A DNA stretch of 64,000 nt from Escherichia coli. Its GTDB lineage: Bacteria > Pseudomonadota > Gammaproteobacteria > Enterobacterales > Enterobacteriaceae. Numbering within the stretch: the first letter of the stretch is position 1; each line of letters begins with the position of its first letter. The stretch lies in the NCBI RefSeq assembly GCF_003018235.1, contig NZ_CP027437.1, one strand, 5' to 3'. Under the pieces are notes generated by a model. That model was given only the letters and a program-made list of their open reading frames with translations, had not been told where the DNA came from and searched no databases. Positions 1 to 64,000 of this stretch are shown here, in pieces. The translations under genes and the position numbers were made by a program.

Positions 1-1053
1 ACGCGAAAAACCCTGCTGTGTCAGGCGCTGATGTCGGAGCCTGACTTGTTGATTCTTGATGAGCCGTTCGATGGCCTGGATGTTGCCTCACGTCAGCAGC
101 TGGCTGAGCTACTCGCCTCGTTACATCAGTCCGGTATTACTCTGGTACTGGTGCTCAATCGCTTCGATGAGATCCCGGAATTTGTCCAGTTTGCTGGCGT
201 GCTGGCGGATTGTACGTTAGCGGAAACGGGCGCTAAAGAGGAACTGCTCCAACAAGCACTCGTTGCGCAACTGGCGCATAGCGAACAGCTTGAAGGTGTA
301 CAACTGCCGGAGCCGGATGAACCTTCAGCACGTCACGCCTTACCCGCCAACGAACCGCGCATTGTGCTGAACAACGGCGTGGTTTCTTATAATGATCGCC
401 CCATTCTTAATAACCTTAGCTGGCAGGTGAATCCAGGTGAACACTGGCAAATTGTCGGGCCAAATGGCGCGGGAAAATCGACGTTATTAAGCCTGATTAC
501 TGGCGATCATCCGCAAGGTTACAGCAACGATTTGACGCTTTTCGGACGACGTCGCGGCAGCGGCGAAACCATCTGGGATATCAAAAAGCATATCGGTTAC
601 GTCAGCAGTAGTTTGCATCTGGATTACCGGGTCAGTACTACTGTGCGTAATGTGATTCTTTCTGGCTATTTTGATTCGATTGGCATTTATCAGGCCGTTT
701 CGGATCGCCAGCAAAAACTGGTGCAGCAGTGGCTGGATATTCTCGGCATTGATAAACGCACGGCTGACGCTCCGTTCCATAGTCTTTCCTGGGGGCAACA
801 ACGCCTGGCGCTGATCGTCCGCGCGCTGGTGAAACATCCGACGTTGCTTATTCTCGATGAACCACTACAGGGGCTTGATCCGCTCAATCGCCAGCTTATC
901 CGCCGGTTTGTTGATGTGCTGATTAGCGAAGGTGAAACGCAATTGTTGTTTGTTTCGCACCACGCTGAAGATGCGCCTGCCTGTATTACCCATCGTCTTG
1001 AGTTCGTGCCAGACGGCGGACTCTATCGCTATGTGCTGACAAAAATAAATTGA
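1..1053 (+). CDS. modF: ABC transporter ATP-binding protein ModF, 5'-truncated by window edge; second ABC domain complete
   Basis: Open frame from position 1; ABC motifs (LLILDEP Walker B, then GPNGAGKST Walker A of second domain); position just upstream of galE as in E. coli. Confidence 0.85.
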   Translation, partial: TRKTLLCQALMSEPDLLILDEPFDGLDVASRQQLAELLASLHQSGITLVLVLNRFDEIPEFVQFAGVLADCTLAETGAKEELLQQALVAQLAHSEQLEGVQLPEPDEPSARHALPANEPRIVLNNGVVSYNDRPILNNLSWQVNPGEHWQIVGPNGAGKSTLLSLITGDHPQGYSNDLTLFGRRRGSGETIWDIKKHIGYVSSSLHLDYRVSTTVRNVILSGYFDSIGIYQAVSDRQQKLVQQWLDILGIDKRTADAPFHSLSWGQQRLALIVRALVKHPTLLILDEPLQGLDPLNRQLIRRFVDVLISEGETQLLFVSHHAEDAPACITHRLEFVPDGGLYRYVLTKIN

Positions 1054-1221
1054 GTCGGTAGTGCTGACCGTGCCGGAGGCGGCCTAAGCGCCCTCTCCGG
1101 CCAACGGTTCGACGCATCCAGGCATGAAACCGCGTCTTTTTTTTCAGATAAAAAGCGCAATCATTCATAAACCCTCTGTTTTATAATCACTTAATCGCGC
1201 ATAAAAAACGGCTAAATTCTT

Positions 1222-1237
1222 GTGTAAACGATTCCAC
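1222..1237 (+). promoter_or_regulatory. gal operator OE (GalR/GalS site)
   Basis: Exact match to classical OE sequence GTGTAAACGATTCCAC upstream of galE. Confidence 0.85.
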
Positions 1238-1259
1238 TAATTTATTCCATGTCACACTT
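1238..1259 (+). promoter_or_regulatory. CRP site of galP1/P2 promoter region
   Basis: Sequence TTTATTCCATGTCACACTTTTCG is the textbook gal promoter CRP/-35 region; followed by TATGCTATGGTTATTTCATACC (P2/P1 -10 elements). Confidence 0.7.
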
Positions 1260-1315
1260 TTCGCATCTTTGTTATGCTATGGTTATTTCATACCATAAGC
1301 CTAATGGAGCGAATT

Positions 1316-2332
1316 ATGAGAGTTCTGGTTACCGGTGGTAGCGGTTACATTGGAAGTCATACCTGTGTGCAATTACTGCAAAACGGTCATGATGTCATCA
1401 TTCTTGATAACCTCTGTAACAGTAAGCGCAGCGTACTGCCCGTTATCGAGCGTTTAGGCGGCAAACATCCAACGTTTGTTGAAGGCGATATTCGTAACGA
1501 AGCGTTGATGACCGAGATCCTGCACGATCACGCTATCGACACCGTGATCCACTTCGCCGGGCTGAAAGCCGTTGGCGAATCGGTACAAAAACCGCTGGAA
1601 TATTACGACAACAATGTCAACGGTACTCTCCGCCTGATTAGCGCCATGCGCGCCGCGAACGTCAAAAACTTTATTTTTAGCTCCTCCGCCACCGTCTATG
1701 GCGATCAGCCCAAAATTCCATACGTTGAAAGCTTCCCGACCGGCACACCGCAAAGCCCTTACGGCAAAAGCAAGCTAATGGTGGAACAGATCCTCACCGA
1801 TCTGCAAAAAGCCCAGCCGGACTGGAGCATTGCCCTGCTGCGCTACTTCAACCCGGTTGGCGCGCATCCGTCGGGCGATATGGGCGAAGATCCGCAAGGC
1901 ATTCCAAATAACCTGATGCCATACATCGCCCAGGTTGCTGTAGGCCGTCGCGACTCGCTGGCGATTTTTGGTAACGATTATCCGACCGAAGACGGTACTG
2001 GCGTACGCGATTACATCCACGTAATGGATCTGGCGGACGGTCACGTCGTGGCGATGGAGAAACTGGCGAACAAGCCAGGCGTACACATCTACAACCTCGG
2101 CGCTGGCGTAGGCAGCAGCGTGCTGGACGTGGTTAATGCCTTCAGCAAAGCCTGCGGCAAACCAGTTAACTATCATTTTGCACCGCGTCGCGAGGGCGAC
2201 CTTCCGGCCTACTGGGCGGACGCCAGCAAAGCCGACCGTGAACTGAACTGGCGCGTGACGCGCACACTCGATGAAATGGCGCAGGACACCTGGCACTGGC
2301 AGTCACGCCATCCACAGGGATATCCCGATTAA
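1316..2332 (+). CDS. galE: UDP-glucose 4-epimerase (338 aa); start at MRVLVTGG, internal to ORF-track start
   Basis: NAD Rossmann motif GGSGYIGSH, YxxxK; RBS-like GGAG before ATG at 1316; operon context. Confidence 0.95.
   Translation: MRVLVTGGSGYIGSHTCVQLLQNGHDVIILDNLCNSKRSVLPVIERLGGKHPTFVEGDIRNEALMTEILHDHAIDTVIHFAGLKAVGESVQKPLEYYDNNVNGTLRLISAMRAANVKNFIFSSSATVYGDQPKIPYVESFPTGTPQSPYGKSKLMVEQILTDLQKAQPDWSIALLRYFNPVGAHPSGDMGEDPQGIPNNLMPYIAQVAVGRRDSLAIFGNDYPTEDGTGVRDYIHVMDLADGHVVAMEKLANKPGVHIYNLGAGVGSSVLDVVNAFSKACGKPVNYHFAPRREGDLPAYWADASKADRELNWRVTRTLDEMAQDTWHWQSRHPQGYPD
1335..1350 (+). promoter_or_regulatory. gal operator OI (internal, within galE codons)
   Basis: Exact match GTGGTAGCGGTTACAT. 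Confidence 0.85.
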
Positions 2333-2341
2333 GGAACGACC

Positions 2342-3388
2342 ATGACGCAATTTAATCCCGTTGATCATCCACATCGCCGCTACAACCCGCTCACCGGGCA
2401 ATGGATTCTGGTTTCACCGCACCGCGCTAAGCGCCCCTGGCAGGGGGCGCAGGAAACGCCAGCCAAACAGGTGTTACCTGCGCACGATCCAGATTGCTTC
2501 CTCTGCGCAGGTAATGTGCGGGTGACAGGCGATAAAAACCCCGATTACACCGGGACTTACGTTTTCACTAATGACTTTGCGGCCTTGATGTCTGACACGC
2601 CAGATGCGCCAGAAAGCAACGATCCGCTGATGCGTTGCCAGAGCGCGCGCGGTACCAGCCGGGTGATCTGCTTTTCACCGGATCACAGTAAAACGTTGCC
2701 AGAACTCAGCGTTGCGGCATTGACGGAAATCGTCAAAACCTGGCAGGAGCAAACCGCAGAACTGGGGAAAACATACCCATGGGTGCAGGTCTTTGAAAAC
2801 AAAGGTGCGGCGATGGGCTGCTCTAACCCGCATCCGCACGGACAGATTTGGGCAAATAGCTTCCTGCCTAACGAAGCTGAGCGCGAAGACCGCCTGCAAA
2901 AAGAATATTTTGCCGAACAGAAATCACCAATGCTGGTGGATTATGTTCAGCGCGAGCTGGCAGACGGTAGCCGTACCGTTGTCGAAACCGAACACTGGTT
3001 AGCCGTCGTGCCTTACTGGGCTGCCTGGCCGTTCGAAACGCTACTGCTGCCCAAAGCCCACGTTTTACGGATCACCGATTTGACCGACGCCCAGCGCAGC
3101 GATTTGGCACTGGCGTTGAAAAAGCTGACCAGTCGTTATGACAACCTCTTCCAGTGCTCCTTCCCCTACTCTATGGGCTGGCACGGCGCGCCATTTAATG
3201 GCGAAGAGAATCAACACTGGCAGCTGCACGCGCACTTTTATCCGCCTCTGTTGCGCTCCGCCACCGTACGTAAATTTATGGTTGGTTATGAAATGCTGGC
3301 AGAGACCCAGCGAGACCTGACCGCAGAACAGGCAGCAGAGCGTTTGCGCGCAGTCAGCGATATCCATTTTCGCGAATCCGGAGTGTAA
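2342..3388 (+). CDS. galT: galactose-1-phosphate uridylyltransferase
   Basis: 348 aa, HPH motif (SNPHPHGQ), operon position. Confidence 0.95.
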
Positions 3389-3391
3389 GAA

Positions 3392-4540
3392 ATGAGTCTG
3401 AAAGAAAAAACACAATCTCTGTTTGCCAACGCATTTGGCTACCCTGCCACTCACACCATTCAGGCGCCTGGCCGCGTGAATTTGATTGGTGAACACACCG
3501 ACTACAACGACGGTTTCGTTCTGCCCTGCGCGATTGATTATCAAACCGTGATCAGTTGTGCACCACGCGATGACCGTAAAGTTCGCGTGATGGCAGCCGA
3601 TTATGAAAATCAGCTCGACGAGTTTTCCCTCGATGCGCCCATTGTCGCGCATGAAAGCTATCAATGGGCTAACTACGTTCGTGGCGTGGTGAAACATCTG
3701 CAACTGCGTAACAACAGCTTCGGCGGCGTGGACATGGTGATCAGCGGCAATGTGCCGCAGGGTGCCGGGTTAAGTTCTTCCGCTTCACTGGAAGTCGCGG
3801 TCGGAACCGTATTGCAGCAGCTTTATCATTTGCCGCTGGACGGCGCACAAATCGCGCTTAACGGTCAGGAAGCAGAAAACCAGTTTGTTGGCTGTAACTG
3901 CGGGATCATGGATCAGCTAATTTCCGCACTCGGCAAGAAAGATCATGCCTTGCTGATTGACTGCCGCTCACTGGGGACCAAAGCAGTTTCCATGCCGAAA
4001 GGTGTGGCTGTCGTCATCATCAACAGTAACTTCAAACGTACCCTGGTTGGCAGCGAATACAACACCCGTCGTGAACAGTGCGAAACCGGTGCGCGTTTCT
4101 TCCAGCAGCCAGCCCTGCGCGATGTCACCATTGAAGAGTTCAACGCTGTTGCGCATGAACTGGACCCGATCGTGGCAAAACGCGTGCGTCATATACTGAC
4201 TGAAAACGCCCGCACCGTTGAAGCTGCCAGTGCGCTGGAGCAAGGCGACCTGAAACGTATGGGCGAGTTGATGGCGGAGTCTCATGCCTCTATGCGCGAT
4301 GATTTCGAAATCACCGTGCCGCAAATTGACACTCTGGTAGAAATCGTCAAAGCTGTGATTGGCGACAAAGGTGGCGTACGCATGACCGGCGGCGGATTTG
4401 GCGGCTGTATCGTCGCGCTGATCCCGGAAGAGCTGGTGCCTGCCGTACAGCAAGCTGTCGCTGAACAATATGAAGCAAAAACAGGTATTAAAGAGACTTT
4501 TTACGTTTGTAAACCATCACAAGGAGCAGGACAGTGCTGA
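3392..4540 (+). CDS. galK: galactokinase
   Basis: 382 aa, GHMP kinase motifs ([23 protein letters not shown]). Confidence 0.95.
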
Positions 4541-5574
4541 ACGAAACTCCCGCACTGGCACCCGATGGTCAGCCGTACCGACTGTTAACTTTGCGTAACA
4601 ACGCAGGGATGGTAGTCACGCTGATGGACTGGGGTGCGACTTTACTTTCAGCCCGTATTCCGCTTTCCGATGGCAGCGTCCGCGAGGCGCTGCTCGGCTG
4701 TGCCAGCCCGGAATGCTATCAGGATCAGGCCGCGTTTCTGGGGGCCTCTATTGGTCGTTATGCCAACCGCATCGCCAATAGCCGTTATACCTTTGACGGT
4801 GAAACCGTGACGCTTTCGCCAAGTCAGGGCGTTAACCAGCTGCACGGCGGCCCGGAAGGGTTCGACAAACGTCGCTGGCAGATTGTGAACCAGAATGATC
4901 GTCAGGTGCTGTTTGCCCTGAGTTCAGATGATGGCGATCAGGGCTTCCCGGGTAATCTCGGCGCGACGGTGCAATATCGTCTGACCGACGATAACCGTAT
5001 CTCCATTACTTATCGCGCCACAGTTGATAAACCTTGCCCGGTGAATATGACTAATCACGTCTATTTCAATCTTGACGGCGAGCAGTCTGACGTGCGCAAT
5101 CACAAGTTGCAGATTCTGGCGGACGAATATCTGCCGGTTGATGAAGGCAGCATTCCGCTCGACGGCCTGAAATCTGTCGCCGGAACGTCTTTTGATTTCC
5201 GCAGCGCCAAAATCATCGCCAGTGAGTTTCTTGCCGACGACGATCAGCGCAAAGTGAAAGGTTACGATCACGCGTTCTTGTTACAGGCCAAAGGCGATGG
5301 CAAGAAAGTGGCGGCGCATGTCTGGTCAGCAGATGAAAAATTGCAGCTGAAGGTCTACACCACCGCTCCGGCTCTGCAATTCTACTCCGGCAACTTCCTC
5401 GGCGGCACACCGTCGCGGGGAACCGAACCTTACGCCGACTGGCAAGGACTGGCTCTGGAAAGCGAGTTTCTGCCGGACAGCCCGAACCACCCTGAATGGC
5501 CGCAACCTGACTGCTTCCTGCGTCCTGGCGAAGAGTATTCCAGCCTGACGGAATATCAGTTTATTGCTGAGTAA
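4534..5574 (+). CDS. galM: galactose mutarotase (aldose 1-epimerase), GTG start overlapping galK stop
   Basis: 346 aa; operon position. Confidence 0.93.
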
Positions 5575-5580
5575 TGTTAA

Positions 5581-5606
5581 GCCCTCGTCATGAGGGCTTT
5601 ATCTTC
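5581..5606 (+). terminator. intrinsic terminator after galM
   Basis: Hairpin GCCCTCGTCATGAGGGC followed by T-rich tract. Confidence 0.7.
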
Positions 5607-5776
5607 ATATTGTTCAAATCACCAGCAAACACCGACATATTTGCAACTCAATATTCACAACAACCTTACACTGCGACACTATTTTCGCTATGGTTATGCG
5701 TAAGCATTGCTGTTGCTTCGTCACGGCAATATAATGAGAATTATTATCATTAAAAGATGATTTGAGGAGTAAGTAT

Positions 5777-6529
5777 ATGGCTGTAACTAAGCTGGTTCTG
5801 GTTCGTCATGGCGAAAGTCAGTGGAACAAAGAAAACCGTTTCACCGGTTGGTACGACGTGGATCTGTCTGAGAAAGGCGTAAGCGAAGCAAAAGCAGCAG
5901 GTAAGCTGCTGAAAGAGGAAGGTTACAGCTTTGACTTTGCTTACACCTCTGTGCTGAAACGCGCTATCCATACCCTGTGGAATGTGCTGGACGAACTGGA
6001 TCAGGCATGGCTGCCCGTTGAGAAATCCTGGAAACTGAACGAACGTCACTACGGTGCGTTGCAGGGTCTGAACAAAGCGGAAACTGCTGAAAAGTATGGC
6101 GACGAGCAGGTGAAACAGTGGCGTCGTGGTTTTGCAGTGACTCCGCCGGAACTGACTAAAGATGATGAGCGTTATCCGGGTCACGATCCGCGTTACGCGA
6201 AACTGAGCGAGAAAGAACTGCCGCTGACGGAAAGCCTGGCGCTGACCATTGACCGCGTGATCCCTTACTGGAATGAAACTATTCTACCGCGTATGAAGAG
6301 CGGTGAGCGCGTAATCATCGCTGCACACGGTAACTCGTTACGTGCGCTGGTGAAATATCTTGATAACATGAGCGAAGAAGAGATTCTTGAGCTGAATATC
6401 CCGACCGGCGTGCCGCTGGTTTATGAGTTTGACGAGAACTTCAAACCGCTGAAACGCTATTATCTGGGTAATGCTGACGAGATCGCGGCGAAAGCAGCAG
6501 CCGTTGCGAACCAGGGTAAAGCGAAGTAA
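5777..6529 (+). CDS. gpmA: 2,3-bisphosphoglycerate-dependent phosphoglycerate mutase
   Basis: 250 aa; RHGESQWN catalytic His motif; RBS GAGGAG upstream of ATG at 5777. Confidence 0.95.
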
Positions 6530-6552
6530 ACGTCATTCGCTTAAAAATGAGA

Positions 6553-6582
6553 AAGCCGACTGCAAGTGAGTCGGCTTTTTAG
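6553..6582 (+). terminator. intrinsic terminator after gpmA
   Basis: Hairpin GCCGACT...AGTCGGC followed by TTTTT. Confidence 0.7.
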
Positions 6583-6610
6583 TTTGTCGTTGCTAACAAT
6601 GGAGCACATT

Positions 6611-6690
6611 GCCTGATGCGACGCTGCGCGTCTTGTCAGGGCTACGGTGATTCATCGGATACGCCACTCTGACGGCGCATCCGACAATTA
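6611..6690. repeat. REP-like palindromic elements in gpmA–aroG convergent intergenic region
   Basis: Imperfect inverted repeats GCCTGATGCGACGC/GCGTCTTGTCAGG and CGGATACGCC/GGCGCATCCG typical of REP units. Confidence 0.5.
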
Positions 6691-6694
6691 AACC

Positions 6695-7747
6695 TTACCC
6701 GCGACGCGCTTTTACTGCATTCGCCAGTTGACGTAACAGAGCATCGGTATCTTCCCAGCCGATGCAGGCATCAGTGATGCTCTTACCGTAGGCCAGCGGC
6801 TCCCCGCTCTCGAGGCTCTGATTGCCTTCCACCAGATTGCTTTCCACCATCACGCCAATAATGGCCTTTTCGCCACCGGCAATCTGCTGGCAAACGTCAG
6901 CACAAACATCCATCTGCTTTTTGAATTGTTTTGACGAGTTAGCATGGCTGAAATCGATCATCACCTGTGCTGGCAGGCCTGCTTTGTTCAGCCCTTCTTT
7001 CACTTCAGCAACGTGCTTCGCGCTGTAGTTAGGCTCTTTACCACCGCGCAGAATGATATGGCAATCGCCGTTACCGCTGGTATTCACAATCGCCGAATGC
7101 CCCCATTTCGTTACGGACAGGAAGCAGTGCGGCGCACCGGCGGCATTAATGGCATCGATAGCCACTTTAATCGTACCGTCGGTGCCATTTTTGAAGCCGA
7201 CCGGACAAGAAAGACCAGACGCCAGTTCGCGGTGCACCTGCGATTCCGTGGTACGTGCGCCAATTGCGCCCCAGCTCATCAGGTCAGCGAGATACTGCGG
7301 GGTGATCATATCGAGAAATTCACCCGCTGCTGGCAAACCGCTGTCGTTAATATCAAGCAGCAATTTACGGGCGATTCGCAAACCGTCGTTGATCTGGAAG
7401 CTGTTATCCATATGTGGATCGTTAATCAGCCCTTTCCAGCCCACCGTGGTACGCGGCTTTTCAAAATAGACGCGCATCACAATTTCCAGCTCATCTTGCA
7501 GCTCTTCACGCAGCGCCAGCAAGCGAGTGGCATACTCTTTAGCCGCGACAGGATCATGAATTGAGCACGGGCCAATCACCACCAACAGGCGATCATCATT
7601 ACCTTTCAGGATCTTATGGATCGCTTTTCGGGCATGGGCAACCGTATTCGCGGCATTTTCAGTAGCGGGGAATTTTTCCAGCAATGCGACAGGAGGAAGT
7701 AACTCTTTGATTTCTTTGATGCGTAAATCGTCGTTCTGATAATTCAT
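6695..7747 (-). CDS. aroG: DAHP synthase, Phe-sensitive
   Basis: 350 aa; MNYQNDDLRIKEIKELLPP N-terminus, class I DAHP synthase. Confidence 0.95.
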   Translation of the reverse strand: MNYQNDDLRIKEIKELLPPVALLEKFPATENAANTVAHARKAIHKILKGNDDRLLVVIGPCSIHDPVAAKEYATRLLALREELQDELEIVMRVYFEKPRTTVGWKGLINDPHMDNSFQINDGLRIARKLLLDINDSGLPAAGEFLDMITPQYLADLMSWGAIGARTTESQVHRELASGLSCPVGFKNGTDGTIKVAIDAINAAGAPHCFLSVTKWGHSAIVNTSGNGDCHIILRGGKEPNYSAKHVAEVKEGLNKAGLPAQVMIDFSHANSSKQFKKQMDVCADVCQQIAGGEKAIIGVMVESNLVEGNQSLESGEPLAYGKSITDACIGWEDTDALLRQLANAVKARRG

Positions 7748-7817
7748 GTCTGTTCCAGTGTTGCCATACTTATCTTAGTGAATGCAATACTTCCAATCTA
7801 TATCTTCCGTCAGAATG

Positions 7818-7835
7818 TGTAAACGGGGTTTTACA
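7818..7835. promoter_or_regulatory. TyrR box upstream of aroG
   Basis: TGTAAACGGGGTTTTACA matches TGTAAA-N6-TTTACA consensus. Confidence 0.7.
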
Positions 7836-8062
7836 CTATGAACGGATTAATCCTGGAATTAGCAAGAAAAACGCCAGATTGTCGCGAAAAACGAGATCTC
7901 TCCTACAATTTCTAACTGTAACTCCTTTGTTTGTTAATTATTTCAAGATTCTCTGCTGCGTTTCATAACCTGGCTGAAATCTTAAACCAATGCCTTATAT
8001 TCACCTGCAAATGCACTGTTGGAAGAGGTTATCCGACATAACGACCATAACAGGAGCATCCT

Positions 8063-8443
8063 ATGAAAATGACAAAACTGGCCACACTATTTCTGACTGC
8101 CACTCTAAGCCTTGCCAGCGGTTCCGCACTGGCTGCCGATAGCGGAGCGCAAACTAATAACGGCCAGGCAAACGCCGCAGCTGATGCGGGCCAGGTAGCC
8201 CCTGACGCCCGTGAAAATATCGCGCCAAATAACGTCGACAATAACGGGGTAAATACCGGTTCTGGCGGCACAATGCTGCATTCGGATGGTTCTTCAATGA
8301 ACAATGACGGAATGACCAAAGATGAAGAGCACAAGAACACCATGTGCAAAGATGGTCGCTGTCCGGATATCAATAAAAAGGTACAAACCGGTGATGGCAT
8401 CAATAATGATGTCGATACCAAAACCGACGGTACCACGCAGTAA
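8063..8443 (+). CDS. ybgS: secreted low-complexity protein YbgS
   Basis: 126 aa with signal peptide and Asn/Gly/Asp-rich body; synteny. Confidence 0.8.
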
Positions 8444-8464
8444 CCCTGCAAAATAGCCAATAAT

Positions 8465-8495
8465 GGGAGAGCGGAGTCTCTCCCTTTTAATTTTT
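8465..8495 (+). terminator. intrinsic terminator after ybgS
   Basis: Hairpin GGGAGAGCGGAGTCTCTCCC followed by T-run. Confidence 0.7.
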
Positions 8496-8556
8496 CCCTT
8501 CTAAAAGCAGTATGATGTCATAAAGTTAAGTGAGAATAATTAAGGGATGACTCGTC

Positions 8557-9498
8557 ATGGCGCACTCACACTCACACACTTCCTCACACCTGCCAGAAGA
8601 TAATAATGCTCGTCGCTTGTTGTATGCTTTCGGCGTGACTGCCGGGTTTATGCTCGTAGAAGTCATTGGTGGTTTTCTTTCCGGTTCTCTGGCATTGCTG
8701 GCCGATGCGGGTCATATGTTGACCGATACTGCCGCCCTGCTTTTCGCCCTACTCGCAGTGCAATTTTCCCGTCGTCCTCCCACCATTCGCCACACTTTCG
8801 GTTGGCTAAGATTGACCACGCTCGCGGCGTTTGTGAATGCCATCGCCCTGGTGGTGATTACTATTTTGATTGTCTGGGAGGCGATAGAACGCTTCCGCAC
8901 TCCGCGTCCGGTCGAGGGCGGCATGATGATGGCAATTGCCGTGGCTGGGCTGCTGGCAAATATACTTTCTTTCTGGTTACTTCATCACGGCAGCGAAGAG
9001 AAAAACCTCAACGTGCGAGCAGCGGCACTGCATGTGCTCGGGGACCTGCTGGGTTCGGTTGGGGCTATTATTGCCGCGTTGATTATTATCTGGACCGGCT
9101 GGACACCTGCTGACCCCATTCTCTCAATACTGGTGTCGCTTCTGGTTCTGCGTAGCGCGTGGCGACTGTTGAAAGATAGCGTGAATGAATTACTTGAAGG
9201 TGCACCGGTATCGCTGGATATCGCCGAACTGAAGCGTCGTATGTGCCGGGAAATCCCGGAAGTCCGCAATGTGCACCATGTACATGTATGGATGGTAGGC
9301 GAGAAGCCGGTGATGACGCTGCATGTGCAGGTGATCCCGCCACACGATCACGATGCCTTGTTAGATCAGATCCAACACTACCTGATGGATCACTATCAGA
9401 TTGAGCACGCCACTATTCAGATGGAATATCAACCTTGTCATGGGCCAGACTGCCACCTGAATGAAGGGGTGTCTGGCCATTCACATCATCACCATTAA
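8557..9498 (+). CDS. zitB: Zn(II)/H+ cation diffusion facilitator efflux transporter
   Basis: 313 aa, His-rich N and C termini, six TM helices, CDF motifs. Confidence 0.92.
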
Positions 9499-10214
9499 TG
9501 GGACAGCGCGCGTGAACCTCTTTCGCGTGCGCTGTTGATCCACATCCGGCTGCCGTTGAGGGCAATAAAGGTCAGGATGATGTACTCCAGAGACATGGCG
9601 TAAACGCCCTGAAGTGCAAAAATAACGACGCTAATCACGTTAATAATCACCCACAACAGCCAGTTTTCCACATACTTACGCGTCATCAGAATCATTGCCA
9701 CGATAGATAACACCATCATGCAGGAATCCCAGAACGGGAAAGCGTCCGGTTGCAGTTCAGGCATCGCAACCTGTAATCCTAATGCTTGCATGATCATGAC
9801 TGCCACGCGGGTCAAAAATGCAAATACCGGATTGATAAATACCGTCATCAGACCAATCGAAACAACGCAAACCGCTAACCAGTTTAGCGCCTTCGGCAAT
9901 GGCAACCAGCGAATTTTCAACTCCGCCTCGTTCTGACTGGTTTGTCGCGACCACGCATACCAACCGTAAATATTCGCGGCAAAGAAAAACACCTGTAATA
10001 GCAGGCTGGCATACAGCTGAATCTGAAAGAAAATAATGCCAAACAAGGTGACGTTGATCAGGCCAAAGAAGTAGTTGCTGATCTTCTCCAGACTGGCAAG
10101 GCCAATACACAGCAACCCGGCGATCGTGCCTACCGCTTCGATCCATGAGAGATCATAACCGCCTGCTCCTATTGGTATATGTACCAGGATATTCTGCACA
10201 CTAAAAAAATCCAT
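9495..10214 (-). CDS. pnuC: nicotinamide riboside/NMN transporter
   Basis: 239 aa integral membrane protein; downstream of nadA in same orientation. Confidence 0.9.
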
Positions 10215-10251
10215 CTTTCCCCCAAAGCGTAACGTTACGCCTTATTATTCG

Positions 10252-11295
10252 TTATCCACGTAGTGTAGCCGCAAAATCCAGCATACGATTGAGCGGCACC
10301 AGCGCCCTCTCTCGCAGCCTTTCATCAACATGAACCTCGTGATTGCTTCCTTCCTGTTCTAATGCCTCTGCGATGGCCTGAAGGCCATTCATGGCCATCC
10401 ACGGACAATGCGCGCAGCTGCGGCAGGTTGCACCCTCACCTGCGGTTGGTGCTTCCAGTAACTCTTTATCTGGCACCGCCTGCTGCATTTTGTAGAAAAT
10501 ACCCCGATCGGTTGCCACAATAAGCCTCTGATGTGGCAATGTTTTCGCAGCAGCGATCAGTTGACTGGTGGAACCGACCGCATCCGCCATCTCTACAATA
10601 GCTTGTGGTGATTCTGGATGCACCAGTATGGCAGCATCCGGGTATTCTTCTTGCAAGCGGGTTAACGCCTGAGTCTTAAATTCATCATGCACAATGCAGG
10701 CACCCTGCCAGCATAAAATGTCTGCGCCCGTCTGTTTTTGCACGTAACGCCCCAGATGTTTGTCGGGTGCCCAGATGATTTTTTCACCCAAACTATCCAG
10801 ATGATCAATAAGTTCGACGGCAATGCTTGAAGTTACCACCCAATCTGCCCGCGCTTTTACCGCAGCAGAAGTGTTGGCGTAGACGACGACAGTATGATCG
10901 GGATGGGCATCGCAAAATGCGTTAAATTCTTCAACAGGGCAGCCGAGATCCAGTGAACATTCAGCCTGAAGTGTCGGCATCAGAATTGTTTTTTCCGGAC
11001 TGAGAATTTTGGCGGTTTCTCCCATAAATCTCACCCCAGCGACTAACAACGTAGAAGCGGGATGCTTTGCACCGAAGCGCGCCATTTCCAGAGAATCAGA
11101 AATACAGCCACCGGTTTCTTCTGCCAGTTGTTGAATTTCGGGATCGGTATAGTAATGGGCAACCATCACCGCATTACGTTCTTTTAGCAGACGTTTTATC
11201 TTCTCGCGGTAATACGCTTTTTCATCAATGCTTAACGGCGTCGGCTTCGGGGGGAAAGGATAAATCGCCGTGTCTGGATCAAACATCACGCTCAT
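10252..11295 (-). CDS. nadA: quinolinate synthase A
   Basis: 347 aa; conserved Cys residues for 4Fe-4S cluster. Confidence 0.95.
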
Positions 11296-11367
11296 CTTAC
11301 CATCTCGTTTTACAGGCTTAACGTTAAAACCGACATGAGCGTAATATTCGCTGTTATCGGTGAAATT

Positions 11368-11385
11368 TGTTTTATATGCTAAACA
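11368..11385. promoter_or_regulatory. NadR operator candidate upstream of nadA
   Basis: Palindrome TGTTTtatatgcTAAACA in nadA 5' region. Confidence 0.6.
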
Positions 11386-11572
11386 AGATAGTCGAATGGT
11401 GGGGAAAAGTCACTCGAATTACGTATGAGATGACGAATGCCACACTTTGCGTCTTATTCCTCCGACGTAGAGTTGTTTACGCAGCAAGCGCGGAGTAAGT
11501 CATCTGGGTTAAGAATTGAAATTGAGAGATGCCTGAATAGCAAAAAAGCGCCTTTAGGGCTCTTTTTTACAC

Positions 11573-11618
11573 TGGTGGGTCGTGCAGGATGACTCGCTTC
11601 GCTCGCCCTTCGGGCCGT
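11573..11618 (-). repeat. tRNA-Lys 3'-end-derived fragment repeat, copy A
   Basis: Begins with the 16-nt tRNA-Lys 3' end (incl. CCA) then GATGACTCGCTTCGCTCGCCCTTCGGGCCG; three near-identical copies in the array. Confidence 0.6.
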
Positions 11619-11697
11619 CGCCGCGAGCGGCTCCGTTGTTTCGCTGCGCTCAATTCGAACCTGCTGCAGGTTCGAATCTTTGAGTATCGCAGATAGC

Positions 11698-11724
11698 AAA
11701 AAAGCGCCTTTAGGGCGCTTTTTT
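11698..11724 (-). terminator. intrinsic terminator at 3' end of Lys/Val tRNA operon
   Basis: GCGCC/GGCGC hairpin flanked by A-run and T-run; a second near-identical hairpin at about 11544–11567. Confidence 0.65.
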
Positions 11725-11728
11725 ACAT

Positions 11729-11804
11729 TGGTGGGTCGTGCAGGATTCGAACCTGCGACCAATTGATTAAAAGTCAACTGCTCTACCAACTGAGCTAACG
11801 ACCC
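11729..11804 (-). tRNA. tRNA-Lys (anticodon UUU), distal tandem copy
   Basis: 76-nt exact reverse complement of E. coli tRNA-Lys, ending CCA. Confidence 0.92.
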
Positions 11805-11837
11805 CTTGCGGGATTATGCTGCTTTAATCATTCAGGA

Positions 11838-11913
11838 TGGTGGGTCGTGCAGGATTCGAACCTGCGACCAATTGATTAAAAGTCAACTGCTCTACCAACT
11901 GAGCTAACGACCC
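11838..11913 (-). tRNA. lysQ: tRNA-Lys (UUU)
   Basis: Exact tRNA-Lys sequence; part of perfect 109-bp tandem unit. Confidence 0.9.
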
Positions 11914-11946
11914 CTTGCGGGATTATGCTGCTTTAATCATTCAGGA

Positions 11947-12022
11947 TGGTGGGTCGTGCAGGATTCGAACCTGCGACCAATTGATTAAAAGTCAACTGCT
12001 CTACCAACTGAGCTAACGACCC
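11947..12022 (-). tRNA. lysZ: tRNA-Lys (UUU)
   Basis: Exact tRNA-Lys sequence. Confidence 0.9.
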
Positions 12023-12070
12023 ATACGGGTGTTACCTGAAAGATTTCTACTCGGAACCAATCTTTAAAAT

Positions 12071-12141
12071 TGGTGGGTCGTGCAGGATGACTCGCTTCGC
12101 TCGCCCTTCGGGCCGTTGCTGGCGCAACGTTATCCTTCACG
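12071..12141 (-). repeat. tRNA-Lys 3'-end-derived fragment repeat, copy B
   Basis: Shares tRNA 3' end plus about 55 nt with copies A and C. Confidence 0.6.
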
Positions 12142-12168
12142 CTTAACATCTGAGTTTGATGTTAAAAT

Positions 12169-12244
12169 TGGTGGGTCGTGCAGGATTCGAACCTGCGACC
12201 AATTGATTAAAAGTCAACTGCTCTACCAACTGAGCTAACGACCC
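12169..12244 (-). tRNA. lysY: tRNA-Lys (UUU)
   Basis: Exact tRNA-Lys sequence. Confidence 0.9.
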
Positions 12245-12247
12245 GAG

Positions 12248-12323
12248 TGGTGGGTGATGACGGGATCGAACCGCCGACCCCCTCCTTGTAAGGGAGGTGC
12301 TCTCCCAGCTGAGCTAATCACCC
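12248..12323 (-). tRNA. valZ: tRNA-Val (UAC)
   Basis: Reverse complement of GGGTGATTAGCTCAGCTGGGAGAGCACCTCCCTTACAAGGAGGGGGTCGGCGGTTCGATCCCGTCATCACCCACCA. Confidence 0.92.
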
Positions 12324-12374
12324 GATACTGCGCTGGATACTACAAACTACTTCCACCGAACCCACCGTAATTAG

Positions 12375-12450
12375 TGGTGGGTCGTGCAGGATTCGAACCT
12401 GCGACCAATTGATTAAAAGTCAACTGCTCTACCAACTGAGCTAACGACCC
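12375..12450 (-). tRNA. lysW: tRNA-Lys (UUU)
   Basis: Exact tRNA-Lys sequence. Confidence 0.9.
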
Positions 12451-12452
12451 GG

Positions 12453-12528
12453 TGGTGGGTGATGACGGGATCGAACCGCCGACCCCCTCCTTGTAAGGGA
12501 GGTGCTCTCCCAGCTGAGCTAATCACCC
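12453..12528 (-). tRNA. valT: tRNA-Val (UAC)
   Basis: Exact tRNA-Val sequence. Confidence 0.92.
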
Positions 12529-12563
12529 GATACTACGCTGGATACTACAACTAACTATGTTAG

Positions 12564-12636
12564 TGGTGGGTCGTGCAGGATGACTCGACTTCGTCTCGCC
12601 CTTCGGACCGTTGCTGACGCAACGTTATCCTTCACG
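12564..12636 (-). repeat. tRNA-Lys 3'-end-derived fragment repeat, copy C
   Basis: As copies A/B with a few substitutions. Confidence 0.6.
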
Positions 12637-12663
12637 TTTTACTACCGCTTCCACCTTAGCGAT

Positions 12664-12739
12664 TGGTGGGTCGTGCAGGATTCGAACCTGCGACCAATTG
12701 ATTAAAAGTCAACTGCTCTACCAACTGAGCTAACGACCC
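12664..12739 (-). tRNA. lysT: tRNA-Lys (UUU), promoter-proximal
   Basis: Exact tRNA-Lys sequence; first gene of array. Confidence 0.92.
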
Positions 12740-12903
12740 ACTTTTTCGTTGCTTTCGGTTTGTTTGATATCCCGTGGCAACGGCGGCATATATTACTGAT
12801 TTCAGACTTGAGCGCAACAAAAATTTCGATGTAGATCACTCAACTGCTTATGATTCGCACGACACGACCAGAAATAATGCGACTTCTGGTCGTGTGTTAT
12901 GCA

Positions 12904-13695
12904 TTACATCGCGTTCAGACGTTTTTGCGCCTGTTTAGCGCCATCAGTACCAGGGTATTTACTGATAACCTGCTGGTATACGGCTTTCGCTTTTGCGGTA
13001 TCACCTTTGTCCTGCATGATGACGCCGACTTTAAACATCGCATCTGCAGCCTTTGGTGACTTCGGATAGTTTTTCACTACCGAAGCAAAATAATACGCCG
13101 CATCATCTTTTTTACCCTTGTTGTAGTTTAACTGACCCAGCCAATAATTGGCGTTTGGCAGGTAAGTTGAATCAGGGTAATTTTTGATGAAATTCTGAAA
13201 TGCCACCATTGCGTCATCCTGGCGGGATTTATCCTGCACCAGCGCAATAGCTGCATTGTAATCCGTGTTTGCATCACCGCTTTTCACCGGCGCGCCAGCA
13301 TTCGCAGTACCAGCATCAGCTGTCGGCGTCGTTGATGCCGCCGCACCGCTTTGATCGCCGCTGGTTGATTGCGCCGCTGCACCACCGCTGCTGAGGCTAT
13401 CGATCTGCAACAGGATCTGCTTTTGCCGCTCCACGACCTGATTCAGTTGATACTGATTTTCCTGAATCTGACCACGCAGGGAATCAATATCGGATTGATT
13501 ATCAGAGAGTTGTTGCTGGAGTTGGGTTAAAAGCTGGCTGTGAGCATTTGAAATACGCTCAAGTTGAGTGACGCGGTCTTCGACCGAGCCTGAGCCGACA
13601 CTACTGATTGGTGCCTGAGCAAAAGCGGCCCAGGGGGCCGCTATACCAACCAGTAACGACAGACTCAATAGTTGATGTCTGAAGTTACTGCTCAT
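12904..13695 (-). CDS. cpoB: cell division coordinator CpoB (YbgF), TPR protein of Tol-Pal system
   Basis: 263 aa; signal peptide, coiled-coil Gln-rich region, C-terminal TPR-like repeats; synteny after pal. Confidence 0.9.
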   Translation of the reverse strand: MSSNFRHQLLSLSLLVGIAAPWAAFAQAPISSVGSGSVEDRVTQLERISNAHSQLLTQLQQQLSDNQSDIDSLRGQIQENQYQLNQVVERQKQILLQIDSLSSGGAAAQSTSGDQSGAAASTTPTADAGTANAGAPVKSGDANTDYNAAIALVQDKSRQDDAMVAFQNFIKNYPDSTYLPNANYWLGQLNYNKGKKDDAAYYFASVVKNYPKSPKAADAMFKVGVIMQDKGDTAKAKAVYQQVISKYPGTDGAKQAQKRLNAM

Positions 13696-13704
13696 GCAAT
13701 TCTC

Positions 13705-14250
<546 letters not shown>

Positions 14251-14260
14251 TTAATTATTA

Positions 14261-15553
14261 TCACAGATACGGCGACCAGGCAGGGAATTTGACCTGTCCA
14301 TCAGTTGCCGGAAGACGCGCTTTGAAACGCCCATCTGTAGAAACCAAATTCAGCACGGATCCCATCCCCTGAGAAGAGCTGTAGATTACCATAGTGCCGT
14401 TAGGTGCCAGACTTGGCGTTTCATCCAGGAACGTGGACGACAGAACTTGTACGCCTCCCGTTGCCAGATCTTGTTTGGCAATGTGCTGCTGCCCACCATT
14501 GGAGCTGACCATTACCATAAATTTACCGTCGCTGCTGACATCCGCATCCTGGTTCTGCGAACCTTCCCAGGTAATACGTTGTGGCGCACCGCCGTTGATA
14601 TTCACTTTATAAACCTGTGGACGACCGGCCTGGTCAGAAGTAAATGCCAGGTTCTGGCTGTCCGGGAACCAGGTCGGTTCGGTATTGTTACTGCGACCAT
14701 CCGTCACCTGGCGGATCTGACCAGAAGCCAAATCCATTACGTACAGGTTCAGACTACCGGTTTTCGACAAGGCGAATGCCAGTTTGCTGCCGTCTGGCGA
14801 GAATGCAGGTGCACCGTTGTGACGCGGGAATGAAGCCACCTGACGTACAGCGCCATTTGCCAGCGTTTGGATGACCAGCGCGGAACGACCGCTTTCGAAG
14901 GTCACATAAGCCAGTTTAGAACCGTCTGGTGACCACGCCGGAGACATCAGCGGCTGCGGTGAACGGTGAACGACAAACTGGTTGTAACCGTCATAGTCAG
15001 ATACGCGCAGTTCATACGGGAACTGACCGCCGTTGGTCTGAACAACGTAGGCAATACGGGTACGGAACGCACCTTTAATGCCGGTCAGTTTTTCAAACAC
15101 TTCATCACTGGCGGTATGACCAGCATAACGCAGCCACTGCTTGTTCACTTTGTACGAGTTCTGAGCAAGTACAGTACCCGGTGCGCCGCCAGTGTCAACA
15201 AGTTGATAAGCAACATTGTAAGAACCATCCGGATTCGGAGTGACCTGACCGACAACTACAGCGTCAATGCCCAGTGCGGACCATGCAGCTGGTTGTACTT
15301 CCTGCGCACTACCCGGCTGCTGTGGCAGACGAGCGCGATCTAACGGATTAAATTTACCGCTGTTACGCAAGTCAGCAGCAACGATGCCGCCAATATCTTC
15401 AGGTGCCGCACCAGGACCCGCCCACTGGAAAGGAACAACACCAATAGGACGACCGGAATCTACACCGCTGTCGATCACAATGCGGACTTCAGCATGCAGA
15501 ACTGATGCCCACAGTATGAGAAAACCAAATGCTACTCGTAATGCCTGCTTCAT
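14261..15553 (-). CDS. tolB: Tol-Pal system periplasmic beta-propeller protein TolB
   Basis: 430 aa; signal peptide; repeated WSPDG/FSPDG propeller motifs. Confidence 0.95.
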
Positions 15554-15685
15554 CATATCTCCCTTATCTGGACCGATGGCCCACGATAATTTAGCAGAAT
15601 GTTAACAAACTAAAATACACAAAACTACCAGAACCCCGTGGCAACCGGTGCCTGATGTTGACCGTCGGAACAGTCAACATCGCGA

Positions 15686-16951
15686 TTACGGTTTGAAGTC
15701 CAATGGCGCGTTTTTGAACACTTCATATACTGCCTGGCTTGGTGGTTTCGGGATCTTCGCAAGTTTAGCTGCTGCCAACGCAGCCTGACAAAGTGCGGGA
15801 TCGCCACCTTCAGGTTTGATATCCAGTAACATACCATCGGGTGCCAGTTTTATGCGCAGCGTACAGGTTTTGCCTGCATAGGACGATGCGTCATAGAACT
15901 TACTTTCGATAGCAGATTTAATCTGCCCGGCATAGTTATTGATATCGGCCCCTGATGCGCCATTGTTTTTAGTATTACCACTCCCGGCTGGCGAAGCATT
16001 GTTCCCTTTCGCCCCTCCCCCCGTTTTCGGTGCATTCTTACCAGAGCTTAGCTCACCGAAAATATCATCTGCCTCTGCGGCAGCTTTTGCTGCAGCGGCT
16101 TTTTCAGCTGCCGCTTTTGCAGCTGCCGCTTTTTTGTCTGCGGCGGCTTTTTCTGCCGCTGCTTTCTTATCAGCTGCTGCCTTTTCAGCAGCCGCTTTTT
16201 CTGCTGCTTTTTTGTCGGCTGCAGCTTTCTCTGCTGCCGCTTTCTTATCAGCTGCAGCCTTTTCAGCAGCCGCTTTCTTCTCAGCTTCTGCTTTGGCTTT
16301 TTCAGCAGCTTCAGTTGCCGCTTTCTTTCTTGCTTCAGCTGCAGCTGCTTCTGCCTCTTCCGCTTTCTTCTTCAGTGCCGCCGCGGCTGCCTCGGCTTTT
16401 TTCTGCGCTTCGGCTGCGGCTTTGGCGGCTTCTGCTTCTGCTTTTTTCTTCGCGTCTGCAGCCGCTTTCTTCGCAGCTTCTTCCGCAGCTTTAGCATCCG
16501 CTTCGGCCTTCGCTTTAGCATCTGCCGCCGCTTTCGCTGCCGCTTCTTCCGCTTGCTTCTGCTTTAACTCGGCCTGTTTTGCGGCTTCTTCAGCCTGCTT
16601 TTTCTGTTCCTGAGCAGCTAACCGCTCTTTCTCAAGTTGCTTCAGGCGTTCCTGTTCAGCCGCTTGTTTCTCACGCAGTTCTTCAGCAGCCTGCGGTTCC
16701 TTCATCTTGCGCTGCTCATCAGAACGCTTCGCGCTTGATTCCTGGCTTTGCATGCGTTTGTACTGCTCAACTACCGCACCTGAATCAACCATGACAGCGT
16801 CGATGGATGAACCACCGCCGCCTCCGGCTGAAGCTTCTATATTCTCATCGAACGAACTCCAGATCAGCGCCGCAAATAAGATGACATGCAGCACTGCTGA
16901 AATAATTATCGCCCGCTTGAGCTTGTCGTTTTGTTCGGTTGCCTTTGACAC
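15686..16951 (-). CDS. tolA: Tol-Pal system protein TolA
   Basis: 421 aa; N-terminal TM anchor, long Ala/Lys/Glu-rich helical domain, C-terminal globular domain. Confidence 0.95.
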   Translation of the reverse strand: MSKATEQNDKLKRAIIISAVLHVILFAALIWSSFDENIEASAGGGGGSSIDAVMVDSGAVVEQYKRMQSQESSAKRSDEQRKMKEPQAAEELREKQAAEQERLKQLEKERLAAQEQKKQAEEAAKQAELKQKQAEEAAAKAAADAKAKAEADAKAAEEAAKKAAADAKKKAEAEAAKAAAEAQKKAEAAAAALKKKAEEAEAAAAEARKKAATEAAEKAKAEAEKKAAAEKAAADKKAAAEKAAADKKAAEKAAAEKAAADKKAAAEKAAADKKAAAAKAAAEKAAAAKAAAEADDIFGELSSGKNAPKTGGGAKGNNASPAGSGNTKNNGASGADINNYAGQIKSAIESKFYDASSYAGKTCTLRIKLAPDGMLLDIKPEGGDPALCQAALAAAKLAKIPKPPSQAVYEVFKNAPLDFKP

Positions 16952-17015
16952 TCTCGGTTTCCAAAAACTGTTCGCCTGTTACCCGCTCTCTTTCAAGCAA
17001 GGGAAACGCAGATGT

Positions 17016-17444
17016 TTAGATAGGCTGCGTCATTAAACCAACCGATTTCACACCCGCACTATGTAACAAGTTCAGTGCTTTAATTATTTCATCGTAAGGC
17101 ACATCTTTTGCGCCACCGATCAGAAAGACCGTTTTCGGGTTGGCCTTGAAACGGCTGGACACTTCCGCCACCACCTGCTCTGGTGGCAAACGCTCCAGGC
17201 GATCTTTCTCAACCACCACGGTGTACTGACCAATACCAGACACTTCAACAATCACTGGCGGATTATCGTTACTGCTCACCGCCTGTGATTCAGTAGCGTC
17301 TGGCAGATCGACCTCCACGCTCTGGGTGATGATGGGCGCTGTCGCCATAAAGATCAGCAACAGCACCAGCAGTACGTCCAGCAACGGTACAATGTTGATT
17401 TCGGACTTGAGATCGCGACGACCTCGTCCACGCGCTCTGGCCAT
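17016..17444 (-). CDS. tolR: Tol-Pal system protein TolR (ExbD family)
   Basis: 142 aa; single TM helix; operon context. Confidence 0.95.
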   Translation of the reverse strand: MARARGRGRRDLKSEINIVPLLDVLLVLLLIFMATAPIITQSVEVDLPDATESQAVSSNDNPPVIVEVSGIGQYTVVVEKDRLERLPPEQVVAEVSSRFKANPKTVFLIGGAKDVPYDEIIKALNLLHSAGVKSVGLMTQPI

Positions 17445-17447
17445 GGC

Positions 17448-18541
<1,094 letters not shown>

Positions 18542-18690
18542 TTTACATCCCGGTAATGCAACAAAAGTTAGAGCTTTTAAACGCTGCTACTATACGCGCG
18601 CGATTGAGGTTTGGGAATGAGGGCAAGTTAAGGGAGCGTAAAAATTTATGGGCCTGGAGCGGCCCATAATTTTTTAAAGAGAATTCTGAT

Positions 18691-18984
18691 TTAAAAGAAG
18701 AAGAAAATCAGCCCGACAATGAGAACAATATCGGCAAGCAATGGGCAAAAAATCCCTTGCCAAAGAACCTTCTGCGGACGAAAGCCCACGCCGTGAATCA
18801 CACCAGCACAGACGGCCCACATCAGCAATAAACCATGCCAGATTTCCAGTTCACTGGTCTTCGCGGCGAAACGTGATGGGTCCCAAAACATACATCCTGC
18901 TAACAGAAGCGCCATCACGAAGGAAAGCGCCCGCAGGGGGCGCTTGTCCATTACCGCATACAAGGTTGCGATAATCTTACTCAT
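18691..18984 (-). CDS. ybgE: cyd operon membrane protein YbgE
   Basis: 97 aa hydrophobic protein downstream of cydX. Confidence 0.85.
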   Translation of the reverse strand: MSKIIATLYAVMDKRPLRALSFVMALLLAGCMFWDPSRFAAKTSELEIWHGLLLMWAVCAGVIHGVGFRPQKVLWQGIFCPLLADIVLIVGLIFFFF

Positions 18985-19097
18985 CAGATGTCTTCTTGAC
19001 CGGCTTTGCCTGATTCGACGTGCTCAAGCGCCAGCGCGGTGATTACCCCAAACGAACAGGCAAGAAGCGTTCCCAGAATCCATGCGAAATACCACAT
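18984..19097 (-). CDS. cydX: cytochrome bd-I oxidase accessory small subunit CydX (37 aa), not in ORF track
   Basis: Minus-strand translation MWYFAWILGTLLACSFGVITALALEHVESGKAGQEDI between cydB stop and ybgE start. Confidence 0.85.
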   Translation of the reverse strand: MWYFAWILGTLLACSFGVITALALEHVESGKAGQEDI

Positions 19098-19111
19098 TTT
19101 TAGCTCCTTAC

Positions 19112-20251
19112 TTAGTACAGAGAGTGGGTGTTACGTTCAATATCTTCTTTGGTGATACGACCGAACATTTTCCAGTAACACCAGGCGGTGTAGAGCAGAA
19201 TGATCGGTACCAGAACCACCGCAACCCAGGTCATGACGTTAAGCGTCAGCTGGCTGGATGTTGCATCCCACATTGTCAGACTTGCGTTCATCATGGTGCT
19301 GGACGGCATCACAAACGGGAACATTGCGATACCGGCAGTCAGGATGATGCAGGCCAGCGTCAGGGAGGAGAACACAAACGCCCACGCGGCTTTATCCATA
19401 CGTGCAGTCAGGATGGTCAGCAGCGGCAGAACCACACCCAGTGCCGGAATAGCCCACAGAATTGGCGTGTTGTTGAAGTTAACCAGCCATGCGCCAGCTT
19501 CACGAACCACTTCTTTATTCAGCGGGTTAGAGGCTGCGTAATGGTCCATTGTCGATTTCACGACATAACCATCGATACCGTACATCACCCATACGCCAGC
19601 CAGTGCGAAACAGACCAGTGTCACCAGTGCCGCCACCTGAGCCGTTGCACGGGTACGCAGGTGCAGTTCGCCCACGGTACGCATTTGCAGGTAAGTCGCG
19701 CCCTGAGTAATGATCATCCCTACGCTCACCACGCCAGCCAGCAGGCCGAACGGGTTAAGCAGCTGGAAGAAGTTACCGGTGTAGTACAGACGCAGATATT
19801 CATCAACGTTGAACGGTACGCCCTGCAACAGGTTACCGAACGCCACACCAATCACCAGCGGCGGAACGAAGCTACCAATGAAGATGCCCCAGTCCCACAT
19901 GTTACGCCAGCGGGTTTCTTCAATCTTGGAGCGGTAGTCAAAACCGACCGGACGGAAGAACAAAGATGCCAGCACGAGGATCATCGCCACATAGAAGCCG
20001 GAGAACGCAGCGGCATAGACCATCGGCCAGGCAGCAAAGAGTGCGCCGCCCGCGGTGATCAGCCAAACCTGGTTACCGTCCCAGTGTGGTGCAATGGAGT
20101 TAATCATAATTCGACGCTCGGTGTCGTTACGACCGAGGAAACGGGTGAGCATGCCCACCCCCATGTCGAAACCGTCAGTGACTGCAAAACCAATCAGCAG
20201 AACGCCAACCAGCAGCCACCAGATAAAACGCAATACTTCATAATCGATCAT
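19112..20251 (-). CDS. cydB: cytochrome bd-I ubiquinol oxidase subunit II
   Basis: 379 aa polytopic membrane protein; synteny. Confidence 0.95.
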   Translation of the reverse strand: MIDYEVLRFIWWLLVGVLLIGFAVTDGFDMGVGMLTRFLGRNDTERRIMINSIAPHWDGNQVWLITAGGALFAAWPMVYAAAFSGFYVAMILVLASLFFRPVGFDYRSKIEETRWRNMWDWGIFIGSFVPPLVIGVAFGNLLQGVPFNVDEYLRLYYTGNFFQLLNPFGLLAGVVSVGMIITQGATYLQMRTVGELHLRTRATAQVAALVTLVCFALAGVWVMYGIDGYVVKSTMDHYAASNPLNKEVVREAGAWLVNFNNTPILWAIPALGVVLPLLTILTARMDKAAWAFVFSSLTLACIILTAGIAMFPFVMPSSTMMNASLTMWDATSSQLTLNVMTWVAVVLVPIILLYTAWCYWKMFGRITKEDIERNTHSLY

Positions 20252-20266
20252 TTGACGACTCCTGTC

Positions 20267-21835
20267 TTAGCGTGCCGGCTGAGTAGTCGTGGAAGACTGC
20301 TCAAAGTGATAGCGACCGGTTTTCAGGCTGCTTGGGCCGAGGCGTGCAAACTTGAACATTAAGAACAATTCTGCCACCAGGAACAGGGTATACAGGCCGC
20401 AAATCAGCACCATTGAGAAGATGAGATCGCCTGCGGTCAGTGACGAGTTCGCCACAGCTGTCGGCAGCACTTCACCGATAGCCCACGGTTGGCGGCCATA
20501 TTCAGCCACGAACCAGCCCGCTTCTACAGCAATCCACGGCAGCGGAATACCGTACAGCGCGGCGCGCAGCAGCCATTTTTTCTCGCCAATGCGGTTGCGG
20601 ATGACACTCCAGAAAGAGAGCGCGATGATTGCCAGCAGCAGGAAGCCACACGCAACCATGATACGGAACGCGAAGTACAGCGGCGCTACACGCGGAATGG
20701 AGTCTTTGGTTGCCTGTTGAATCTGCGCTTCAGTCGCATCAGCCACGTTTGGCGTATAGCGTTTCAGCAGCAGACCGTAACCGAGGTCTTTCTTCATGCT
20801 ATTGAACTGGTCACGAACCGCCTGGTCGGTAGAACCAGAACGCAGTTGCTCGAGCAGAGAGTACGCCTTCATCCCGTTACGAATGCGTTCTTCATGCTGC
20901 ACCATCAGTTCTTTCAGGCCGATAACTGGAGTATCCACGGAACGCGTTGCAATGATGCCCAGCGCGTAAGGGATCTGGATCGCAAATTTGTTCGTCTCCT
21001 CTTCCTGATCAGGAATGCCGAACAGAGTAAAGGCAGCAGGCGCAGGTTGCGTTTCCCACTCGGCTTCAATAGCAGCCAGTTTGGTTTTCTGCACGTCGCC
21101 CATTTCGTAACCAGATTCATCACCCAGAACAATAACAGACAGAACGGCAGCCATACCGAAGCTGGCAGCGATAGCAAAGGAGCGTTTAGCGAAGGCGAAG
21201 TCACGACCTTTCAGCATATACCATGCGCTGATACCGAGGATGAACATCGCGCCAGTCACATAACCAGACGCTACAGTGTGAACGAATTTCACCTGAGCAA
21301 CCGGGTTAAGCACCAGCTCGGAGAAGCTCACCATCTCCATACGCATAGTTTCAAAGTTGAAATCGGACGCGATTGGGTTTTGCATCCAGCCGTTCGCAAC
21401 CAGAATCCACAGTGCGGACAGGTTTGAACCGAGCGCCACCAGCCAGGTGACACACATATGCTGAACTTTACCCAGACGATCCCAACCGAAGAAGAACAGA
21501 CCTACAAAGGTGGATTCGAGGAAGAAGGCCATTAGACCTTCGATTGCCAGCGGCGCACCGAAGATATCCCCTACATAGTGGGAATAGTAAGACCAGTTAG
21601 TCCCGAACTGGAACTCCATGGTCAGACCGGTAGCCACACCCAGAGCGAAGTTGATACCAAACAACTTGCCCCAGAACTTGGTCATATCTTTATAAATCTG
21701 TTTGCCGGAAAGGACGTAGACCGTTTCCATAATGGCCAGCAGGAACGCCATACCGAGCGTCAGTGGCACAAAAAGGAAGTGGTACATCGCGGTCAAGGCA
21801 AACTGTAAGCGCGACAGTTCGACTATATCTAACAT
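20267..21835 (-). CDS. cydA: cytochrome bd-I ubiquinol oxidase subunit I
   Basis: 522 aa (start at second Met, [14 protein letters not shown]); synteny. Confidence 0.95.
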
Positions 21836-22172
21836 CATGACTCCTTGCTCATCGCATGAAGACTCCGAGAGTGAACCCCGTTAGAAAGGGTCACACGCAT
21901 GCCCCAATACAAAATTATTTGCTCGCCTCTATCGTTGCCATTTCATCAAAAGAGGAAAAGACAATGATAAAAAAGTTACAAATATGTTAATGAATAAACC
22001 AAATTGATCCCGTAATTATATTACGCCGCAAAATCCTTACAATAAACAGGTTTTTATTGAGCAAATTTGCATTTTTCGACAGTGATCAATTTATAGCGAA
22101 ATTGTCACGATCTCACCAATTTGATCTACGACAATTTATCGTGTTTTGCAGATTTTTTTCAAGAATTAAAAA

Positions 22173-22186
22173 TTGATTTATATCAA
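22173..22186. promoter_or_regulatory. FNR box in cydA upstream regulatory region
   Basis: TTGATTTATATCAA fits TTGAT-N4-ATCAA consensus about 340 bp upstream of cydA ATG; weaker TTGATctacGACAA at 22119–22132. Confidence 0.6.
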
Positions 22187-22640
22187 AACCAACCAAATAT
22201 GTTAATTATGTATAAACCATAGATCATTGGTGATTTTATTGTTAATTTATTGTGAAATATTTATGCAACACAATTATTACAATGAAAAGGTATAGATAAA
22301 AAACCAGTGTTTTATTTAACAGAACCGCCCTATCCACTTTTTATAATACCAATTGATTAGATTAGCCAATTTGTTGCTATTTTACATAACATATTTTTAT
22401 CAAAGTTAATTGATTGTTGCCTTTATGAGCACCGGCCGTAAGCCCGTTATGTTATTGTTTCATTAGTAATAATCACTTAAATGTATCGATGAAACAGGTA
22501 TGACTTAGCGGGAGTGATTGTTTCTGAGTGAACAGAGACCACTTTCGCCTGATAAATGAAAAATGAGCGATTTTTGCAAGTTAGTTTTTCTATAGCCGAG
22601 TACGCTCAGCGCCTCGCTTGATTACAATGAGGTTGCTGCT

Positions 22641-23585
22641 ATGAGTCCTGATAATATCAGTTCTGCTGTCAATCGCTTCTCAGGTTGGCCATCTAATGAT
22701 CCTCTAAAAACAGATAAAGAATCAATGACATCACCCATGACTGTGCAGGTAATAAAGATGATTGCCGCCATCCTTGATCCACATCGGATAGTCGTTGGAA
22801 TCGATACACTTTATACAACGCAGCGCGAAACATTTACCTCAGAGAGTCAACAGCTCATTGAATCAGCATTGCAAACACTTCATGTGATGAATTTAAATAA
22901 CCTGGAAACAAATCTCGATGAGGAAGGTCACTATCTGGCTTTTGGATATAACGTTGACACTCCTGACAGAATAACCGTTTCTGCTTATAATGAAAAAAAG
23001 CCTGGCTGCTATGGTCAATGTCTTTTAATACAGGATGACGAAACAGACTTATTTAACCTGATAAAAGTTAAAATTTTTGAAGCCAGGCATAATTATGTCG
23101 CTCAATTGATGAGCGATCCGGAATTTATGTTCAAATTTAGTTATAGCGCTCAACAAAATAGATTAGAACCTCATCTTCTGGTTCCCACTTATTTCCCTCT
23201 AAAAACAAACGAACCGGTTACGCAAGAGGATGTACTGTTACTTTATCGTTTCTTTAAAATGGATGGTGATTTTAATATATTAACATCAGATGAATACATG
23301 AGTATCATGACACCTCTGATGAAGTGTGAGCGCAGCATCCACGACCACAACAGGTATGTGACGGGCAAAGATACCCTTCTTCTGGACTATCCTCCTTCTG
23401 GTAACCAGATATATTTCCATATTTTTCCTGACGAATCAGCAACACTAGTCCTTTATTTTTCAAACAATGACATTGAATGTTTCGTCTTTGAAAGAGATAT
23501 TCCGAGCCAGTATCGCTTTTTCAAAATGTTTACCAATCTGGCACTGGTTATTGATCAGTTAACCGATGCCAATCAAATACTTTAA
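22641..23585 (+). CDS. hypothetical protein (314 aa), AT-rich, no recognisable motif
   Basis: Long ORF with low GC (about 35–39% by eye) relative to flanks; acidic; no similarity I can recall. Confidence 0.6.
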   Translation: MSPDNISSAVNRFSGWPSNDPLKTDKESMTSPMTVQVIKMIAAILDPHRIVVGIDTLYTTQRETFTSESQQLIESALQTLHVMNLNNLETNLDEEGHYLAFGYNVDTPDRITVSAYNEKKPGCYGQCLLIQDDETDLFNLIKVKIFEARHNYVAQLMSDPEFMFKFSYSAQQNRLEPHLLVPTYFPLKTNEPVTQEDVLLLYRFFKMDGDFNILTSDEYMSIMTPLMKCERSIHDHNRYVTGKDTLLLDYPPSGNQIYFHIFPDESATLVLYFSNNDIECFVFERDIPSQYRFFKMFTNLALVIDQLTDANQIL

Positions 23586-23665
23586 TTTTTATATATTCCC
23601 TGTGGCAAATATTGCCAAACAATGCCCGGGGATTAATTTTTATTACTCACGGAAAGATTTAAATA

Positions 23666-24088
23666 ATGATCCCATCTCAAATCTCTTTCAACACCCTTCC
23701 TGTCAATGCAACATACGCTTCAGAGACAACAGTTGACACACAAAAATTCTCTGACATCCTCTACTCAGCGGGGTGTTCCCTAAAGGATCTGGCTTATCTG
23801 AGCAGATGTCTGGCATCAATACATCCGACTATCGCCAAAAACATTTATGAAACAGAAAATCTCAGCGATCAAAAATTACTGCATATTGATTGCCGTAGTA
23901 CAAATGAAATCAAGATAAATATCTTTTTTGGTCAACAACGAGAAGGATTAATTGAAATTAATTCTGACACTGTCATTTTTCCGATATTGTCTTCATTAAT
24001 TGACTCCGCCATTTCTAAATTTCAACACCAAATCCCCGTTAACGGTTCAGTAAATCCTGACCTATTGTATGAGGATTATACTGATTAA
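23666..24088 (+). CDS. hypothetical protein (140 aa), AT-rich, acidic C-terminus
   Basis: ORF immediately downstream of the 314-aa ORF in same orientation and composition. Confidence 0.5.
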   Translation: MIPSQISFNTLPVNATYASETTVDTQKFSDILYSAGCSLKDLAYLSRCLASIHPTIAKNIYETENLSDQKLLHIDCRSTNEIKINIFFGQQREGLIEINSDTVIFPILSSLIDSAISKFQHQIPVNGSVNPDLLYEDYTD

Positions 24089-24634
24089 ATCCACCCAGTC
24101 GCGAAAATGGCCTGCGTTATTGCCAGACGTAATAAAACTTTTGATTAACGTTACTCGTACTGGTAGCACCTTCATGTACTTTTCTTTTTTACGAAAAATC
24201 AAAAGAGCTAACAAAGGTCATAATTCGCATGAATCATTAATTATTTGTTATTTTCAACATTATTTTTACATTAAGCAGAGATGAATTGCAGTGAAATTCG
24301 ACTTAACTTTTATGAAATGCATTTACTCATGGCTAAAGCCACGTCACAAAAATGCAAATTAGAAGTTGATCACAATTATCTCAATACATCAAATCAAGTT
24401 AATTTTAAAAATTTAACATTCATGACATTAGTTGACATAACACACTGAATTAAAATGAGAATTTGAAAACACACTTTAAACAATCATTTCCCGAAAGACA
24501 TTTTGAAAATAGATCAATTGCAACATTACGGTCAGATAAAGACACTCCTGTGATATTAAACCTGTGCCGTTATGAGCGGCCATAAATACGACGTGTGTAA
24601 CTTATTTTACTCTCTGTCTTACAAAGGATTACCC

Positions 24635-25084
24635 ATGAAGAAAGCAACACTTGTGATTGGCGTTATTGGCGCGGACTGCCATGCAGTAGGCAATAAAGTT
24701 CTGGACCGCGTTTTTAGCAACCATGACTTCAGAGTTATTAATCTGGGCGTAATGGTCAGCCAGGACGAATATATTGATGCTGCCATTGAAACTGGTGCTG
24801 ACGCGATTGTCGTCTCCTCTATCTATGGGCATGGCGATATCGATTGTCTGGGCATGCGCGAACGCTGCATCGAGCGTGGGCTGGGTAACATCCTGCTCTA
24901 TGTGGGCGGTAACCTGGTGGTCGGAAAACATGACTTCGCTGACGTGGAAACCAAGTTCAAAGAGATGGGATTTGATCGCGTCTTTTCCCCAAGTCATGAC
25001 TTAGAAGATGTTTGTCAGCTGATGGCCCACGATATCAACCAACGTCATAACGTTGATACTCGCATTCTTGAAGAGGCAATCTGA
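24635..25084 (+). CDS. glmS: glutamate mutase sigma (B12-binding) subunit
   Basis: 149 aa from [21 protein letters not shown]: canonical DxHxxG cobalamin-binding motif and strong similarity to clostridial MutS/GlmS; RBS AAAGGA. Confidence 0.88.
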
Positions 25085-26472
25085 TGCAAATCGTCTCTGT
25101 CGATATTGGTTCGACGTGGACCAAAGCAGCCCTCTTCACCCGGGAGGGGGACGCGTTAACGTTGGTTAACCACGTTCTGACCCCAACCACCACCCATCAT
25201 CTGGCGAAGGGGTTTTTCTCCAGCCTGGACCAGGTGTTAAACGTAGATGATGCCCTCCCCCTGTTAAACAGTGGTGAGGTTGCATTGAAGTATTCCTCCT
25301 CTGCCAAAGGTGGGCTGGCGGTTGCCGCAATGGGATTGGTGCCTTCTATCACCCTGGAAACCGCGAAAGTAACCGCTCACTCTGCGGGTGCTAAAATTGC
25401 GCAATATTACGCCTACAAGCTGAACCGCCGTGATATCCAGGCACTGGAAGAAACGCAGCCCGATATTCTCTTATTCACCGGCGGCACCGATGGCGGAGAA
25501 GAAAGCTACGGACTGAATAACGCCCGTGTGTTGGCAGAATCCAAACTCGACTGCGCCATTATTTATGCCGGAAACCGGGATATTCAGGACGAGGTGCAGG
25601 AGATCCTCGGGCATAAAGACCTGACCATCGTCGACAACATTCTGCCCGATCTTGACCATCCGAACCCTTTAGCCGCACGCCAGGCTATCTGCGACATATT
25701 CCTTAAACGCATCGTTAAAGGGAAAGGGATGGATGTCGTTGTTGATAAAACAGGCGAAGAACCAATGCCGACACCATGGACGGTCTTTGAACTGGTTAAG
25801 GCAATCAGTAACGTCGATCACAGCTGGAAAGAGTTCATGCTGATCGACATGGGCGGCGCAACCACCGATGTCTATTCCGCCTGTGCCAACACGCTCTCGC
25901 CCGACACTGTTTTACATGGCGTACCGGAACCCTTCGTGAAACGGACGGTGGAAGGCGATCTGGGAATGCGCGTCTCGGCAATGGTGGTTGGTGAAAGTGC
26001 GAAAGAGTTAGTCAATGTGAATTTTGCTCAGCAACCCGCACAGCTGGACGCTTTTTATCATTACCTCCGTCATCTAGTCGCTCATCCCGACTACTTACCC
26101 GCGAATGCAGAAGAAAAATATTTCGATACCATCCTGGCCGGACTGTGTGTGGGTTATGCCACCGAAAGACATGCGGGCACCAAAAAAGAGGTCTGCACCT
26201 GCGTCGGCAATGTCGATTTACAGATGGGACGTGACCTGACAACCGTGCGTAAAGTCGTGGGTTCCGGCGGATGGCTCTCGCGTGCCAGTCAGTTCGATAT
26301 GCATCACTGGTTGAAATACCGCGAGTTAAACGACGACGGTAAACGCATTCTCTTACCGACCGAATTTGAATATTACCGCGATTCCCGGGGGCTATTACCA
26401 CTGCTGGCAAACGTCGCCAGAGTCGATCCACTGGCCGCCGCGCGCACCAGTATTCAATGCTTAACCCTATAA
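25084..26472 (+). CDS. glmL: glutamate mutase accessory protein GlmL/MutL (actin/Hsp70-fold ATPase-like, putative reactivase)
   Basis: 462 aa, translationally coupled (ATG overlaps glmS stop); sits between S and E subunit genes as in Clostridium. Confidence 0.75.
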   Translation: MQIVSVDIGSTWTKAALFTREGDALTLVNHVLTPTTTHHLAKGFFSSLDQVLNVDDALPLLNSGEVALKYSSSAKGGLAVAAMGLVPSITLETAKVTAHSAGAKIAQYYAYKLNRRDIQALEETQPDILLFTGGTDGGEESYGLNNARVLAESKLDCAIIYAGNRDIQDEVQEILGHKDLTIVDNILPDLDHPNPLAARQAICDIFLKRIVKGKGMDVVVDKTGEEPMPTPWTVFELVKAISNVDHSWKEFMLIDMGGATTDVYSACANTLSPDTVLHGVPEPFVKRTVEGDLGMRVSAMVVGESAKELVNVNFAQQPAQLDAFYHYLRHLVAHPDYLPANAEEKYFDTILAGLCVGYATERHAGTKKEVCTCVGNVDLQMGRDLTTVRKVVGSGGWLSRASQFDMHHWLKYRELNDDGKRILLPTEFEYYRDSRGLLPLLANVARVDPLAAARTSIQCLTL

Positions 26473-26490
26473 CAATTAAGGCTGCAATCA

Positions 26491-27936
26491 ATGGAACTTC
26501 GAAATAAGAAATTAACCCATAACGAATTCATGACCGAGCGGCAACAGGTATTGAAAACCTGGGAAACCGGCAAGGATGTTGAAAACTTTGAAGATGGCGT
26601 TAAATACCAACAAACCATTCCTGAGCATAAACGCTTCTCTCTTGCCCTGCTGAAAGCAGACAAGGAAGGTAAAACTCTTAGCCAACCGCGCGCAGGCGTG
26701 GCGCTGATGGACGAACACATCGAACTACTGAAAACACTACAAGAAGAGTGCGATCTGCTGCCGAGCACCATCGATGCATATACCCGTCTGAATCGGTACG
26801 AAGAAGCTGCTGTAGGGATTAAAAAATCCATCGAAGCCGGAACCTCTAAACTGAACGGTTTACCGGTCGTTAACCACGGCGTCGCAGCTTGCCGTCGCCT
26901 CACCGAAACTCTGCAAAAACCGCTACAGATCCGCCACGGCACGCCAGATGCGCGTCTGCTGGCTGAAATCTCGATGGCCAGCGGCTTTACCAGTTATGAA
27001 GGCGGCGGCATTTCCTACAATATTCCGTATGCCAAGCGCGTAACGCTGGAAAAATCGATCCGCGACTGGCAGTACTGCGACCGTTTAATGGGGATGTATG
27101 AAGAACACGGGATCCGCATCAACCGCGAACCATTTGGCCCACTAACGGGTACGCTGATCCCGCCGTTTATCTCGCACTCTATCGCGATAATCGAAGGATT
27201 ACTGGCGCTGGAACAGGGTGTGAAATCTATCACCGTTGGTTATGGACAGGTCGGCAGCCTGACGCAGGATGTCGCGGCGATCCAGTCTCTGCGTGAACTT
27301 GCACACGAATACTTTCAGAACTATGGCTATACCGACTATGAATTAAGTACCGTATTTCACCAGTGGATGGGCGGCTTTCCGGAAGACGAATCGAAAGCGT
27401 TCGCCATTATCTCCTGGGGTGCAGCCGTCGCGGGGATGTCTGGTGCCACCAAAGTCATCACCAAAAGCCCTCACGAAGCCTGGGGAATCCCGACTGCCGC
27501 TGCCAACATTCAGGGGCTGAAAGCCTCCCGCCAGATGCTCAACATGGTCAATGAGCAGAAATTCCCGCCGTGCCCTGCGGTTGAACTGGAAATTGAACTG
27601 ATTAAGAGCGAGGTTCGCGCGGTACTGAATAAAGTGTTCGAACTGGGTAATGGTGATATTGCGCGCGGTACGGTGCTGGCATTTGAAGCGGGCGTACTGG
27701 ATGTGCCATTTGCACCAGCCGCGTGTAACGCGGGCAAAATTCTTCCGGTCCGTGACAACACCGGCGCGATACGCGTACTGGAAGCCGGAGCCGTTCCATT
27801 GCCAAAAGATATTCTCGACCTCCACCACGATTACGTTGCTGAACGCGCACGCTTTGAAGGACGCCAACCGACATTCCAGATGGTTGTAGATGACATCAAT
27901 GCTGTATCCCACAGTAAATTAATAGGAAGACCATAA
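26491..27936 (+). CDS. glmE: glutamate mutase epsilon (catalytic) subunit, methylaspartate mutase E chain
   Basis: 481 aa; N-terminus MELRNKKLTHNEF...QVLKTWETGKDV closely resembles clostridial GlmE/MutE. Confidence 0.88.
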   Translation: MELRNKKLTHNEFMTERQQVLKTWETGKDVENFEDGVKYQQTIPEHKRFSLALLKADKEGKTLSQPRAGVALMDEHIELLKTLQEECDLLPSTIDAYTRLNRYEEAAVGIKKSIEAGTSKLNGLPVVNHGVAACRRLTETLQKPLQIRHGTPDARLLAEISMASGFTSYEGGGISYNIPYAKRVTLEKSIRDWQYCDRLMGMYEEHGIRINREPFGPLTGTLIPPFISHSIAIIEGLLALEQGVKSITVGYGQVGSLTQDVAAIQSLRELAHEYFQNYGYTDYELSTVFHQWMGGFPEDESKAFAIISWGAAVAGMSGATKVITKSPHEAWGIPTAAANIQGLKASRQMLNMVNEQKFPPCPAVELEIELIKSEVRAVLNKVFELGNGDIARGTVLAFEAGVLDVPFAPAACNAGKILPVRDNTGAIRVLEAGAVPLPKDILDLHHDYVAERARFEGRQPTFQMVVDDINAVSHSKLIGRP

Positions 27937-29177
27937 TGAAAATAAAACAGGCCCTTTTTACCGCTGGCTACTCCTCATTCTATTTCGATGACCAGCAGGC
28001 GATAAAAAACGGAGCGGGTCACGACGGTTTTTTTTATACCGGGGAGCCAGTAACACAGGGGTTTAACGCCGTACGTCAGGCCGGGGAGTGCGTATCGGTA
28101 CAGTTGATTCTGGAAAACGGCGCGGTCGCCGTAGGTGACTGTGCTGCCGTACAGTATTCCGGGGCAGGTGGTCGCGATCCACTGTTCCTCGCGGAGCACT
28201 TTATTCCGTTCCTCAACGACCATATCAAGCCATTACTGGTAGGCCGCGATGTGGATACTTTCCTGCCGAATGCCCGTTTCTTCGACAAATTGCGTATTGA
28301 CGGCAACTTGCTGCATACCGCCGTGCGCTACGGATTATCACAGGCGCTGCTTGATGCTACCGCGCTGGCAACCGGCCGTCTGAAAACTGAAGTGGTCTGT
28401 GATGAATGGCAGTTGCCACGCGTGGCGGAATCCATTCCATTATTTGGTCAGAGCGGCGACGATCGATATATCGCCGTCGATAAGATGATCCTTAAGGGCA
28501 TCGACGTGCAGCCCCATGCACTGATTAATAACGTCGAAGAGAAACTGGGCTTTAAAGGTGAAAAACTGCGCGAATATGTCCGCTGGCTGTCGGATCGTAT
28601 TCTGAGCAAGCGCACCAGCGCACGCTACCACCCTACCCTGCACATCGATGTATACGGCACTATCGGTCTGATCTTCGATATGGATCCGCTTCGCTGTGCG
28701 CAATACATCGCCAGCCTGGAAAAAGAAGCGCAAGGCCTGCCGCTCTACATTGAAGGTCCGGTCGATGCCGGTAACAAGCCCGATCAAATTCGCCTGCTGA
28801 CCGCGATTACCAAAGAGCTGACGCGCCTCGGTTCCGGCGTGAAACTAGTGGCCGATGAATGGTGTAACACCTACCAGGATATTGTTGATTTCACCGATGC
28901 CGCCAGTTGCCACATGGTGCAAATCAAAACCCCGGATCTGGGCAGTATTCACAACATCGTCAATGCAGTTCTTTATTGCAACAGCCACAGCATGGAAGCG
29001 TACCAGGGCGGCACCTGCAATGAAACTGATGTCAGTGCCCGCACCTGTGTCCACGTCGCCCTTGCCGCTCGCCCCATGCGTATGCTGGTAAAACCAGGGA
29101 TGGGCTTTGACGAAGGCCTCGATATCGTCTTCAACGAAATGAATCGTACTATCGCGCTGTTGCAGGCTAAGGATTAA
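27936..29177 (+). CDS. mal: 3-methylaspartate ammonia-lyase (methylaspartase)
   Basis: 413 aa; enolase-superfamily motifs (FYFDDQ, AVQYSGAGGRDPLFLA) matching clostridial/Citrobacter MAL. Confidence 0.9.
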   Translation: MKIKQALFTAGYSSFYFDDQQAIKNGAGHDGFFYTGEPVTQGFNAVRQAGECVSVQLILENGAVAVGDCAAVQYSGAGGRDPLFLAEHFIPFLNDHIKPLLVGRDVDTFLPNARFFDKLRIDGNLLHTAVRYGLSQALLDATALATGRLKTEVVCDEWQLPRVAESIPLFGQSGDDRYIAVDKMILKGIDVQPHALINNVEEKLGFKGEKLREYVRWLSDRILSKRTSARYHPTLHIDVYGTIGLIFDMDPLRCAQYIASLEKEAQGLPLYIEGPVDAGNKPDQIRLLTAITKELTRLGSGVKLVADEWCNTYQDIVDFTDAASCHMVQIKTPDLGSIHNIVNAVLYCNSHSMEAYQGGTCNETDVSARTCVHVALAARPMRMLVKPGMGFDEGLDIVFNEMNRTIALLQAKD

Positions 29178-29180
29178 CAA

Positions 29181-30551
29181 ATGGCTCGTTCTTTTAAAGT
29201 CTTATCGCCAACGGCAATCCTCGGGTATGGATTCCCGGAGGAGAGCTTCCGCAAAGCGATGGCAGAATCGCCCGATCTGATCGCCGTTGATGCTGGCTCT
29301 TCCGATCCTGGCCCCCACTACCTCGGGGCGGGCAAACCGTTTACCGCTCGCGCAGGGGTCAAGCGCGATCTGCGCTATATGATCACCGCAGGCGTGCAAA
29401 ATAATATACCGGTGGTGATCGGAACGGCCGGCGGTTCTGGTGCCGCTCCACATCTGGAGTGGTGCCGAGAAATAATTCATGAGATTGCCCGGGAAGAGCA
29501 CCTCTCGTTCTCGATGGCGCTGATCCCGGCAGACGTTGACAAAGCTATCGTCCACCAGGCGCTGGATAACGGCAAAATCACGGCGCTGGATTTTGTCCCG
29601 CCGTTAACCCACGACGCGATTGACGAAAGTACGTATATCGTCGCGCAAATGGGCATCGAACCCTTCCAGCGGGCGCTGAAAGAAGGCGCGCAAGTGGTGC
29701 TGGGCGGGCGCGCTTACGACCCGGCCTGCTTTGCTGCGCTTCCGATCATGCAAGGCTTTGATGAAGGTCTGGCGCTGCATTGTGGGAAAATCCTTGAATG
29801 CGCGGCAATCGCCGCAACGCCCGGCTCAGGCTCTGACTGTGCGATGGGCATCATTGATGACAACGGCTTTACGCTGAAGACATTTAATCCGAAGCGTAAA
29901 TTTACCGAAACGTCAGCGGCTGCACACACACTGTATGAGAAATCCGATCCCTACTTCCTGCCTGGACCTGGCGGCGTGTTGAACCTGAAAGGCTGCACAT
30001 TTAAAGCGGTCAATGACAGCGAAGTGTACGTCAGCGGTTCTAAGCATGAAGAAACGCCGTATTCCCTGAAACTGGAAGGTGCGCGACGGGTGGGCTTCCG
30101 CTGTCTGACCATCGCCGGAACGCGCGACCCGATCATGATCGCCGGGATCGATAAAATCATCGATGAAGTCAAAACCAGCGTTTCGCGTAACCTGTCGCTC
30201 GACGATGACAGCATTCACATCAATTTCCACCTGTACGGCAAAAACGGGGTGATGGGCGACCATGAACCGATGCAAACTGCCGGGCATGAGCTGGGGATTG
30301 TCCTAGATGTAGTTGCGCCGACCCAGGAGATTGCCAACAGCGTTTGCTCGCTGGTGCGCTCTACTATGCTGCACTACGGCTATGAAAACCGCATCGCTAC
30401 CGCAGGCAACCTGGCGTTCCCGTTCTCCCCTTCTGATATCCAGGGCGGGCCAGTATACGAATTTTCCATATATCACCTGATTGAAGCCAACGACGCTCTG
30501 CGTTTTGATTTCCATATTGAACAGGTGACGCCAGAAGGAGTTCAGGCATGA
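29181..30551 (+). CDS. conserved protein of unknown function, AtuA-like N-terminal part (DUF1446-type)
   Basis: 456 aa soluble protein; domain assignment from memory, not verified. Confidence 0.55.
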   Translation: MARSFKVLSPTAILGYGFPEESFRKAMAESPDLIAVDAGSSDPGPHYLGAGKPFTARAGVKRDLRYMITAGVQNNIPVVIGTAGGSGAAPHLEWCREIIHEIAREEHLSFSMALIPADVDKAIVHQALDNGKITALDFVPPLTHDAIDESTYIVAQMGIEPFQRALKEGAQVVLGGRAYDPACFAALPIMQGFDEGLALHCGKILECAAIAATPGSGSDCAMGIIDDNGFTLKTFNPKRKFTETSAAAHTLYEKSDPYFLPGPGGVLNLKGCTFKAVNDSEVYVSGSKHEETPYSLKLEGARRVGFRCLTIAGTRDPIMIAGIDKIIDEVKTSVSRNLSLDDDSIHINFHLYGKNGVMGDHEPMQTAGHELGIVLDVVAPTQEIANSVCSLVRSTMLHYGYENRIATAGNLAFPFSPSDIQGGPVYEFSIYHLIEANDALRFDFHIEQVTPEGVQA

Positions 30552-30865
30552 AACAGTCAATTGTCTCACTGGCGCAAGTCATTCGTTCGAAAAATGCCGG
30601 ACCTTACGAACTGGTTTTAGATATTTTATTTAAAACGAAAGAAAACTATGAGCGAGTTAAATCATCAGGGCAATTAACCCCAGAACTGATCGCGCGCTTA
30701 TATCATGTTGAACCTGACTTTATTCATCGTATTGTCTGGTTTGATCCTTCTAACGCAGTAAAAATCGTCATGCCACGAGATATTATCTCCGGGAATGTAG
30801 GTGACAATGATGTCTATGGCGCACAGCAACATGCACCTTTATTAAATATGAGTTTCGATTTGTAA
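30548..30865 (+). CDS. small conserved protein, AtuA-like C-terminal part (DUF4387-type)
   Basis: 105 aa; start overlaps upstream stop (ATGA), suggesting a two-subunit pair. Confidence 0.5.
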   Translation: MKQSIVSLAQVIRSKNAGPYELVLDILFKTKENYERVKSSGQLTPELIARLYHVEPDFIHRIVWFDPSNAVKIVMPRDIISGNVGDNDVYGAQQHAPLLNMSFDL

Positions 30866-30948
30866 AAATCCGAACACTTTTAGCCAACTGACATCCCGTC
30901 ACTTATTGCAGTTCAACACTTCAGCTATTTGTAAGGTTGTAATAGCAG

Positions 30949-30980
30949 GTAGATGCCTGAATCTCTATTCGGGCATCTAC
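30949..30980 (+). other. stable hairpin between AtuA-like pair and transporter gene
   Basis: Perfect 9-bp stem GTAGATGCC/GGCATCTAC followed by T-rich stretch. Confidence 0.45.
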
Positions 30981-31025
30981 TTCTCCTGATTCTGATTTAT
31001 CGCGGTGCACCTGATGGAGGAAAAA

Positions 31026-32306
31026 ATGAAGAAAATAAGTTTAACCACGATGATTCTTTTGGCGCTCGTACTTGGAATGATTATCGGCGTAGTGCTCAAT
31101 AACACTGCTTCACCGGAAACCGCAAAACTCTATGCGCAAGAAATATCGATATTCACGACGATTTTCTTACGACTGATAAAAATGATTATCGCTCCGTTAG
31201 TGGTCTCTACCCTGGTGGTAGGTATAGCTAAAATGGGAGATGCCAAAGCCCTTGGTCGTATTTTTTCTAAAACACTCTTTTTATTTATTTGCGCCTCATT
31301 GCTGTCAATTGCCTTAGGCTTGATAACAGTAAATTTCTTCATGCCAGGCACAGGAATTAATTTTGTTGCACACGGAGCCGAAACCACCGGAGTGGTCGCA
31401 TCAGAACCCTTTACGCTAAAAGTATTTATTTCGCATGCTTTCCCCACCAGCATTGTCGATGCCATGGCGCACAATGAAATTTTGCAAATCGTAGTGTTCT
31501 CAATTTTCCTCGGCTGTAGCCTGACGGCGATTGGCGAGAAAGGCAGCGCCATCGTTCACGCCTTAGATTCGCTGGCACATGCCATGTTAAAGCTCACTGG
31601 CTACGTCATGCTCTTCGCTCCCCTGACCGTATTCGCTGCTATTTCAGCATTGATTGCTGAACGAGGACTGGCAGTTATGGTGAGCGCCGGGATCTTTATG
31701 GGTGAATTTTATTTCACCATGTTATTACTTTGGGTGCTGCTTATCGGTCTGGCCATCGTTTATGTCGGCCCCTGCATCAGACGCCTGACCCGCGCCCTTT
31801 CGGAACCCGCTCTGCTGGCATTTACCACATCCAGTTCTGAAGCGGCTTTTCCGGGAACGCTTGAAAAACTGGAGCAATTTGGCGTTTCCCCCAAAATTGC
31901 CAGCTTTGTCTTACCCATTGGCTACTCATTTAATCTCGTTGGATCAATGGCCTACTGCTCCTTCGCCACAGTTTTCATCGCCCAGGCCTGCAATATCCAT
32001 TTATCCATCGGTGAGCAAATCACCATGCTGTTGATCCTGATGTTGACCTCGAAAGGAATGGCTGGCGTACCACGCGCCTCAATGGTGGTTATCGCCGCCA
32101 CGCTCAACCAGTTCAATATTCCGGAAGCGGGGCTGATCTTGCTGATGGGCGTTGATCCGTTCCTTGATATGGGGCGTTCCGCGACAAACGTCATGAGCAA
32201 CGCAATGGGCGCTGCGATGGTGAGTCGGTGGGAAGGCGAACATTTCGGCGAGGGTTGTCGGGGTAAAGCATTAAAACCCAATGAATCGAACGTTGCTCTG
32301 CCCTGA
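31026..32306 (+). CDS. dicarboxylate/amino acid:cation symporter (DAACS family, GltP/DctA-like)
   Basis: About 426 aa polytopic protein with GltP/DctA-type motifs; RBS GGAGG before ATG at 31026. Confidence 0.8.
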   Translation: MKKISLTTMILLALVLGMIIGVVLNNTASPETAKLYAQEISIFTTIFLRLIKMIIAPLVVSTLVVGIAKMGDAKALGRIFSKTLFLFICASLLSIALGLITVNFFMPGTGINFVAHGAETTGVVASEPFTLKVFISHAFPTSIVDAMAHNEILQIVVFSIFLGCSLTAIGEKGSAIVHALDSLAHAMLKLTGYVMLFAPLTVFAAISALIAERGLAVMVSAGIFMGEFYFTMLLLWVLLIGLAIVYVGPCIRRLTRALSEPALLAFTTSSSEAAFPGTLEKLEQFGVSPKIASFVLPIGYSFNLVGSMAYCSFATVFIAQACNIHLSIGEQITMLLILMLTSKGMAGVPRASMVVIAATLNQFNIPEAGLILLMGVDPFLDMGRSATNVMSNAMGAAMVSRWEGEHFGEGCRGKALKPNESNVALP

Positions 32307-32413
32307 GGGGGATCTTAAGCAATCAGAAGCCAATGACTACGCATTTTTATAAGCCGGATCATGAAGTTAGACGGCAATTAAGTAACACTAACGTTTAAGG
32401 TGAAAAGTGAAAT

Positions 32414-34065
32414 ATGTCCAAACCATTTATCTGGCAAGAACCGTTTCTACAAAATAAAGACGGTACAGAATATACATTAATTAGCGATCAACATATTACA
32501 GTAACGGAATTAGACGGCGAAGAAGTGATAAAAATCGCTCCTGAAGCATTAACGCTGCTTGCCCGGCAGGCATTTTATGAAGCCTCTTTTTTCTTACGTT
32601 CCGCTCATTTGCAACAGGTCGCCAGCATTCTTAACGATCCGCAGGCCAGTAGTAATGATAAATACGTTGCGTTGCAGTTATTACGTAATGCTGAAGTCTC
32701 AGCAAAAGGGGTATTACCCAACTGTCAGGATACCGGCACCGCAACTATTGTTGCCAGTAAAGGGCAACAGATATGGACGGGAGGTAACGACGCTGAAGCC
32801 TTAAGCAAAGGCATTTACAGTACTTTCCAGGAAAATAATCTGCGCTTTTCACAAAATGCGCCGCTGGATATGTATACCGAAGTCAATACGCAAACCAATC
32901 TCCCGGCGCAGATTGATATCAGCGCTGTCGCTGGTAATGAGTACCATTTTCTCTGTGTTAATAAAGGGGGCGGCTCCGCCAATAAAGCCGCACTTTATCA
33001 GGAAACCAAATCCTTATTGCAACCAGAAAAACTGACCGCATTTTTAATCGAAAAAATGAAATCGCTGGGCACCGCTGCCTGCCCGCCTTACCACATCGCC
33101 TTTGTCGTCGGAGGGCTTTCAGCCGATCAAACCTTAAAAGTTGCCAAGCTGGCCTCTACGAAATATTACGACAATTTGCCCACCAGCGGAAACGAGCAGG
33201 GACAAGCATTCCGTGATATTGAGCTGGAAAAAGTGTTGCTCGAGGTCAGTCAGCAATTTGGTATTGGTGCGCAATTTGGGGGTAAATATTTCGCTCATGA
33301 TATTCGCGTCATTCGTCTGCCGCGTCACGGTGGCTCTTGCCCGATAGCTATGGCGCTCTCCTGTTCTGCCGATCGCAATATCAAAGCAAAAATTAACAAG
33401 CACGGTATCTGGCTGGAAAAACTCGAACACAATCCGGGGCAATATATTCCAGCCTCACTGCGGGAAGAAAATCACGCGCAACATGTACAACTGGATCTAA
33501 ACCGTCCGTTGCGTGACGTGATGCAGGATCTCGCCAGATTACCGGTAGGCACCCGCGTGTCGTTAAGTGGTCCCATCGTAGTGGCACGCGATATCGCCAC
33601 GCCAAAATAAAAGCGCGGCTGGATAACGCCGAACCGATGCCGGATTACCTGAAGCATCATATTGTCTATTACGCTGGCTCGGCGAAAACACCGGAGAACA
33701 TGGCCTGCGGTTCACTGGGTCCAACCACGGGCGGTCGAATGGACGGTTATGTCGATACCTTCCAGGCGGCTGGCGGCAGTCTGGTGATGTTATCGAAAGG
33801 TAACCGCAGCCAGCAGGTCACCGATGCCTGTCACAAACATGGTGGCTTCAATCTGGGTAGTATTGGCGGTGCAGCTGCGTTACTGGCGCAAGAATATGTC
33901 AAAAGTCTGCGTTGCCTGGAATACCCGGAGCTGGGTATGGAAGCGGTGTGGATGATGGAAGTGGAAAATCTGCCCGCATTCATCCTGGTAGATGATAAAG
34001 GCAATAATTTCTTTAGTCAGTTTGAGCAGCAACACCGCTGCGCCAGTTGCCCTGCGGGACATTAA
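32414..34065 (+). pseudogene. fumD: class I fumarate hydratase family (FumD-type mesaconase), interrupted by apparent 1-bp deletion near 33595
   Basis: ORFs 32414..33610 and 33637..34065 are N- and C-terminal parts of one FumA-like protein; C-part frame reads ...[20 protein letters not shown] continuously upstream, offset one base from ...[11 protein letters not shown]. Confidence 0.75.
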
Positions 34066-34074
34066 GGAAAATGA

Positions 34075-34677
34075 ATGGAAGCGCGAATTTCAACTGAACG
34101 GCATGTGCAGCGCCAGCAGAAATTGAAGGAACAGGTCGATACGCGCATCGCGGCGGCGATAGAGAAAAAAGGGATTTTGATTGTTTTCACCGGCAATGGC
34201 AAAGGGAAATCCACTGCCGCGTTTGGTACTGTGACGCGCGCGGTGGGTCATGGCAAAACGGTGGGGGTTGCGCAGTACATCAAGGGGCAATGGGACAACG
34301 GCGAATACAACCTTCTCCAGCCGCTGGGGGTTGAGTTTCATATTATGGGAACCGGTTTTACCTGGGAGACACAGAACCGGCAAGCGGATATCGACGCGGC
34401 GAAAGAGGTCTGGTCGGAAAGCAAACGGATGCTGGCTGACAAGCGTTACGACTTAGTGGTGCTTGATGAGCTGACCTATATGCTGGCTTACCATTATCTG
34501 GATACCGAAGAAGTGATCGCTTCTCTGCAAAACCGCCCGGCACAACAAAGTGTCATTGTCACCGGACGCGGTTGCCACAGTCAGATATTAAAAATGGCGG
34601 ATACGGTCAGCGAAATCCGCCCCGTCAAACATGCTTTTGATAACGGCATTCAGGCCCAGCCGGGTATCGACTGGTAA
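34075..34677 (+). CDS. cob(I)alamin/cob(I)yrinic acid a,c-diamide adenosyltransferase (BtuR/CobA paralog)
   Basis: 200 aa; P-loop GNGKGKSTAAFG and strong similarity to E. coli BtuR. Confidence 0.85.
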   Translation: MEARISTERHVQRQQKLKEQVDTRIAAAIEKKGILIVFTGNGKGKSTAAFGTVTRAVGHGKTVGVAQYIKGQWDNGEYNLLQPLGVEFHIMGTGFTWETQNRQADIDAAKEVWSESKRMLADKRYDLVVLDELTYMLAYHYLDTEEVIASLQNRPAQQSVIVTGRGCHSQILKMADTVSEIRPVKHAFDNGIQAQPGIDW

Positions 34678-34680
34678 TAA

Positions 34681-34712
34681 CTGCGCCTGGCATCCCGCCA
34701 GGCGCAGGTTTT
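34681..34712. terminator. bidirectional terminator between adenosyltransferase gene and LysR gene
   Basis: Hairpin CTGCGCCTGG(catcccg)CCAGGCGCAG followed by TTTT. Confidence 0.6.
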
Positions 34713-35616
34713 ACATCTCCTGCGGTACAACCGATTTCGCCAGCAACCATTCACGAAATTGCTGCAAGTGCGGTGAGTCAGACTTCTCTTCCTGCCACGT
34801 CATAATAAAACGATTACCGGTACGAATAGGCACATCACAGGGGATCACCATATCGCCACTATCCAAATCATGTTGAATAGCGAAACGTGGTAACAGCGCC
34901 ACGCCGAGATTAGAGCGCACGGCGGCAATCAGCATTGAAAGCAAATCGAAACGTGGTCCGTTGTTGACCAGCGGACTGCTAACGCCAGATAAGGCAAACC
35001 ACTCTTCCCAGCCAGTAATACGGGTACTTTGATGCAGAAGTGGTAACTCTGTAAGCAGTTCTGCCACTGACAGTTTTTGATCGGACATTGCAAGCAAACT
35101 GCCGCTGCATACCGGCAAAATCTCCTCATCAAAGAGATATTCTACTTCCGCCCAGGGCGCGCAAAAATTTTCGCGCATAATGACAGCATCGTACTCCCGA
35201 TTAAGAAAATCGCCGTTATTAGCTAAAGAGTGAATATTAACAATAATATCGGGATGTAACTTTGTGAATTCATGTAAATTTGGGATTAACCAGTGGGTAC
35301 TAAACGTAGGATTCACGGCAAGTTCAATAACCTGAACCGTAGGCTGCCAGGTCATAATGGTATTGGTATCGCGTTCCAGCTTATTTAATGTTTCTTTTAC
35401 TATCCCCAGGTAATACTTCCCTGCATCATTAAGAAAAATACGTTTTTTAGAGTGTGAAAATAACGGAGTATGTAAAAATTCCTCCAGCGCACTCACTTGT
35501 CTGAATACTGCACTTTGGGTCAACGCTAACTCCTCTGCCGCTTTGGTATAACTTTCATGACGTGCGACGACCTCAAAAGTCACCAGCAGCTCCGTTTTAG
35601 GTATTTTTCCTCGCAT
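34711..35616 (-). CDS. LysR-family transcriptional regulator
   Basis: 301 aa; N-terminal HTH (TKAAEELALTQSAVFRQVSALE) and LysR substrate-binding domain. Confidence 0.85.
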   Translation of the reverse strand: MRGKIPKTELLVTFEVVARHESYTKAAEELALTQSAVFRQVSALEEFLHTPLFSHSKKRIFLNDAGKYYLGIVKETLNKLERDTNTIMTWQPTVQVIELAVNPTFSTHWLIPNLHEFTKLHPDIIVNIHSLANNGDFLNREYDAVIMRENFCAPWAEVEYLFDEEILPVCSGSLLAMSDQKLSVAELLTELPLLHQSTRITGWEEWFALSGVSSPLVNNGPRFDLLSMLIAAVRSNLGVALLPRFAIQHDLDSGDMVIPCDVPIRTGNRFIMTWQEEKSDSPHLQQFREWLLAKSVVPQEM

Positions 35617-36182
35617 AATGCCGTCCCTTAAAAATAGTTTAAACCATCAAAAATACATTACTTATTACGAAGTAATGGTAACCAAAGCAGCAATAAATAA
35701 TTTATAAGAATCATGATTGACATTTATAACCCAGTAAGCCTGGCGTGACAAATATCTTAATCAGATAATAATAATCCGAAAAGCACAGCGCCTTTCGAAT
35801 TATCCGGAATCACATTAAGTGAAAATTATTAAATTGATATCATTTATCATATCTGTGGATATTATGATAAACAATCAACAAAGATTTTATTTTTGATTTA
35901 TAGCATATCCCTCTAAGAATTTTTGCGATGCTGCAATATCCGGGGTAAAGACCCGATCCTGGCTGACAAATGGCACGACTTGACGATAAGCGGTGAACAT
36001 CGCTTTTGTTGATTTACTTAACGCTACGGTCAAACGCTGGGAAGCCAGTGCATCAGGTAACGATTCGAAATTCGCCGTCGTTCTTATTCGTGGCTTGCGG
36101 TCGGTTGCGGCAATCCACAGTGGCTGTGGTCATGCAGTCAAGCCAGCGGTCAGATTTCGACCGTGGTTAACATTTAAGGCAT

Positions 36183-36281
36183 AAAAAAGGCCATCATACG
36201 ATGGCCAACCATGTCGAAACCGACAGCCCTTCGCCATTCCTGTAGAGGGAAGCGGCGAGGGCTATTTCTTATTACAGATAT
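36183..36281 (-). ncRNA. sdhX: probable 3'-UTR-derived sRNA SdhX (RybD) with intrinsic terminator
   Basis: Region directly after sucD stop ends in hairpin GGCCATCGTATGATGGCC plus U-run on minus strand; identity by position, not sequence match. Confidence 0.45.
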
Positions 36282-37151
36282 TTATTTCAGAACAGTTTTC
36301 AGTGCTTCACCGATATCCGCCAGGCTGCGAACGGTTTTCACGCCTGCGGCTTCCAGAGCAGCGAATTTCTCATCCGCAGTCCCTTTACCACCGGCAATGA
36401 TGGCACCCGCGTGGCCCATACGTTTGCCTTTCGGCGCAGTCACACCAGCGATGTAACCCACAACAGGCTTGGTAACGTGCTCTTTGATGTACGCAGCCGC
36501 TTCTTCTTCAGCGCTACCGCCGATCTCACCGATCATCACGATCGCTTCGGTCTGCGGATCTTTTTCGAACATTTCGAGGATGTCGATAAAGTTAGAGCCA
36601 GGGATCGGGTCGCCGCCGATACCGACACAGGTCGACTGACCGAAACCGTAATCCGTGGTCTGTTTAACCGCTTCATAGGTCAGTGTACCGGAACGGGAAA
36701 CGATACCCACTTTACCCGGTTTGTGAATGTGACCAGGCTGGATACCGATTTTGCATTCACCCGGAGTGATAACGCCTGGGCAGTTCGGGCCGATCATACG
36801 AACGCCAGCTTCGTCCAGTTTCACTTTCACAGTCAGCATATCCAGCGTCGGGATGCCTTCAGTGATGGTGATAATCAGTTTGATGCCTGCATCAATAGCT
36901 TCCAGAATGGAGTCTTTGCAGAACGGTGCTGGTACGTAGATAACAGAAGCGGTAGCGCCAGTAGCAGCAACAGCTTCACGCACGGTGTTGAACACCGGCA
37001 GGCCGAGGTGGGTGGTGCCGCCTTTACCTGGGGTTACGCCGCCAACCATTTTAGTGCCGTATGCAATGGCCTGTTCTGAGTGGAAAGTCCCCTGGCTACC
37101 GGTAAAGCCCTGGCAGATAACCTTGGTGTTTTTATCAATTAAAATGGACAT
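36282..37151 (-). CDS. sucD: succinyl-CoA synthetase alpha subunit
   Basis: 289 aa; CoA-binding motifs. Confidence 0.95.
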
Positions 37152-38317
37152 TATTTCCCCTCCACTGCGGCAACAACCTGCTGAGCTGCATCCGTCAGAC
37201 CTTTTGCTGCAATAATATTCAGGCCGCTGTCAGCCAGTTTCTTCGCGCCGAGTTCGGCGTTGTTACCTTCCAGACGTACCACGACCGGTACGTTAACACC
37301 CACTTCCGCTACCGCGCCGATGATACCGTCAGCGATCAGGTCGCAACGAACGATACCGCCGAAGATGTTAACCAGAACGGCTTTCACTTTGTCGTCAGAG
37401 AGGATGATTTTGAACGCTTCGGTTACACGTTCTTTGGTTGCGCCGCCGCCAACGTCAAGGAAGTTAGCTGGTTCGCCGCCGTGCAGTTTAACGATGTCCA
37501 TCGTACCCATCGCCAGACCTGCGCCGTTAACCATACAACCGATGTTACCGTCCAGCGCAACGTAGTTCAGTTCCCACTGTGCAGCCTGTGCTTCACGTGG
37601 ATCTTCCTGCGACTGGTCACGCATTTCGCGCAGATCAGGCTGGCGGAACAGTGCGTTGCCATCAGCGCCCAGTTTGCCGTCGAGGCAAATCAGATCGCCC
37701 TGTTTGGTGATGACCAGCGGGTTGATTTCGATCAGCGCCAGGTCGCGCTCCAGGAAAATGGTCGCCAGGCCCATGAAGATTTTGGTGAACTGCTGAACCA
37801 GTTTACCTTCCAGACCCAGTTTGAACGCCAGCTCGCGTCCCTGATACGGCATCGGGCCAGTCAGCGGATCAAGCGCAACTTTGTGGATCAGGTGCGGAGT
37901 TTCTTCCGCCACTTTTTCGATTTCCACGCCGCCTTCGGTGGAGGCCATAAAGACCACACGACGGGAACTACGGTCAACAACGGCACCGAGATACAGCTCT
38001 TTAGCGATATCGGTCGCTGCTTCAACCAGAATCTGGTTAACCGGTTGGCCATTGGCATCTGTTTGATACGTTACCAGACGCTTGCCCAGCCAGTTTTCTG
38101 CAAAAGCACGGATGTCTTCTTTGCTGTTTACAACTTTCACACCGCCCGCTTTACCGCGGCCACCAGCGTGAACCTGACATTTCACTACCCACGGACCGGC
38201 ACCGATTTTTGAAGCGGCTTCTTCTGCTTCGCGCGGAGTAGTACAGGCATAACCCACCGGTGCTGGTAAGCCATAGCGGGCAAAAAGTTGTTTTGCCTGA
38301 TATTCATGTAAGTTCAT
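37151..38317 (-). CDS. sucC: succinyl-CoA synthetase beta subunit
   Basis: 388 aa; ATP-grasp. Confidence 0.95.
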
Positions 38318-38410
38318 GTGTTCTGTCCATCCTTCAGTAATCGTTATCTTTTAAACCGTAGACCGACACCCTATCCACGTCGGTCTACAGTGCAGGTGAA
38401 GCTTAAACTA

Positions 38411-39628
38411 CTACACGTCCAGCAGCAGACGCGTCGGATCTTCCAGCAACTCTTTGATCGTTACCAGGAAGCCCACGGATTCGCGACCATCGATCAGACG
38501 GTGATCGTAGGACAGCGCCAGGTACATCATCGGCAGGATCTCAACCTGACCATTCACCGCCATCGGACGATCTTTGATAGCGTGCATACCCAGAATTGCG
38601 CTCTGCGGCGGGTTGATGATCGGCGTAGACATCAGGGAACCGAACACACCACCGTTGGTGATGGTGAAGTTACCACCGGTCAGATCTTCAACCGTCAGCT
38701 TGCCGTCACGGCCTTTAACTGCCAGCTCTTTGATTTTCTTCTCGATGTCTGCCATGCCTAGGGTATCGACATCACGCAGTACCGGCGTCACCAGGCCGCG
38801 CGGCGTAGAAACCGCCATGCTGACGTCGAAATAGTTGTGGTAAACCACATCATCGCCGTCGATAGACGCGTTCACTTCCGGGTAACGTTTCAGGGCTTCA
38901 ACCACCGCTTTCACGTAGAAGGACATAAAGCCCAGACGAATACCGTGACGTTTTTCAAACGCTTCACCGTACTGCTTACGCAGATCCATAATCGGCTTCA
39001 TGTTGACTTCGTTGAACGTGGTCAGCATAGCGGTGGAGTTTTTCGCTTCCAGCAGACGCTCTGCCACACGCTTACGCAGGCGAGTCATCGGCACACGTTT
39101 TTCGCTACGTGCAGCCAGAGCCGGTTGCGCCGCCGGAGCAGCCGCTGCCGGAGCAGACTCTTTCGCCGGGGCTTTCGCCAGATGTTTTTCCACATCTTCA
39201 CGAGTCAGACGACCACCCACACCGGTGCCTTTAATGGCGCTGGCGTCGAGGTTGTGTTCAGCCAGCAGGCGACGGATCGCCGGGCTTAACGCATCGTTGT
39301 TTTGCTCTTCCAGAGACGCCTGCTGGCGTTGCGCCGGAGTGGACGCTTTCTCTTCAGATTTGGCGCTGGTTTCTTTACCGGCGCTGTTGCCTTCACGCAG
39401 GCGACCAAGGATCTGACGAGACGTTACCGTTGTACCTTCATCTTCCAGAACCGCATCCAGAATGCCGTCTGCTGATGCCGGTACTTCCAGTACCACTTTG
39501 TCAGTTTCGATTTCTACCAGCACTTCATCACGTACGACTGCGTCGCCGGGTTTTTTATGCCAGGTTGCGACGGTGGCATCGGCTACGGATTCAGGCAGGT
39601 CAGGGACCAGAATATCTACGCTACTCAT
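38411..39628 (-). CDS. sucB: 2-oxoglutarate dehydrogenase E2 (dihydrolipoyl succinyltransferase)
   Basis: 405 aa; lipoyl domain, Ala/Pro linker, catalytic DHRLIDG motif. Confidence 0.95.
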
Positions 39629-39642
39629 TGTGTATCCTTTAT

Positions 39643-42444
39643 TTATTCGACGTTCAGCGCGTCATTAACCAGATCTTGTTGCTGTTTCTGGTGAACGGAC
39701 ATATACCCTACCGCCGGAGAGGCGGAGGCCGGGCGGCCTGCATAACGCAGAGAAGCCCCAAACGGAATCACTTCACGGAAATGATGCTGGCTGCAGTACC
39801 ATGCGCCCTGGTTGAGCGGCTCTTCCTGGCACCAGACAAAATCCTTGACGTGAGCAAACTGCTGCAACACTTCCTGCATCGCTTTATGCGGGAACGGGTA
39901 GAGTTGCTCGATACGCACAATGGCGACATCGTGTTGATTGTTCTTACGACGCTGTTCCAGCAGGTCGTAATAAACCTTACCAGAACACATCACTACACGC
40001 TTAACGCCCTTCGGATCAAGCTCGTCGATTTCACCGATGGCTGGCAGGAAGGTGCCGTTCGCCAGTTCTTCGAGGCTGGAAACCGCCAGCGGATGACGCA
40101 GCAGGGATTTCGGCGACATCACGACCAGCGGACGACGCATCCCGCGCAGCGCCTGACGACGCAGCATGTGGTAAACCTGTGCCGGGGTAGAAGGTACGCA
40201 AACCTGCATGTTTTGCTCAGCACAAAGTTGCAGATAACGTTCCAGACGCGCGGAGGAGTGCTCCGGCCCCTGCCCTTCGTAACCGTGCGGCAGCAACATC
40301 ACCAGACCACACATCCGGCCCCATTTCTGTTCGCCAGAGGAGATGAACTGGTCGATAACCACCTGAGCACCGTTAGCGAAGTCACCGAACTGCGCTTCCC
40401 AGATAGTCAGAGTGCGTGGTTCTGCGGTGGCATAACCATATTCAAACGCCAGCACTGCTTCTTCAGACAGTACGGAGTCCCAGACACGGAACGCGCCCTG
40501 GCCGTTATGGATGTGTTGCAGCGGCGTGTAAGTGGAACCGTTAGACTGGTTGTGGATCACCGCGTGGCGGTGGAAGAAGGTACCGCGACCGGAGTCTTCA
40601 CCCGACAGGCGAACCGGAATGCCTTCGTCAACCAGCGTGGCGTAAGCGAGGTTTTCCGCGCCGCCCCAGTCGAACAGTTTCTCACCAGCTGCCATCGCCT
40701 GGCGATCGCCATAAATCTTGGCAACGCGAGACTGCATTTCAACTGCTTCCGGCACCGTGCTGATGCGTTTAGCCAGTTCCTGCAGGCGCTTCATCTCAAC
40801 TTTGTTCGGGTACTCTTCGTCCCATTCGTGGTTGAGGTACGGCGACCAGGTGAAAGAGTGCATGTTCATCGGACGCCACTCTGCTACCACGCAATCGCCA
40901 GCATCCAGCGCATCGCGGTACAGGTTAACCATCTCGGTGGCATCTTCCAGCGTCGCGACTTTTTCCTGCTCCAGCTTGTCAGCGTAGATTTTGCGCGGCG
41001 TCGGATGTTTTTTGATTTTCTGATACATCAGCGGCTGGGTTGCGCTCGGCTCGTCGGCTTCGTTGTGGCCGTGACGGCGGTAGCATACCAGGTCGATAAA
41101 GACATCACGTTTAAAGGTGTTACGGAAATCGAGCGCCAGACGGGTCACAAAGGCAACGGCTTCCGGATCGTCCGCGTTAACGTGGAAAATCGGGGCCTGA
41201 ACCATCTTACCGATATCAGTACAGTACGGTGTAGAACGAGCATCCAGCGGATTAGAGGTGGTGAAGCCAACCTGGTTGTTGATAACGATACGTACCGTAC
41301 CGCCAACTTCATAACCACGCGCTTTCGACATGTTCAGGGTTTCCTGAACCACGCCCTGCCCGGTCACTGCGGCGTCACCGTGGATGGTAATTGGCAGCAC
41401 TTTGTTGCTGCTCGGCTCATCAAGTCTGTCCAGACGGGCACGAACAGAACCGATAACTACCGGGCTGACAATCTCAAGGTGAGACGGGTTAAACGCCAGC
41501 GCCAGGTGCACCAGGCCGCCATCGGTCTGGAAGTCAGACGAGAAGCCCATGTGGTATTTCACGTCGCCTGTGCCAAGGTGTTCTTTATGTTTACCGGCGA
41601 ACTCGTCGAACAAGTCTTGCGGTTTTTTACCCAGCACGTTCACCAACACGTTCAGACGACCACGGTGCGCCATTCCGAGAACCACTTCGCGGGTGCCGCT
41701 GTTGCCAGCGTGGCGGATCATCTCTTTAAGCATCGGGATTAACGCGTCACCGCCTTCCAGCGAGAAGCGTTTTGCGCCAGGGAATTTTGCGCCGAGGTAA
41801 CGTTCAAGGCCTTCAGCGGCGGTCAGTTCGCTTAAGAAGCGTTTTTTCTCTTCGCTATTGAAAGTCGCGCGACCAGACTCGATACGCTGTTGGATCCAGC
41901 GTTTTTCTTCAGTGCTGGTAATGTGCATATACTCGGCACCAATCGGGCCGCAGTAGGTTTGCTTGAGGGCTTCCAGCAGCTCGCCGAGTTTCATGGTTTC
42001 TTTGCCGCTGGCAAATGAACCGACGTTGAAGGTCTCCTGGAAGTCTGCTTCGGTCAGATCGTGGAAAGACGGATCCAGATCGGCCACTTTATCTTGCTGC
42101 CACAGTCCCAGCGGATCGAGATTCGCATGCTGGTGACCACGGAAGCGGTATGCGTTAATGAGCTGCAGGACTTTAACCTGCTTCACATTGGTGTCAGGGT
42201 CGGAGATCGTTGAAGAGTAACGTGAAGCGTCTTTCGCCAGGCGGCGGAAATATTCACGCGTTTGAGAGTGGAATTGATCCGGTTTGACTCCCGTACCAGG
42301 TAACTGCTGGAACGTCGAACGCCAGTTAGCGTCAACCGAGTCAGGATCGGTTAAGAAGTCTTCATAGAGCTGTTCTATCCAGCTCTGGTTTGCGCCAGAG
42401 AGGTAAGAAGAGTCCAACCAGGCTTTCAAAGCGCTGTTCTGCAT
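39643..42444 (-). CDS. sucA: 2-oxoglutarate dehydrogenase E1 component
   Basis: 933 aa. Confidence 0.95.
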
Positions 42445-42562
42445 CGTGATCCCTTAAGCATCTTTTTTATGCTTACTTCGCCGTGGATACTACCACGCAC
42501 AGTGATGTGCGTGCCGGGGTTCACTTGCGAGCTCTTGTCTACGTAGTGGCTCGCGAAGGAAC

Positions 42563-42632
42563 CTTTAAAAACTGTCTTAGTGTCAGGGGCAGTTTTTAAA
42601 GATTTCCTGAATAGCCGGGGGATTTCCCCGGC
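42563..42632. other. two perfect palindromes in sdhB–sucA intergenic region
   Basis: CTTTAAAAACTG...CAGTTTTTAAAG (12-bp arms) and GCCGGGG(gattt)CCCCGGC. Confidence 0.5.
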
Positions 42633-42644
42633 ATCAACATTTAA

Positions 42645-43361
42645 TTACGCATTACGTTGCAACAACATCGACTTGATATGGCCGATGGCGCGCGTCGGGT
42701 TCAGTCCCTTCGGACATACACTGACGCAGTTCATGATGCTGTGACAGCGGAATACGCTGAATGCATCGCTCAAACCGTCGAGGCGGCTGTCAGTCTCGGT
42801 ATCACGGCTATCGATCAGGAAACGATATGCCGCTAACAAGCCTGCCGGGCCGATAAACTTATCGGGATTCCACCAGAAAGACGGACAAGAGGTTGAACAA
42901 CATGCGCAGAGAATACATTCATACAGCCCGTCGAGTTTTTCGCGCTGCTCTGGCATCTGTAAATGCTCGCGAGCTGGCGGATTTTGTCCATTATTCAACA
43001 GGTAAGGCTTAATTTTCTCATATTGCGCATAGAATTGTCCCATGTCTACCACCAAATCGCGGATCACCGGTAAACCTGGCAGCGGGCGAATCACAATCTT
43101 CTTGCCCGGCTGGTTGAGTGCCGAAATCGGGGTAATACAGGCCAGACCATTCTTGCCGTTCATGTTCAGACCGTCGGAACCGCACACACCTTCACGGCAG
43201 GAGCGACGGAACGACAGGCTGGGATCTTTCTCTTTCAGCTGGATAAGCGCATCCAGCAGCATCATGTCACGACCTTCTTCCGCTTCCAGGGTGTAATCCT
43301 GCATACGCGGAGCATCATCAACATCCGGGTTATAGCGATAAATTGAAAACTCGAGTCTCAT
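42645..43361 (-). CDS. sdhB: succinate dehydrogenase iron-sulfur subunit
   Basis: 238 aa; Cys clusters. Confidence 0.95.
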   Translation of the reverse strand: MRLEFSIYRYNPDVDDAPRMQDYTLEAEEGRDMMLLDALIQLKEKDPSLSFRRSCREGVCGSDGLNMNGKNGLACITPISALNQPGKKIVIRPLPGLPVIRDLVVDMGQFYAQYEKIKPYLLNNGQNPPAREHLQMPEQREKLDGLYECILCACCSTSCPSFWWNPDKFIGPAGLLAAYRFLIDSRDTETDSRLDGLSDAFSVFRCHSIMNCVSVCPKGLNPTRAIGHIKSMLLQRNA

Positions 43362-43376
43362 TTTCCTGTCTCCGCA

Positions 43377-64000: not shown

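Follow-up and report, generated by a model that had tools for sequence, protein, structure and literature searches.

We conclude, with near certainty, that the three repeats in the spacers of the lysT tRNA operon of Escherichia coli are tRNA-linked repeats (TLRs), which form the Rfam family RtT (RF00391). The lysT repeats are already known and are not new; they belong to a repeat family long known in E. coli. Positions are those of the window, i.e., the whole stretch of 64,000 nt of contig NZ_CP027437.1 that was analyzed. Copies 3, 2, and 1 match RF00391 with scores of 58.2, 57.8, and 51.0 bits, respectively, all above the curated gathering score (45 bits). In the lysT operon of K-12, five RF00391 matches were found, one behind each tRNA-Lys. 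[quoted passage not shown] 2021, PMC8144298); as reviewed in the same paper, the family is attributed to Egan and Landy 1978 and Rudd 1999. Like the TLRs of K-12, where the lysT operon is the five-copy locus of the family, the window copies are located just behind a tRNA gene, in the same orientation and within a tRNA operon, and have a conserved core and an 18-nt tail identical to the tRNA 3' end. The differences (three copies instead of five, and one additional tRNA-Lys gene in this strain) are not essential.

The prototype repeats of tyrT score 133–137 bits, and the core AACGTTGC..GCAACGRCCCGAAGGGYGA..GAGTMATCC is common to them and the lysT copies; its alignment also takes in the Arg-, Pro-, Gln-, and 5S-linked TLRs. 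The RtT (rttR) element of tyrT and the Lys copies share hairpin B, CCCGNAGGG, hairpin C, and GAGTMATCC, and a tail equal to the local tRNA end. In copies 2 and 3, as in tyrT, the tail is predicted to form an outer helix with an upstream complement. They differ in score (about 135 bits for the tyrT copies versus 51–58 bits) and in the tail, which is that of tRNA-Tyr in one case and of tRNA-Lys in the other. Copies 2 and 3 are, in addition, compact: hairpin A and the T-arm-like 5' module are missing, and the Rfam alignment fills their 5' part with genuine upstream tRNA. The tyrT RNA is discrete (rttR, 171 nt, is released from the operon transcript; Bosl and Kersten 1991, as cited in PMC8144298), while the Lys copies are known as spacer sequence. 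Current annotation pipelines already label such repeats (the copy 1 equivalent in NZ_CP062824 is called 'RtT sRNA' by PGAP), and, as part of a textbook-era family, the feature in the window is of little consequence. A preliminary description of this DNA did not recognize the repeats as a named, published family.

The operon lies between cpoB and nadA (flanking gene pairs cpoB/pal and nadA/pnuC), and a repeat search revealed that one of its tRNA-Lys genes is part of a perfect 109-bp tandem duplication. The features of the region are as follows.

11729–12739, minus strand: lysT operon, eight tRNA genes, six Lys-UUU and two Val-UAC (ARAGORN; Rfam tRNA matches).
12739–12664, 12450–12375, and 12244–12169, minus strand: tRNA-Lys genes 1–3 (ARAGORN).
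12022–11947, 11913–11838, and 11804–11729, minus strand: tRNA-Lys genes 4–6 (ARAGORN).
12528–12453 and 12323–12248, minus strand: tRNA-Val genes (ARAGORN).
12564–12636, minus strand: TLR copy 3, compact form, in the lysT-valT spacer (Rfam RtT, 58.2 bits).
12636–12627 and 12581–12572, minus strand: 5' and 3' strands of copy 3 helix P1 (predicted fold).
12624–12609 and 12608–12598, minus strand: copy 3 hairpin B and GUCC-GAA-GGGC hairpin.
12595–12587 and 12571–12564, minus strand: copy 3 hairpin C (GAC-GAA-GUC) and single-stranded tail ACCCACCA.
12071–12141, minus strand: TLR copy 2, compact form, in the lysY-lysZ spacer (Rfam RtT, 57.8 bits).
12141–12132, 12088–12079, and 12078–12071, minus strand: copy 2 P1 5' strand, P1 3' strand, and tail.
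12129–12114 and 12113–12103, minus strand: copy 2 hairpin B and GCCC-GAA-GGGC hairpin.
12100–12094, minus strand: copy 2 hairpin C, reduced (GC-GAA-GC).
11698–11724, minus strand: first (operon) Rho-independent terminator, AAAAAAGCGCCCUAAAGGCGCUUUUUU, 4 nt past the last tRNA-Lys (inverted and direct repeat).
11573–11698, minus strand: TLR copy 1, long degenerate form, after the last tRNA-Lys and between the two terminators (Rfam RtT, 51.0 bits).
11653–11677 and 11573–11590, minus strand: copy 1 T-arm palindrome and 18-nt tail; hairpin B is replaced by GCCGC-UC-GCGGC, and GCCC-GAA-GGGC is present.
11542–11568, minus strand: second terminator copy, 4 nt past the tail of TLR copy 1.

The 18-mer ATCCTGCACGACCCACCA (minus strand) occurs nine times in the window (0.00 occurrences expected from shuffles). 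Six occurrences are genuine tRNA-Lys 3' ends, and three are solitary (11573–11590, 12071–12088, and 12564–12581); the latter match the starts previously reported for three repeats (11573, 12071, and 12564), confirming that the repeats are real. The preliminary description had them start with the terminal 16 nt of tRNA-Lys including CCA. An exact copy is indeed present, but it is 18 nt long and, since the operon is on the minus strand, the repeats end, rather than start, with the tRNA 3' end in the transcript. This shared tail corresponds to nucleotides 59–76 of tRNA-Lys, from the second half of the T-loop through the CCA end. Each element thus consists of a conserved hairpin-rich core of ~45–110 nt and an exact tRNA-Lys tail (18/18 identity in 3/3 copies), with TGGTGGGTCGTGCAGGATGACTCG being 100% identical across all three copies. 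The distances from the preceding tRNA-Lys on the same strand are 82, 80, and 4+27+113 nt for copies 3, 2, and 1, respectively. As direct repeats, 11565–11621 and 12063–12119 are 93% identical, and 12100–12147 and 12595–12642 are 92% identical; the 2-nt difference in length between copies 2 and 3 is due to one extra base pair in hairpin C. The copy 3 string quoted earlier is to be replaced by GATGACTCGACTTCGTCTCGCCCTTCGG, which is 2 nt longer, and copy 1, previously taken to span 11573–11618, is far longer (Rfam match 11573–11698). The inverted T-arm duplication noted there was found at 11653–11677, within copy 1, as the palindrome ATTCGAACCTGC-T-GCAGGTTCGAAT; the 5' part of long-form TLRs is nearly the reverse complement of the tRNA T-arm. 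Sequence derived from tRNA amounts to 18 nt per element, plus 12 nt of T-arm in copy 1.

The lysT transcript is ~1100 nt long, covers the spacers, and stops at the terminator after lysQ, which was placed at the 11698–11724 site (Agrawal et al. 2014, PMC4176162). The duplicated terminator hairpin seen earlier is also genuine: both terminators lie within a 54-nt direct repeat (tail plus terminator; 96% identity). A simple terminator scanner flagged neither operon terminator, and the calls were therefore taken from the direct/inverted-repeat output and the literature. Judging from position and published transcript data, copies 3 and 2 are part of the polycistronic transcript and would accordingly be made with every round of tRNA synthesis, while copy 1, located between the two terminators, would be made by read-through only. 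The layout of copy 1 (T-113-tlr-4-T) is similar to the rrnB T1-rrB-T2 arrangement. RrA, RrB, and RrF, which lie between the dual terminators of rrnA, rrnB, and rrnD (PMC8144298), have the same order of gene, terminator, TLR with an 18-nt gene-end tail, and terminator, and their expression, like that of copy 1, would require read-through; they are, however, linked to 5S rRNA and not to tRNA.

Minimum-energy folds of the compact copies yielded P1, hairpin B, and the GNA hairpin. The fold of copy 3 had a z-score of -2.0; the whole-spacer fold of copy 2 had a z-score of -3.6, and none of 200 shuffles was equally stable. In both copies, P1 is formed by CGUGAAGGAU and AUCCUGCACG (10 bp, one A.G mismatch) and is predicted to close a junction of three small hairpins, leaving ACCCACCA single-stranded. 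In copy 1, a P1 5' strand is missing and the predicted fold leaves the tail unpaired. An alignment of 33 compact TLRs (Lys and Arg) had 91.4% of its cells paired, compared with 84.6% after shuffling (0/500 shuffles reached the observed value) and 28–52% with a slid partner. Compensatory pairs were observed in P1 (columns 6–69: GC, UA, AU, and GU; columns 10–65: GC and AU) and in hairpin C (columns 46–55: GC, AU, CG, and UA). The P1 5' strand follows the tRNA type, being GGGGAAGGAT for Tyr, CGTGAAGGAT for Lys, AGGGAGGAT for Arg, and ACGGCAGGAT for Gln. Because the tRNA dictates the sequence of the P1 3' strand, the apparent covariation in P1 could reflect inverted duplication of the tRNA end at the DNA level rather than selection on RNA. 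Hairpin B and the GNA hairpin are invariant, and the alignment therefore neither supports nor opposes their pairing. The Rfam model pairs T-loop UUCG with CGAA of CCCGNAGGG. The middle base of the motif varies freely, and compact forms retain the motif without UUCG; we therefore prefer a local GCCC-GNA-GGGC hairpin, which is a modeled structure.

We assign a probability of about 0.7 to the following overall explanation of the lysT TLRs. In copies 2 and 3, the tRNA-identical strand pairs with its complement at the 5' edge of the element to form P1, as indicated by the folds and by compensatory changes in relatives. The tRNA-like 3' end would probably allow the enzymes that trim tRNA 3' ends to define, and stop at, the same CCA. 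Trimming there would set the spacer free as a discrete by-product RNA, a fate documented for the RtT RNA of tyrT and for the TLRs of rrn operons. The elements would then be a dispensable structured by-product RNA with a tail that serves as a 3'-end maturation signal and a repeat that drives rearrangement, a reading to which we give slightly better than an even chance. Against it stand the structure and location of copy 1 (no P1 5' strand, behind a terminator) and the spacer probes of Agrawal et al. 2014, which revealed mainly precursors: these were seen in RNase P mutants, with few other species in the wild type, and no stable spacer RNA was described (PMC4176162). An RNA with no role would also leave unexplained the long conservation of the structure across orders of Gammaproteobacteria, in a family discovered more than 40 years ago.

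It had been proposed that the repeats fold into tRNA-like 3' ends and act as decoys or signals for RNase P or the CCA-adding enzyme. Both enzymes recognize the 12-bp acceptor/T-arm stack with the adjacent RCCA. The tail reproduces a tRNA 3' end exactly, CCA included, and adjoins a helix, and RNase P does process the lysT operon starting from its 3' end, removing the terminator (PMC4176162). However, the predicted fold is a 10-bp helix with an A.G mismatch followed by the 8 unpaired nucleotides ACCCACCA, not a 12-bp stack with adjacent RCCA. No tRNA cloverleaf was detected in the repeats, which neither ARAGORN nor the Rfam tRNA model (RF00005) recognized; both call only the eight true genes. 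In addition, the elements are dispensable in nature, and the existence of strains without any lysT TLR makes an essential processing role impossible. We consider a decoy or signal of this kind highly improbable.

The conserved structure would also fit a trans-acting small RNA or protein sponge: released Lys TLR RNAs could bind a regulator, as proposed for RrA, RrB, and RrF with Hfq and CsrA. The rrn TLRs bind both proteins in vitro (PMC8144298), RtT-family RNAs are visible on Northern blots of Actinobacillus pleuropneumoniae (PMC4986893), and a CsrA site close to the consensus is present in hairpin C of some lineages (e.g., GUAUCAGGAUGAUAC in L073/L074). RrA, RrB, and RrF have several GGA motifs. 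In contrast, several loop-exposed GGA motifs were not found in the window copies, whose loops are GAA, GUCA, or GCCA: their sole GGA is base-paired within P1, hairpin C has a GAA loop, and the Lys copies are predicted CsrA non-binders, all 19 tRNA-operon TLRs of K-12 having scored <0.01 as CsrA binders (PMC8144298). The sole phenotype reported for a TLR (tyrT RtT, stringent response) has been retracted (PMC8144298), and strains lacking any Lys TLR exist. A trans-acting role is thus quite unlikely. A permissive Rfam scan of the region (E up to 1) produced nothing credible beyond tRNA and RtT; a YrlA match (44 bits versus 69) and a Plastid-ycf2 match both fell on the tRNA genes themselves. A copy 2 reading frame, MRQQRPEGRAKR..., echoes the tpr peptide of tyrT, but was rejected as coding, since the 2-nt indel in hairpin C interrupts it from one copy to the next; open reading frames in this region are short and show no conservation among the copies.

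Among E. coli strains, each lysT TLR site is cleanly present or absent. Nine strains contained from none (WP3-S18-ESBL-08) to five (K-12) copies. Occupied and empty spacers measured, respectively, 82+18+35 or 35 nt, 80+18+51 or 51 nt, 80+18+48 or 48 nt, and 81+18+33 or 33 nt, and the distal unit was likewise present or absent. The boundaries of unit loss or gain coincide with the 18-nt direct repeat (tRNA end and TLR tail) or, for the distal copy, with the 54-nt repeat of tail plus terminator. Lys-type TLR matches were absent from 170 of 5426 complete genomes; the median was 4 places and the maximum 9. Since natural strains carry anything from zero to five copies, the TLRs are dispensable for tRNA production and, since loss and gain are precise at the repeats, the 18-nt repeats make the lysT operon structurally plastic and prone to recombination. 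As a result of TLRs, strains of a single species differ in the genes and spacers of their tRNA operons, and the natural zero- to five-copy strains are a ready-made test of TLR effect on tRNA supply.

Variation of this kind could also be left by neutral relics, i.e., debris of tRNA-Lys duplication, unequal crossing-over, or gene conversion with no selected structure or role. Clean unit loss, the perfect 109-bp duplication of a Lys gene, which indicates that the locus rearranges, and the degenerate state of copy 1 are all consistent with this view, part of which had been put forward in the preliminary description. The ~45-nt core is, however, unrelated to tRNA-Lys. Across Enterobacterales, it occurs fused to the ends of Tyr, Lys, Arg, Pro, and Gln tRNAs and of 5S rRNA, so that no fewer than five stable RNAs besides tRNA-Lys are involved, and its conservation extends beyond this order. 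Duplication or conversion of a Lys gene alone thus does not account for the elements. The compensatory changes in hairpin C and P1 argue in the same direction, as does the TLR after lysT, which has the same position in Citrobacter, Pluralibacter, and Escherichia. In other genomes, 89 of 105 TLRs had an 18-nt tail that matched, at 18/18 positions, the closest tRNA upstream on the same strand (Arg, Gln, Lys, Pro, or Tyr). The preliminary description would have lost ground had the sequences been confined to E. coli; comparison with other enterobacteria showed conservation in Citrobacter, Klebsiella, Enterobacter, Pluralibacter, and others, so that this objection does not apply. Neutral debris is an unlikely source of the repeats.

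One core at many tRNA ends and 5S rRNA, always at a constant distance from the 3' end, may instead suggest a selfish, non-autonomous module that inserts into stable-RNA genes at a point 18 nt before the 3' end (T-loop, 58/59) by site-specific recombination or an RNA-mediated route, with hairpins that serve its own propagation. Sites that are precisely occupied or empty and bounded by direct repeats would fit, as would tandem arrays (tyrT, L007, and L034), a nearly full-length Citrobacter tRNA-Tyr pseudogene with the core directly after A58, and 74-nt arrays of the core standing free without any tRNA. Scars of integrase attachment sites in the T-loop are likewise built of an intact tRNA gene, foreign DNA, and a direct repeat of the tRNA 3' end from the T-loop; they differ from the lysT repeats, which have no integrase or island, only 80–140 bp between the repeats, covarying hairpins, and a core found beside many tRNAs and 5S rRNA. 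No mobility gene was found between or beside the direct repeats at the lysT locus, where the flanking genes, nadA and cpoB, are not an integrase, transposase, or reverse transcriptase. Deletion between direct repeats explains every observed polymorphism equally well and, acting on the two AAGGTTCGA copies, can also give rise to the Citrobacter chimera; no recent gain event is documented. Insertion of a selfish module thus appears unlikely, if a little less so than a neutral origin.

A broader version of the idea, in which the TLR core is an independent structured module repeatedly joined to stable-RNA genes 18 nt from the 3' end (tRNA 58/59), is in our view improbable; the data are compatible with it, yet do not require it. 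The 18-nt distance equals the length of the tRNA primer that is copied in retroviral reverse transcription. If the broader version were true, this match would point to an undescribed bacterial mechanism of RNA-mediated or site-specific insertion, of which the Citrobacter tRNA-Tyr with the core after A58 and the free 74-nt core arrays would be traces.

Phage and plasmid origins were considered and rejected. A BLAST search of phages with copy 3 returned two Salmonella chromosomal records only, and true phages gave no match. Plasmid matches were mostly to very large records or chromosomal-looking pieces; the one that was checked proved to be a mis-assembled, frameshift-rich gltX-valU-lysV-xapR segment. 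A pattern search of viral contigs placed RtT matches at or near the end of the stored DNA in three cases (L005, L007, and L009), which look to us like host tRNA flanks of predicted prophages.

Eight tRNA genes, all on the (-) strand, were found by ARAGORN at 11729-12739: six tRNA-Lys(UUU) and two tRNA-Val(UAC). In the closest complete genome (99.8% identity, 1.6 kb), the operon lies between nadA/pnuC and cpoB/pal/tolB. The cluster is the lysT operon of E. coli, whose transcription runs from high to low window coordinates.

Layout of the lysT operon, in transcript order
(-), tRNA-Lys
12564-12636 (-), repeat copy 3, in a spacer; stand-alone tRNA-Lys 18-mer at 12564-12581
(-), tRNA-Val, tRNA-Lys, tRNA-Val, tRNA-Lys
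12071-12141 (-), repeat copy 2, in a spacer; stand-alone 18-mer at 12071-12088
(-), tRNA-Lys, tRNA-Lys, tRNA-Lys
(-), terminator
11573-11698 (-), repeat copy 1; stand-alone 18-mer at 11573-11590
(-), second terminator

A perfect 109-bp tandem duplication at 11729-11946 (-), consisting of a tRNA-Lys gene and a 33-nt spacer (100% identical), is the reason for six tRNA-Lys genes here against five in K-12. Of 5426 complete E. coli genomes, only 69 cover this exact arrangement to at least 80%. The lysT transcript, ca. 1100 nt long, contains copies 2 and 3, is processed by RNase P from its 3' end, and normally terminates ahead of copy 1 (PMC4176162). An Rfam search also revealed the CpoB/ybgF RNA thermometer (RF02782, 119 bits) at 1-128 of L002, the K-12 pal-cpoB intergenic region, just upstream of the gene preceding the lysT operon; the equivalent region of the window lies upstream of cpoB, beyond ~13700.

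The tRNA-Lys 18-mer ATCCTGCACGACCCACCA occurs nine times in the window (none expected by chance), six times as a true tRNA-Lys gene end. The three solitary occurrences, together with alignment of the three copies outside the tRNA-derived part (repeat finder families D3, D4, and D6), establish the repeats that the preliminary description had proposed. They share 18 nt of tRNA rather than 16 and, given the minus-strand orientation of the operon, have the tRNA 3' end as their last part instead of their first. Copy 1, put at ca. 45 nt, extends to ca. 126 nt; its inverted T-arm duplication was located as a palindrome at 11653-11677, and the duplicated terminator hairpin proved to lie within a direct repeat of 54 nt (D5, I1).

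All three copies score above the curated threshold of 45 for Rfam family RtT (RF00391; 58.2, 57.8, and 51.0 bits), and the equivalent of copy 1 in a near-identical genome is annotated as "RtT sRNA" by the NCBI pipeline. K-12 MG1655 has five RtT matches in the lysT operon, one behind each tRNA-Lys; the family prototypes next to tyrT and tyrV reach 133-137 bits. Egan and Landy were the first to observe such tRNA-linked repeats (TLRs), in 1978. Rudd's 1999 catalogue lists 22 at ten K-12 loci, one to five per locus, and a TLR is recognised by its final 18-19 bp, identical to the 3' terminus of the tRNA or rRNA that precedes it (Stenum et al. 2021, PMC8144298). We conclude, with a probability of about 0.97, that the three repeats are TLR/RtT elements. 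The finding is a rediscovery of a known family and of low interest in itself; the wider TLR family poses a modest question.

On the transcript strand, copies 2 and 3 read CGUGAAGGAU - AACGUUGC(n4)GCAACG - GYCC GAA GGGC - GA - small hairpin - GAGUC - AUCCUGCACG - ACCCACCA. Energy minimisation of these compact copies yields an outer helix, P1 (CGUGAAGGAU with AUCCUGCACG), hairpin B, a GNA-loop hairpin, and an 8-nt single-stranded end. The preliminary description had suggested decoys for RNase P or the CCA-adding enzyme; the predicted helix and tail have the wrong geometry for this. The fold of the whole lysY-lysZ spacer has z = -3.6, and none of 200 shuffles was as stable. The structure was also counted over an alignment of 33 different compact TLRs, each behind a tRNA-Lys or tRNA-Arg, from E. 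coli and further Enterobacterales. Paired cells made up 91.4%, versus 84.6% when shuffled (reached by 0 of 500 shuffles) and 28-52% with partners slid. P1 varies on both strands (GC/UA/AU/GU at one pair, GC/AU at another), as does one pair of hairpin C (GC, AU, CG, UA); hairpin B and the GNA hairpin are invariant and hence uninformative on pairing. These compensatory changes are left unexplained if the repeats are pure relics of tRNA-Lys gene duplication. Copy 3 exceeds copy 2 by 2 nt through one added base pair in hairpin C (GAC-GAA-GUC versus GC-GAA-GC). The long copy 1 is degenerate: a T-arm half pairs with its own inverted copy, another hairpin replaces B, and the tail is unpaired because the P1 5' strand is absent.

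Short Arg-rich reading frames cross the TLR core at 12047-12127 (-) and 11567-11653 (-) (MRQQRPEGRAKRVILHDPP..., MSAAKQRSRSRRRPEGRAKRVILHDPPV), and echo the "protamine-like" tpr peptide of tyrT (..RRQRPEGRSAQR). The frame is broken in copy 3; the resemblance therefore probably reflects shared nucleotides only.

In the operons of nine E. coli genomes, each TLR site was either filled or precisely empty, with spacers of 82+18+35 or 35, 80+18+51 or 51, 80+18+48 or 48, and 81+18+33 or 33 nt. The distal TLR and second terminator were present in some genomes and absent in others, and the number of TLRs per operon ranged from none (WP3-S18-ESBL-08) to five (K-12), with three in the window. The boundaries of occupied and empty sites are a direct repeat of tRNA end and TLR tail. 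The TLRs of this operon are dispensable in nature, which also speaks against a decoy role, and their clean loss or gain is delimited by these direct repeats. A Lys-type TLR query, whose count takes in the TLR behind lysV, another locus, matched 5256 of 5426 genomes and was without matches in 170 (median 4 places, maximum 9). One locus with a Lys-type TLR behind lysV, L136 (NZ_CP098226.1), is labelled a 50-kb plasmid; it carries gltX, three tRNA-Val, one tRNA-Lys, and xapR, and has numerous genes with frameshifts, so that it resembles a chromosomal segment of low quality or faulty assembly and not a plasmid.

A core-motif scan of 100,044 species genomes returned at least 120 loci. Among the matches listed, the core is joined to 3' ends of tRNA-Tyr, tRNA-Lys, tRNA-Arg, tRNA-Gln, three tRNA-Pro species, and 5S rRNA. 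The retrieved sequence included an upstream tRNA for 105 of them, of which 89 have an 18-nt tail identical to the 3' end of that tRNA. The P1 5' strand differs according to tRNA type. In long forms, the 5' part is nearly the reverse complement of the tRNA T-arm and acceptor strand (for Tyr, GGGGAAGGATGAGAACCTTCG versus GGGGAAGGATTCGAACCTTCG), and T-loop positions 58 and 59 directly flank the core. Comparison with other enterobacteria placed a TLR behind lysT at the same position in Citrobacter, Pluralibacter, and Escherichia. A core common to other RNAs and conservation across genera are likewise unaccounted for by the relic view, which we consider unlikely; the TLRs of the lysT operon are structured spacer modules bearing tRNA ends.

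Cores inside 5S rRNA 3' fragments (GAGAGTAGGAC, core, TCATAAACTGCCAGGCAT; L023, L042, L095, L099, L100, L115, L122, L124, and L125) are apparently the RrA/B/F TLRs of the literature; those in L023, L095, and L099 score below the Rfam RtT gathering score. In two Citrobacter loci (L037 (-) ~1485-1640; L014 (-) ~9267-9425), the first gene past the tyrT promoter is a mutated, nearly full-length tRNA-Tyr, whose T-loop is split by the core exactly after A58 and whose acceptor 3' strand is decayed. Behind it lie two intact tRNA-Tyr genes. Either the core could have inserted into a tRNA gene, or the stretch between the two copies of AAGGTTCGA in a tRNA-plus-TLR unit could have been lost. At 12216-12712 of L007 (IMG/VR 2836850911_000005, a predicted viral contig), which begins inside a tRNA-Lys gene, the tRNA 3' end leads into a Lys-linked tandem array of three 153-nt TLR units, all with a terminator of their own, built like the 178-bp tyrT array; we read this stretch as the host flank of a predicted prophage. 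A selfish insertion module is consistent with the distance being always 18 nt, with the arrays, and with the Citrobacter chimera, but the lysT locus has no mobility gene, no phage or true plasmid copy was found, and deletions account for every polymorphism.

With odds slightly better than even, the tRNA 3'-trimming machinery would define where the released spacer RNA stops, guided by the paired, tRNA-identical 3' end of this RNA. Such an end is seen in the coordinates of annotated rttR (171 nt), whose 3' terminus coincides precisely with the CCA of the first tyrT repeat, and a similar definition, with RNase E, was suggested for 5S-linked TLRs (PMC8144298). A trans-acting RNA is possible, and in vitro binding to Hfq and CsrA is documented for three rrn-linked TLRs; the 19 tRNA-operon TLRs, however, have CsrA-binder scores below 0.01, and the early claim that tyrT RNA modulates the stringent response, the sole reported phenotype, was later retracted (PMC8144298). 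Lys TLRs also have no loop GGA motifs, and strains without copies exist.

Repeats of the same core free of tRNA or 5S sequence were observed in L071 (Pectobacterium betavasculorum, 3220-3476), L092, L093, and L076-L078 (Alloalcanivorax xenomutans), where Rfam returned no family at threshold. The L071 array has 3.5 copies of a 74-nt tandem unit (99% identity); L093 and L076 also contain consecutive units. A unit comprises hairpin A, AACGTTGC..GCAACG, CCCGNAGGG, and hairpin C, whose loop carries AGGA or GGA and, judged by its motif, looks like a CsrA-type site.

Follow-up and report, generated by a model that had tools for sequence, protein, structure and literature searches.

The lysT operon of the Escherichia coli strain analysed here ends in three identical tRNA-Lys(UUU) genes that form a perfect tandem of a 109-bp unit. 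Our reading, to which we assign a probability of about 0.85, is that a distal tRNA-Lys pair gained one 109-bp unit by repeat misalignment, and that the resulting triple is an ordinary, recurrent copy-number variant whose extra copy would be co-transcribed with its neighbours. All coordinates refer to the 64-kb stretch of DNA that was analysed (the window). The third copy is an ordinary copy-number polymorphism of a repeat-rich tRNA operon. Annotations of public reference genomes, E2348/69 among them, already show the three-copy arrangement. Its significance is mostly a matter of bookkeeping: the strain has six, not five, tRNA-Lys genes in the lysT operon. Beyond that, K-12 turns out to be unrepresentative of the species at this locus, and the one-copy and three-copy variants, almost equally rare around a two-copy mode, offer a small set of natural data on gain and loss through repeats.

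Organization and expression of the operon

Exactly eight tRNA genes were detected by ARAGORN in the whole window, all of them on the minus strand between positions 11729 and 12739. They comprise six tRNA-Lys(UUU) and two tRNA-Val(UAC) genes, the same content that a sequence-only reading of this DNA had given. String comparison revealed a single sequence for all six Lys genes and another for both Val genes, each of which matches every copy of the K-12 operon exactly. Rfam tRNA scores of 79.2 bits (Lys) and 65.9 bits (Val) lie far above the threshold of 29 for all eight genes. In the direction of transcription the order is Lys-135-Val-2-Lys-51-Val-3-Lys-146-Lys-33-Lys-33-Lys, numbers being spacer lengths in nt. 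Both the position between cpoB and nadA and the order Lys-Val-Lys-Val-Lys-Lys of the lysT operon are found. Judged by position and gene order, the locus is the chromosomal E. coli lysT operon, transcribed toward nadA (Table 1). Over 11350-12900, the window is 99.8% identical to E. coli O169:H41 (BLAST). Two other assignments were considered and rejected. The class of tRNA array units requires at least 20 tRNA genes at a density of at least 2 per kb (PMC4758250), and the window has 8. A mobile element is contradicted by the conserved chromosomal position, the number of only 8 tRNAs and a cpoB-nadA interval that is free of mobility genes.

Table 1. Features of the lysT operon and its flanks, in window coordinates
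Feature	Position	Strand	Basis
nadA, 347 aa, downstream flank	10252-11295	-	ORF; start region matches K-12 nadA; annotation of homologous loci
Second terminator copy, one stem mismatch	11537-11572	-	156-bp repeat with 11693-11746, 96% identity; -13.4 kcal/mol
RtT element downstream of first terminator	11573-11698	-	Rfam RF00391, 51 bits
First intrinsic terminator hairpin, directly after last tRNA-Lys	11693-11728	-	-19.1 kcal/mol, z = -6.5; K-12 has same position and sequence
tRNA-Lys(UUU), promoter-distal tandem copy	11729-11804	-	ARAGORN; Rfam 79.2 bits; identical to other five Lys
33-nt spacer UCCUGAAUGAUUAAAGCAGCAUAAUCCCGCAAG	11805-11837	-	Unstructured; fold -1.9 kcal/mol, z = -0.15
tRNA-Lys(UUU), middle tandem copy	11838-11913	-	ARAGORN; Rfam; string comparison
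33-nt spacer, identical to 11805-11837	11914-11946	-	Tandem Repeats Finder; string comparison
tRNA-Lys(UUU), first tandem copy, K-12 lysZ position	11947-12022	-	ARAGORN; Rfam; string comparison
146-nt lysY-lysZ spacer with RtT-like element	12023-12168	-	Rfam RF00391 match; K-12 comparison
tRNA-Lys(UUU), lysY position	12169-12244	-	ARAGORN; Rfam
tRNA-Val(UAC), valZ position	12248-12323	-	ARAGORN; Rfam
tRNA-Lys(UUU), lysW position; 51-nt spacer to valZ (12324-12374)	12375-12450	-	ARAGORN; K-12 comparison
tRNA-Val(UAC), valT position	12453-12528	-	ARAGORN; Rfam
135-nt lysT-valT spacer with RtT-like element	12529-12663	-	Rfam RF00391; K-12 comparison
tRNA-Lys(UUU), lysT position, first operon gene	12664-12739	-	ARAGORN; Rfam
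cpoB-lysT interval, presumed promoter and leader region	12740-12903	-	K-12 sequence comparison
cpoB/ybgF, 263 aa, upstream flank	12904-13695	-	ORF; annotation of homologous loci

The promoter-distal part of the operon, 11729-12022, is reported by Tandem Repeats Finder as a repeat with period 109, 2.7 copies, 100% matches, 0 indels and a score of 588. The unit consists of a 76-bp tRNA gene and a 33-bp spacer; a third identical tRNA gene completes the block. String comparison, Tandem Repeats Finder and a separate repeat search agree that 11729-11837 and 11838-11946 are identical, as had been noticed at first reading. The duplicated unit corresponds to one repeat plus the intervening sequence, with seamless junctions and no extra bases, and a perfect 109-bp tandem cannot have arisen by chance. 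Since the three tandem copies are identical, none of them can be singled out as the extra one. Nor can tRNA-seq separate them, because the mature tRNAs and both spacers are the same.

The K-12 lysT operon contains five Lys and two Val genes, one tRNA-Lys fewer than the window, as the sequence-only reading had stated. The two operons have in common the position between cpoB and nadA, identical Lys and Val sequences, the order of the first five genes, and a tail of terminator, RtT element and terminator. Their spacers (135/2/149/3/146/132 in K-12 versus 135/2/51/3/146/33/33 in the window) reveal that they are more than one unit apart, which the sequence-only reading had missed. The 33-nt spacer of the window equals, except for one SNP, the last 33 nt of the 132-nt lysZ-lysQ spacer of K-12, whose other 99 nt are an RtT-like element ending in ATCCTGCACGACCCACCA. 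Likewise, the 51-nt lysW-valZ spacer is the 149-nt K-12 spacer minus a 98-nt RtT-like element. Two RtT-like spacer elements of K-12 are thus absent from the window.

The three tandem genes lie upstream of the first terminator, whose hairpin is followed by U residues in the predicted fold. In the second terminator copy GGGCTC replaces GGGCGC (plus strand), by which the predicted stability drops from -19.1 to -13.4 kcal/mol; this SNP is common to the window and O169:H41. A terminator scan missed these real hairpins because their A/U tracts pair, and direct folding was used in its place. Upstream of lysT, the window and K-12 do not differ over 174 nt; a consensus promoter scan found no sigma-70 consensus site. 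In K-12, the lysT operon is transcribed as one polycistronic RNA with a functional terminator, and processing by RNase P begins with removal of this terminator and proceeds in 3' to 5' direction by cuts at the 5' end of each tRNA (PMC4176162). All three copies are located upstream of the first terminator, and the spacer between them is unstructured and normal in most E. coli. The polycistronic precursor should therefore include the extra gene, and RNase P should release it like its neighbours. To our knowledge, tRNA-Lys(UUU) is the only lysine isoacceptor of the cell. The tRNA-Lys gene dosage would be raised by one copy, with a phenotypic effect that is probably small.

Copy number and recurrence in E. 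coli

Copy number was determined by megablast against 5,426 complete E. coli genomes with natural or synthetic queries. The E-value limit of each search was set between the score of a full-length match and the best score of the other copy numbers, and could be passed solely by a full-length ungapped match. Plain BLAST of the whole operon was discarded for counting, as overlapping pieces were joined and a genome one unit shorter still yielded 100% coverage. The exact 294-bp block Lys-33-Lys-33-Lys is present in 36 genomes (0.66%), always with 100% identity and with three tRNAs under the match. A synthetic query with four tandem copies matched 0 of the 5,426 genomes, which is corroborated by the fact that all 36 three-copy matches carry exactly three tRNAs. 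At least two Lys genes in tandem (Lys-33-Lys) occur in 3,199 genomes, the K-12 type Lys-132-Lys in 1,793. With 100 nt of window flank on each side of the query, one distal copy was found in 43 genomes, two in 1,270 and three in 21. Variation of copy number between strains, suspected from the sequence alone, is thereby established within the same flanks. The species is thus predominantly in the two-copy state with a 33-bp spacer, and the K-12 arrangement is that of a minority. The window is a rare +1 variant, and its -1 counterpart is about as rare.

In the sampled genomes, the smallest operon content is 4 Lys + 1 Val and the largest 6 Lys + 2 Val. K-12, BL21(DE3), ATCC 25922 and O169:H41 carry 5 Lys + 2 Val, MS1050 carries 4 Lys + 2 Val, and O157:H7 PV15-279 carries 4 Lys + 1 Val. 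Gain and loss of tRNA genes in E. coli have reportedly been described by Withers et al. 2006. It is common for E. coli strains to differ by one tRNA gene copy in either direction (PMC4539685). Plasmid-typed records appeared among the matches in two places for the Lys-33-Lys block and in one for the two-copy flanked query. When one genome per species was searched with the 33-bp spacer junction, three Escherichia records alone matched, once each, and gave no evidence of a triple across species.

A first alternative is an assembly artefact, in which the 109-bp repeat was mis-counted and the true number of tandem Lys units is two or some other number. The 294-bp array is perfectly repetitive and cannot be spanned by reads shorter than about 300 nt, and all database genomes with the flank haplotype of the window have two copies. 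Against this stands the same triple in 36 complete assemblies, among them the reference E2348/69; the triple is therefore a genuine biological state of the lysT locus. In general experience assemblers collapse short tandems more often than they expand them, and the contiguous 64 kb resolves the other local repeats as well (205-bp and 156-bp units, RtT copies). We consider a mis-count unlikely. As a general rule, short-read assemblies should be distrusted at this locus, because it is a nest of short repeats: units of 109, 205 and 156 bp and RtT-like elements flanked by an 18-bp repeat.

The triple occurs on at least five operon backgrounds. In the window it is combined with the spacers 135/2/51/3/146. 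ETEC4069 has 135/2/-/146, one Val-Lys unit being missing (5 Lys + 1 Val). ECL27977, RM8385 (O103) and 97-3250 have 135/2/149/3/146, THO-010 and O55:H7 DEC5D 35/2/51/3/146, and E2348/69 and BEN2908 35/2/51/3/48. In an alignment of the distal region the tandem is invariant, and the flanks carry differing SNP haplotypes. O127:H6 E2348/69, APEC BEN2908, O55:H7 DEC5D, O26 97-3250 and O103 RM8385 are annotated with 6 Lys + 2 Val and contain the same 294-bp block (100% identity) in the equivalent place ahead of the terminator. They differ from the window in having spacers of 35 versus 135, 48 versus 146, or 149 versus 51 nt. Because these other spacers and the flank SNPs differ, the reference strains represent independent occurrences and not the same allele. 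The genome comparison shows that the three-copy change arose independently in other E. coli lineages. The 36 genomes are not 36 events: E2348/69 is represented by four assemblies, ECL27977 and ECL27829 by two each, and ETEC4069-71 by three. With single strains counted more than once, the genomes stand for fewer than 36 independent events, though clearly for more than one.

Recurrence might also reflect selection. One may speculate that the distal lysT operon serves as a fast-mutating lysine-tRNA "dosage dial", with gain and loss of the unit and of RtT-like elements being recurrently selected in certain ecological lineages such as STEC, EPEC, APEC and ETEC. If so, the three-copy state would be adaptive and not neutral. 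We regard such a dial as quite improbable. The narrower proposal, that tRNA-Lys(UUU) dosage was selected in the three-copy lineages and that mutation pressure alone does not account for the recurrence, is very improbable. It could draw on the repeated gain on at least five backgrounds and on the increase of tRNA abundance with tRNA gene copy number (stated, with citations, in PMC4539685). However, the triple is confined to 36 of 5,426 genomes with no large fixed clade seen, loss to one copy is about as frequent as gain (43 versus 21 genomes in the same flank class), and none of the 5,426 genomes has four copies. With gain and loss about equally rare, no genome above three copies and no large fixed clade, nothing suggests a strong phenotype. 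The pattern fits mutation and drift around two copies.

Origin of the third copy

Among three-copy genomes, the best match to the window flanks is 99.2%. Two-copy genomes reach 99.7%, and 196 of them match at 99% or more. O169:H41 combines the private flank SNPs of the window (e.g. GGGCTC...ACAC, about 11556-11575) with two copies, and the closest relatives over 25 kb (99.5%) all have two copies. Because the flank-sharing O169:H41 and the closest 25-kb relatives both have two copies, the comparison points to a gain of the third copy within the window's own lineage, the sampled relatives of which are at best 99.5% identical over 25 kb. The region 12900-37800 is the one in which the best match among the 5,426 genomes is only 99.5%; a single piece spanning 80% or more of it is found in only 1,121 of them. 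Genes annotated under this match are, among others, methylaspartate mutase (glmE/glmL), class I fumarate hydratase and an AtuA-family protein next to cydA. The region thus looks accessory in part, and the source lineage is absent from the comparison set.

Import of a three-copy allele by homologous recombination, or an ancestral triple that was lost in the relatives, would be another source of the array. Recombination is frequent in E. coli, and the array is invariant between lineages, so that endpoints inside it would leave no trace. An imported allele is difficult to reconcile with flanks that, on both sides and up to the array, carry the SNPs of the two-copy strain O169:H41 and are unlike those of any three-copy genome (best match 99.2%). 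The triple is also scattered and rare (0.66%), and two copies are found in all sampled relatives; retention of an ancestral triple would require many parallel losses. Both versions have a very low probability.

Gain by misalignment, the reading we prefer, would start from two promoter-distal tRNA-Lys(UUU) genes with a 33-bp spacer. The two identical 76-bp genes, 109 bp apart, may misalign, and one 109-bp unit would then be added, either by unequal exchange between sister strands or by slippage or template switching that occurs at replication without RecA. The product would be three tandem Lys genes in an operon of 6 Lys + 2 Val, and the one-copy deletion variant would be a product of the same process. 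Both the presumed progenitor state and the reciprocal deletion exist within the window flanks (two copies, n=1,270; one copy, n=43). Gain and loss variants around a predominant two-copy state are what reciprocal misalignment predicts. A unit that consists of the repeat plus the intervening 33 bp, seamless junctions, and the presence of both n-1 and n+1 states are the signature of misalignment between neighbouring tRNA genes.

The recent unequal crossover that had been proposed on sequence-only grounds is supported, though by another argument than the one offered with it. Its recency follows from the distribution among genomes. Identity of the units is a weak guide to age, because all three-copy genomes examined share one and the same unit; the 185-bp Lys-33-Lys block as a whole has an identity of 99% or more in 3,198 out of 3,199 genomes. 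As to the mechanism, a crossover is indistinguishable by sequence from slippage or template switching. In E. coli, closely spaced direct repeats of less than 200 bp are often deleted, and also expanded, by RecA-independent routes (PMC7145654). As the lysT repeats are shorter than 200 bp and close to each other, the RecA-independent routes would be at least as likely as a classical crossover. Assays with 101-bp repeats in pSTL likewise involve very close direct repeats below 200 bp and yielded both expansion and deletion (PMC7145654). They differ from the window in that its repeats are natural chromosomal tRNA genes and that the events are deduced from population data.

RtT-like elements and neighbouring repeats

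Three stretches of the locus match Rfam family RF00391 above the gathering score of 45: 12564-12732 (58.2 bits), 12071-12237 (57.8 bits) and 11573-11698 (51 bits). Stretches homologous to the downstream RtT element are annotated as "RtT sRNA" by PGAP in other genomes. As in the tyrT-tyrV-rtT locus (RtT RNA, RF00391), the lysT elements include a duplicate of the upstream tRNA's 3' end; each RtT-like element shares its terminal 18 nt (ATCCTGCACGACCCACCA) with tRNA-Lys. Unlike the repeats of interest here, they lie outside the duplicated 109-bp unit and are relevant solely as further repeat substrates. RtT is mentioned in a mobilome-sequencing preprint and in an Erwinia paper, with nothing on the lysT locus in either.

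The RtT-like elements measure about 98 nt, and their presence varies by spacer and strain, giving spacers of 135 versus 35, 149 versus 51, 146 versus 48 and 132 versus 33 nt. In the window they are present at 12023-12168 and 12529-12663 and, relative to K-12, absent at 12324-12374 and 11805-11837/11914-11946. Because it is bounded by an 18-nt direct repeat, such an element can be precisely lost and possibly gained.

Two further repeats adjoin the array. Tandem Repeats Finder reports a 205-bp Val-Lys unit at 12169-12550 with 1.9 copies and 98% identity. ETEC4069 and O157:H7 PV15-279 have a single Val gene, consistent with loss of one such unit. On the other side, at 11537-11746, a 156-bp direct repeat of the terminator and a stub of the tRNA 3' end brackets the RtT element. 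The unit of terminator and RtT is single in the window and K-12, double in O17_K12a and MS1050 and triple in THO-008, and constitutes a second copy-number polymorphism that adjoins the first. The same logic of misalignment explains the RtT-like, 205-bp and 156-bp polymorphisms. Within the downstream RtT element, the minus strand at 11640-11680 contains a near-perfect palindrome, GATTCGAACCTGC/AGCAGGTTCGAAT, which is built from the tRNA T-arm sequence GGTTCGAATCC.

Follow-up and report, generated by a model that had tools for sequence, protein, structure and literature searches.

The 37-codon reading frame between cydB and ybgE of an Escherichia coli strain is cydX, encoding the small accessory subunit of cytochrome bd-I

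The window analysed here, a stretch of 64,000 nucleotides of E. coli chromosomal DNA (contig NZ_CP027437.1), corresponds to about 730-793 kb in K-12 coordinates, read as the reverse complement, and originates from a strain other than K-12. The genes of the cytochrome bd-I oxidase are located on its minus strand, together with the following features:

18646..18669, minus strand: terminator-like hairpin (9-bp stem with 5 G-C pairs, then ATTTTT), 22 nt past the ybgE stop, pattern match only
18691..18984, minus strand: ybgE, 97 aa, terminal gene of the cyd operon (PF09600 Cyd_oper_YbgE, 116.1 bits; NF007881, 185.2 bits; RefSeq)
18982..18986, minus strand: TGATG junction, in which the cydX stop (18986-18984) and the ybgE ATG (18984-18982) have one base in common
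18984..19097, minus strand: cydX, 37 codons plus TGA, small accessory subunit of cytochrome bd-I
19104..19109, minus strand: Shine-Dalgarno sequence AAGGAG, 6 nt before the cydX ATG and within the cydB-cydX spacer, read directly
19112..20251, minus strand: cydB, cytochrome bd-I subunit II (PF02322 Cyt_bd_oxida_II, 369.5 bits; NF011579, 867.9 bits; RefSeq)
20267..21835, minus strand: cydA, cytochrome bd-I subunit I (PF01654, 570.7 bits; NF011677, 1179.1 bits, residues 2-523)

The cydA gene measures 1569 nt in RefSeq, equal in length to that of K-12, while the mechanically derived ORF begins one ATG earlier, at 21838. On the minus strand between 18600 and 19400, the long upstream frame of cydB ends with ...HSLY and a TAA at 19114-19112. 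A spacer of 14 nt (19098-19111, gtAAGGAGctaaaa) separates this stop from the ATG of cydX, which opens at 19097. The ribosome-binding site of cydX is strong: its Shine-Dalgarno sequence matches the consensus and is ideally spaced. Read from the sequence, the frame comprises 37 codons and a TGA stop and translates to MWYFAWILGTLLACSFGVITALALEHVESGKAGQEDI. This is the peptide quoted in the original prediction, which had placed a 37-codon ORF between cydB and ybgE on the minus strand with a stop overlapping the ybgE start; the coordinates were reproduced exactly and the overlap is real, amounting to one base. TGATG stop/start overlaps of this kind are typical of translational coupling, and translation of ybgE may thus be coupled to that of cydX. 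Beyond the hairpin, which likely marks the end of the cydABX-ybgE transcript as judged from its pattern, the ybgC-tolQRA-tolB-pal-cpoB cluster is found, and the locus is syntenic with the cydABX-ybgE-tol region of K-12.

The ORF lister, with its default floor of 60 aa, omitted the 37-aa cydX, which was listed once the floor was set to 20 aa (cydB with 379 aa, cydX with 37 aa and ybgE with 97 aa, at the coordinates given above). The gene had been described as missing, which is correct for the size-limited ORF track but not for the public annotation, where it has been present as b4515 for years. In K-12 MG1655, cydX (b4515, YP_588444.1; 774196-774309) is located between cydB and ybgE, likewise with a one-base overlap, and RefSeq annotates cydX in the same gene arrangement in strain PCN033. 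A region of 801 nt around the gene was found by megablast in 5425 of the 5426 complete RefSeq E. coli genomes at an identity of at least 95%, and the entry "cydX: cytochrome bd-I oxidase subunit CydX" is annotated under every match among the matches listed. The window gene differs from that of K-12 in one of 114 bases, a synonymous change, so that substitution analysis within the species would carry little signal for a gene of this length.

Some genomes deviate from this general picture. The region is lacking in one of the 5426 genomes, while ten carry a second copy; two of the matched places are on plasmids. In NZ_CP127316.1 an IS200/IS605 transposase is found inside the matched region, and in NZ_AP024561.1 ybgE is annotated as two pieces.

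All 37 residues of the peptide match those of the chains deposited as "Cytochrome bd-I ubiquinol oxidase subunit X" in nine PDB entries (6RKO, chain X; 6RX4; seven further; E = 8.9e-22). It reaches 53.9 bits with the Pfam family PF08173 YbgT_YccB (cut-off 26.2) and 70.7 bits with TIGR02106, the NCBIfam equivalog model for "cytochrome bd-I oxidase subunit CydX" (cut-off 31.6). The motif defined for the CydX family, Y3-x2-W6-x2-G9-x15-E25 or YxxWxxG-x15-E/D (PMC4325964), is present as Y3, W6, G9 and E25. Averaged over 19 residues, Kyte-Doolittle hydropathy ranges from 1.4 to 2.05 in windows covering residues 1-28, is highest at residues 6-24 (2.05) and declines to about 0 along the C-terminal tail HVESGKAGQEDI. 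This profile fits a single transmembrane helix with a short polar C-terminus. With 37 aa, the protein lies within the size range of CydX proteins, which have about 30-50 aa and a single hydrophobic transmembrane helix. Like them, it is encoded directly downstream of cydB, at a distance of 14 nt. The cydAB operon is taken here as one of the long-Q-loop type from the full-length matches of cydA and cydB to the equivalog models of E. coli bd-I, the representative of the long-Q-loop bd oxidases (PMC13189123). That the peptide is a physical subunit of the CydAB complex follows from sequence identity to the solved chains only.

The ORF is therefore almost certainly cydX (formerly ybgT) of E. coli, which comes third in the cydA-cydB-cydX-ybgE operon. 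The original prediction had recognized in it the known cytochrome bd accessory subunit, and this is borne out by the complete identity to solved chains, by the two family models passed and by the RefSeq position of cydX. Alignment to annotated cydX, which had been named as the test that could refute the assignment, gave full identity at the protein level and a single base difference to K-12. Evidence against the identity as cydX was not found in the sequence, family or context comparisons described here. Compared to CydX of K-12 (b4515, 6RKO chain X), the protein is the same in 37 of 37 residues and its gene has the same place after cydB, the same 14-nt spacer with AAGGAG and the same 1-nt overlap with ybgE; only the one synonymous base and the non-K-12 strain background differ. 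The gene is already known, being annotated, experimentally tested and structurally solved, and the observation is correct but ordinary.

The functional and structural facts on CydX are taken from the literature on the identical K-12 protein. CydA is the subunit that carries the haems. CydX is bound to it, with its helix alongside the CydA helices near haem b558; the role of CydX is regarded as mainly structural, and it is required for assembly and stability (PMC8951039). In a cryo-EM study of 2026, two CydX helices were located at the interface of the bd-I dimer, with a Met1-Trp2 contact and a leucine zipper, and Thr10 of CydX touches a ubiquinone in the dimer (PMC13189123). In alanine scans, no single residue of CydX was essential and the C-terminal tail tolerated scrambling, while N-terminal block mutants and the Y3A/W6A/G9A triple mutant lost function (PMC6005532). 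Deletion of cydX led to oxidase-deficient phenotypes in E. coli (PMC6005532), and co-purification of CydX with bd-I is described in the literature. Across Proteobacteria, purifying selection acts on the N-terminal and helix region, and the C-terminal tail is free to vary (PMC4325964). A ribosome profiling check, as proposed originally, exists in print: cydX was manually labelled as translated in Ribo-seq data sets of E. coli and Salmonella (PMC8921622). In the strain of the window, cydX is probably translated as well, since its coding sequence is one synonymous base off K-12 and both the Shine-Dalgarno sequence and the junctions are present.

Taken over to the window, cydX would be transcribed as the third gene of cydA-cydB-cydX-ybgE, and its translation would start from a strong ribosome-binding site of its own just past cydB. 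The 37-residue product would consist of one transmembrane helix (residues about 2-24) and a short polar C-terminal tail. Its helix would pack on the transmembrane helices of CydA near haem b558, and the cytochrome bd-I quinol oxidase would depend on CydX for its activity and stable assembly. Two CydX helices would make the protomer interface in the bd-I dimer. Translation of ybgE, finally, might be coupled to that of cydX.

Such a coupling also allows a different view of the stretch, namely as mainly a leader or coupling element for ybgE with a dispensable peptide. The TGATG overlap would suit such a function, as would the lack of a single essential residue and the tolerance of a scrambled tail (PMC6005532). 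The peptide is, however, a stoichiometric subunit in the structures (PMC8951039, PMC13189123), its N-terminal region is the part under purifying selection (PMC4325964), and the deletion and N-terminal mutants described above are oxidase-deficient or non-functional (PMC6005532). Moreover, a cassette inserted between cydX and ybgE did not result in a bd-deficient phenotype (PMC6005532), and complementation of a cydX deletion by the peptide in trans is reported in the literature. A mere leader function is thus very improbable, and the stretch is regarded as the gene of the CydX subunit. The same cassette insertion bears on YbgE, and the solved bd-I complexes contain only CydA, CydB, CydX and CydH, with YbgE not among them (PMC13189123). 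That YbgE, a membrane protein which coupling via TGATG would have synthesized together with CydX, might act as a transient assembly factor of bd-I is a rather doubtful idea drawn from the gene arrangement.

The length of the ORF carries no weight for the assignment. In all six frames of the window, 264 ORFs of 30-45 codons and 481 ORFs of at least 37 codons are found, and with so many frames of similar size the case rests on identity and context. The 264 frames, together with 131 ORFs of 20 aa or more in the surrounding 9 kb, are also what would speak for a chance, untranslated reading frame in the cydB-ybgE spacer. This is even less probable than a leader function and has already been refuted by the nine structures of the purified enzyme in which the identical chain is resolved. 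In addition, two curated family cut-offs are exceeded, the Shine-Dalgarno sequence has consensus and ideal spacing, and published Ribo-seq curation and genetics back translation and function (PMC8921622, PMC6005532). Besides cydX, two small genes and one long antisense frame of the window illustrate how ORF length and coding function relate:

46269..46376, plus strand: ybgU, 35 aa, annotated E. coli small gene between gltA and sdhC, 100% identical to K-12 (Pfam PF23495, 100.5 bits)
46360..46392, plus strand: ybgV, 10 aa, annotated E. coli small gene overlapping ybgU, between gltA and sdhC
19082..20362, plus strand: shadow ORF of 426 codons with ATG start, antisense to all of cydB and over the cydX start, codon-aligned with cydB

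It had been proposed that real small proteins are hidden at this scale in the window. With cydX, ybgU and ybgV this holds true, but the lesson is a weak one, as hundreds of chance ORFs stand alongside. Very few ORFs of cydX size are real genes, and with three real genes among several hundred similar or smaller ORFs, a listing blind to size would be swamped by chance frames. The 426-codon ORF is much longer than the real cydX beside it and is an artefact of codon usage: it stays open only because cydB has no TTA, CTA or TCA codon, and no Pfam family was matched by it. Opposite to cydX, nothing but short chance ORFs and the beginning of this shadow ORF was found, none of them with a Pfam family. 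The locus hence shows that ORF length misleads both ways, with 37 codons for a real subunit and 426 codons for an artefact. The cydX finding brings no new biology; its value is one of calibration only, in that a reader without tools spotted a true 37-codon gene hidden by a size-limited list.

Several small subunits related to CydX or resembling it are known from bd oxidases. AppX/CbdX (YccB) of E. coli bd-II shares with CydX the Pfam family YbgT_YccB, the single-helix design and the N-terminal MWY-W-G motif, and it binds the large subunit in the same manner (PMC8951039). It is a paralogue, encoded at another genomic site in the appCBX operon. The least probable of the alternatives is that the window encodes this bd-II paralogue: the N-termini are similar (MWY..W..G.LL.CS) and weak matches to the chains 7OSE_C (E = 0.015) and 7OY2_X were obtained, but the peptide scores only 21.7 bits with the AppX/CbdX model NF011333 (cut-off 57) and passes the CydX model, its better full-length match is to CydX, the flanking large subunits exceed the cut-offs of the bd-I equivalog models and stay below those of the bd-II models (NF011677, 1179 bits, cut-off 968; NF011609, 771 bits, cut-off 1025), and the neighbours are cydA and cydB in synteny with K-12 rather than appC and appB. 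Membership in the AppX/CbdX family was rejected by score as well as by the location outside of an appCB operon. Two further single-helix accessory subunits resemble CydX. CydS of the Geobacillus thermodenitrificans bd oxidase occupies a site on CydA similar to that of CydX (PMC8951039), but is not homologous to it (PMC13189123). CydH/CydY (YnhF) of E. coli bd-I binds CydA on the opposite side, and its gene lies outside of the cyd operon (PMC8951039). Neither of these two is encoded at the cydX position.

Other parts of the window differ from K-12 or from PCN033. Between cydA and sucD, about 14 kb (approximately 22211..36175) are not found in K-12, where mngR-mngA-mngB are located instead; the segment is present in PCN033. 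It encodes a LysR-type regulator, CobO, a class I fumarate hydratase, a dicarboxylate symporter, methylaspartate mutase (glmS/glmL/subunit E), methylaspartate ammonia-lyase and an AtuA-family protein. Two hypothetical ORFs adjoining the cydA upstream region (22641..23585 and 23666..24088, both on the plus strand) did not match any Pfam family. PCN033 carries an IS200C copy near the position corresponding to 34676-34680, which the window does not have. The small RNA SdhX of K-12, derived from the sucD 3'-UTR, was matched at 36183..36281 on the minus strand (99 of 101 nt, 100% identity), while it was absent from the Rfam scan of the window at gathering threshold. Beyond ybgA, collinearity with PCN033 is lost at 62004..64000, a region of an RHS element, and the identity of this part to the ybfQ/ybfL/ybfD-type H-repeat sequences of K-12 is only 92-95%.

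Downstream of cpoB, a tRNA array (11573..12739, minus strand) comprises eight genes, six for tRNA-Lys UUU and two for tRNA-Val UAC, together with three RtT-type repeats. Seven tRNA genes are found at this array in K-12 and five in PCN033, which indicates that the copy number of the array varies between strains. Between pal and cpoB, the CpoB/ybgF intercistronic RNA thermometer (RF02782) was detected at full length at 13666..13804 on the minus strand, with 142 bits compared to a gathering score of 51.

Follow-up and report, generated by a model that had tools for sequence, protein, structure and literature searches.

We examined what is encoded by the DNA lying between cydA and sucD in a 64,000-nucleotide stretch of Escherichia coli (contig NZ_CP027437.1; hereafter the window), how far the glutamate pathway suggested by its genes extends, and whether the segment is a working system, a relic or a recent import. 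The genes cydA (20267-21838) and sucD (36282-37151), both on the minus strand, enclose an uninterrupted set of island ORFs from 22641 to 35616, and the observation of a glutamate island at this locus, made in an earlier note from the letters alone, is confirmed. Homology to a K-12-type genome in blastn ended at 22211 and restarted at 36179, and for a B2-type genome the breaks fell at 22476 and 36181; the left border thus lies in the cydA upstream region (21839-22476), and the two pairs of breaks give a strain-specific segment of about 13.7-14.0 kb, showing that the earlier note located the island correctly (22600-35700) but drew it slightly too narrow. K-12-type genomes have the order cydA-mngB-mngA-mngR-sucD here, as the note had stated, and in B2-type genomes a TPR pseudogene occupies the interval; an O157:H7 genome carries the island (98.0% identity to the window over 14.3 kb). 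The note's statement that no integrase, transposase or tRNA adjoins the island also held: no tRNA genes were found in window 18000-40000, no meaningful repeats flank the island, and near-identical islands carry neither an integrase nor a transposase in their RefSeq annotation. The G+C content is 52% for the island vs 50% for the window. The island ORFs match their RefSeq annotation in length for every gene except fumD, and only two indels separate the window from the genome of Ecol_316 over 19.3 kb.

Profile searches supported each gene family that the earlier note had named (glmS-glmL-glmE, 3-methylaspartate ammonia-lyase, FumD-type fumarase, DAACS symporter, adenosyltransferase and LysR regulator). 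Identities were assigned with NCBIfam equivalog models and their curated cut-offs, which were exceeded by GlmS, GlmL, GlmE, MAL and CobA; the identities of the island enzymes are established from sequence. On the plus strand, glmS (24635-25084), for the B12-binding subunit S of glutamate (methylaspartate) mutase, scored 251.9 bits on NF002612 (cut-off 110) and also matched TIGR01501; its product aligned with the C. cochlearium protein 1I9C (E 3e-49) and has the DxHxxG motif at residues 14-19. It is followed by glmL, or mutL (25084-26472, plus), for the accessory/reactivating protein (NF040745, 508.7 bits, cut-off 475; TIGR01319, 888.9 bits), and by glmE (26491-27936, plus), for the catalytic subunit E (TIGR01503, 864 bits, cut-off 390; E 1e-189 to 6H9E/1CCW). 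The mal gene (27936-29177, plus; TIGR01502, 539 bits, cut-off 286) encodes a 3-methylaspartate ammonia-lyase that aligned full-length with the Citrobacter amalonaticus enzyme 1KKO (E 9e-268), and also with 1KCZ of C. tetanomorphum, retaining Q73, Q172, H194, D238, E273, D307, Q329, K331, C361 and L384. Other work has characterised FumD itself and proteins homologous to MAL, glutamate mutase and CmlAB.

The earlier note found no citramalate lyase and left the fate of citramalate open; this is overturned by the two genes that follow mal. The products of cmlA (29181-30551, plus; annotated 'AtuA family', DUF1446) and cmlB (30548-30865, plus; DUF4387), whose ORFs overlap, match PDB 9ERQ/9EVF over their full length: CmlA is about 90% identical to subunit A with all 456 residues aligned, and CmlB aligned over 104 of 105 residues with 9ERQ_B, 'Citramalate lyase, subunit B (cmlB)' (E 5e-57). 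These structures, released in October 2025, were solved with AMPPNP and citramalate and with ADP and pyruvate. In a preprint (bioRxiv 10.64898/2026.01.16.699985), the two-subunit Cml of Raoultella planticola (cmlAB, a gift of the Berg laboratory) was used in vivo to split citramalate into pyruvate and acetate, and endogenous FumA made citramalate from mesaconate. In every context examined, distant phyla included, cmlB stands behind cmlA. PDB molecule names and titles, the one preprint and synteny thus point to a predicted citramalate lyase CmlAB, and with both lyase genes present the encoded route would run from glutamate to pyruvate, acetate and ammonia. The match of cmlA and cmlB to the citramalate lyase structures speaks against a pathway ending at mesaconate or citramalate. 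The idea that mesaconate or (S)-citramalate, both C5 dicarboxylates, is instead released as a signal or host-directed metabolite, with no catabolism, was raised by Kronen and Berg (PMC4682846) and implied by the title of the earlier note. Kronen and Berg suggested secretion after they had detected no activity of citramalate lyase in cells grown on citrate, acetate or propionate; however, those cells were not expressing the cluster, so the absent activity is little informative, and two intact operon genes correspond to a citramalate lyase of solved structure and are conserved alongside mal in different phyla. We regard release as very improbable.

A gene for a dicarboxylate/amino acid:cation symporter (DAACS/SDF, GltP/DctA-like; 31026-32306, plus), with E 1e-90 to 1e-93 on DctA and GltP models but under their equivalog cut-offs, is kept 3' of cmlB in all enterobacterial and Aeromonas islands examined, and is presumed to import glutamate. 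The product of the cobO/cobA-type ATP:cob(I)alamin adenosyltransferase gene (34075-34677, plus; NF004637, 296 bits, cut-off 185; TIGR00708, 246.6 bits, cut-off 167.75) is predicted to make the cofactor adenosylcobalamin. A LysR-family regulator gene (GcvA/DsdC-like; 34711-35616, minus; NF008352, E 1e-65, under cut-off) stands beside the cluster in 6 of 6 enterobacterial and Aeromonas contexts examined. A G+C-rich hairpin of 11 pairs, picked up by the terminator scan (34681-34707, inverted repeat I6), separates cobO from the convergent LysR gene and is likely a bidirectional terminator closing the operon. Upstream of glmS, matches to the promoter consensus were no commoner than in shuffled sequence, and none was prominent; cross-genus comparison of the spacer revealed a 20-bp element, TTTTGAAAATAGATCAATTG (24501-24520, plus), 115-134 bp 5' of glmS. 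The element does not vary between Escherichia, Pseudescherichia, Enterobacter and Aeromonas, and Yersinia shares 17 of its 20 bases, while the rest of the spacer is about 50% identical across genera. Each island has a single copy, in all cases 93-144 bp 5' of glmS. The element contains the dyad TGA-N7-TCA, compatible with T-N11-A. It is possibly the operator of the operon, with the LysR regulator a candidate ligand.

The fumD gene (32414-34065, plus) belongs, as the earlier note stated, to the FumD-type mesaconases (class I fumarase/mesaconase), but the note overlooked that it is a pseudogene: comparison with the Ecol_316 translation and the alignment indels revealed that a single C is absent at about 33596 (GCCCAC to GCCAC), and the frameshift splits the gene into a 398-aa ORF (32414-33610) and a 142-aa one (33637-34065). 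The intact Ecol_316 orthologue scored 1281 bits on NF011921, above cut-off. The deletion was found in 0 of 1068 island-bearing complete genomes, so the gene is intact elsewhere and the lesion is private to the window's strain. FumD favours mesaconate 2-3-fold, and FumA and FumB also hydrate mesaconate (Kronen and Berg 2015, PMC4682846); with fumD frameshifted, these promiscuous housekeeping enzymes would have to stand in.

Two deletion scars mark the spacer between the LysR gene and sucD. One (35887-36080, minus) comprises the 3'-terminal ~138 bp of a gene for a histidine ammonia-lyase (HAL/hutH-like), together with a 62-bp internal fragment: in blastn to strain EC-10 (sequence L019, HAL CDS 20716-22386), window 34672-36024 aligned with L019 23601-22249 and 36019-36080 with L019 21906-21845. 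The other (36084-36184, plus) comprises two fragments of the rtcB 3' end, matched to L019 and to L004 (rtcB 8367-9764); the restart of K-12-type homology at 36179, the right border, falls within it. A long form, in which the island is joined to HAL-hutG-hutI-hutD-permease-hutU and rtcB, is present in EC-10 and 143 other complete E. coli genomes. EC-10 and the window share the left part and the LysR gene (LysR and spacer about 95% identical), but the window lacks the ~10-kb hut-rtcB segment, of which HAL and rtcB fragments totalling about 300 bp are left (35887-36184); these remnants mark the window copy as a deletion derivative of the longer form. The hut genes yield glutamate from histidine, and their contiguity with the island in 144 genomes counts in favour of a role in glutamate breakdown.

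At the left end are two AT-rich ORFs that are Escherichia-only orphans. The first (314 aa, 38% G+C; 22641-23585, plus), which lies outside the pathway, had no match in NCBIfam, Pfam, PADLOC or PHROGs and belonged to only 5 clusters among 5.8 billion proteins, the sole named one being E. coli; it was not found in Pseudescherichia and Enterobacter islands, and a homologue with 65% identity occupies the cydA-sucD interval of a genome without the glutamate genes. For the second (140 aa, 37% G+C; 23666-24088, plus), family searches gave nothing, and a complete HMMER scan of 1.84 billion representatives returned only near-identical sequences and fragments.

The broken fumD and the deleted hut module fit relaxed selection and, with the rtcB scar, could mark the island as a relic in decay, silent in E. 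coli, whose recognisable genes are unused, at least in the window's strain, and are being lost piecemeal. In an O157:H7 strain, Kronen and Berg (PMC4682846) saw no expression, activity or growth phenotype: MAL activity, anaerobic growth on glutamate and growth stimulation by glutamate were all not detected. The island is found in 1117 of 5426 complete E. coli genomes, about a fifth, leaving some four fifths without it; strain A25 retains only glmS-glmL and a truncated glmE; and the arm immediately 5' of the operon is AT-rich (32-38% G+C), a type of DNA typically silenced by H-NS, which may apply here. Against this, all island genes but fumD keep the annotated ORF length, with the few indels noted above, the fumD lesion is private and FumD replaceable by FumA and FumB, and the core cassette and the 20-bp element are kept across genera, which argues for purifying selection. 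We therefore consider a relic unlikely, though it deserves to be kept in mind.

Clostridium is the best-known source of this chemistry, and the island varies in presence among E. coli strains, with mng genes at its place in K-12, as might follow if the segment had recently been acquired by horizontal transfer from clostridia or another group of Firmicutes and had displaced mngR-mngAB. We give this almost no credence. The pathway genes have a host-like G+C content (49-53%), the nearest homologues come from enterobacteria (MAL hardly differs from the Citrobacter enzyme, and CmlA shares 83-89% identity with its counterparts in Salmonella, Aeromonas, Enterobacter and Pseudescherichia), the gene content is unlike that of clostridial clusters, and mobility genes, tRNA and flanking repeats are all absent. 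The P. vulneris (Pseudescherichia) cluster lies at the same cydA-sucD locus, and the Enterobacter cluster adjoins sucD beside mngBAR rather than replacing it. Such recurrence also supports the pathway reading: the core is present in Yersinia and Aeromonas as well; Riflebacteria and a 5.5-Mb genome have glmS-mutL-glmE-mal-AtuA-DUF4387 with a nearby class I fumarase gene and without citDEF, and in a Lentisphaerae contig the glm, mal, AtuA and DUF4387 genes are interspersed with others. Base composition and shared locus thus indicate that the island is old rather than newly imported from clostridia.

We consider it quite probable that the segment is an enterobacterial methylaspartate-pathway cluster for L-glutamate breakdown, present here as a slightly decayed copy; what follows on its expression, regulation and role in E. 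coli physiology is our inference. Glutamate would be imported by the DAACS symporter and converted by adenosylcobalamin-dependent GlmS/GlmE to (2S,3S)-3-methylaspartate, with GlmL keeping the mutase active and CobO supplying the cofactor from salvaged corrinoid. E. coli is not known to synthesise B12 de novo, so the pathway would need external corrinoids. MAL would release ammonia to give mesaconate; a class I Fe-S hydratase, normally FumD and in the window's strain FumA or FumB, would form (S)-citramalate; and the two-subunit, nucleotide-binding CmlAB would cleave this to pyruvate and acetate, for processing by the host's own enzymes, pyruvate formate-lyase and Pta-AckA among them. Under anoxia the whole conversion would be redox-neutral and ATP-yielding. 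The genes from glmS to cobO form a single plus-strand unit ending at the hairpin, probably controlled by the upstream TTTTGAAAATAGATCAATTG element and the adjacent LysR regulator.

The island is an already known cluster, the 'glutamate fermentation gene cluster' of E. coli O157:H7 described by Kronen and Berg in 2015 (PLoS One, PMC4682846). Genes, order and locus are the same, and the legend of their Fig. 5 (GlmS, MutL/GlmL, GlmE, Mal, DUF1446, GltP, FumD, CobA, LTTR) agrees with the window, which differs in its frameshifted fumD; they did not settle DUF1446 and the fate of citramalate, and later structures identify DUF1446 plus DUF4387 as citramalate lyase. The CmlAB of 9ERQ/9EVF and of the island are both two-gene units with overlapping ORFs, the island pair being known from its sequence. 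The haloarchaeal methylaspartate cycle likewise reaches mesaconate through glutamate mutase and MAL, but activates it to mesaconyl-CoA, whereas the island has a hydratase and lyase and no CoA-transferase or mesaconyl-CoA hydratase. Clostridial clusters (C. tetanomorphum, C. tetani; glmS-mutL-glmE-mal-mesAB-citDEF with GntR) share homologous GlmS, GlmE and MAL and the sequence glutamate, methylaspartate, mesaconate, (S)-citramalate, pyruvate plus acetate; however, their mesaconase is the two-subunit MesAB rather than one fused FumD chain, their lyase is an ACP-containing CitDEF-type complex unrelated to CmlAB, and their regulator is GntR, where the island has LysR together with a DAACS symporter and CobO. 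The 'clostridial methylaspartate pathway' of the earlier note is thus apt for the chemistry but not for the gene type, which, with fused FumD, CmlAB, LysR, host-like G+C and an enterobacterial locus, is that of the enterobacterial cluster.

The cydA-sucD interval was examined by ORF calling, family searches and comparison with related genomes. A run of ORFs from 22641 to 35616, the last of which alone is on the minus strand, is flanked by cydA (20267–21838, minus strand) and sucD (36282–37151, minus strand). Two near-identical genomes were used for comparison, E. coli strain Ecol_316 (99.6% identity) and one O157:H7 strain (98.0%), for both of which the RefSeq order is two hypothetical proteins, glmS, glmL, methylaspartate mutase subunit E, methylaspartate ammonia-lyase, "acyclic terpene utilization AtuA family protein", DUF4387, a dicarboxylate/amino acid:cation symporter, class I fumarate hydratase, cobO and a LysR-type regulator. 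NCBIfam curated equivalog cut-offs were passed by GlmS, GlmL, GlmE, methylaspartate ammonia-lyase (MAL) and CobA, and by the intact FumD orthologue of Ecol_316. The island reported between cydA and sucD in an earlier note, made without database searches, was confirmed by the ORF run and the family searches, and most of its gene calls were right, since our own searches agreed with the RefSeq annotation; its reading is for the most part correct, but outdated on the fate of citramalate and wrong in the clostridial origin that it implied.

The borders of the island shifted with the genome chosen for comparison. Homology to a K-12-type genome (cydA-mngB-mngA-mngR-sucD, in agreement with the earlier statement that K-12 carries mngR-mngAB at this spot) stopped at 22211 and restarted at 36179; homology to B2-type genomes, with a TPR pseudogene alone at the spot, stopped at 22476 and restarted at 36181. 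The island showed none of the marks of a mobile genomic island (integrase or transposase, tRNA insertion, flanking direct repeats): no tRNA was detected between 18000 and 40000, no significant flanking repeats were found, and the RefSeq annotation of the near-identical islands has no integrase or transposase, which bears out what had been stated from the sequence.

The ORFs in the order glmS-glmL-glmE are predicted, from family scores and motifs, to encode glutamate (methylaspartate) mutase (EC 5.4.99.1), catalyzing the adenosylcobalamin-dependent interconversion of glutamate and methylaspartate. GlmS is a separate S subunit with the base-off/His-on cobalamin motif DxHxxG present as DCHAVG (residues 14–19); it scored 251.9 bits on NF002612 (cut-off 110) and matched 1I9C with an E value of 3e-49. 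GlmE, of the Met_asp_mut_E family, scored 864 bits on TIGR01503 (cut-off 390), and both GlmE and GlmS matched Clostridium cochlearium structures; GlmL/MutL, encoded between the S and E genes, scored 508.7 bits on NF040745 (cut-off 475). MAL (3-methylaspartate ammonia-lyase, EC 4.3.1.2, enolase superfamily) scored 539 bits on TIGR01502 (cut-off 286) and retained every residue checked: the Mg ligands D238, E273 and D307 and the catalytic K331, H194 and Q329, these roles being those of the Clostridium tetanomorphum enzyme. Its alignments with 1KKO of Citrobacter amalonaticus and 1KCZ of C. tetanomorphum were full length and ungapped.

The claim that the island is without a citramalate lyase did not hold. 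The AtuA-family ORF (29181–30551) matched chain A of PDB entries 9ERQ/9EVF, named by the depositors "Citramalate lyase, subunit A (cmlA)", over all 456 residues with about 90% identity (E 1.6e-289), and the adjacent DUF4387 ORF (30548–30865) matched chain B, "Citramalate lyase, subunit B (cmlB)", with an E value of 5e-57; thus an adjacent AtuA/DUF1446 and DUF4387 gene pair matches both solved CmlAB chains at full length. Cleavage of citramalate to pyruvate and acetate is implied by the titles of these PDB entries and has been reported for CmlAB of Raoultella planticola in a preprint (bioRxiv 10.64898/2026.01.16.699985), in which citramalate was formed from mesaconate by endogenous FumA. The E. 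coli cmlA and cmlB genes are thus predicted to encode an (S)-citramalate lyase yielding pyruvate and acetate. A CitDEF-type lyase (EC 4.1.3.22; ACP gamma, acyl-transferase alpha and lyase beta) was matched by no island ORF, and none appears in the RefSeq annotation. With CmlAB present, the island would therefore encode a full route from glutamate to pyruvate, acetate and ammonia, and its earlier description as a glutamate-to-mesaconate island stops too short.

Homologues of CmlA with at least 60% identity are widespread. Of four distant homologues examined, three belong to glm-mal clusters, two of which have class I fumarase genes nearby: a Riflebacteria genome and one further distant genome have the order GntR-glmS-mutL-glmE-mal-AtuA-DUF4387 with class I fumarase genes close and without citDEF. 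In a Lentisphaerae contig this gene set (glm, mal, AtuA, DUF4387) is interrupted by other genes, and no fumarase gene was seen in the stretch read; the fourth homologue, from Accumulibacter, is solitary and outside any glm-mal cluster. This synteny lends independent support to CmlAB as the lyase. Directly after DUF4387 in the Riflebacteria, Lentisphaerae and further distant clusters (comparison loci L007:10712–11665, L008:14269–15201 and L010:10677–11618) there is a protein of about 313 aa with a Walker A motif (GAEGxGKST), no Pfam match and 62% identity across phyla; it is missing from the E. coli island and could be an additional accessory factor of the pathway. Within cmlA, window 29000–29999 holds 16 of the 77 substitutions counted against Ecol_316 over 19.3 kb, which may represent a small recombination patch.

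The fumD gene of the window is broken. Compared with Ecol_316 and O157:H7, one C has been lost at about 33596 (GCCCAC to GCCAC), so that the gene, 550 codons long when intact, is read as two ORFs of 398 and 142 codons; the frame is interrupted within the C-terminal domain (residues 372–535 of the intact protein), and the window is left without a single intact chain of about 550 aa carrying the Fumerase and Fumerase_C domains, whereas the intact Ecol_316 FumD scored 1281 bits on NF011921 (cut-off 1060). A 61-base probe over the lesion had matches in 1068 complete genomes, each of 98.4% identity and each retaining the extra C; since none of the 1068 has the deletion, the lesion is either private to this strain or a sequencing error. 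A generally error-prone assembly was ruled out, the deletion being the sole coding indel relative to Ecol_316 within window 1–35646. FumD favours mesaconate over fumarate 2–3-fold, and FumA and FumB also hydrate mesaconate (Kronen & Berg 2015, PMC4682846); given this activity of FumA and FumB, and an Aeromonas island with no fumD in its vicinity, the lesion need not have inactivated the pathway.

Between genera, the spacer ahead of glmS shares only about 50% identity, except for a 20-bp block, TTTTGAAAATAGATCAATTG, at window 24501–24520. This block is invariant across Escherichia, Pseudescherichia, Enterobacter and Aeromonas, and Yersinia shares 17 of its 20 bases. Each island has a single copy, 93–144 bp upstream of glmS. 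The block carries a TGA-N7-TCA dyad (TTGA-N7-TCAA) that fits T-N11-A, the pattern of LysR-type operators; the adjacent LysR regulator would be the obvious candidate to bind it. An FNR or CRP site was not called at this block, TTGA-N7-TCAA being one base wider than the FNR site TTGAT-N4-ATCAA. A strong hairpin (34681–34707) lies between the convergent cobO and LysR genes. No cobalamin riboswitch or other known RNA was detected in 21500–36500 (Rfam, E up to 1), and matches to consensus sigma-70 promoters were no commoner than in shuffled sequence, with none outstanding upstream of glmS.

The island is old and modular rather than a recent clostridial import. The pathway genes are 49–53% G+C (window, 50.2%), and the core cassette is found in other genera. 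Pseudescherichia vulneris carries cydA-glmS-glmL-glmE-mal-cmlA-cmlB-symporter-fumD-LysR-sucD at the same locus as the window; an Enterobacter genome has the cluster between mngB-mngA-mngR and sucD, so mng genes and island can coexist; Yersinia and Aeromonas have the core cassette at other loci. A glutaminase gene, which the E. coli island is without, lies between symporter and fumD in the Enterobacter (L014:13119–14135) and Salmonella (L013:12446–13447) versions and would widen the pathway input to glutamine. The Salmonella enterica contig holds a decayed cluster in which glmE, cmlA, cmlB, symporter, glutaminase and LysR were called, and glmS, glmL, mal and fumD were not; it adjoins an ISL3 transposase, a KfrA_N-domain gene and hdeA, and may lie on a mobile or plasmid-like background.

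The two ORFs at the left arm, 22641–23585 (314 aa) and 23666–24088 (140 aa), lie in DNA of 32–38% G+C and had no matches in NCBIfam, PADLOC or PHROGs, nor, for the 314-aa ORF, in Pfam. Homologues, sought by word-indexed search of 5.8 billion proteins (314 aa) and by full HMMER scan (140 aa), were near-identical sequences and fragments only, the sole named one from E. coli. Neither ORF is present in the Pseudescherichia and Enterobacter islands, and a genome without the glutamate genes has a 65%-identical copy of the 314-aa ORF at its cydA-sucD spot; both ORFs are separate residents of a variable spot, outside the pathway. The 314-aa product was also considered as the protein of about 313 aa that follows DUF4387 in the distant clusters and was ruled out, the two having no similarity.

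At least five states of the cydA-sucD spot were seen in E. coli: a long form (144 of 5426 complete genomes), in which the island is followed by HAL-hutG-hutI-hutD-permease-hutU and rtcB (hut module at L006:19889–26026 and, in E. coli EC-10, L019:12490–22386); the short form of the window; a hybrid with glmS-glmL, truncated glmE, rtcB and mngBAR; mngBAR alone; and the TPR pseudogene alone. Strain 2016C-3878 also has the long form. In some other genomes (H57) rtcB lies beside mngBAR with the island missing. The LysR-sucD spacer of the window retains fragments of the HAL gene (35887–36080) and of the rtcB 3' end (36084–36184), and these scars show that the short form descends from the long one, with about 10 kb lost. 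Since Hut enzymes turn histidine into glutamate, the long form physically joins histidine and glutamate breakdown; for gut anaerobes, Hut and the methylaspartate pathway have been grouped as a single "oxidative histidine pathway" in a 2026 preprint. In the searchable literature we found no description of this physical linkage in E. coli, nor of the TGA-N7-TCA operator and the modular decay series. We tentatively suggest, with slightly less than even confidence, that the spot was formerly the site of a roughly 24-kb supercluster, leading from histidine through Hut to glutamate and onward by the methylaspartate pathway and CmlAB to pyruvate and acetate, under the cross-genus TGA-N7-TCA operator, and that the window was caught in mid-decay, with hut and rtcB deleted leaving scars and fumD frameshifted.

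Elsewhere in the window, 61985–64000 did not align to Ecol_316. This region has an ISAs1/H-repeat-type transposase in two minus-strand ORFs (62149–62454 and 62458–62856) and two small ORFs (63057–63747), possibly a toxin/immunity-like pair; the equivalent position in Ecol_316 is occupied by a CDI immunity gene. At 11400–11920, downstream of cpoB, the Ecol_316 alignment breaks and overlaps at a tRNA-Lys/tRNA-Val array with RtT repeats, whose arrangement is unlike that of Ecol_316.

At least 80% of the segment was present in 1117 of 5426 complete E. coli genomes (20.6%); the published frequency of the cluster is 26.5% among E. coli genomes overall and 90.6% among those of O157:H7 (PMC4682846). 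Roughly one E. coli strain in five, O157:H7 included, is genetically equipped to ferment or oxidise glutamate, an amino acid plentiful in the gut, with B12 scavenged from the microbiota. Kronen & Berg did not find citramalate lyase activity, left "DUF1446" unexplained, and obtained neither expression of the genes nor growth on glutamate (PMC4682846). Recognition of CmlAB fills the gap that left the pathway seemingly incomplete for a decade, and the question therefore moves from the fate of citramalate to when the operon is expressed. For annotation, fumD of the window should be marked as a pseudogene (or re-sequenced), and the "AtuA family" and DUF4387 genes named as citramalate lyase.

Nothing here is new in kind. 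The cluster is already known, having been described in E. coli O157:H7 in the 2015 paper that named FumD (PMC4682846), and the lyase is covered by the 2025 PDB entries. Specific to the window are the private fumD frameshift and the deletion scar that ties it to the hut-containing long form.

Follow-up and report, generated by a model that had tools for sequence, protein, structure and literature searches.

Two adjacent open reading frames, ORF1 and ORF2, lie between cydA and glmS in a 64,000-nucleotide stretch of the Escherichia coli contig NZ_CP027437.1, which was analysed as a whole and is referred to below as the window. Are they genes at all and, if so, do they form a secretion, toxin or defence module, do they serve the neighbouring metabolic operons, or are they ordinary orphans? 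An earlier note, made from the sequence of the window, had described an AT-rich two-gene module of unknown function with no recognisable motif, and had proposed that it was acquired separately and more recently than its surroundings.

Location, composition and flanking DNA

Both ORFs are present on the + strand with exactly the coordinates and lengths first reported (Table 1), and their placing at an island edge was right: blastn homology to K-12 stops at 22211 and restarts at 36179. The intervening 14-kb island occupies the interval between cydA and sucD, where K-12 carries mngRAB. The pair lies 430 bp inside the left edge of the island, always directly adjoins the cydA regulatory region, and is transcribed divergently from cydAB. 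Alternative cargo of the sucD-cydA interval comprises mngRAB, the glm island, an outer-membrane-like gene and an RtcB-containing insertion. Physically, the island is the methylaspartate island of O157:H7, with the order glmS-glmL-glmE-mal-...-fumD-cobO-LysR (Kronen & Berg 2015, PMC4682846). ECs0766 and ECs0767 are directly upstream of ECs0764 (glmS) but are not listed as members of the cluster in that work. The pair also differs from the cluster in a GC content 15 points lower, in the 546-bp spacer that separates the two, and in having no counterpart beside glm in other genera. The neighbours of the two ORFs are metabolic genes (cydAB and glm), the island carries its own LysR regulator, and no secretion system is found near the locus.

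Table 1. Features of the ORF1-ORF2 locus (positions in the window).
Feature	Position	Strand	Remarks
core cydA upstream regulatory DNA, K-12-shared	21839..22211	.	left flank of island; blastn vs K-12
island-specific non-coding DNA 5' of ORF1	22212..22640	+	GC 0.33; presumed operon promoter and 5' leader
ORF1	22641-23585	+	314 aa; ECs0767 of O157:H7 Sakai; WP_001305591.1, annotated 'hypothetical protein'
ORF1-ORF2 intergenic gap	23586..23665	+	80 bp; weak GGAAAG ribosome-binding site before ORF2
ORF2	23666-24088	+	140 aa; ECs0766 of O157:H7 Sakai; WP_000613113.1, annotated 'hypothetical protein'
ORF2-glmS non-coding spacer	24089..24634	.	546 bp, GC 0.32; presumably glm operon promoter region

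The GC contents of ORF1 (0.380) and ORF2 (0.371) are lower than those of cydAB (0.534) and of the glmS-to-MAL segment (0.522), as the earlier note had claimed; the flanks have a GC content of ~0.53 and the whole window a mean of 0.50. GC3 is 0.35 for ORF1 and 0.34 for ORF2, rare codons account for 6.5%, and the CAI of the two ORFs is 0.36–0.39, compared to 0.70–0.80 in core genes. The GC trough starts in core DNA, since the K-12-shared cydA regulatory region has a GC content of 0.335; low GC at this locus is therefore not purely an island signature.

Within the core DNA upstream of cydA, an FNR-type palindrome (TTGAT-N4-ATCAA) is located at 22173-22186. The island-specific DNA 5' of ORF1 contains two blocks that are kept between E. 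coli and E. albertii, one at 22339-22418 and the other a ~100-nt leader at 22539-22640, with a sliding identity of 0.86–0.95 inside the blocks versus 0.47–0.75 between them. The leader includes a GAGG Shine-Dalgarno sequence at 22629-22632, 8 nt 5' of the ORF1 ATG. The + strand upstream of ORF1 shows no strong sigma-70 consensus, and no Rfam family matched the non-coding DNA 5' of ORF1, including the leader. Two candidate elements in the leader were rejected: an RNAalifold hairpin that would sequester the Shine-Dalgarno sequence and the AUG has no compensatory pairs and a single-sequence z-score of -0.36, and a 21-codon uORF has no Shine-Dalgarno sequence and a start codon that is not conserved. 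No terminator is predicted in the gap between the two ORFs, and co-transcription is therefore likely. The DNA between ORF2 and glmS is AT-rich and non-coding, as the earlier note had said, and the distance of about 550 bp given there is exactly 546 bp to the RefSeq glmS start at 24635. This spacer is 92–96% conserved across E. coli alleles and the cryptic clade, and, as Rfam gives no match, it has no B12 riboswitch.

Coding status, distribution and decay

That the two ORFs are merely AT-rich non-coding DNA left open by chance is scarcely credible, although homologues are absent, AlphaFold confidence is poor, and the overall nucleotide divergence of ORF1 equals that of the adjoining non-coding DNA. 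At the local base composition, the chance of an open frame is P = 2.8e-10 for 314 codons and P = 5.5e-5 for 140 codons, and the longest open run is 329 codons versus a maximum of 162 in 1000 shuffles. The ORF1 alleles at 99, 90 and 65% identity, the last of these from E. albertii, are each exactly 314 aa long, with zero indels across 945 bp at 23% divergence; none of 5000 neutral simulations at the E. albertii divergence kept ORF1 open. NG86 omega (dN/dS) is 0.34–0.46 for ORF1 and, within E. coli, 0.17–0.31 for ORF2, whereas the neutral simulations average 0.74, with 0.44 as their lowest value; in the comparison made with these simulations, omega lies beneath all simulated values. The observed values are about half of the neutral expectation, which is weak constraint for a functional gene. 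The core of ORF2 (residues 26–116) is nearly invariant in E. coli, whereas its N- and C-terminal tails vary. The simulations and the chance-length statistics effectively refute a spurious origin and, as far as comparison of sequences can do so, both ORFs are shown to encode proteins that are moderately constrained by purifying selection in E. coli.

Of 5426 complete E. coli genomes, 1135 (21%) carry the pair, and the glm cluster is found in an equal number, 1135. It is almost always single and chromosomal (1138 of 1139 matching places; median one per genome), and its hosts include O157:H7, O145:H28, E. albertii and many clinical lineages. The locus is single-copy and fixed, and its inheritance is apparently vertical. 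The gene order cydA-ORF1-ORF2-glm is common to E. coli, E. albertii (L014-L016) and cryptic-clade Escherichia (L013), and synonymous divergence (pS) between E. coli and E. albertii is 0.39–0.40 for the pair and 0.44–0.55 for glmL, glmE and MAL. Since synonymous divergence is about equal and gene order is shared, the pair has been at this locus for as long as the glm cluster has. These comparisons show, by descent as read from order and divergence, a pair that was inherited with the island since before the split of E. coli and E. albertii and that decays in some lineages. The glm cluster has been reported in Klebsiella, Citrobacter, Enterobacter, Salmonella, Yersinia and Morganella (PMC4682846). 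An origin of the pair separate from glm is plausible, because the pair has no relative outside Escherichia while glm occurs in several enterobacterial genera. Of the separate and more recent acquisition proposed initially, the separate origin may stand, consistent also with the distinct GC content, but "more recent" does not agree with the shared order, the similar pS values and the 1135 genomes each.

Most E. coli copies are not disrupted. By contrast, ORF2 is broken by a premature stop or a deletion in every E. albertii locus examined, by a TGA at codon 36 in L014 and by a frameshift and deletion in L003 and L012, whereas ORF1 is intact in four of five and, at 314 aa, has an omega of 0.22–0.32 within E. 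albertii. Both ORFs are broken in the cryptic clade, which has kept glm; of two genomes from the E. albertii lineage that lost glm, one has a frameshifted ORF1. The E. albertii loci, in which ORF2 is broken while ORF1 is intact and constrained, argue against an interdependent toxin/immunity or effector/chaperone pair.

Searches for relatives and predicted structures

No family in Pfam, NCBIfam, PADLOC or PHROGs matches ORF1 or ORF2, in agreement with the earlier note, which had recognised no motif and assigned no function. PADLOC-DB v2 gave no family at E<=1 for either protein, and a Pfam scan of ORF2 gave nothing better than E = 9, with CesT and related chaperone families and effector families unmatched. 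Weak Pfam matches to DNTTIP1_dimer, Intu_longin_2 and Arylesterase (E = 0.14–0.46) were discarded, as they are absent from every other family member. No PDB sequence matched either protein. A HMMER search of 1.84 billion representative proteins returned only short pieces (<=131 aa), which, judged by their bit scores, would be fragments of the same protein. Only Escherichia and Shigella entries were recovered from a search of 5.8 billion clusters, and only E. albertii, Escherichia sp. MOD1-EC7003 and two MAG contigs from a scan of GTDB species; the two MAG contigs carry a 99–100% identical copy and are read as E. coli contamination. Phage collections contain no homologue of ORF1 or ORF2. Matches in the plasmid collection occur only in records of 0.7–4.9 Mb, which are too large for plasmids and are therefore probably mislabelled chromosomes. 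A mobile-element origin of the pair was rejected on these phage and plasmid results and on the absence of flanking direct or inverted repeats; mobility genes were also looked for beside the pair, and none were found. A literature search found no mention of ECs0766 or ECs0767, of neighbouring ECs or Z tags (the EDL933 Z-numbers being guesses), or of the protein accessions. The products of the pair, with no detectable relative in another genus, a phage or a plasmid, thus appear to be genuine genus-restricted orphans.

Both proteins are soluble, with predicted mixed alpha/beta content. The earlier description of a large protein followed by a small acidic one is correct for ORF2 (15.7 kDa, pI 4.65), but acidity is not confined to ORF2, as ORF1 has a pI of 4.69. 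Signal peptides, transmembrane segments and recognisable catalytic motifs are missing from both proteins, and no DNA-binding motif or motif of the NTPase, nuclease, TIR or SIR2 type was detected. The N-termini of both are polar, rich in Ser, Thr, Asn, Pro and Gln (STNPQ), and predicted to be disordered. The STNPQ fraction of the first 25 residues is 0.48 for ORF1 and 0.52 for ORF2, both of which exceed the values of the 46 remaining long ORFs of the window (mean 0.24, sd 0.09, max 0.40). This bias partly reflects the composition of the entire proteins, since the whole-protein fractions are 0.31 and 0.34, respectively.

The AlphaFold models are of low confidence (pLDDT 43). The elements predicted for ORF2 are H25-34, H39-52, H54-61, E70-77, E81-88, E91-99 and H105-121. 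For ORF2, Foldseek returned self matches only. Given the low confidence of the models, this means that no fold is detectable, not that there is no known fold. Overall, neither the profile searches nor Foldseek revealed clear homology to a characterised family. Inspection by eye and similar predicted secondary-structure patterns gave the idea that ORF1 is a tandem duplication of an ORF2-like helix/three-strand/helix domain. The idea was rejected on the basis of BLASTP (E = 2.3), hhalign (probability 1%, E = 0.053) and Smith-Waterman comparison to 2000 shuffles (z = 1.1, -0.6 and -0.2).

Possible roles of the pair

The earlier note had offered effector/chaperone, toxin/immunity and defence pairs as options; none of these is supported, and the lack of a PADLOC match, the metabolic neighbours, the fixed single-copy locus and the loss of ORF2 with retention of ORF1 in E. 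albertii disfavour them. One possibility is secretion. Scattered effector islets typically have low GC and are restricted to one genus, and the pair, with its 37–38% GC and genus restriction, resembles them. Additionally, LEE- or ETT2-bearing hosts are among the carriers (O157:H7, O145:H28 and E. albertii), and the polar, predicted disordered N-termini are the most STNPQ-rich among the long ORFs of the window. The arrangement is also like that of class I type III chaperone/effector pairs such as CesT-Tir, in which a larger gene stands beside one for a ~15-kDa acidic protein in AT-rich DNA, a description that the mass and pI of ORF2 would fit. Unlike those pairs, ORF1 and ORF2 match no chaperone or effector family by sequence or profile. 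In the class I chaperone fold, a helix is followed by three strands, a second helix, two further strands and a last helix; the poor model of ORF2 predicts three helices, three strands and one helix, and would lack the half that comprises strand 4, strand 5 and helix 3. Moreover, in E. albertii the small gene has become a pseudogene but ORF1 has been kept, no secretion locus is near, the N-terminal bias is partly one of whole-protein composition, and the pair is missing from many ETT2-remnant lineages such as K-12. We therefore regard it as quite unlikely that one or both proteins are ETT2 or LEE substrates, or that ORF1 is an effector with ORF2 as its chaperone. A toxin (ORF1) with a small acidic neutraliser (ORF2) is extremely unlikely. 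A large gene followed in the same orientation by one for a small acidic protein, in AT-rich accessory DNA, does recall the two-gene cassettes of type II toxin-antitoxin modules, but Pfam, NCBIfam and PADLOC searches gave no domain of a toxin, nuclease or antitoxin, and gene sizes and the 80-bp spacing are atypical for modules in which overlapping or tightly coupled ORFs are expected. The would-be neutraliser is dispensable in E. albertii, where ORF1 is intact and constrained, and the chromosomal site is fixed, single-copy and vertically inherited, with no copy on phages or genuine plasmids.

In favour of a novel two-gene anti-phage system in an integration hot spot, the sucD-cydA interval has varied cargo, and AT-rich pairs of uncharacterised proteins are common among defence systems. 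We consider such a system very unlikely, since PADLOC models are unmatched and the motif types expected of such systems are absent, the neighbours are metabolic with no defence genes, plasmids and phages have no homologues, and one locus in one genus with a vertical look stands against the patchy cross-taxon spread of defence systems. The surroundings of the pair could instead suggest accessory or regulatory factors for the adjacent operons, either glm or the divergent cydAB. In line with this, pair and glm counts are equal, the pair is always beside the cydA regulatory region with conserved non-coding blocks between, and ORF1 is frameshifted in one of the two genomes of the glm-less E. albertii lineage. 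On the other hand, glm clusters of other genera function without a homologue of either ORF (PMC4682846), and the cryptic clade retains glm with both ORFs broken. Furthermore, the island has a LysR regulator of its own, no DNA-binding motif occurs in the pair, and cydAB is universal in E. coli while the pair is confined to 21% of genomes. Such a role is unlikely on balance. Only a small chance is given to a more novel reading, in which ORF1, alone or together with ORF2, would be the first of an Escherichia-specific protein family whose dedicated activity escapes present methods. In its most concrete form the protein would be a so far unrecognised ETT2/LEE type III substrate that is recognised by its polar N-terminus; alternatively, it would be a condition-specific modulator that is linked to the cydAB promoter and acts through the conserved leader.

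The explanation that we hold to be probable is that ORF1 and ORF2 constitute a genuine two-gene operon, confined to Escherichia, at the AT-rich end, nearest to cydA, of the replacement island between sucD and cydA in which the methylaspartate (glutamate fermentation) genes are also found. The two genes would be transcribed together from a weak, regulated promoter with the conserved ~100-nt leader, and H-NS probably silences them under laboratory conditions, like other 33–38% GC DNA of E. coli. ORF1 would be the primary functional unit and, from the absence of motifs, most likely a non-enzymatic binding or adaptor protein, and ORF2 may be a dispensable auxiliary rather than a neutraliser of ORF1. 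The pair is like the AT-rich ORFan accessory genes of enterobacteria in its low GC, poor codon adaptation and lack of homologues beyond the genus, and also in its relaxed but real purifying selection, frequent lineage-specific decay and island-edge position. Such ORFans are typically H-NS targets, and the DNA of the pair may come from a foreign donor or from de novo birth. Judged by their sequences, these are ordinary lineage-restricted orphan genes with no recognisable toxin, defence or secretion module.

About one fifth of complete E. coli genomes carry this pair, which is known so far as "hypothetical" in O157:H7 Sakai and of which no study was found. The E. coli accessory genome holds many such lineage-restricted unknowns, and no observation made on this one suggests that it works in an unusual way. 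As a selected, well-delimited orphan operon without a relative among ~15 billion proteins, it is therefore a reasonable test case for the origin of orphan genes and for alignment-independent structure prediction. Should its products turn out to be secreted, or to regulate bd oxidase or glutamate fermentation, the pair would have a bearing on gut colonisation by the carrier lineages.

The gene pair and its island

Two co-oriented open reading frames, ORF1 and ORF2, lie between cydA and glmS with exactly the coordinates of the earlier note (see table). As that note had observed, their GC content is lower than that of cydAB (0.534) and of the genes from glmS to MAL (0.522), and the spacer of about 550 bp reported ahead of glmS was measured at 546 bp. 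The description of ORF2 as a small acidic protein is correct, but acidity does not distinguish it from ORF1, whose product is equally acidic. Neither protein contains a hydrophobic segment fitting a signal peptide or membrane helix.

Coordinates of the pair and associated features (window positions unless a locus is named)
Feature	Position	Strand	Description
lysT-valT operon	11690-12745		seven tRNAs and RtT sRNA
cydA regulatory region	21839-22211		core DNA; GC 0.335
FNR-type palindrome	22173-22186		TTGAT-TTAT-ATCAA, perfect
Island	22212-36178		14 kb
AT-rich segment compared between E. coli alleles	22212-24634		coding and non-coding
Conserved upstream block	22339-22418
Conserved leader	22539-22640		100 nt before ORF1
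uORF	22556-22621		21 codons; MKNERFLQVSFSIAEYAQRLA
ORF1	22641-23585	+	314 aa; GC 0.380; pI 4.69; WP_001305591.1, "hypothetical protein"; ECs_0767 in O157:H7 Sakai
ORF2	23666-24088	+	140 aa; GC 0.371; pI 4.65; WP_000613113.1, "hypothetical protein"; ECs_0766 in O157:H7 Sakai
Variable ORF2 tail	about 24040-24088		replaced in 160-aa variant
ORF2-glmS spacer	24089-24634		546 bp; GC 0.32; RefSeq glmS start 24635
LysR gene-sucD interval	35635-36281		compared with AR_0067
Extra DNA, E. coli AR_0067	L001 25837-26801		includes RtcB-family gene
ERIC elements, MOD1-EC7003	L013 10387-10430, 11128-11149		within ORF1 and ORF2 homologues
Outer-membrane-like gene, E. albertii	L003 11786-12562; L012 11862-12206		258 aa; 114 aa in the type strain

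The window is E. coli chromosomal DNA, and many complete genomes carry the 2.8-kb region at 100% identity. On the cydA side, homology to K-12 stops at 22211, 373 bp upstream of cydA, and picks up again at 36179, where sdhX/sucD ends. Therefore, the island stands in place of K-12 mngR-mngA-mngB. Its gene order is ORF1, ORF2, glmS, glmL, glmE, methylaspartate ammonia-lyase, AtuA-like, DUF4387, SDF transporter, class I fumarase (FumD), cobO and LysR regulator. The pair is located 430 bp inside the left edge, which confirms its position at an island edge, and the GC trough begins in core DNA, in the cydA regulatory region. The island is the glutamate-fermentation cluster of Kronen & Berg, in which ORF1 and ORF2 are not counted (PMC4682846).

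Several other features were observed around the island. A perfect FNR-type palindrome is found in the core cydA upstream region at a distance of about 335–350 bp from the cydA start, and the island junction (22211/22212) is ~30 bp away from it. Across the pair, E. coli AR_0067 matches the window exactly, and it contains extra DNA between the LysR gene and sucD that is missing from the window and O157 Sakai; thus, the island varies at its right end. Between sucD and cydA lies a hot spot of cargo swapping, occupied by mngRAB, the glm island or a gene for a 258-aa outer-membrane-like protein. Blast self-hits also drew attention to a tRNA array (Lys, Val; repeats 100% identical over 76 nt) between nadA and cpoB, an ordinary lysT-valT operon.

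Coding status and upstream DNA

ORF1 and ORF2 are genuine genes. Under the local base composition, the chance of an open frame is 2.8e-10 for 314 codons and 5.5e-5 for 140 codons, and the longest open run is 329 codons, compared with at most 162 in 1000 shuffles of the region. ORF1 alleles at 99, 90 and 65% identity are each exactly 314 residues long, with zero indels. Nei-Gojobori omega among E. coli alleles is 0.34–0.46 for ORF1 and 0.17–0.31 for ORF2; comparing ORF1 of E. coli with that of E. albertii gives 0.39–0.41. In a neutral simulation (the observed 215 substitutions placed at random with the observed spectrum kept, 5000 runs), the mean omega was 0.74 with a minimum of 0.44, and the open frame was kept in none of the runs. 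The ORF1 ATG has a Shine-Dalgarno GAGG 8 nt upstream, and ORF2 has a weaker one, GGAAAG. The two genes likely form an operon, since terminator prediction found nothing in the 80 bp that separate them. Constraint on the pair is weak beside its neighbours (omega ~0.006 for cydA and 0.02–0.25 for glm genes). Codon usage is foreign, with a GC3 of ~0.35, 6.5% rare codons and a CAI of 0.36–0.39, compared to 0.70–0.80 for suc and cyd genes.

Between the window and another E. coli allele (L004), divergence in the AT-rich segment is three to four times that of the flanking genes (pS 0.13–0.14 and non-coding identity 0.92–0.94, against pS 0.03–0.06 for glm and cyd genes). Either an import of old alleles or a locally raised substitution rate could explain this. 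ORF2 residues 26–116 are nearly invariant, and both termini vary. In a subset of E. coli sequences (P0011 and P0014, clusters of 105 and 3 members), a frameshift near codon 126–128 replaces the acidic tail and yields a 160-aa variant.

The leader and the first ~20 codons of ORF1 are 86–93% identical between E. coli and E. albertii, compared to 77% for ORF1 overall and 47–75% for intervening non-coding DNA. This leader and the second conserved block upstream are candidates for a promoter, operator or 5' leader. A predicted hairpin would sequester the ORF1 Shine-Dalgarno and AUG, with neither covariation nor thermodynamic significance. No Rfam family matched in the region, and no strong sigma-70 consensus was found on the + strand before ORF1. 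The leader also holds a uORF that lacks a Shine-Dalgarno; its stop is preserved as TGA or TAA and its start is not conserved.

Distribution and age at the locus

Of 5426 complete E. coli genomes, 1135 carry the pair, at 90–100% nucleotide identity; these include O157:H7, O145:H28 and SMS-3-5, and the glm cluster was found in equally many (1135). The pair nearly always occurs once, on the chromosome (1138 of 1139 matching places), and in no genome at more than two places. In a GTDB scan of one genome per species, the relatives found outside E. coli were limited to E. albertii and Escherichia sp. MOD1-EC7003, of the cryptic clade. Copies 99–100% identical also occur on two contigs of MAGs assigned to Collinsella and Citrobacter; these are read as E. 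coli contamination. Shigella dysenteriae contains only fragments of the pair.

E. albertii displays two locus types. In the first (L014–L016), cydA, ORF1, ORF2 and glm follow each other; ORF1 is intact at 314 aa, and ORF2 is interrupted at codon 36 by an in-frame TGA and lacks the acidic C-terminal YEDYTD. In the second (L003 and L012), the order is cydA, ORF1, an ORF2 remnant, the outer-membrane-like gene and sucD, without glm; the type strain has, in addition, a frameshift in ORF1 caused by one additional A within a poly-A run. The outer-membrane-like protein, which occupies the place of the entire glm cluster, has no Pfam match and is shortened to 114 aa in the type strain. In MOD1-EC7003, the ORF1 and ORF2 homologues are each broken by an inserted ERIC (enterobacterial repetitive intergenic consensus) element, and the downstream glm cluster is intact.

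The pair had been proposed to be a separate, more recent acquisition. At synonymous sites, E. coli and E. albertii have diverged by 0.39–0.40 for the pair and by 0.44–0.55 for glmL, glmE and MAL. Therefore, the pair is as old at the locus as the glm genes, which contradicts a more recent arrival. The other part of the proposal, a different ultimate origin, is plausible, because the pair and the glm cluster are 15 GC points apart and the cluster is known from Klebsiella, Citrobacter, Salmonella, Yersinia and others (PMC4682846), genera beyond Escherichia in which no ORF1 or ORF2 relative was found.

Relatives and possible function

The earlier impression that the pair carries no recognisable motif was upheld. 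Searches of NCBIfam, PADLOC, PHROGs and PDB sequences gave no match, and nothing under E = 0.1 was found in Pfam for any member of either family. An ORF1 profile HMM matched 14 of 1.84 billion representative proteins, all ≤131 aa, with bit scores consistent with fragments of the ORF1 gene itself. Word-seeded searches of 5.8 billion clusters with both proteins returned only Escherichia and Shigella entries. By tblastn, none of 50,697 phage records matched; among 72,556 plasmid records there were three matches, to records of 0.7–4.9 Mb, which exceed plasmid size and are probably chromosomes labelled wrongly. AlphaFold2 models from shallow alignments have a mean pLDDT of 43 for both proteins, and only ORF1 residues ~190–290 rise above 60–80. 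Secondary-structure prediction gives a mixed alpha/beta pattern in which three or four strands lie between two helices. The possibility that ORF1 is built from tandem copies of an ORF2-like domain failed all statistical tests. Our literature search found no paper mentioning either gene.

The best-supported reading is a vertically inherited orphan operon, in which function would lie with the ORF1 product, and the ORF2 product would be a dispensable auxiliary. It is probably silenced by H-NS, judging from its 33–38% GC and from what is established about xenogeneic silencing. It is unlikely that ORF2 acts as neutraliser, be it in a toxin-immunity pair, as once suggested, or in a toxin-antitoxin pair, because E. 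albertii inactivated ORF2 in two independent ways and kept ORF1 under purifying selection (omega 0.22–0.32 within the species); moreover, no toxin domain is detectable in either protein. The same loss argues against a chaperone role for ORF2 and thus against the proposed effector/chaperone pair. One hint in favour of secretion comes from the N-terminal 25 residues, whose Ser/Thr/Asn/Pro/Gln fraction of 0.48 (ORF1) and 0.52 (ORF2) is higher than in any of the other 46 long ORFs of the window. Such polar N-termini, together with low GC and genus restriction, resemble type III secretion substrates; this compositional signal is weak, and secretion by that route appears unlikely.

A defence function, also raised before, is disfavoured by the empty PADLOC search, the metabolic neighbours, and a locus fixed in one genus with no copy on a genuine mobile element. 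An accessory role specific to glm is likewise unlikely, as other genera have the pathway cluster without the pair and the cryptic clade keeps it though both ORFs are broken.

The orphan operon is closest to lineage-restricted orphan genes in AT-rich accessory DNA and shows all of their computationally testable defining features; those tested for TA modules, known defence systems and the methylaspartate-pathway cluster are lacking, as is any sequence or profile match to CesT-type chaperones. Its protein families are without known relatives, yet nothing indicates a new kind of system. The pair is thus a solid, well-delimited orphan operon of medically important E. coli lineages, and one unlikely to surprise specialists.

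Follow-up and report, generated by a model that had tools for sequence, protein, structure and literature searches.

Layout of the glutamate mutase island

The window analyzed here, a stretch of 64,000 nucleotides of Escherichia coli DNA, carries an island with the glutamate (methylaspartate) mutase cluster known from the work of Kronen and Berg (PMC4682846) on E. coli O157:H7; it represents a B12-dependent route from glutamate to mesaconate/citramalate. In the operon, glmS is followed by glmL, glmE, a methylaspartate ammonia-lyase gene, an AtuA-family gene and a DUF4387 gene, with genes for a dicarboxylate/amino-acid symporter and the class I fumarase FumD as well as cobO further downstream. 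Between cydA and glmS lie two open reading frames, the second of which is referred to as hyp140 (Table 1). No family was found for either of them in Pfam, NCBIfam, PHROGs or PADLOC, and a regulatory role of these two proteins may be considered. About a fifth of the complete E. coli genomes, including O157:H7 and B2 strains, possess the cluster (1135 of 5426 contain the operon together with the gap upstream of it), and it is also present in many Citrobacter, Klebsiella and Salmonella arizonae.

The gap upstream of glmS extends from the stop codon of hyp140 to the glmS ATG at 24635. Its G+C content of 0.322 compares with 0.502 for the whole window and 0.51 for the operon, and none of the 1135 complete E. 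coli genomes carrying the gap has a RefSeq feature annotated within it. Three small open reading frames (71, 55, and 40 aa) are broken by 1-nt indels in the divergent allele L082 and were for this reason rejected as genes. The description of the region in the first-pass annotation, about 550 bp of non-coding, AT-rich sequence preceding the operon, is therefore confirmed. A consensus promoter/terminator scan predicted no intrinsic terminator between hyp140 and glmS and, at the scan threshold of 9/12, no plus-strand promoter. A repeat search yielded only short two-copy matches without evident meaning.

Table 1. Features upstream of and around glmS, with positions as numbered in the window.
Feature	Position	Strand	Remarks
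cydA	20267-21838	-	ancestral divergent neighbor of the operon
ORF of 314 aa, function unannotated	22641-23585		ORFan
hyp140, ORF of 140 aa, function unannotated	23666-24088		ORFan
hyp140-glmS intergenic gap	24089-24634	.	546 bp, G+C 0.32
Distal part of the gap, fast-evolving AT-rich spacer	24089-24477	.	G+C 0.30
CRP-like 22-mer AAATTAGAAGTTGATCACAATT	24356-24377	+	16/22 consensus matches; center at about -186 from the predicted start
Operator-like conserved element ACAATCATTTCCCGAAAGACATTTTGAAAATAGATCAA	24480-24517	+	abuts the -35 hexamer; no variation in five E. coli alleles
Predicted -35 hexamer TTGCAA	24518-24523	+	TTG invariant directly after ATCAA in 24/24 Enterobacterales
Predicted -10 hexamer GACACT (nAnAnT)	24541-24546	+	exactly 17 bp after the -35 hexamer
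Predicted transcription start	24552-24554 (near 24553)	+	placed from the hexamers
Predicted 5′ UTR, ~82 nt	24553-24634	+	Shine-Dalgarno AGGA at 24625-24628
glmS, B12-binding subunit S of glutamate (methylaspartate) mutase	24635-25084	+	Pfam PF02310, RefSeq; first gene of the operon
GcvA-like LysR-family regulator, candidate activator	34711-35616	-	Pfam HTH_1 and LysR_substrate

A scan for GlmE with one genome per species returned 80 loci; approximately 30 of them come from Enterobacterales and have the operon genes in the same order. The two open reading frames are absent from Citrobacter, Klebsiella and Salmonella enterica subsp. arizonae, where the operon directly adjoins the divergent cydA, with a shared AT-rich cydA-glm intergenic region of about 1215 bp. 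As glmS has no co-directional gene in front of it there, the homologous DNA must contain a promoter dedicated to the operon. The cydA-proximal 350-480 bp of the E. coli region are 82-87% conserved with Citrobacter, Klebsiella and S. arizonae, and the glmS-proximal part is recognizable across these genera from about 24190 on, the first gap columns conserved across genera being located near 24190-24194. As both ends are conserved, an insertion of approximately 1.9 kb carrying the two ORFan genes appears to have entered the ancestral cydA-glmS intergenic region in E. coli. Among the compared loci, hyp140 is absent from all other genera, and the first ~100 bp of the gap, which likewise have no counterpart there, probably belong to this E. 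coli-only insertion. By the same comparison, most of the gap is the ancestral upstream region of glmS. The relation to the cydAB control region (FNR, ArcA, H-NS) consists in the glm operon and cydA sharing a single intergenic region of about 1.2 kb in Citrobacter, Klebsiella and S. arizonae, whereas in E. coli the insertion of about 1.9 kb parts the two halves. The conserved cydA control region contains the only perfect FNR site in the vicinity (22173-22186), which is located 2.4 kb from glmS.

A constrained proximal segment with a predicted promoter and an operator-like element

Five E. coli alleles were aligned, namely those of the window, O157:H7 SS17, E2348/69, TUM13936, and MFDS1019527. 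The two parts of the gap differ strongly in variability (Fisher p = 4e-9), with 76 of 391 columns (19%) being variable in the distal part (24089-24477), which also shows 1-nt indels, and only three of 157 (1.9%) in the proximal part (24478-24634). For the glmS coding sequence 27 of 450 columns (6.0%) were variable, so that the constraint on the proximal 157 bp exceeds that on the coding sequence itself. Divergence of the distal part reaches 18% in the most divergent allele, which is about the synonymous divergence of the flanking genes (pS 0.10-0.25) and suggests that these ~390 bp evolve roughly near-neutrally. Most of the conspicuous AT-rich gap thus needs no functional explanation. According to the explanation that we favor, by a little more than an even chance, conserved function would be confined to the ~157 bp nearest to glmS (24478-24634).

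For the promoter comparison all upstream regions were anchored on the motif ATCAA. The arrangement ATCAA-[TTGnnn]-17 bp-[nAnAnT] was kept in all 24 Enterobacterales upstream sequences, with A2, A4, and T6 of the second hexamer being invariant. With a constant spacer of 17 bp, TTGCAA and GACACT of E. coli correspond to TTGCTT and GAAACT in Citrobacter, TTGCCT and CACACT in Escherichia sp. ESNIH1, TTGTAT and CACATT in Yersinia, TTGTGT and CACATT in Budvicia, TTGTTT and CACATT in Morganella, and TTGCAG and CATATT in Yokenella. Comparable hexamers were found in three betaproteobacteria (TTGCTG-17-GAAAAT, TTGGCG-17-ATAAAT, and TTGCGC-17/18-TAGATT). In two of the three, nAnAnT is kept at 17 bp, while Azoarcus has CTAGAT at this position or, alternatively, TAGATT at 18 bp. 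The 17-bp spacers themselves are unrelated in sequence between lineages, and the distance from the -10 hexamer to the ATG varies between 58 and 254 nt among genera. Fixed hexamers at a fixed spacing combined with a free distance to the start codon argue for a promoter followed by a 5′ UTR of free length and not for a translational or RNA element.

The E. coli hexamers match the sigma-70 consensus at seven of 12 positions. This score explains why the simple scan with its threshold of 9 missed the pair, and it also leads to the expectation that an activator is involved. The module therefore looks like a weak, activator-dependent sigma-70 promoter, with transcription predicted to start near 24553 and to yield a 5′ UTR of ~82 nt, in which two of 81 columns are variable among the E. 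coli alleles. The first-pass annotation had treated the whole gap as a leader. As the comparative data place the promoter ~82 nt from the ATG, this designation does not hold for some 460 bp, which would be upstream DNA, and the greater part of the gap is probably not transcribed as a leader.

Several other candidate promoter motifs were considered. TATTAA (24554-24559) was rejected as a -10 hexamer, as an equivalent sequence is lacking in Yersinia, Budvicia, Morganella, and Yokenella. TTGACA (24432-24437) resembles a -35 hexamer; it is accompanied by no suitable -10 hexamer and is not conserved, with position 24435 varying within E. coli. A sigma-54 reading of TTGC was discarded because the GG of the -24 element is absent. 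Independently of these motifs, at 24446-24454 an A/T-rich hexamer is preceded by an invariant TG; the motif is of poor quality and varies within E. coli. This sequence could be the extended -10 element of a second, upstream promoter, an assignment that is doubtful.

Directly upstream of the predicted -35 hexamer, conservation reaches to about 24480 (ACAATCATTT...GAAAGAyATTTTGAAAATAGATCAA), corresponding to positions of about -75 to -36 from the predicted start. In an alignment of 15 genera the mean column identity was 59%, with a single fully invariant block, TTTTGAAAATAGATCAATTGC (24501-24521). Twenty-four loci (23 Enterobacteriaceae species representatives and a second E. coli strain) share the 17-mer TGAAAATAGATCAATTG without a single difference, and in the window this 17-mer is unique even when three mismatches are allowed. 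The element comprises a TGA-N7-TCA dyad at 24504-24516, which conforms to a T-N11-A pattern and is centered at about -43 from the predicted start, a GATC site (24512-24515), and the invariant ATCAA (24513-24517). Recognizable variants are found in Yersinia, Budvicia, Morganella, and Yokenella as well as in alpha- and betaproteobacteria. The dyad is invariant in Enterobacteriaceae and takes the form TGA-N7-TCG or TTG in the alpha- and betaproteobacteria. In the alphaproteobacterial locus (L029) the 13-mer CTGAAAATAGATC is kept exactly, and the betaproteobacterial versions read CTGATGATATATCGTTTGC, CTGAGTATATATTGCTTGG, and TTGAGGAAACATCGTTTGC. This comparative sequence evidence delineates a conserved promoter and an element upstream of it whose role as an operator is putative.

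The LysR-family protein as candidate activator

The lysR gene is the sole recognizable regulator gene in the island, the two open reading frames upstream of the gap matching no family. Its product scored 221 bits with the GcvA subfamily model of NCBIfam, which is under the cut-off of 288 bits, and the closest solved structure is GcvA (PDB 8y6u, 2.8e-42). A LysR protein as the only regulator, encoded at the far 3′ end and convergent to the operon, had already been noted in the first-pass annotation, in agreement with our data. The same annotation had judged this orientation atypical for LysR. Convergence is indeed what is seen in E. coli, but it turned out to be the conserved layout among the Enterobacteriaceae loci compared, most of which carry lysR in the same island, at the 3′ end and convergent. 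A 45%-identical LysR homolog, in contrast, is divergent and adjoins glmS in the three betaproteobacterial loci L030, L031, and L035.

A related element (CTGATGATATATCGTTTGC and variants) occupies the short intergenic region shared by these two genes, in L030 and L035 at a distance of 27-38 bp to the LysR start codon, which corresponds to the classical layout for LysR-type regulators. The betaproteobacterial element is followed by a similar TTGnnn-17-hexamer arrangement. An interrupted T-N11-A dyad is the pattern used by LysR-type regulators. Their textbook recognition site lies at about -65, whereas the dyad described here is found at about -43 and hence nearer to the promoter. The betaproteobacterial dyads end in TCG and not in TCA. 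In Morganella no LysR is encoded within 10 kb, and the TGA half of the dyad is lost while most of the element is kept. The element is also kept in Budvicia (L018) and in the alphaproteobacterium (L029), where no LysR homolog was found within +/-10 kb. Upstream of lysR itself, a conserved block AAATCATGGnnTGGATCAATGAC is present in Citrobacter, Klebsiella, Salmonella, Pluralibacter, and Lelliottia, just before a good -35/-10 pair (TGACAn-17-TATAAC). It shares a GATCAAT core with the glmS element, the common core amounting to only ~7-10 bp, and no clear second copy of the element was found upstream of the E. coli lysR gene. Considering these observations, the LysR protein of the island is the most likely binder of the element, an assignment that we regard as about evenly balanced between right and wrong.

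The following model would account for these features. The weak sigma-70 promoter at 24518-24546 would drive the operon only together with an activator; the GcvA-like LysR protein, encoded 10 kb downstream, would bind to the element at 24480-24517 abutting the -35 hexamer and would turn on the operon upon sensing a metabolite of the pathway. Catabolite control may come in addition from the conserved CRP-like site at 24356-24377 (about -186), and the near-neutral AT-rich remainder of the gap would presumably be a natural substrate for H-NS silencing in E. coli. We consider this model as a whole, consisting of a weak promoter and a ~40-bp operator bound by the LysR protein of the island, to be slightly more probable than all other readings taken together, with LysR binding, the start site, and the inducer all inferred. 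The requirement for an activator fits the expression record, since no expression was seen in any laboratory condition tested (PMC4682846).

Several traits of the locus are shared with known LysR-type promoters (gcvT/GcvA, metE/MetR, and benA/BenM). These are the weak -35/-10 pair, the conserved ~40 bp at about -75 to -32 that abut the -35 hexamer, the T-N11-A dyad, and the presence of a cognate LysR-family gene in the island; the betaproteobacterial versions have this gene next to glmS in divergent orientation. The MetR site is TGAA-N5-TTCA, to which the TGA-N7-TCA sequence found here bears resemblance. The locus differs from these systems in that the regulator gene of Enterobacteriaceae is located ~10 kb away in convergent orientation and that the clearest dyad is centered at about -43 and not at -65. 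Moreover, the CTAAT-type motif reported for GcvA is absent.

It may further be speculated that lysR was moved from a divergent position, as in the betaproteobacteria, to the far convergent end while the operator stayed in place, that the unit traveled between alpha-, beta-, and gammaproteobacteria, and that binding at the operator is Dam-sensitive; this extension is a long shot. GATC Dam sites are invariant in the operator core (24512-24515) and also occur in the upstream sequence GATCACAA. If this scenario were true, methylation-sensitive binding, as of OxyR at agn43, could make expression heterogeneous and might thereby account for the consistent lack of activity in bulk cultures.

In the only expression study that was found, Kronen and Berg (PMC4682846) could not identify a condition under which E. 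coli O157:H7 expresses the cluster, and anaerobic cultures supplied with glutamate and cobalamins showed no activity. The searchable literature contained no published promoter, start site, operator or regulator for the operon, and a search with the locus tags of the O157 Sakai genes yielded nothing relevant. The first-pass annotation had called the regulation of the operon an open question, and this assessment still applies, with no inducing condition in the above-mentioned study and nothing newer found in the literature. The delineation of the promoter and of the element is new, while the proposed mechanism (LysR activator, possible CRP input, H-NS silencing) is conventional. With a promoter and a ~40-bp operator at hand, the statement that regulation is unknown can be narrowed down to one start, one element, and one regulator. 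This is a niche question, and the result is a useful lead on the switching-on of an operon that has never yet been induced.

Weighing of other modes of control

As the enzyme is B12-dependent, a long transcribed leader with control at the RNA level by an AdoCbl riboswitch, an attenuator or a leader peptide was also considered. Such a transcript would have to start far upstream, for which the doubtful extended -10 element at 24446-24454 could serve, or result from read-through from hyp140, with which the lack of a predicted intrinsic terminator between hyp140 and glmS is compatible. Against it stands that searching 21800-24800 with Rfam at E <= 10 gave only spurious matches to eukaryotic snoRNAs and miRNAs. 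In addition, no conserved RNA structure was detected in the predicted UTR among 15 species (RNAalifold -0.57 kcal/mol, no covarying pair), and its fold is no better than that of shuffled sequences (z = -0.32). The distal 390 bp change at about the synonymous rate with indels breaking the small open reading frames, hyp140 is missing in all other genera, and 27 nt of the putative UTR have no counterpart in Citrobacter amalonaticus. A hairpin near 24562-24582 that seemed to covary was likewise rejected, as RNAalifold returned no consensus structure and the segment is absent in C. amalonaticus. A cobalamin riboswitch or attenuator is therefore not supported, and a long regulatory leader appears very improbable.

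Silencing of AT-rich acquired DNA by H-NS could be the dominant mode of control, with the conserved element mainly serving as a nucleation or anti-silencing site. The G+C content of 0.25-0.40 over 21839-24634, in comparison to 0.50 for the window, is in line with this, and TAGATCAATT matches the published high-affinity H-NS motif TCGATAAATT at eight of 10 positions. Sites of H-NS are, however, not normally invariant over ~40 bp across genera, and the element is also present in G+C-rich betaproteobacterial intergenic regions. The lack of expression in laboratory media (PMC4682846) would agree with silencing. As the dominant mechanism H-NS is unlikely; as an added layer it is compatible with LysR-dependent activation. 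Inspection by eye for the consensus sequences of IHF, ArgR, Lrp, Fur, Nac, and NarL revealed partial matches only.

Control by FNR can be envisaged at two different places. In a class II FNR promoter the site is centered near -41.5, and the invariant ATCAA of 24/24 Enterobacterales, located 23 bp from the conserved -10 hexamer, fits this geometry. FNR would accordingly occupy TGAAA-ATAG-ATCAA (24504-24517), a 14-mer whose center lies at about -42 (-42.5 when counted from the predicted start), and recruit RNA polymerase. Further points in favor are that the operon adjoins the FNR/ArcA-controlled cydA region with its perfect FNR site and that the pathway includes the oxygen-labile class I fumarase FumD (PMC4682846). 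However, the left half, TGAAA, matches TTGAT at only two of five positions, a better-looking TTGAA is one base off (N5 spacing), and left halves vary by genus (TGACA, TTACT, and TCAAA). The 14-mer is not among the 52 matches to TTGAT-N4-ATCAA with up to two mismatches in the window, the betaproteobacterial versions read ATCGT or ATTGC, and an invariance over ~40 bp far exceeds what an FNR dimer needs. Furthermore, O157:H7 grown anaerobically did not show induction of the enzymes (PMC4682846). Compared with the FNR class II promoters nirB, narG, and pflB P6, the locus shows the same ATCAA about 23 bp before the -10 hexamer, a poor -35 hexamer, and a pathway of anaerobic type, but it has no second half-site at N4 spacing, its conserved region is much longer, and ATCAA is not kept outside Enterobacterales. 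Overall, involvement of FNR is possible and constitutes the weaker reading; a class II arrangement as described here is improbable.

The other place is the sequence around 24366-24380, in which the first-pass annotation had seen partial FNR-like half-sites. According to this proposal, TTGATcacaATTAT at 24366-24379 would be a degenerate FNR site for anaerobic induction, and the TTGAT half is indeed perfect in this strain. The string, TTGATCACAATTAT, is the only match to TTGAT-N4-ATCAA with two mismatches in the gap. Such matches occur at chance level, with 52 observed in the window against 36.6 +/- 6.6 in shuffled sequences. TTGAT is replaced by TCGAT, CAGAT or TTGCT in other genera, whereas the overlapping GATCACAA is conserved. 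Positions 24367, 24376, and 24379 vary within E. coli and coincide with or adjoin the initial T of TTGAT (24366) and, in ATTAT, the second T (24376) or the base following it. The string is located ~186 bp upstream of the conserved promoter, at about -181 from the predicted start. The proposed half-sites could consequently not be upheld, and an FNR site at this position is hardly credible. In line with the accompanying statement that there is no convincing full site, 24089-24634 contains no match with one mismatch or less.

The conserved GATCACAA (24368-24375), which includes part of that string and is preceded by a AAATAAGA-like sequence, reads TTGTGATC on the other strand and thus corresponds to a CRP half-site (TGTGATC). 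This sequence, with TCACA as the right half of the site, was conserved at a constant distance to the promoter in 18 of 20 Enterobacterales upstream regions scanned, the window included, and absent in two (L022 and L024); variants are GCTCACAA in Klebsiella, TATCACAA in S. arizonae, and GATCACAC in Yersinia. The surrounding 22-mer was scored against the textbook CRP consensus, and this gave 12-16 matches of 22 across genera, with TTAGA or TAAGA as left half. Taken as a single sequence, the site is not above chance, since the window contains 26 matches with 28 expected. Among the E. coli alleles, variation is confined to the central base (24367) and a flanking base (24376). The center falls between about -184 and -188 for Enterobacteriaceae and between about -210 and -218 for Yersinia, Budvicia, and Morganella.

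The E. coli center, about 186 bp before the predicted start, does not coincide with any of the positions of CRP-activated promoters (-41.5, -61.5, -71.5, -82.5 or -92.5); from the doubtful extended -10 element at 24446-24454 it is about -94. In common with CRP-dependent catabolic promoters, the 22-mer has a conserved TGTGATC half-site, with the critical positions G7 and A8 kept in many genera, and the bases that vary within E. coli are central and flanking ones. It differs from them by its center ~186 bp upstream, beyond the class I/II positions, by a left half that reads AAATAAGA and not TGTGA, and by its absence in the two loci mentioned above. Taken together, it is plausible that 24356-24377 represents a CRP-type site, which would be too distant for standard class I/II activation. 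In Yokenella and a related Enterobacter, a perfect TGTGA-N6-TCACA is present ~50 bp further upstream.

Two E. coli reading frames between cydA and glmS

Two open reading frames of 314 and 140 aa, which among the loci examined occur only in E. coli, occupy the stretch that separates the cydA control region from the upstream region of glmS, the first gene of the glutamate mutase operon. Searches for both in Pfam, NCBIfam, PHROGs and PADLOC yielded no family match. Since both are intact in five alleles, with pN/pS values of 0.16-0.62, these frames probably represent genuine genes. On the cydA side, the upstream region of this gene carries a perfect FNR consensus (TTGATTTATATCAA), which lies at the outer edge of a block conserved with other genera and presumably belongs to the known cydAB control region. 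The RefSeq tables of E. coli AR_0067 and O157:H7 SS17 show a jump of one number in the locus-tag series between the 140-aa ORF and glmS (AM446_RS19510 and SS17_RS03965, respectively, are absent). This suggests that the non-coding gap once contained an annotated feature that has since been withdrawn.

Coordinates of features in the window, unless another locus is named
Feature	Position	Strand	Remarks
Block conserved with other genera, cydA side	21738-22186		
FNR consensus	22173-22186		
ORF, 314 aa	22641-23585		G+C about 0.37
ORF, 140 aa	23666-24088		G+C about 0.37
fumD	32414-34065		ORFs 32414-33610 and 33637-34065
Right-hand island junction	35617-36300		29819-31950 in AR_0067 (L001)
Truncated operon, E2348/69	3997-5441 (L084)		ISEc13
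Distal blocks, non-E. coli genera	e.g., 7739-7768 (L007)		Alignment columns about 270-345
Promoter-like pair in distal block		plus	TTAACA-18-TAAGAT
Second CRP-like site in distal block			CCGTTA-N6-TCACA

Upstream regions of glmS and lysR in other genera

About 350-400 bp upstream of glmS, the cross-genus alignment revealed more distal blocks common to the non-E. coli genera, one a promoter-like pair and the other a second CRP-like site; both are degenerate in E. coli. The lysR upstream region of E. coli is unlike that of several genera (loci L007, L015, L016, L021, L003, and L026), which have the conserved block AAATCATGGnnTGGATCAATGAC about 100 bp upstream of this gene, with a near-consensus pair, TGACAn-17-TATAAC, directly 3′ of it. 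Its GATCAAT core recurs in the glmS element, the conserved operator-like stretch next to the predicted -35 of glmS. Additionally, cobalamin- or sirohaem-related genes precede the operon in Yersinia, Budvicia, Morganella, Yokenella, and Buttiauxella (just upstream of glmS in L018, L019, L020, L023, L025, and L002). Judged by eye from their translations, these encode uroporphyrinogen-III methyltransferase-like, CysG N-terminal-like, PduX-like kinase, and BtuF-like binding proteins.

Variation of the island among E. coli strains

Whereas fumD (class I fumarase/mesaconase) is a single 1653-bp gene in AR_0067, the loss of one nucleotide from a C run at about 33596 splits it into two ORFs in the window. 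This split is a sequencing error or else means that fumD is a pseudogene in this strain. The island's right-hand junction also differs between strains. While an RtcB-family gene and mngB/mngA occupy this position in AR_0067, the sucD side directly follows lysR in the window, with mngR, mngA, and mngB missing; the same lysR-sucD-side junction is present in 859 genomes. In the EPEC strain E2348/69, an ISEc13 transposase truncates the operon directly after glmS, and remnants of mngA and mngR lie beyond it; the promoter region and glmS are thus retained without the pathway.

Follow-up and report, generated by a model that had tools for sequence, protein, structure and literature searches.

The two overlapping genes that lie between the methylaspartase gene and a transporter gene in an accessory operon of E. 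coli very probably encode, judging from sequence comparison, the E. coli ortholog of CmlAB, a two-subunit citramalate lyase. The operon was analysed within a stretch of 64,000 nucleotides of E. coli DNA (contig NZ_CP027437.1), hereafter called the window, to which all positions refer. The finding is already known: structures and a name for the enzyme date from late 2025, others have since employed it, and a description of the E. coli cluster appeared in 2015. The pair and their junction are the following.

29181..30551, + strand: cmlA, predicted large subunit of citramalate lyase, 456 aa, Pfam AtuA/DUF1446 (ORF list, ATG start)
30548..30865, + strand: cmlB, predicted small subunit of citramalate lyase, 105 aa, Pfam DUF4387 (ORF list, ATG start)
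30535..30551, + strand: coupling junction of cmlA and cmlB, AAGGAG Shine-Dalgarno and ATGA overlap (sequence reading)

As read from the sequence, the cmlB ATG (30548-30550) and the cmlA TGA (30549-30551) share the overlap ATGA. The AAGGAG Shine-Dalgarno sequence (30535-30540) is located inside the 3' end of cmlA, 7 nt before the cmlB ATG. An AAGGA sequence at 29169-29173 is likewise placed 7 nt before the cmlA ATG, and the methylaspartase stop codon (29175-29177) precedes the cmlA start by 3 nt. The overlap is not universal among the homologous loci compared below, as it is 4 bp in L005 and is replaced by an 18-bp gap in L002 and L007. Pfam analysis revealed that residues 63-394 of CmlA matched AtuA (PF07287; E 4e-19, 69.2 bits) and residues 6-101 of CmlB matched DUF4387 (PF14330; E 2.9e-39, 134.1 bits). 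The two ORFs are genuine genes and not chance ORFs, since the stretch is conserved with two annotated CDSs and CmlA has more than 6800 homologous cluster representatives. Thus, the first-pass annotation had described the pair correctly, both as 456-aa and 105-aa proteins joined by an ATGA overlap and as a split AtuA/DUF1446 plus DUF4387 protein, both Pfam families being matched and single-chain fused homologs being known. Its flanking genes, methylaspartate ammonia-lyase upstream and a DctA/GltP-type symporter downstream, were also found as claimed in an annotated relative and by NCBIfam.

The operon runs in the order glmS-glmL-glmE-mal-cmlA-cmlB-transporter-fumD-cobO and is an accessory operon of E. 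coli. The coordinates of glmS were taken from the 99.7%-identical locus L001, shifted by an offset of 19180 bases. The remaining features of the operon and its downstream end are listed here.

24635..25084, + strand: glmS, glutamate (methylaspartate) mutase subunit S, first gene of the operon (RefSeq annotation of L001)
25084..26472, + strand: glmL, glutamate mutase accessory protein (MutL) (ORF list, L001 annotation)
26491..27936, + strand: glmE, glutamate mutase subunit E (ORF list, L001 annotation)
27936..29177, + strand: mal, methylaspartate ammonia-lyase, the mesaconate producer (ORF list, L001 annotation)
31026..32306, + strand: dicarboxylate/amino acid:cation symporter, GltP/DctA-like (annotation, NCBIfam)
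32414..34065, + strand: fumD, class I fumarase/mesaconase, frameshifted here (annotation, NCBIfam)
34075..34677, + strand: cobO, cob(I)yrinic acid a,c-diamide adenosyltransferase (B12 for the mutase), last gene of the operon (annotation, NCBIfam)
34681..34707, + strand: terminator-like hairpin directly 3' of cobO, 11-bp stem with 9 G-C pairs (consensus scan only)
34711..35616, - strand: LysR-family regulator, convergent, candidate regulator of the operon (annotation)

In the annotated relative the operon region lies between cydAB and mngAB, two hypothetical genes precede glmS, and the RefSeq names of the pair are 'acyclic terpene utilization AtuA family protein' and 'DUF4387 domain-containing protein'. 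The terminator scan detected no hairpin comparable to the strong one at 34681-34707 within the gene series of the operon. The promoter scan found 7 sigma-70-like sites as compared to 13.4 in shuffled controls, and no internal promoter is claimed. The 1685-bp stretch carrying the pair was 99.7% identical to that of E. coli strain GMF065 and, with 95% identity as the lower limit, was recovered from 1125 of 5426 complete E. coli genomes, annotated as two CDSs, in single copy per genome and almost always on the chromosome. The cluster in the window is the one described by Kronen and Berg in 2015 (PMC4682846), and its LysR gene is the putative LTTR in Fig. 5 of that paper.

The identity of the pair was indicated by comparison with the crystallised ortholog, CmlAB of Raoultella planticola (PDB 9ERQ and 9EVF; Berg laboratory). 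CmlA aligned without gaps over residues 1-456 with residues 1-456 of 9erq_A (phmmer E 1.6e-289) and was about 91% identical to chain A of 9ERQ/9EVF by Foldseek, while residues 1-104 of CmlB aligned with residues 1-104 of 9erq_B (phmmer E 5.2e-57), with about 85% of the aligned positions identical by count. The window CmlA was also modelled with AlphaFold (28-sequence alignment, pLDDT 86.3), and the model superposed on both 9ERQ and 9EVF; Foldseek gave a TM score of 0.93 and 91% identity against 9evf_A, indicating a shared fold. In these entries, released in October 2025, the depositors call the chains 'Citramalate lyase, subunit A (cmlA)' and 'subunit B (cmlB)', and the complexes hold AMPPNP with citramalate and ADP with pyruvate; 9EVF, titled 'Citramalate lyase - ADP - pyruvate complex', bears the release date 2025-10-08. 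The reported activity is that of the R. planticola ortholog only, to which the E. coli pair is matched by sequence.

Activity is described in a January 2026 preprint, in which an E. coli host expressing no glm or mal genes showed Cml-dependent growth on mesaconate, with label from mesaconate recovered in leucine derived from acetyl-CoA. There Cml is presented as cleaving directly to pyruvate and acetate, within a 'CoA-independent' module. The literature searched yielded no primary paper on CmlAB, only this 2026 user preprint and Kronen and Berg 2015, and the assignment is therefore based on the PDB names and titles together with one preprint that used a gifted enzyme. The first-pass annotation had guessed that the pair might act at the unaccounted citramalate step. 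This guess was borne out by the structures, which name the orthologous pair citramalate lyase and show citramalate or pyruvate bound; domain searches, which could have led to an unrelated characterised family, also favoured a role in the pathway. Its description of the pair as an uncharacterised enzyme of unknown function is out of date, in view of the October 2025 structures and the use of the enzyme as a tool in the January 2026 preprint.

Kronen and Berg showed that FumD is a mesaconase, noted that the DUF1446 gene following mal had no known function, and reported that E. coli O157:H7 had no citramalate lyase activity attributable to citrate, isocitrate or methylisocitrate lyase (PMC4682846). 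We consider it highly likely that the CmlAB step fills the gap that they could not assign in 2015. In the complete pathway, GlmSE would convert glutamate to methylaspartate, with GlmL and CobO supporting the B12 cofactor, and methylaspartase would then yield mesaconate. FumD (or FumA/B) would hydrate mesaconate to (S)-citramalate, and CmlAB would break the C2-C3 bond of citramalate to give pyruvate and a C2 unit that ends as acetate.

Classical citrate and citramalate lyases first form a thioester on an acyl carrier protein, which eases release of the acetate carbanion, and in ATP-citrate lyase ATP activates the carboxylate of a tertiary hydroxy acid before C-C cleavage. CmlAB likewise binds ATP/ADP with substrate or product, though ATP-citrate lyase is a mechanistic analogue only. 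In all likelihood CmlAB needs neither CoA nor an acyl carrier protein and works on an AtuA/DUF1446 plus DUF4387 scaffold. Since an adenine nucleotide accompanies substrate or product in both complexes and CmlAB has no acyl carrier subunit, we favour a transient transfer of phosphate from ATP to the C4 carboxylate of citramalate, a reading drawn from the ligand names only and one to which we give about an even chance. The carbanion of the acetate type that arises in retro-aldol cleavage would be stabilised by the acyl phosphate, as it is by the thioester in classical lyases, and cleavage would give pyruvate and enolic acetyl phosphate. Two fates are conceivable for the phosphate: transfer back to ADP on the enzyme, with pyruvate and acetate as the net products, or release as acetyl phosphate, from which acetate kinase would recover it. 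Alternatively, the nucleotide could be purely structural or allosteric.

A rival reading is an enzyme that consumes ATP stoichiometrically, either as a citramalate kinase/lyase giving acetyl phosphate and ADP or by hydrolysing ATP at every turnover. AMPPNP and ADP in the two deposited complexes would suit such an enzyme, as would the difficulty of making an acetate carbanion without activation, familiar from the enzymology of citrate lyase and ATP-citrate lyase. We regard it as doubtful, because the preprint has direct, 'CoA-independent' cleavage to pyruvate and acetate and because net hydrolysis of ATP would be expected to cost most of the energy yield of glutamate fermentation. Evolved strains in the January 2026 preprint upregulated Acs, the acetate-activating acetyl-CoA synthetase, which is consistent with free acetate and argues weakly against net release of acetyl phosphate.

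Transient phosphorylation by ATP may reach beyond CmlAB. We propose tentatively, as a possibility well short of even, that the nucleotide is a catalytic cofactor acting through transient citramalyl or acetyl phosphate, that this chemistry is general to the AtuA/DUF1446 plus DUF4387 family, and that a third component takes part outside Enterobacterales. Clustering at 50% leaves 2387 representatives of the family, among them Pseudomonas AtuA and fungal fusion proteins encoded next to PrpD-like genes. If the proposal is true, the family would be a class of lyases, so far unrecognised, in which ATP assists the release of acetate from tertiary 3-hydroxy acids, and AtuA would be given the long-missing 3-hydroxy-3-isohexenylglutaryl-CoA:acetate lyase step. 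Among 116 family representatives (50% identity clusters), D42, G44, G87, G158, G176, R177, D180, G192, E253, P263, G265, E299, G305 and G353 (CmlA numbering) were conserved at 95% or more, and H200, K203, E206 and C207 at 85% or more. Among the polar positions, D42, R177, D180, E253 and E299 were invariant throughout the family. The conserved residues are candidate catalytic residues of CmlA, on the strength of the alignment.

The state of the operon in the strain studied here needs separate consideration. The fumD gene in the window is split into ORFs of 398 aa and 142 aa by a 1-bp deletion in a C-run, around position 33597. The deletion occurs in 0 of 1068 other complete E. coli genomes and is thus private to the window, and the operon may be partly decayed in this strain. 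On this basis the whole pathway could be cryptic or decaying here, leaving an intact pair with no current physiological role, and the failure to induce expression of the cluster in E. coli ATCC 700728 (O157:H7) points the same way (PMC4682846). We find this unlikely, as cmlA and cmlB are full-length and gapless against the crystallised ortholog, FumA and FumB, which also act as mesaconases (PMC4682846), could stand in for FumD, and the apparent loss of one base from a C-run may reflect an error in sequencing.

Conservation of the gene neighbourhood was assessed by a synteny scan of one genome per GTDB species, in which the best 80 loci were compared by tblastn with the window proteins; counts of mal and glmE refer to the 63 loci having at least 4.5 kb of upstream sequence. 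CmlA itself matched more than 6800 cluster representatives at E <=1e-5, and the best 120 of these, drawn from many phyla, were all at least 59% identical to it. Among the best 80 loci, cmlB followed cmlA directly in all 77 that had sequence room, and fumarase-like genes were present in 42. The mal gene lay directly upstream of cmlA on the same strand in 54 of the 63 loci, and glmE was present in 56. The 80 loci include Enterobacterales, Betaproteobacteria, Riflebacteria, Aminicenantes/Acidobacteriota, Lentisphaerae, Spirochaetes, Planctomycetes, Chloroflexi, Clostridia and Deltaproteobacteria, Firmicutes being named among the phyla, and three metagenomic/MAG lineages retain the order glmS-glmL-glmE-mal-cmlA-cmlB. 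The linkage to glutamate mutase genes in other genomes, which the first-pass annotation had proposed as a check, therefore extends over many phyla, and this conserved synteny supports the role as citramalate lyase.

Tight linkage to mal and glmSLE could also mark a protein that assists or matures glutamate mutase or methylaspartase, and some database entries do name CmlA '3-methylaspartate ammonia-lyase'. Such a role, which had been raised in the earlier reading of this DNA under the name of enzyme maturation, is very improbable and has gained no support. The PDB complexes hold citramalate and pyruvate and no mutase or lyase partners, and Cml alone gives mesaconate-dependent growth in E. coli without expression of glm or mal (preprint). 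Moreover, cmlAB occurs without glm or mal within about 10 kb, for example in L029, L043, L064, L079, L083 and L084. A fumarase-like gene accompanies the pair in L043; the neighbours in L029, L064 and L084 (efflux pumps, HrpA, a protease, a histidine kinase and MalQ) offer no informative context.

A role of the AtuA type in catabolism of acyclic terpenes (citronellol/geraniol), to which the Pfam AtuA match and the RefSeq product name 'acyclic terpene utilization AtuA family protein' might point, retains next to no probability and is effectively refuted by genomic context and ligand-bound structures: genes for acyl-CoA carboxylase, enoyl-CoA hydratase or acyl-CoA dehydrogenase are absent from the annotated neighbourhood, the Pfam score is modest (69 bits) against a full-length match of about 91% to the citramalate lyase structure, and the context across phyla is consistently glutamate mutase with methylaspartase. 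An atu-type cluster, comprising geranyl-CoA carboxylase subunits, hydratase and dehydrogenase, was likewise not found in the annotated neighbourhood.

Pseudomonas AtuA, the founder of PF07287, shares its Pfam families with CmlAB, and a core of D42, G44, G87, R177, D180, E253 and E299 is shared across the 116 representatives of the AtuA family. In the window, by contrast, the two domains are split into two genes, atu context is lacking, and CmlAB has a named substrate. To our knowledge, the substrate of AtuA has not been established. The single-chain AtuA plus DUF4387 proteins closest to CmlA share 35-41% identity with it, are about 608-621 aa long and are fungal, so that the bacterial atu-type context sought among them was not obtained; two of them adjoin PrpD/MmgE-family genes. 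By sequence comparison, separate A and B subunits represent a variant of an architecture that other family members carry in one chain.

The known enzymes for the same conversion differ from CmlAB in kind. The classical lyase (CitDEF with CitC/X/G; EC 4.1.3.22 / 4.1.3.6) carries out the same net conversion of (S)-citramalate to pyruvate and acetate, and holds the same position in the methylaspartate pathway in clostridial clusters for glutamate fermentation (PMC4682846). The two are unrelated in sequence, Pfam showing only AtuA and DUF4387 in CmlAB. CitDEF relies on an acyl carrier subunit with phosphoribosyl-dephospho-CoA and on thioesters, whereas direct cleavage is described for CmlAB, which has an adenine nucleotide as its bound ligand. 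Homologs of CitC/D/E/F/X/G were absent from the 64-kb window (tblastn with E. coli K-12 queries) and from 79 of the 80 loci, the exception being a CitE-like ORF about 9 kb upstream in L083. Thus, CmlAB holds the place of CitDEF, as known from the clostridial clusters (PMC4682846), wherever this type of operon occurs. The citramalyl-CoA lyase route also leads from citramalate to pyruvate and a C2 unit (PMC4682846, Fig. 2 legend), but it needs activation with CoA and yields acetyl-CoA, and its genes are missing from most enterobacteria (PMC4682846). The CitE-like ORF in L083 is the only relative of citramalyl-CoA lyase seen near cmlAB.

With CmlAB in place, the gap left in 2015 in the enterobacterial methylaspartate pathway is closed, and the operon, carried by about one-fifth of complete E. 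coli genomes, can be taken to provide every step from glutamate to pyruvate, acetate and ammonia. The enzyme, already in use in synthetic pathways, is of interest to enzymology as a lyase that is probably free of CoA and acyl carrier and has a fold with no other solved relative. NCBIfam release 20 (June 2026) holds no model for either subunit. Pfam, NCBIfam and RefSeq labels still read 'AtuA family' and 'DUF4387', and some records wrongly name cmlA '3-methylaspartate ammonia-lyase'; re-annotation is possible in thousands of genomes.

Outside Enterobacterales, a further gene of about 315 codons was observed in the cluster in 48 of 62 loci, mostly directly after cmlB; the copy in L005 lies at 9677-10618. 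The encoded proteins share 43-64% identity between phyla and combine a TsaE-like P-loop with an AlaX-like domain, the invariant residues including K55, H182, H204, C257 and H263. Searches of Pfam, NCBIfam and PDB sequences assigned them to no family beyond a Walker A match. In the 64-kb window this third gene was absent by tblastn, and a 314-aa hypothetical ORF upstream of the operon (22641-23585), considered as its counterpart, was rejected at a BLASTP E value of 0.87. PADLOC returned nothing meaningful for the third gene or for the upstream hypothetical ORFs. As enterobacterial Cml works without it (preprint), the third gene is not essential for catalysis. It is present in L043, which has neither glm nor mal, and thus travels with cmlAB and not with the mutase; its protein may be an additional component of the CmlAB system outside Enterobacterales. 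At least 2137 cluster representatives of this protein exist, most of them unnamed.

A conserved gene of about 315 aa was found within the cmlAB cluster at 48 of the 62 non-enterobacterial loci, mostly located directly 3' of cmlB. Four examples from the 48 loci, in coordinates local to each locus, are:

L005:9677-10618, P-loop gene of about 315 aa
L007:9712-10665, the same gene
L002:9698-10654, the same gene
L026:9857-10780, the same gene

Among the 48 is L043, a locus devoid of glutamate mutase (glm) and methylaspartase (mal) genes. The window carries no copy of the gene. Neither Pfam nor NCBIfam has a family for this gene. The AF2 model of its product (pLDDT 88) predicted a TsaE-like P-loop domain joined to a ThrRS/AlaX editing-domain fold, and residues K55, H182, H204, C257 and H263 were invariant in the protein. 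This P-loop protein might serve the Cml system as an accessory component.

No glutamate mutase or methylaspartase gene was found within about 10 kb of cmlAB in five loci (L029, L064, L079, L083 and L084) from Accumulibacter, Desulfospira, Shewanella and Haliea. cmlA is located at about 10001 in all of them except L079, where it is at 6455. The genes around these loci, encoding efflux pumps, HrpA, a protease and MalQ, were uninformative. A CitE-like ORF lies about 9 kb upstream of cmlAB in L083.

The closest single-chain AtuA+DUF4387 homologs of CmlA are fungal, being about 610 aa long with 35-41% identity:

L090:7001-8836, fungal fused AtuA+DUF4387 homolog
L092:8001-9954, fungal fused AtuA+DUF4387 homolog

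On these two unrelated contigs the fused genes adjoin MmgE/PrpD-family genes, and on L090 aconitase and ICL/PEP-mutase genes are also nearby. Such neighbours hint at a role of the fused proteins in branched organic-acid metabolism.

Database annotation of cmlAB trails the structures. RefSeq and Pfam still label the window pair (29181-30865) as 'AtuA family' and 'DUF4387', NCBIfam (June 2026) has no model for the pair, and several GenBank entries (P0002, P0060 and P0072) name cmlA homologs '3-methylaspartate ammonia-lyase', a misnaming already pointed out by Kronen and Berg 2015 (PMC4682846).

Two hypothetical ORFs lie between cydA and glmS in the window:

22641-23585, + strand, hypothetical ORF of 314 aa
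23666-24088, + strand, hypothetical ORF of 140 aa

The stretch holding them is AT-rich, with a GC content of 0.35-0.39 as compared to about 0.52 across the operon. RefSeq lists the two as hypothetical genes in strain GMF065, and neither matched anything in NCBIfam or PADLOC. The 314-aa ORF was considered as a relative of the P-loop gene and was found to be unrelated.

Two features were noted towards the operon end:

32414-34065, fumD, mesaconase/fumarase gene, broken into two ORFs by a deletion near 33597
34681-34707, + strand, strong terminator-like hairpin, 11-bp stem with 9 G-C pairs

fumD is split into ORFs of 398 aa and 142 aa, as compared to 550 aa for the intact gene, by a 1-bp deletion within a C-run. 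The extra base was present in all the complete E. coli genomes that matched the surrounding 66-mer (1068/1068), so the deletion is a frameshift private to this strain or else an error in the sequencing. The hairpin is located 4 nt past the cobO stop and 4 nt ahead of the convergent LysR gene's stop, and it is probably where the glmS-cobO operon ends.

Follow-up and report, generated by a model that had tools for sequence, protein, structure and literature searches.

Stable RNA structures that follow a stabilised segment of an operon act as protective structures and are often conserved among E. coli, Salmonella and Enterobacter (PMC5927463). In malE-malF and related cases of differential operon decay, a stable stem-loop stands after the upstream segment, in or near the intercistronic gap, and a U-tract is not needed for its action; malE-malF uses multi-copy REP elements, and most of the structures described in that work lie inside the downstream coding region (PMC5927463). 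The same work gives a papBA-like model for operons whose downstream gene is stabilised, in which a hairpin lies in the intercistronic gap shortly 5' of the downstream ribosome-binding site, with an RNase E-like motif just upstream of it.

Here we analysed a previously unannotated hairpin in the gap between a DUF4387 gene and a symporter gene of a glutamate-breakdown cluster of E. coli. The hairpin would belong to this well-known kind of element. Like the protective intercistronic structures, it is a stable stem-loop in the gap on the 3' side of the upstream segment, and orthologous operons of E. coli and other enterobacteria have kept it. It differs from malE-malF in being single-copy and from most of the structures in PMC5927463 in lying wholly within the gap.

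Genomic context

The window (the whole 64-kb stretch of DNA that was analysed) comes from E. coli, and its positions 30400-31500 were matched in 1,124 of 5,426 complete E. coli genomes (~21%) at 95-100% identity. The hairpin lies in a 12-kb island, a methylaspartate-pathway (glutamate-breakdown) cluster with its insertion site at sucD/cydA. The same cluster is known from O157:H7, where the mesaconase FumD (ECs0757) is its fumarase and the symporter goes by the name of GltP, a glutamate transporter (PMC4682846). The gene order in RefSeq is glmS, glmL, glmE (methylaspartate mutase), methylaspartate ammonia-lyase (mal), an AtuA-family gene, DUF4387, symporter, class I fumarate hydratase (fumD) and cobO. 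All nine structural genes are encoded on the + strand, and a convergent LysR-family regulator gene stands at the end of the cluster (Table 1). Intergenic gaps within the cluster are tiny except for those between DUF4387 and the symporter (160 nt, the largest untranslated gap) and between the symporter and fumD (107 nt). The transcript of the whole cluster likely ends at the stem-loop after cobO, which is the most stable 44-nt fold of the window and the only inverted repeat of a comparable stem-loop type in the island.

Table 1. Coordinates of the hairpin, its parts and the surrounding features in the window
Feature	Position	Strand	Evidence or remarks
DUF4387 gene	30548..30865	+	ORF list and RefSeq annotation of identical loci; closes the upstream segment glmS-glmL-glmE-mal-atuA-DUF4387
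Untranslated spacer, DUF4387 stop to hairpin	30866..30946	+	C-rich, G-poor; weaker predicted hairpin at ~30907-30947
Full stem-loop, 16 pairs (two G·U) and 4-nt loop	30947..30982	+	Sequence, RNA fold, inverted repeat, covariation
5' arm GTAGATGCCTGAAT	30949..30962	+	Sequence, inverted-repeat search
Loop CUCU	30963..30966	+	RNA fold
3' arm ATTCGGGCATCTAC	30967..30980	+	Sequence, inverted-repeat search
Tail CTCCTGATTCTGATTTATCG	30983..31002	+	45% T, without a U-run adjoining the stem
GltP-like dicarboxylate/amino acid:cation symporter gene	31026..32306	+	ATG at 31026, Shine-Dalgarno GGAGG at 31016-31020; opens the downstream segment symporter-fumD-cobO
Strong stem-loop 3' of cobO, followed by GTTTT	34681..34707	+	Terminator scan, 11 pairs (9 G-C); inverted-repeat search
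LysR-type regulator gene	34711-35616	-	ORF list, RefSeq annotation

Several features of the neighbouring genes were recorded in passing. The AtuA-family (DUF1446) and DUF4387 genes (29181-30865) overlap by 4 nt (30548-30551), and their adjacency is kept from Enterobacterales through Firmicutes-type MAGs. DUF1446 has been described as a protein of unknown function (PMC4682846); a literature search gave no paper discussing the AtuA/DUF4387 gene pair, and a search for the flanking locus tags gave no mention beyond the FumD paper. In fumD (32414-34065), a 1-nt deletion relative to strain THO-008 (CCC to CC at ~33597, affected window 33585-33610) splits the frame into ORFs 32414-33610 and 33637-34065; the split gene is either a pseudogene in the window strain or the product of a homopolymer sequencing error.

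Structure of the hairpin

The first-pass annotation had described a perfect 9-bp stem between the DUF4387-like and symporter genes. Both the location and the stem were borne out, with the DUF4387 gene ending at 30865, the symporter ATG at 31026, and GTAGATGCC (30949-30957) exactly complementary to GGCATCTAC (30972-30980); the true stem is longer. An inverted-repeat search returned 14-nt arms (30949-30962 and 30967-30980) with 4 nt between them, and RNA folding gave 16 pairs (30947-30962 with 30967-30982). The predicted folding energy of the hairpin (56-nt stretch) was -23.6 kcal/mol; the 200 shuffles averaged -10.3 (z = -5.2), and none was as stable. The hairpin was retained in the centroid structure when the entire intergenic region was folded, and only seven 44-nt folds of the + strand of the window are more stable. 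It lies 82 nt 3' of the DUF4387 stop and 44 nt 5' of the symporter ATG.

An equally stable stem-loop (-23.7 kcal/mol; GGTGCCGCTCCACATCTGGAGTGGTGCC) was observed inside the AtuA-family coding region, at 29431-29474.

Copy number and variation within E. coli

A 61-nt query around the hairpin matched one place per genome in 1,123 E. coli genomes, with a maximum of 2 in any genome, and there was no annotation under the hairpin in the matched genomes. Allowing up to 3 mismatches, a search of the window gave no second copy, and single arms were matched no more often than by chance. Searches of the E. coli gap and one Citrobacter gap against Rfam in E-value mode gave chance-level matches only, none better than E = 5.

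The GTAG and CTAC at the base of the stem, which we take to resemble REP, had prompted the idea of a repeat family. As with REP/BIME elements, the palindrome lies between genes of an enterobacterial operon, in a gap that is transcribed; unlike them, it has perfectly complementary arms, whereas the REP palindrome is imperfect, and its single copy per genome and per window excluded a repeat family.

Variation within the species was assessed by comparing six E. coli sequences, the window included. At position 30971 the window carries G, which forms a U·G pair, and all five of the other fetched sequences carry A, which forms U-A. Strain 7/2 carries A30953G, converting an A-U pair to G·U, and strain EC17CM2 carries A30975T, by which one pair is broken. 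In strain 100416 (L004, locus positions 1-240) an IS1 element sits on the 5' arm and replaces all upstream sequence, leaving the 3' arm and the symporter gene intact; this allele is a natural stem-disrupting mutant.

Conservation and covariation across Enterobacterales

A species scan with one genome per species yielded 61 loci encoding an AtuA-family protein. In nearly all Enterobacterales among these loci, the symporter gene follows DUF4387 after a gap of 120-360 nt. A G+C-rich hairpin of 13-17 pairs was present in the gaps of Citrobacter, Klebsiella, Enterobacter, Salmonella (subsp. arizonae and diarizonae), Lelliottia, Buttiauxella and Pluralibacter. Its position, ~83 nt past the stop and 41-47 nt ahead of the ATG, is shared by 30+ species including Escherichia, and its sequence differs among them. 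In the MAFFT alignment, a common GCCTGA...TCAGGC core holds the hairpins of E. coli and Citrobacter in register, and compensatory double changes between the two were read from the alignment at 7 of the 16 pairs.

Covariation was counted over the 16-pair structure in 36 distinct sequences, which are related, so that the changes are not independent events. Standard pairs occupied 93.3% of cells in these 36 sequences, compared with 21-46% when the 3' partners were slid by 1-3 columns. Changes on both sides were found at 12 of the 16 pairs across the 36 related sequences, and the observed covariation score was reached by 0 of 500 shuffles. Among the non-Watson-Crick cells, which were drawn from related sequences and so do not count as independent events, 74 were G·U and 13 A·C. 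An A·C cell corresponds to a G·U pair of the opposite strand, and the excess of G·U thus points to pairing selected in the sense RNA of the + strand. The alignments indicate that the hairpin is a selected sense-strand RNA structure and not a DNA palindrome or an antisense RNA.

These data bear on two readings in which the RNA structure plays no part. The first is a DNA palindrome that serves as an operator for the LysR-type regulator of the island or as another protein-binding site, as might be proposed for an intergenic inverted repeat in a cluster with its own LysR-family regulator gene. The complementarity is kept through the turnover of sequence, with arms that differ at the seven pairs noted above; the spacing of the arms varies (4-11 nt), and the conserved half-site and fixed spacing of an operator were not found; and the preference for G·U over A·C makes sense only for RNA of the + strand. 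The orthologous loops vary in sequence as well as in length, which is expected of an RNA hairpin and not of a protein-binding site. An operator was rejected on the grounds of sequence turnover, variable spacing and G·U bias, and we regard it as very improbable. The second reading is a chance or relic palindrome with no function. Strong local folds do occur inside coding regions of the window as well (for example 29431-29474), but the z-score of the hairpin and the conservation of its position and pairing, with compensatory changes, in at least 8 genera make this reading scarcely credible.

A different arrangement was found in Yersinia, Hafnia, Morganella, Budvicia and a related isolate, where a hairpin and then a T-run lie 25-45 nt 3' of the DUF4387 stop; these Yersinia-type hairpins, which follow the same gene, are putative homologs of the E. 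coli hairpin. The Yersinia alsatica hairpin (10 pairs, then TTTTTT) was called a canonical terminator by the scan. Sequences of the Yersinia loci L047-L049 were read directly; the automatic pick had fused the terminator-like hairpin with flanking pairs. Escherichia whittamii (L037, 5686-5975) and Escherichia sp. E1V33 (L051, 5686-5954) are without the symporter gene, have fumD ~290 nt after DUF4387, and carry a hairpin followed by TTTATC soon after DUF4387. Because both the Yersinia-type and the symporter-less species have a hairpin after DUF4387, a 3'-end structure there is general and goes with the upstream segment.

Some loci depart from these patterns in other ways. In L037, fumD is separated by no cobO-sized ORF from a reverse-strand ORF of 301 aa whose size and place agree with those of the regulator. 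Klebsiella oxytoca (L057, 5686-5880) and one Citrobacter amalonaticus strain (L050, ~5800-5950) have a gap that is longer by ~115-195 nt, and the inserts carry sequence of the CCCAGGAGC...GGGGTGAGC type, which we take to resemble ERIC/IRU repeats. The main hairpin of L050 is remodelled to a different pairing; the insertion in K. oxytoca leaves the hairpin beside the downstream gene. A contig binned as Collinsella sp. (L008) encodes DUF4387 and symporter proteins 100% identical to those of the window and an AtuA protein 98% identical, with three base differences in the gap, and in one 'Citrobacter sp.' MAG (L007/L014) the locus occurs twice, once in E. coli-like and once in Citrobacter-like form. 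Both appear to reflect mis-binning or contamination.

Tail sequence and intrinsic termination

The T-rich stretch that had been reported after the stem holds as a matter of composition, with 9 T in 20 nt against 25% T window-wide, but it does not contain a U-tract. In E. coli, the longest run adjoining the stem is TT, followed by C/U-mixed sequence, and the first TTT comes 14 nt downstream. The tail reads CTCCTGAT or TTCTCCTG by choice of stem end, and its TransTerm-style score is -2.2 (stem end at 30982) or -3.5 (stem end at 30980), compared with -3.1 for the cobO terminator and -2.1 for the window mean. The terminator scan, in which a U-tract was defined as at least 5 T in 8 nt beginning 0-2 nt past the stem, did not call the hairpin, and its tail falls short of this definition; the sole listing here was a 5-pair mini-stem inside the 5' arm (30946-30959). 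The Citrobacter-type tail (Citrobacter, Klebsiella, Enterobacter and Salmonella) reads ACCCUACAC and scores ~-1.6, worse than the window background. This tail has no U-tract and the stem is conserved nonetheless; the function that this group has kept can therefore not be intrinsic termination. Judged by these sequences, the E. coli tail is borderline as a terminator, the Citrobacter-type tails are not terminator-like, and a canonical intrinsic terminator is not what has been conserved.

An efficient intrinsic terminator at this site would produce two independent units, symporter-fumD-cobO having a regulated promoter of its own. The stem would suit such a role, as it contains G+C, has 14-16 pairs and a 4-nt loop, and lies on the sense strand 3' of a stop codon; with the stem end at 30980 the tail becomes TTCTCCTGATT, which scores near the cobO terminator, and the Yersinia ortholog is canonical, the full hairpin-plus-T-run form being present in the Yersinia-type loci. 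Unlike an intrinsic terminator, the E. coli hairpin continues into UU and then mixed C/U and has no U run beside the stem, and ACCCUACAC is the tail in 30+ of the closest non-Escherichia orthologs, which keep the stem. No promoter-like site was seen in the 44 nt past the hairpin or elsewhere in the gap. In addition, fumD and cobO serve the same pathway as the upstream enzymes and would be needed together with them (PMC4682846), so that a hard stop at the hairpin would be counter-productive. We consider efficient termination unlikely.

The proposal that the hairpin divides the island into two or more transcription units gained no support from promoter prediction. In E. coli, Citrobacter and Yersinia alike, the + strand of the gap showed no sigma-70-like promoter that could start a second unit. 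Two promoter candidates, TGTAAT and TAATAG, were examined by eye and rejected, with key positions missing and a -35 partner absent.

Other features of the gap

The spacer between the DUF4387 stop and the hairpin has a C/G ratio of 2.2 (30853-30930), which falls in the ~95th-99th percentile of 78-nt windows of the cluster and among the top four that do not overlap; this C-rich, G-poor composition would be compatible with a Rho loading site. The sole invariant alignment block 5' of the hairpin is GTTG, 10-14 nt before the stem, in the context GGUUG in E. coli and the Citrobacter-type group and AGUUG in locus L009. The gap has a sole ATG (30952), which falls within the stem, lacks a good Shine-Dalgarno and, by eye, is missing from the orthologs.

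Citrobacter-type gaps (L010-L036) contain two further helices. A second hairpin pairs alignment columns 24-32 with 52-60, shows covariation (for example, U-A in 17 sequences versus C-G in 14) and has a conserved GCUGUAUCAC in its loop. An outer helix, GGUUGGU/ACCARCC, surrounds the main hairpin (columns 72-154) and ends ~10 nt before the Shine-Dalgarno; its changes are one-sided only. In the Citrobacter-type consensus fold the helices are nested and do not compete, and neither the second hairpin nor the outer helix was recognisable in E. coli by folding of the gap or by alignment.

Nothing pointed to attenuation, which had been suggested together with partial termination: by eye the gap showed no conserved leader ORF, the Citrobacter-type consensus fold gave no competing antiterminator structure, and Rfam returned no match. 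A leader-peptide attenuator in particular was rejected on inspection by eye, the only ATG in the gap being buried and not conserved. A broader possibility is that the whole DUF4387-symporter gap is not a passive boundary but a conserved, undescribed multi-helix cis-regulatory RNA, a larger structured leader that would act on symporter translation or stability through a ligand, a protein or a small RNA and so would set the expression of the transporter, mesaconase and B12-adenosyltransferase genes in response to a signal metabolite, protein or small RNA. The second covarying hairpin with its conserved loop and the outer helix close to the Shine-Dalgarno would fit a leader of this kind in the Citrobacter-type group. 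Against this, the gaps searched have no Rfam match, the main stem forms a simple, perfectly paired helix whose loop varies, E. coli shows no recognisable trace of the extra helices, and the outer helix has one-sided changes only. We regard such a leader as improbable.

The outer helix also bears on processing by RNase III, which would cleave a long duplex and separate the two halves of the transcript. The hairpin is an almost perfect intercistronic duplex of 16 pairs, and in the Citrobacter-type gaps the outer helix stacks on the main stem and extends the double-stranded region. E. coli RNase III substrates typically contain ~two helical turns (at least 20 bp) of near-perfect duplex. Sixteen pairs are fewer than this, and the outer helix is absent in Escherichia; an RNase III site is quite improbable.

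A papBA-like role would place the function of the hairpin at the 5' end of the downstream RNA. RNase E would cut in the single-stranded spacer, or an activator-dependent promoter would fire, just upstream of the hairpin, which would then shield the symporter-fumD-cobO RNA. The constant distance of 41-47 nt to the ATG fits this reading, as does the K. oxytoca hairpin, which stays with the downstream gene despite the insertion in the gap. The GTTG block before the stem agrees at 4 of 5 positions with RN|WUU, the RNase E motif given in PMC5927463, and the model has its precedent in the operons with a stabilised downstream gene described in that work. In the Citrobacter-type gaps, however, GGUUGGU is predicted to pair with ACCARCC and would be hidden from RNase E, and the cleavage site in E. 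coli is putative. No sigma-70-like promoter was found in the gap, and, unlike papBA, the Yersinia-type and symporter-less loci place the hairpin beside the upstream gene: the symporter-less species still carry it after DUF4387, and the Yersinia-type hairpin adjoins the upstream stop, 73-270 nt from the ATG. We consider a papBA-like role doubtful, though it is the mirror image and the main rival of the reading favoured below.

Expression data

In the Cappable-seq tables for EDL933, no canonical start site was listed for any cluster gene from cobO to glmS, and sites for the LysR regulator and cydA were present. In RNA-seq of EDL933 across 11 conditions, the island was near-silent (RPKM ~0-3) with the exception of Z0890, which by Z numbering is the DUF4387 gene (equivalent to 30548-30865) and which reached RPKM 18 and 12 in two conditions, with neighbours at 0-3. 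The Z0890 signal may be noise from very low read counts, or it could be a stable fragment that ends at the hairpin.

Discussion

We favour, with a probability of roughly 0.45, the reading that the hairpin is an intercistronic stem-loop that marks an internal boundary of a polycistronic mRNA, where it would act as an exonuclease barrier and at most as a leaky terminator. Sense-strand covariation, the position in the largest gap of a same-strand nine-gene cluster and the T-run hairpins of the Yersinia type together make a transcript-boundary role reasonable. The first-pass annotation had proposed a partial terminator or attenuator dividing the island; of this, the boundary role remains plausible in view of the covariation, the G·U bias, the position in the gap and the Yersinia terminator, and neither the canonical terminator, for want of a U-tract, nor the attenuator does. 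The hairpin is nearer to the downstream ATG than to the upstream stop (44 against 82 nt), which speaks against the favoured reading, and a role at the 5' end fits this position equally well.

As an internal boundary, the hairpin would block 3'-to-5' exonucleases, whose entry point would be an RNase E cut further downstream or a Rho-dependent stop enabled by the C-rich untranslated spacer. At the weakly U-rich tail of E. coli, a minority of polymerases may also terminate at the hairpin. We infer that, through this exonuclease block and leaky termination, the two segments would differ in abundance, with the upstream segment (glmS, glmL, glmE, mal, atuA and DUF4387) outlasting or outnumbering the symporter, fumD and cobO segment, and that read-through would keep supplying the downstream genes.

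Such elements are common in enterobacterial operons, and the present one opens no new question. If the favoured reading is correct, it would be a further operon-internal RNA structure supported by covariation, one whose shape has been kept while the U-tract was lost in one lineage. The hairpin would then set the ratio of the catabolic enzymes to the transporter, mesaconase and adenosyltransferase genes within an accessory glutamate-utilisation island that is present in O157:H7 and in about a fifth of complete E. coli genomes, and it would thereby bear on the timing and strength of this pathway in the gut.
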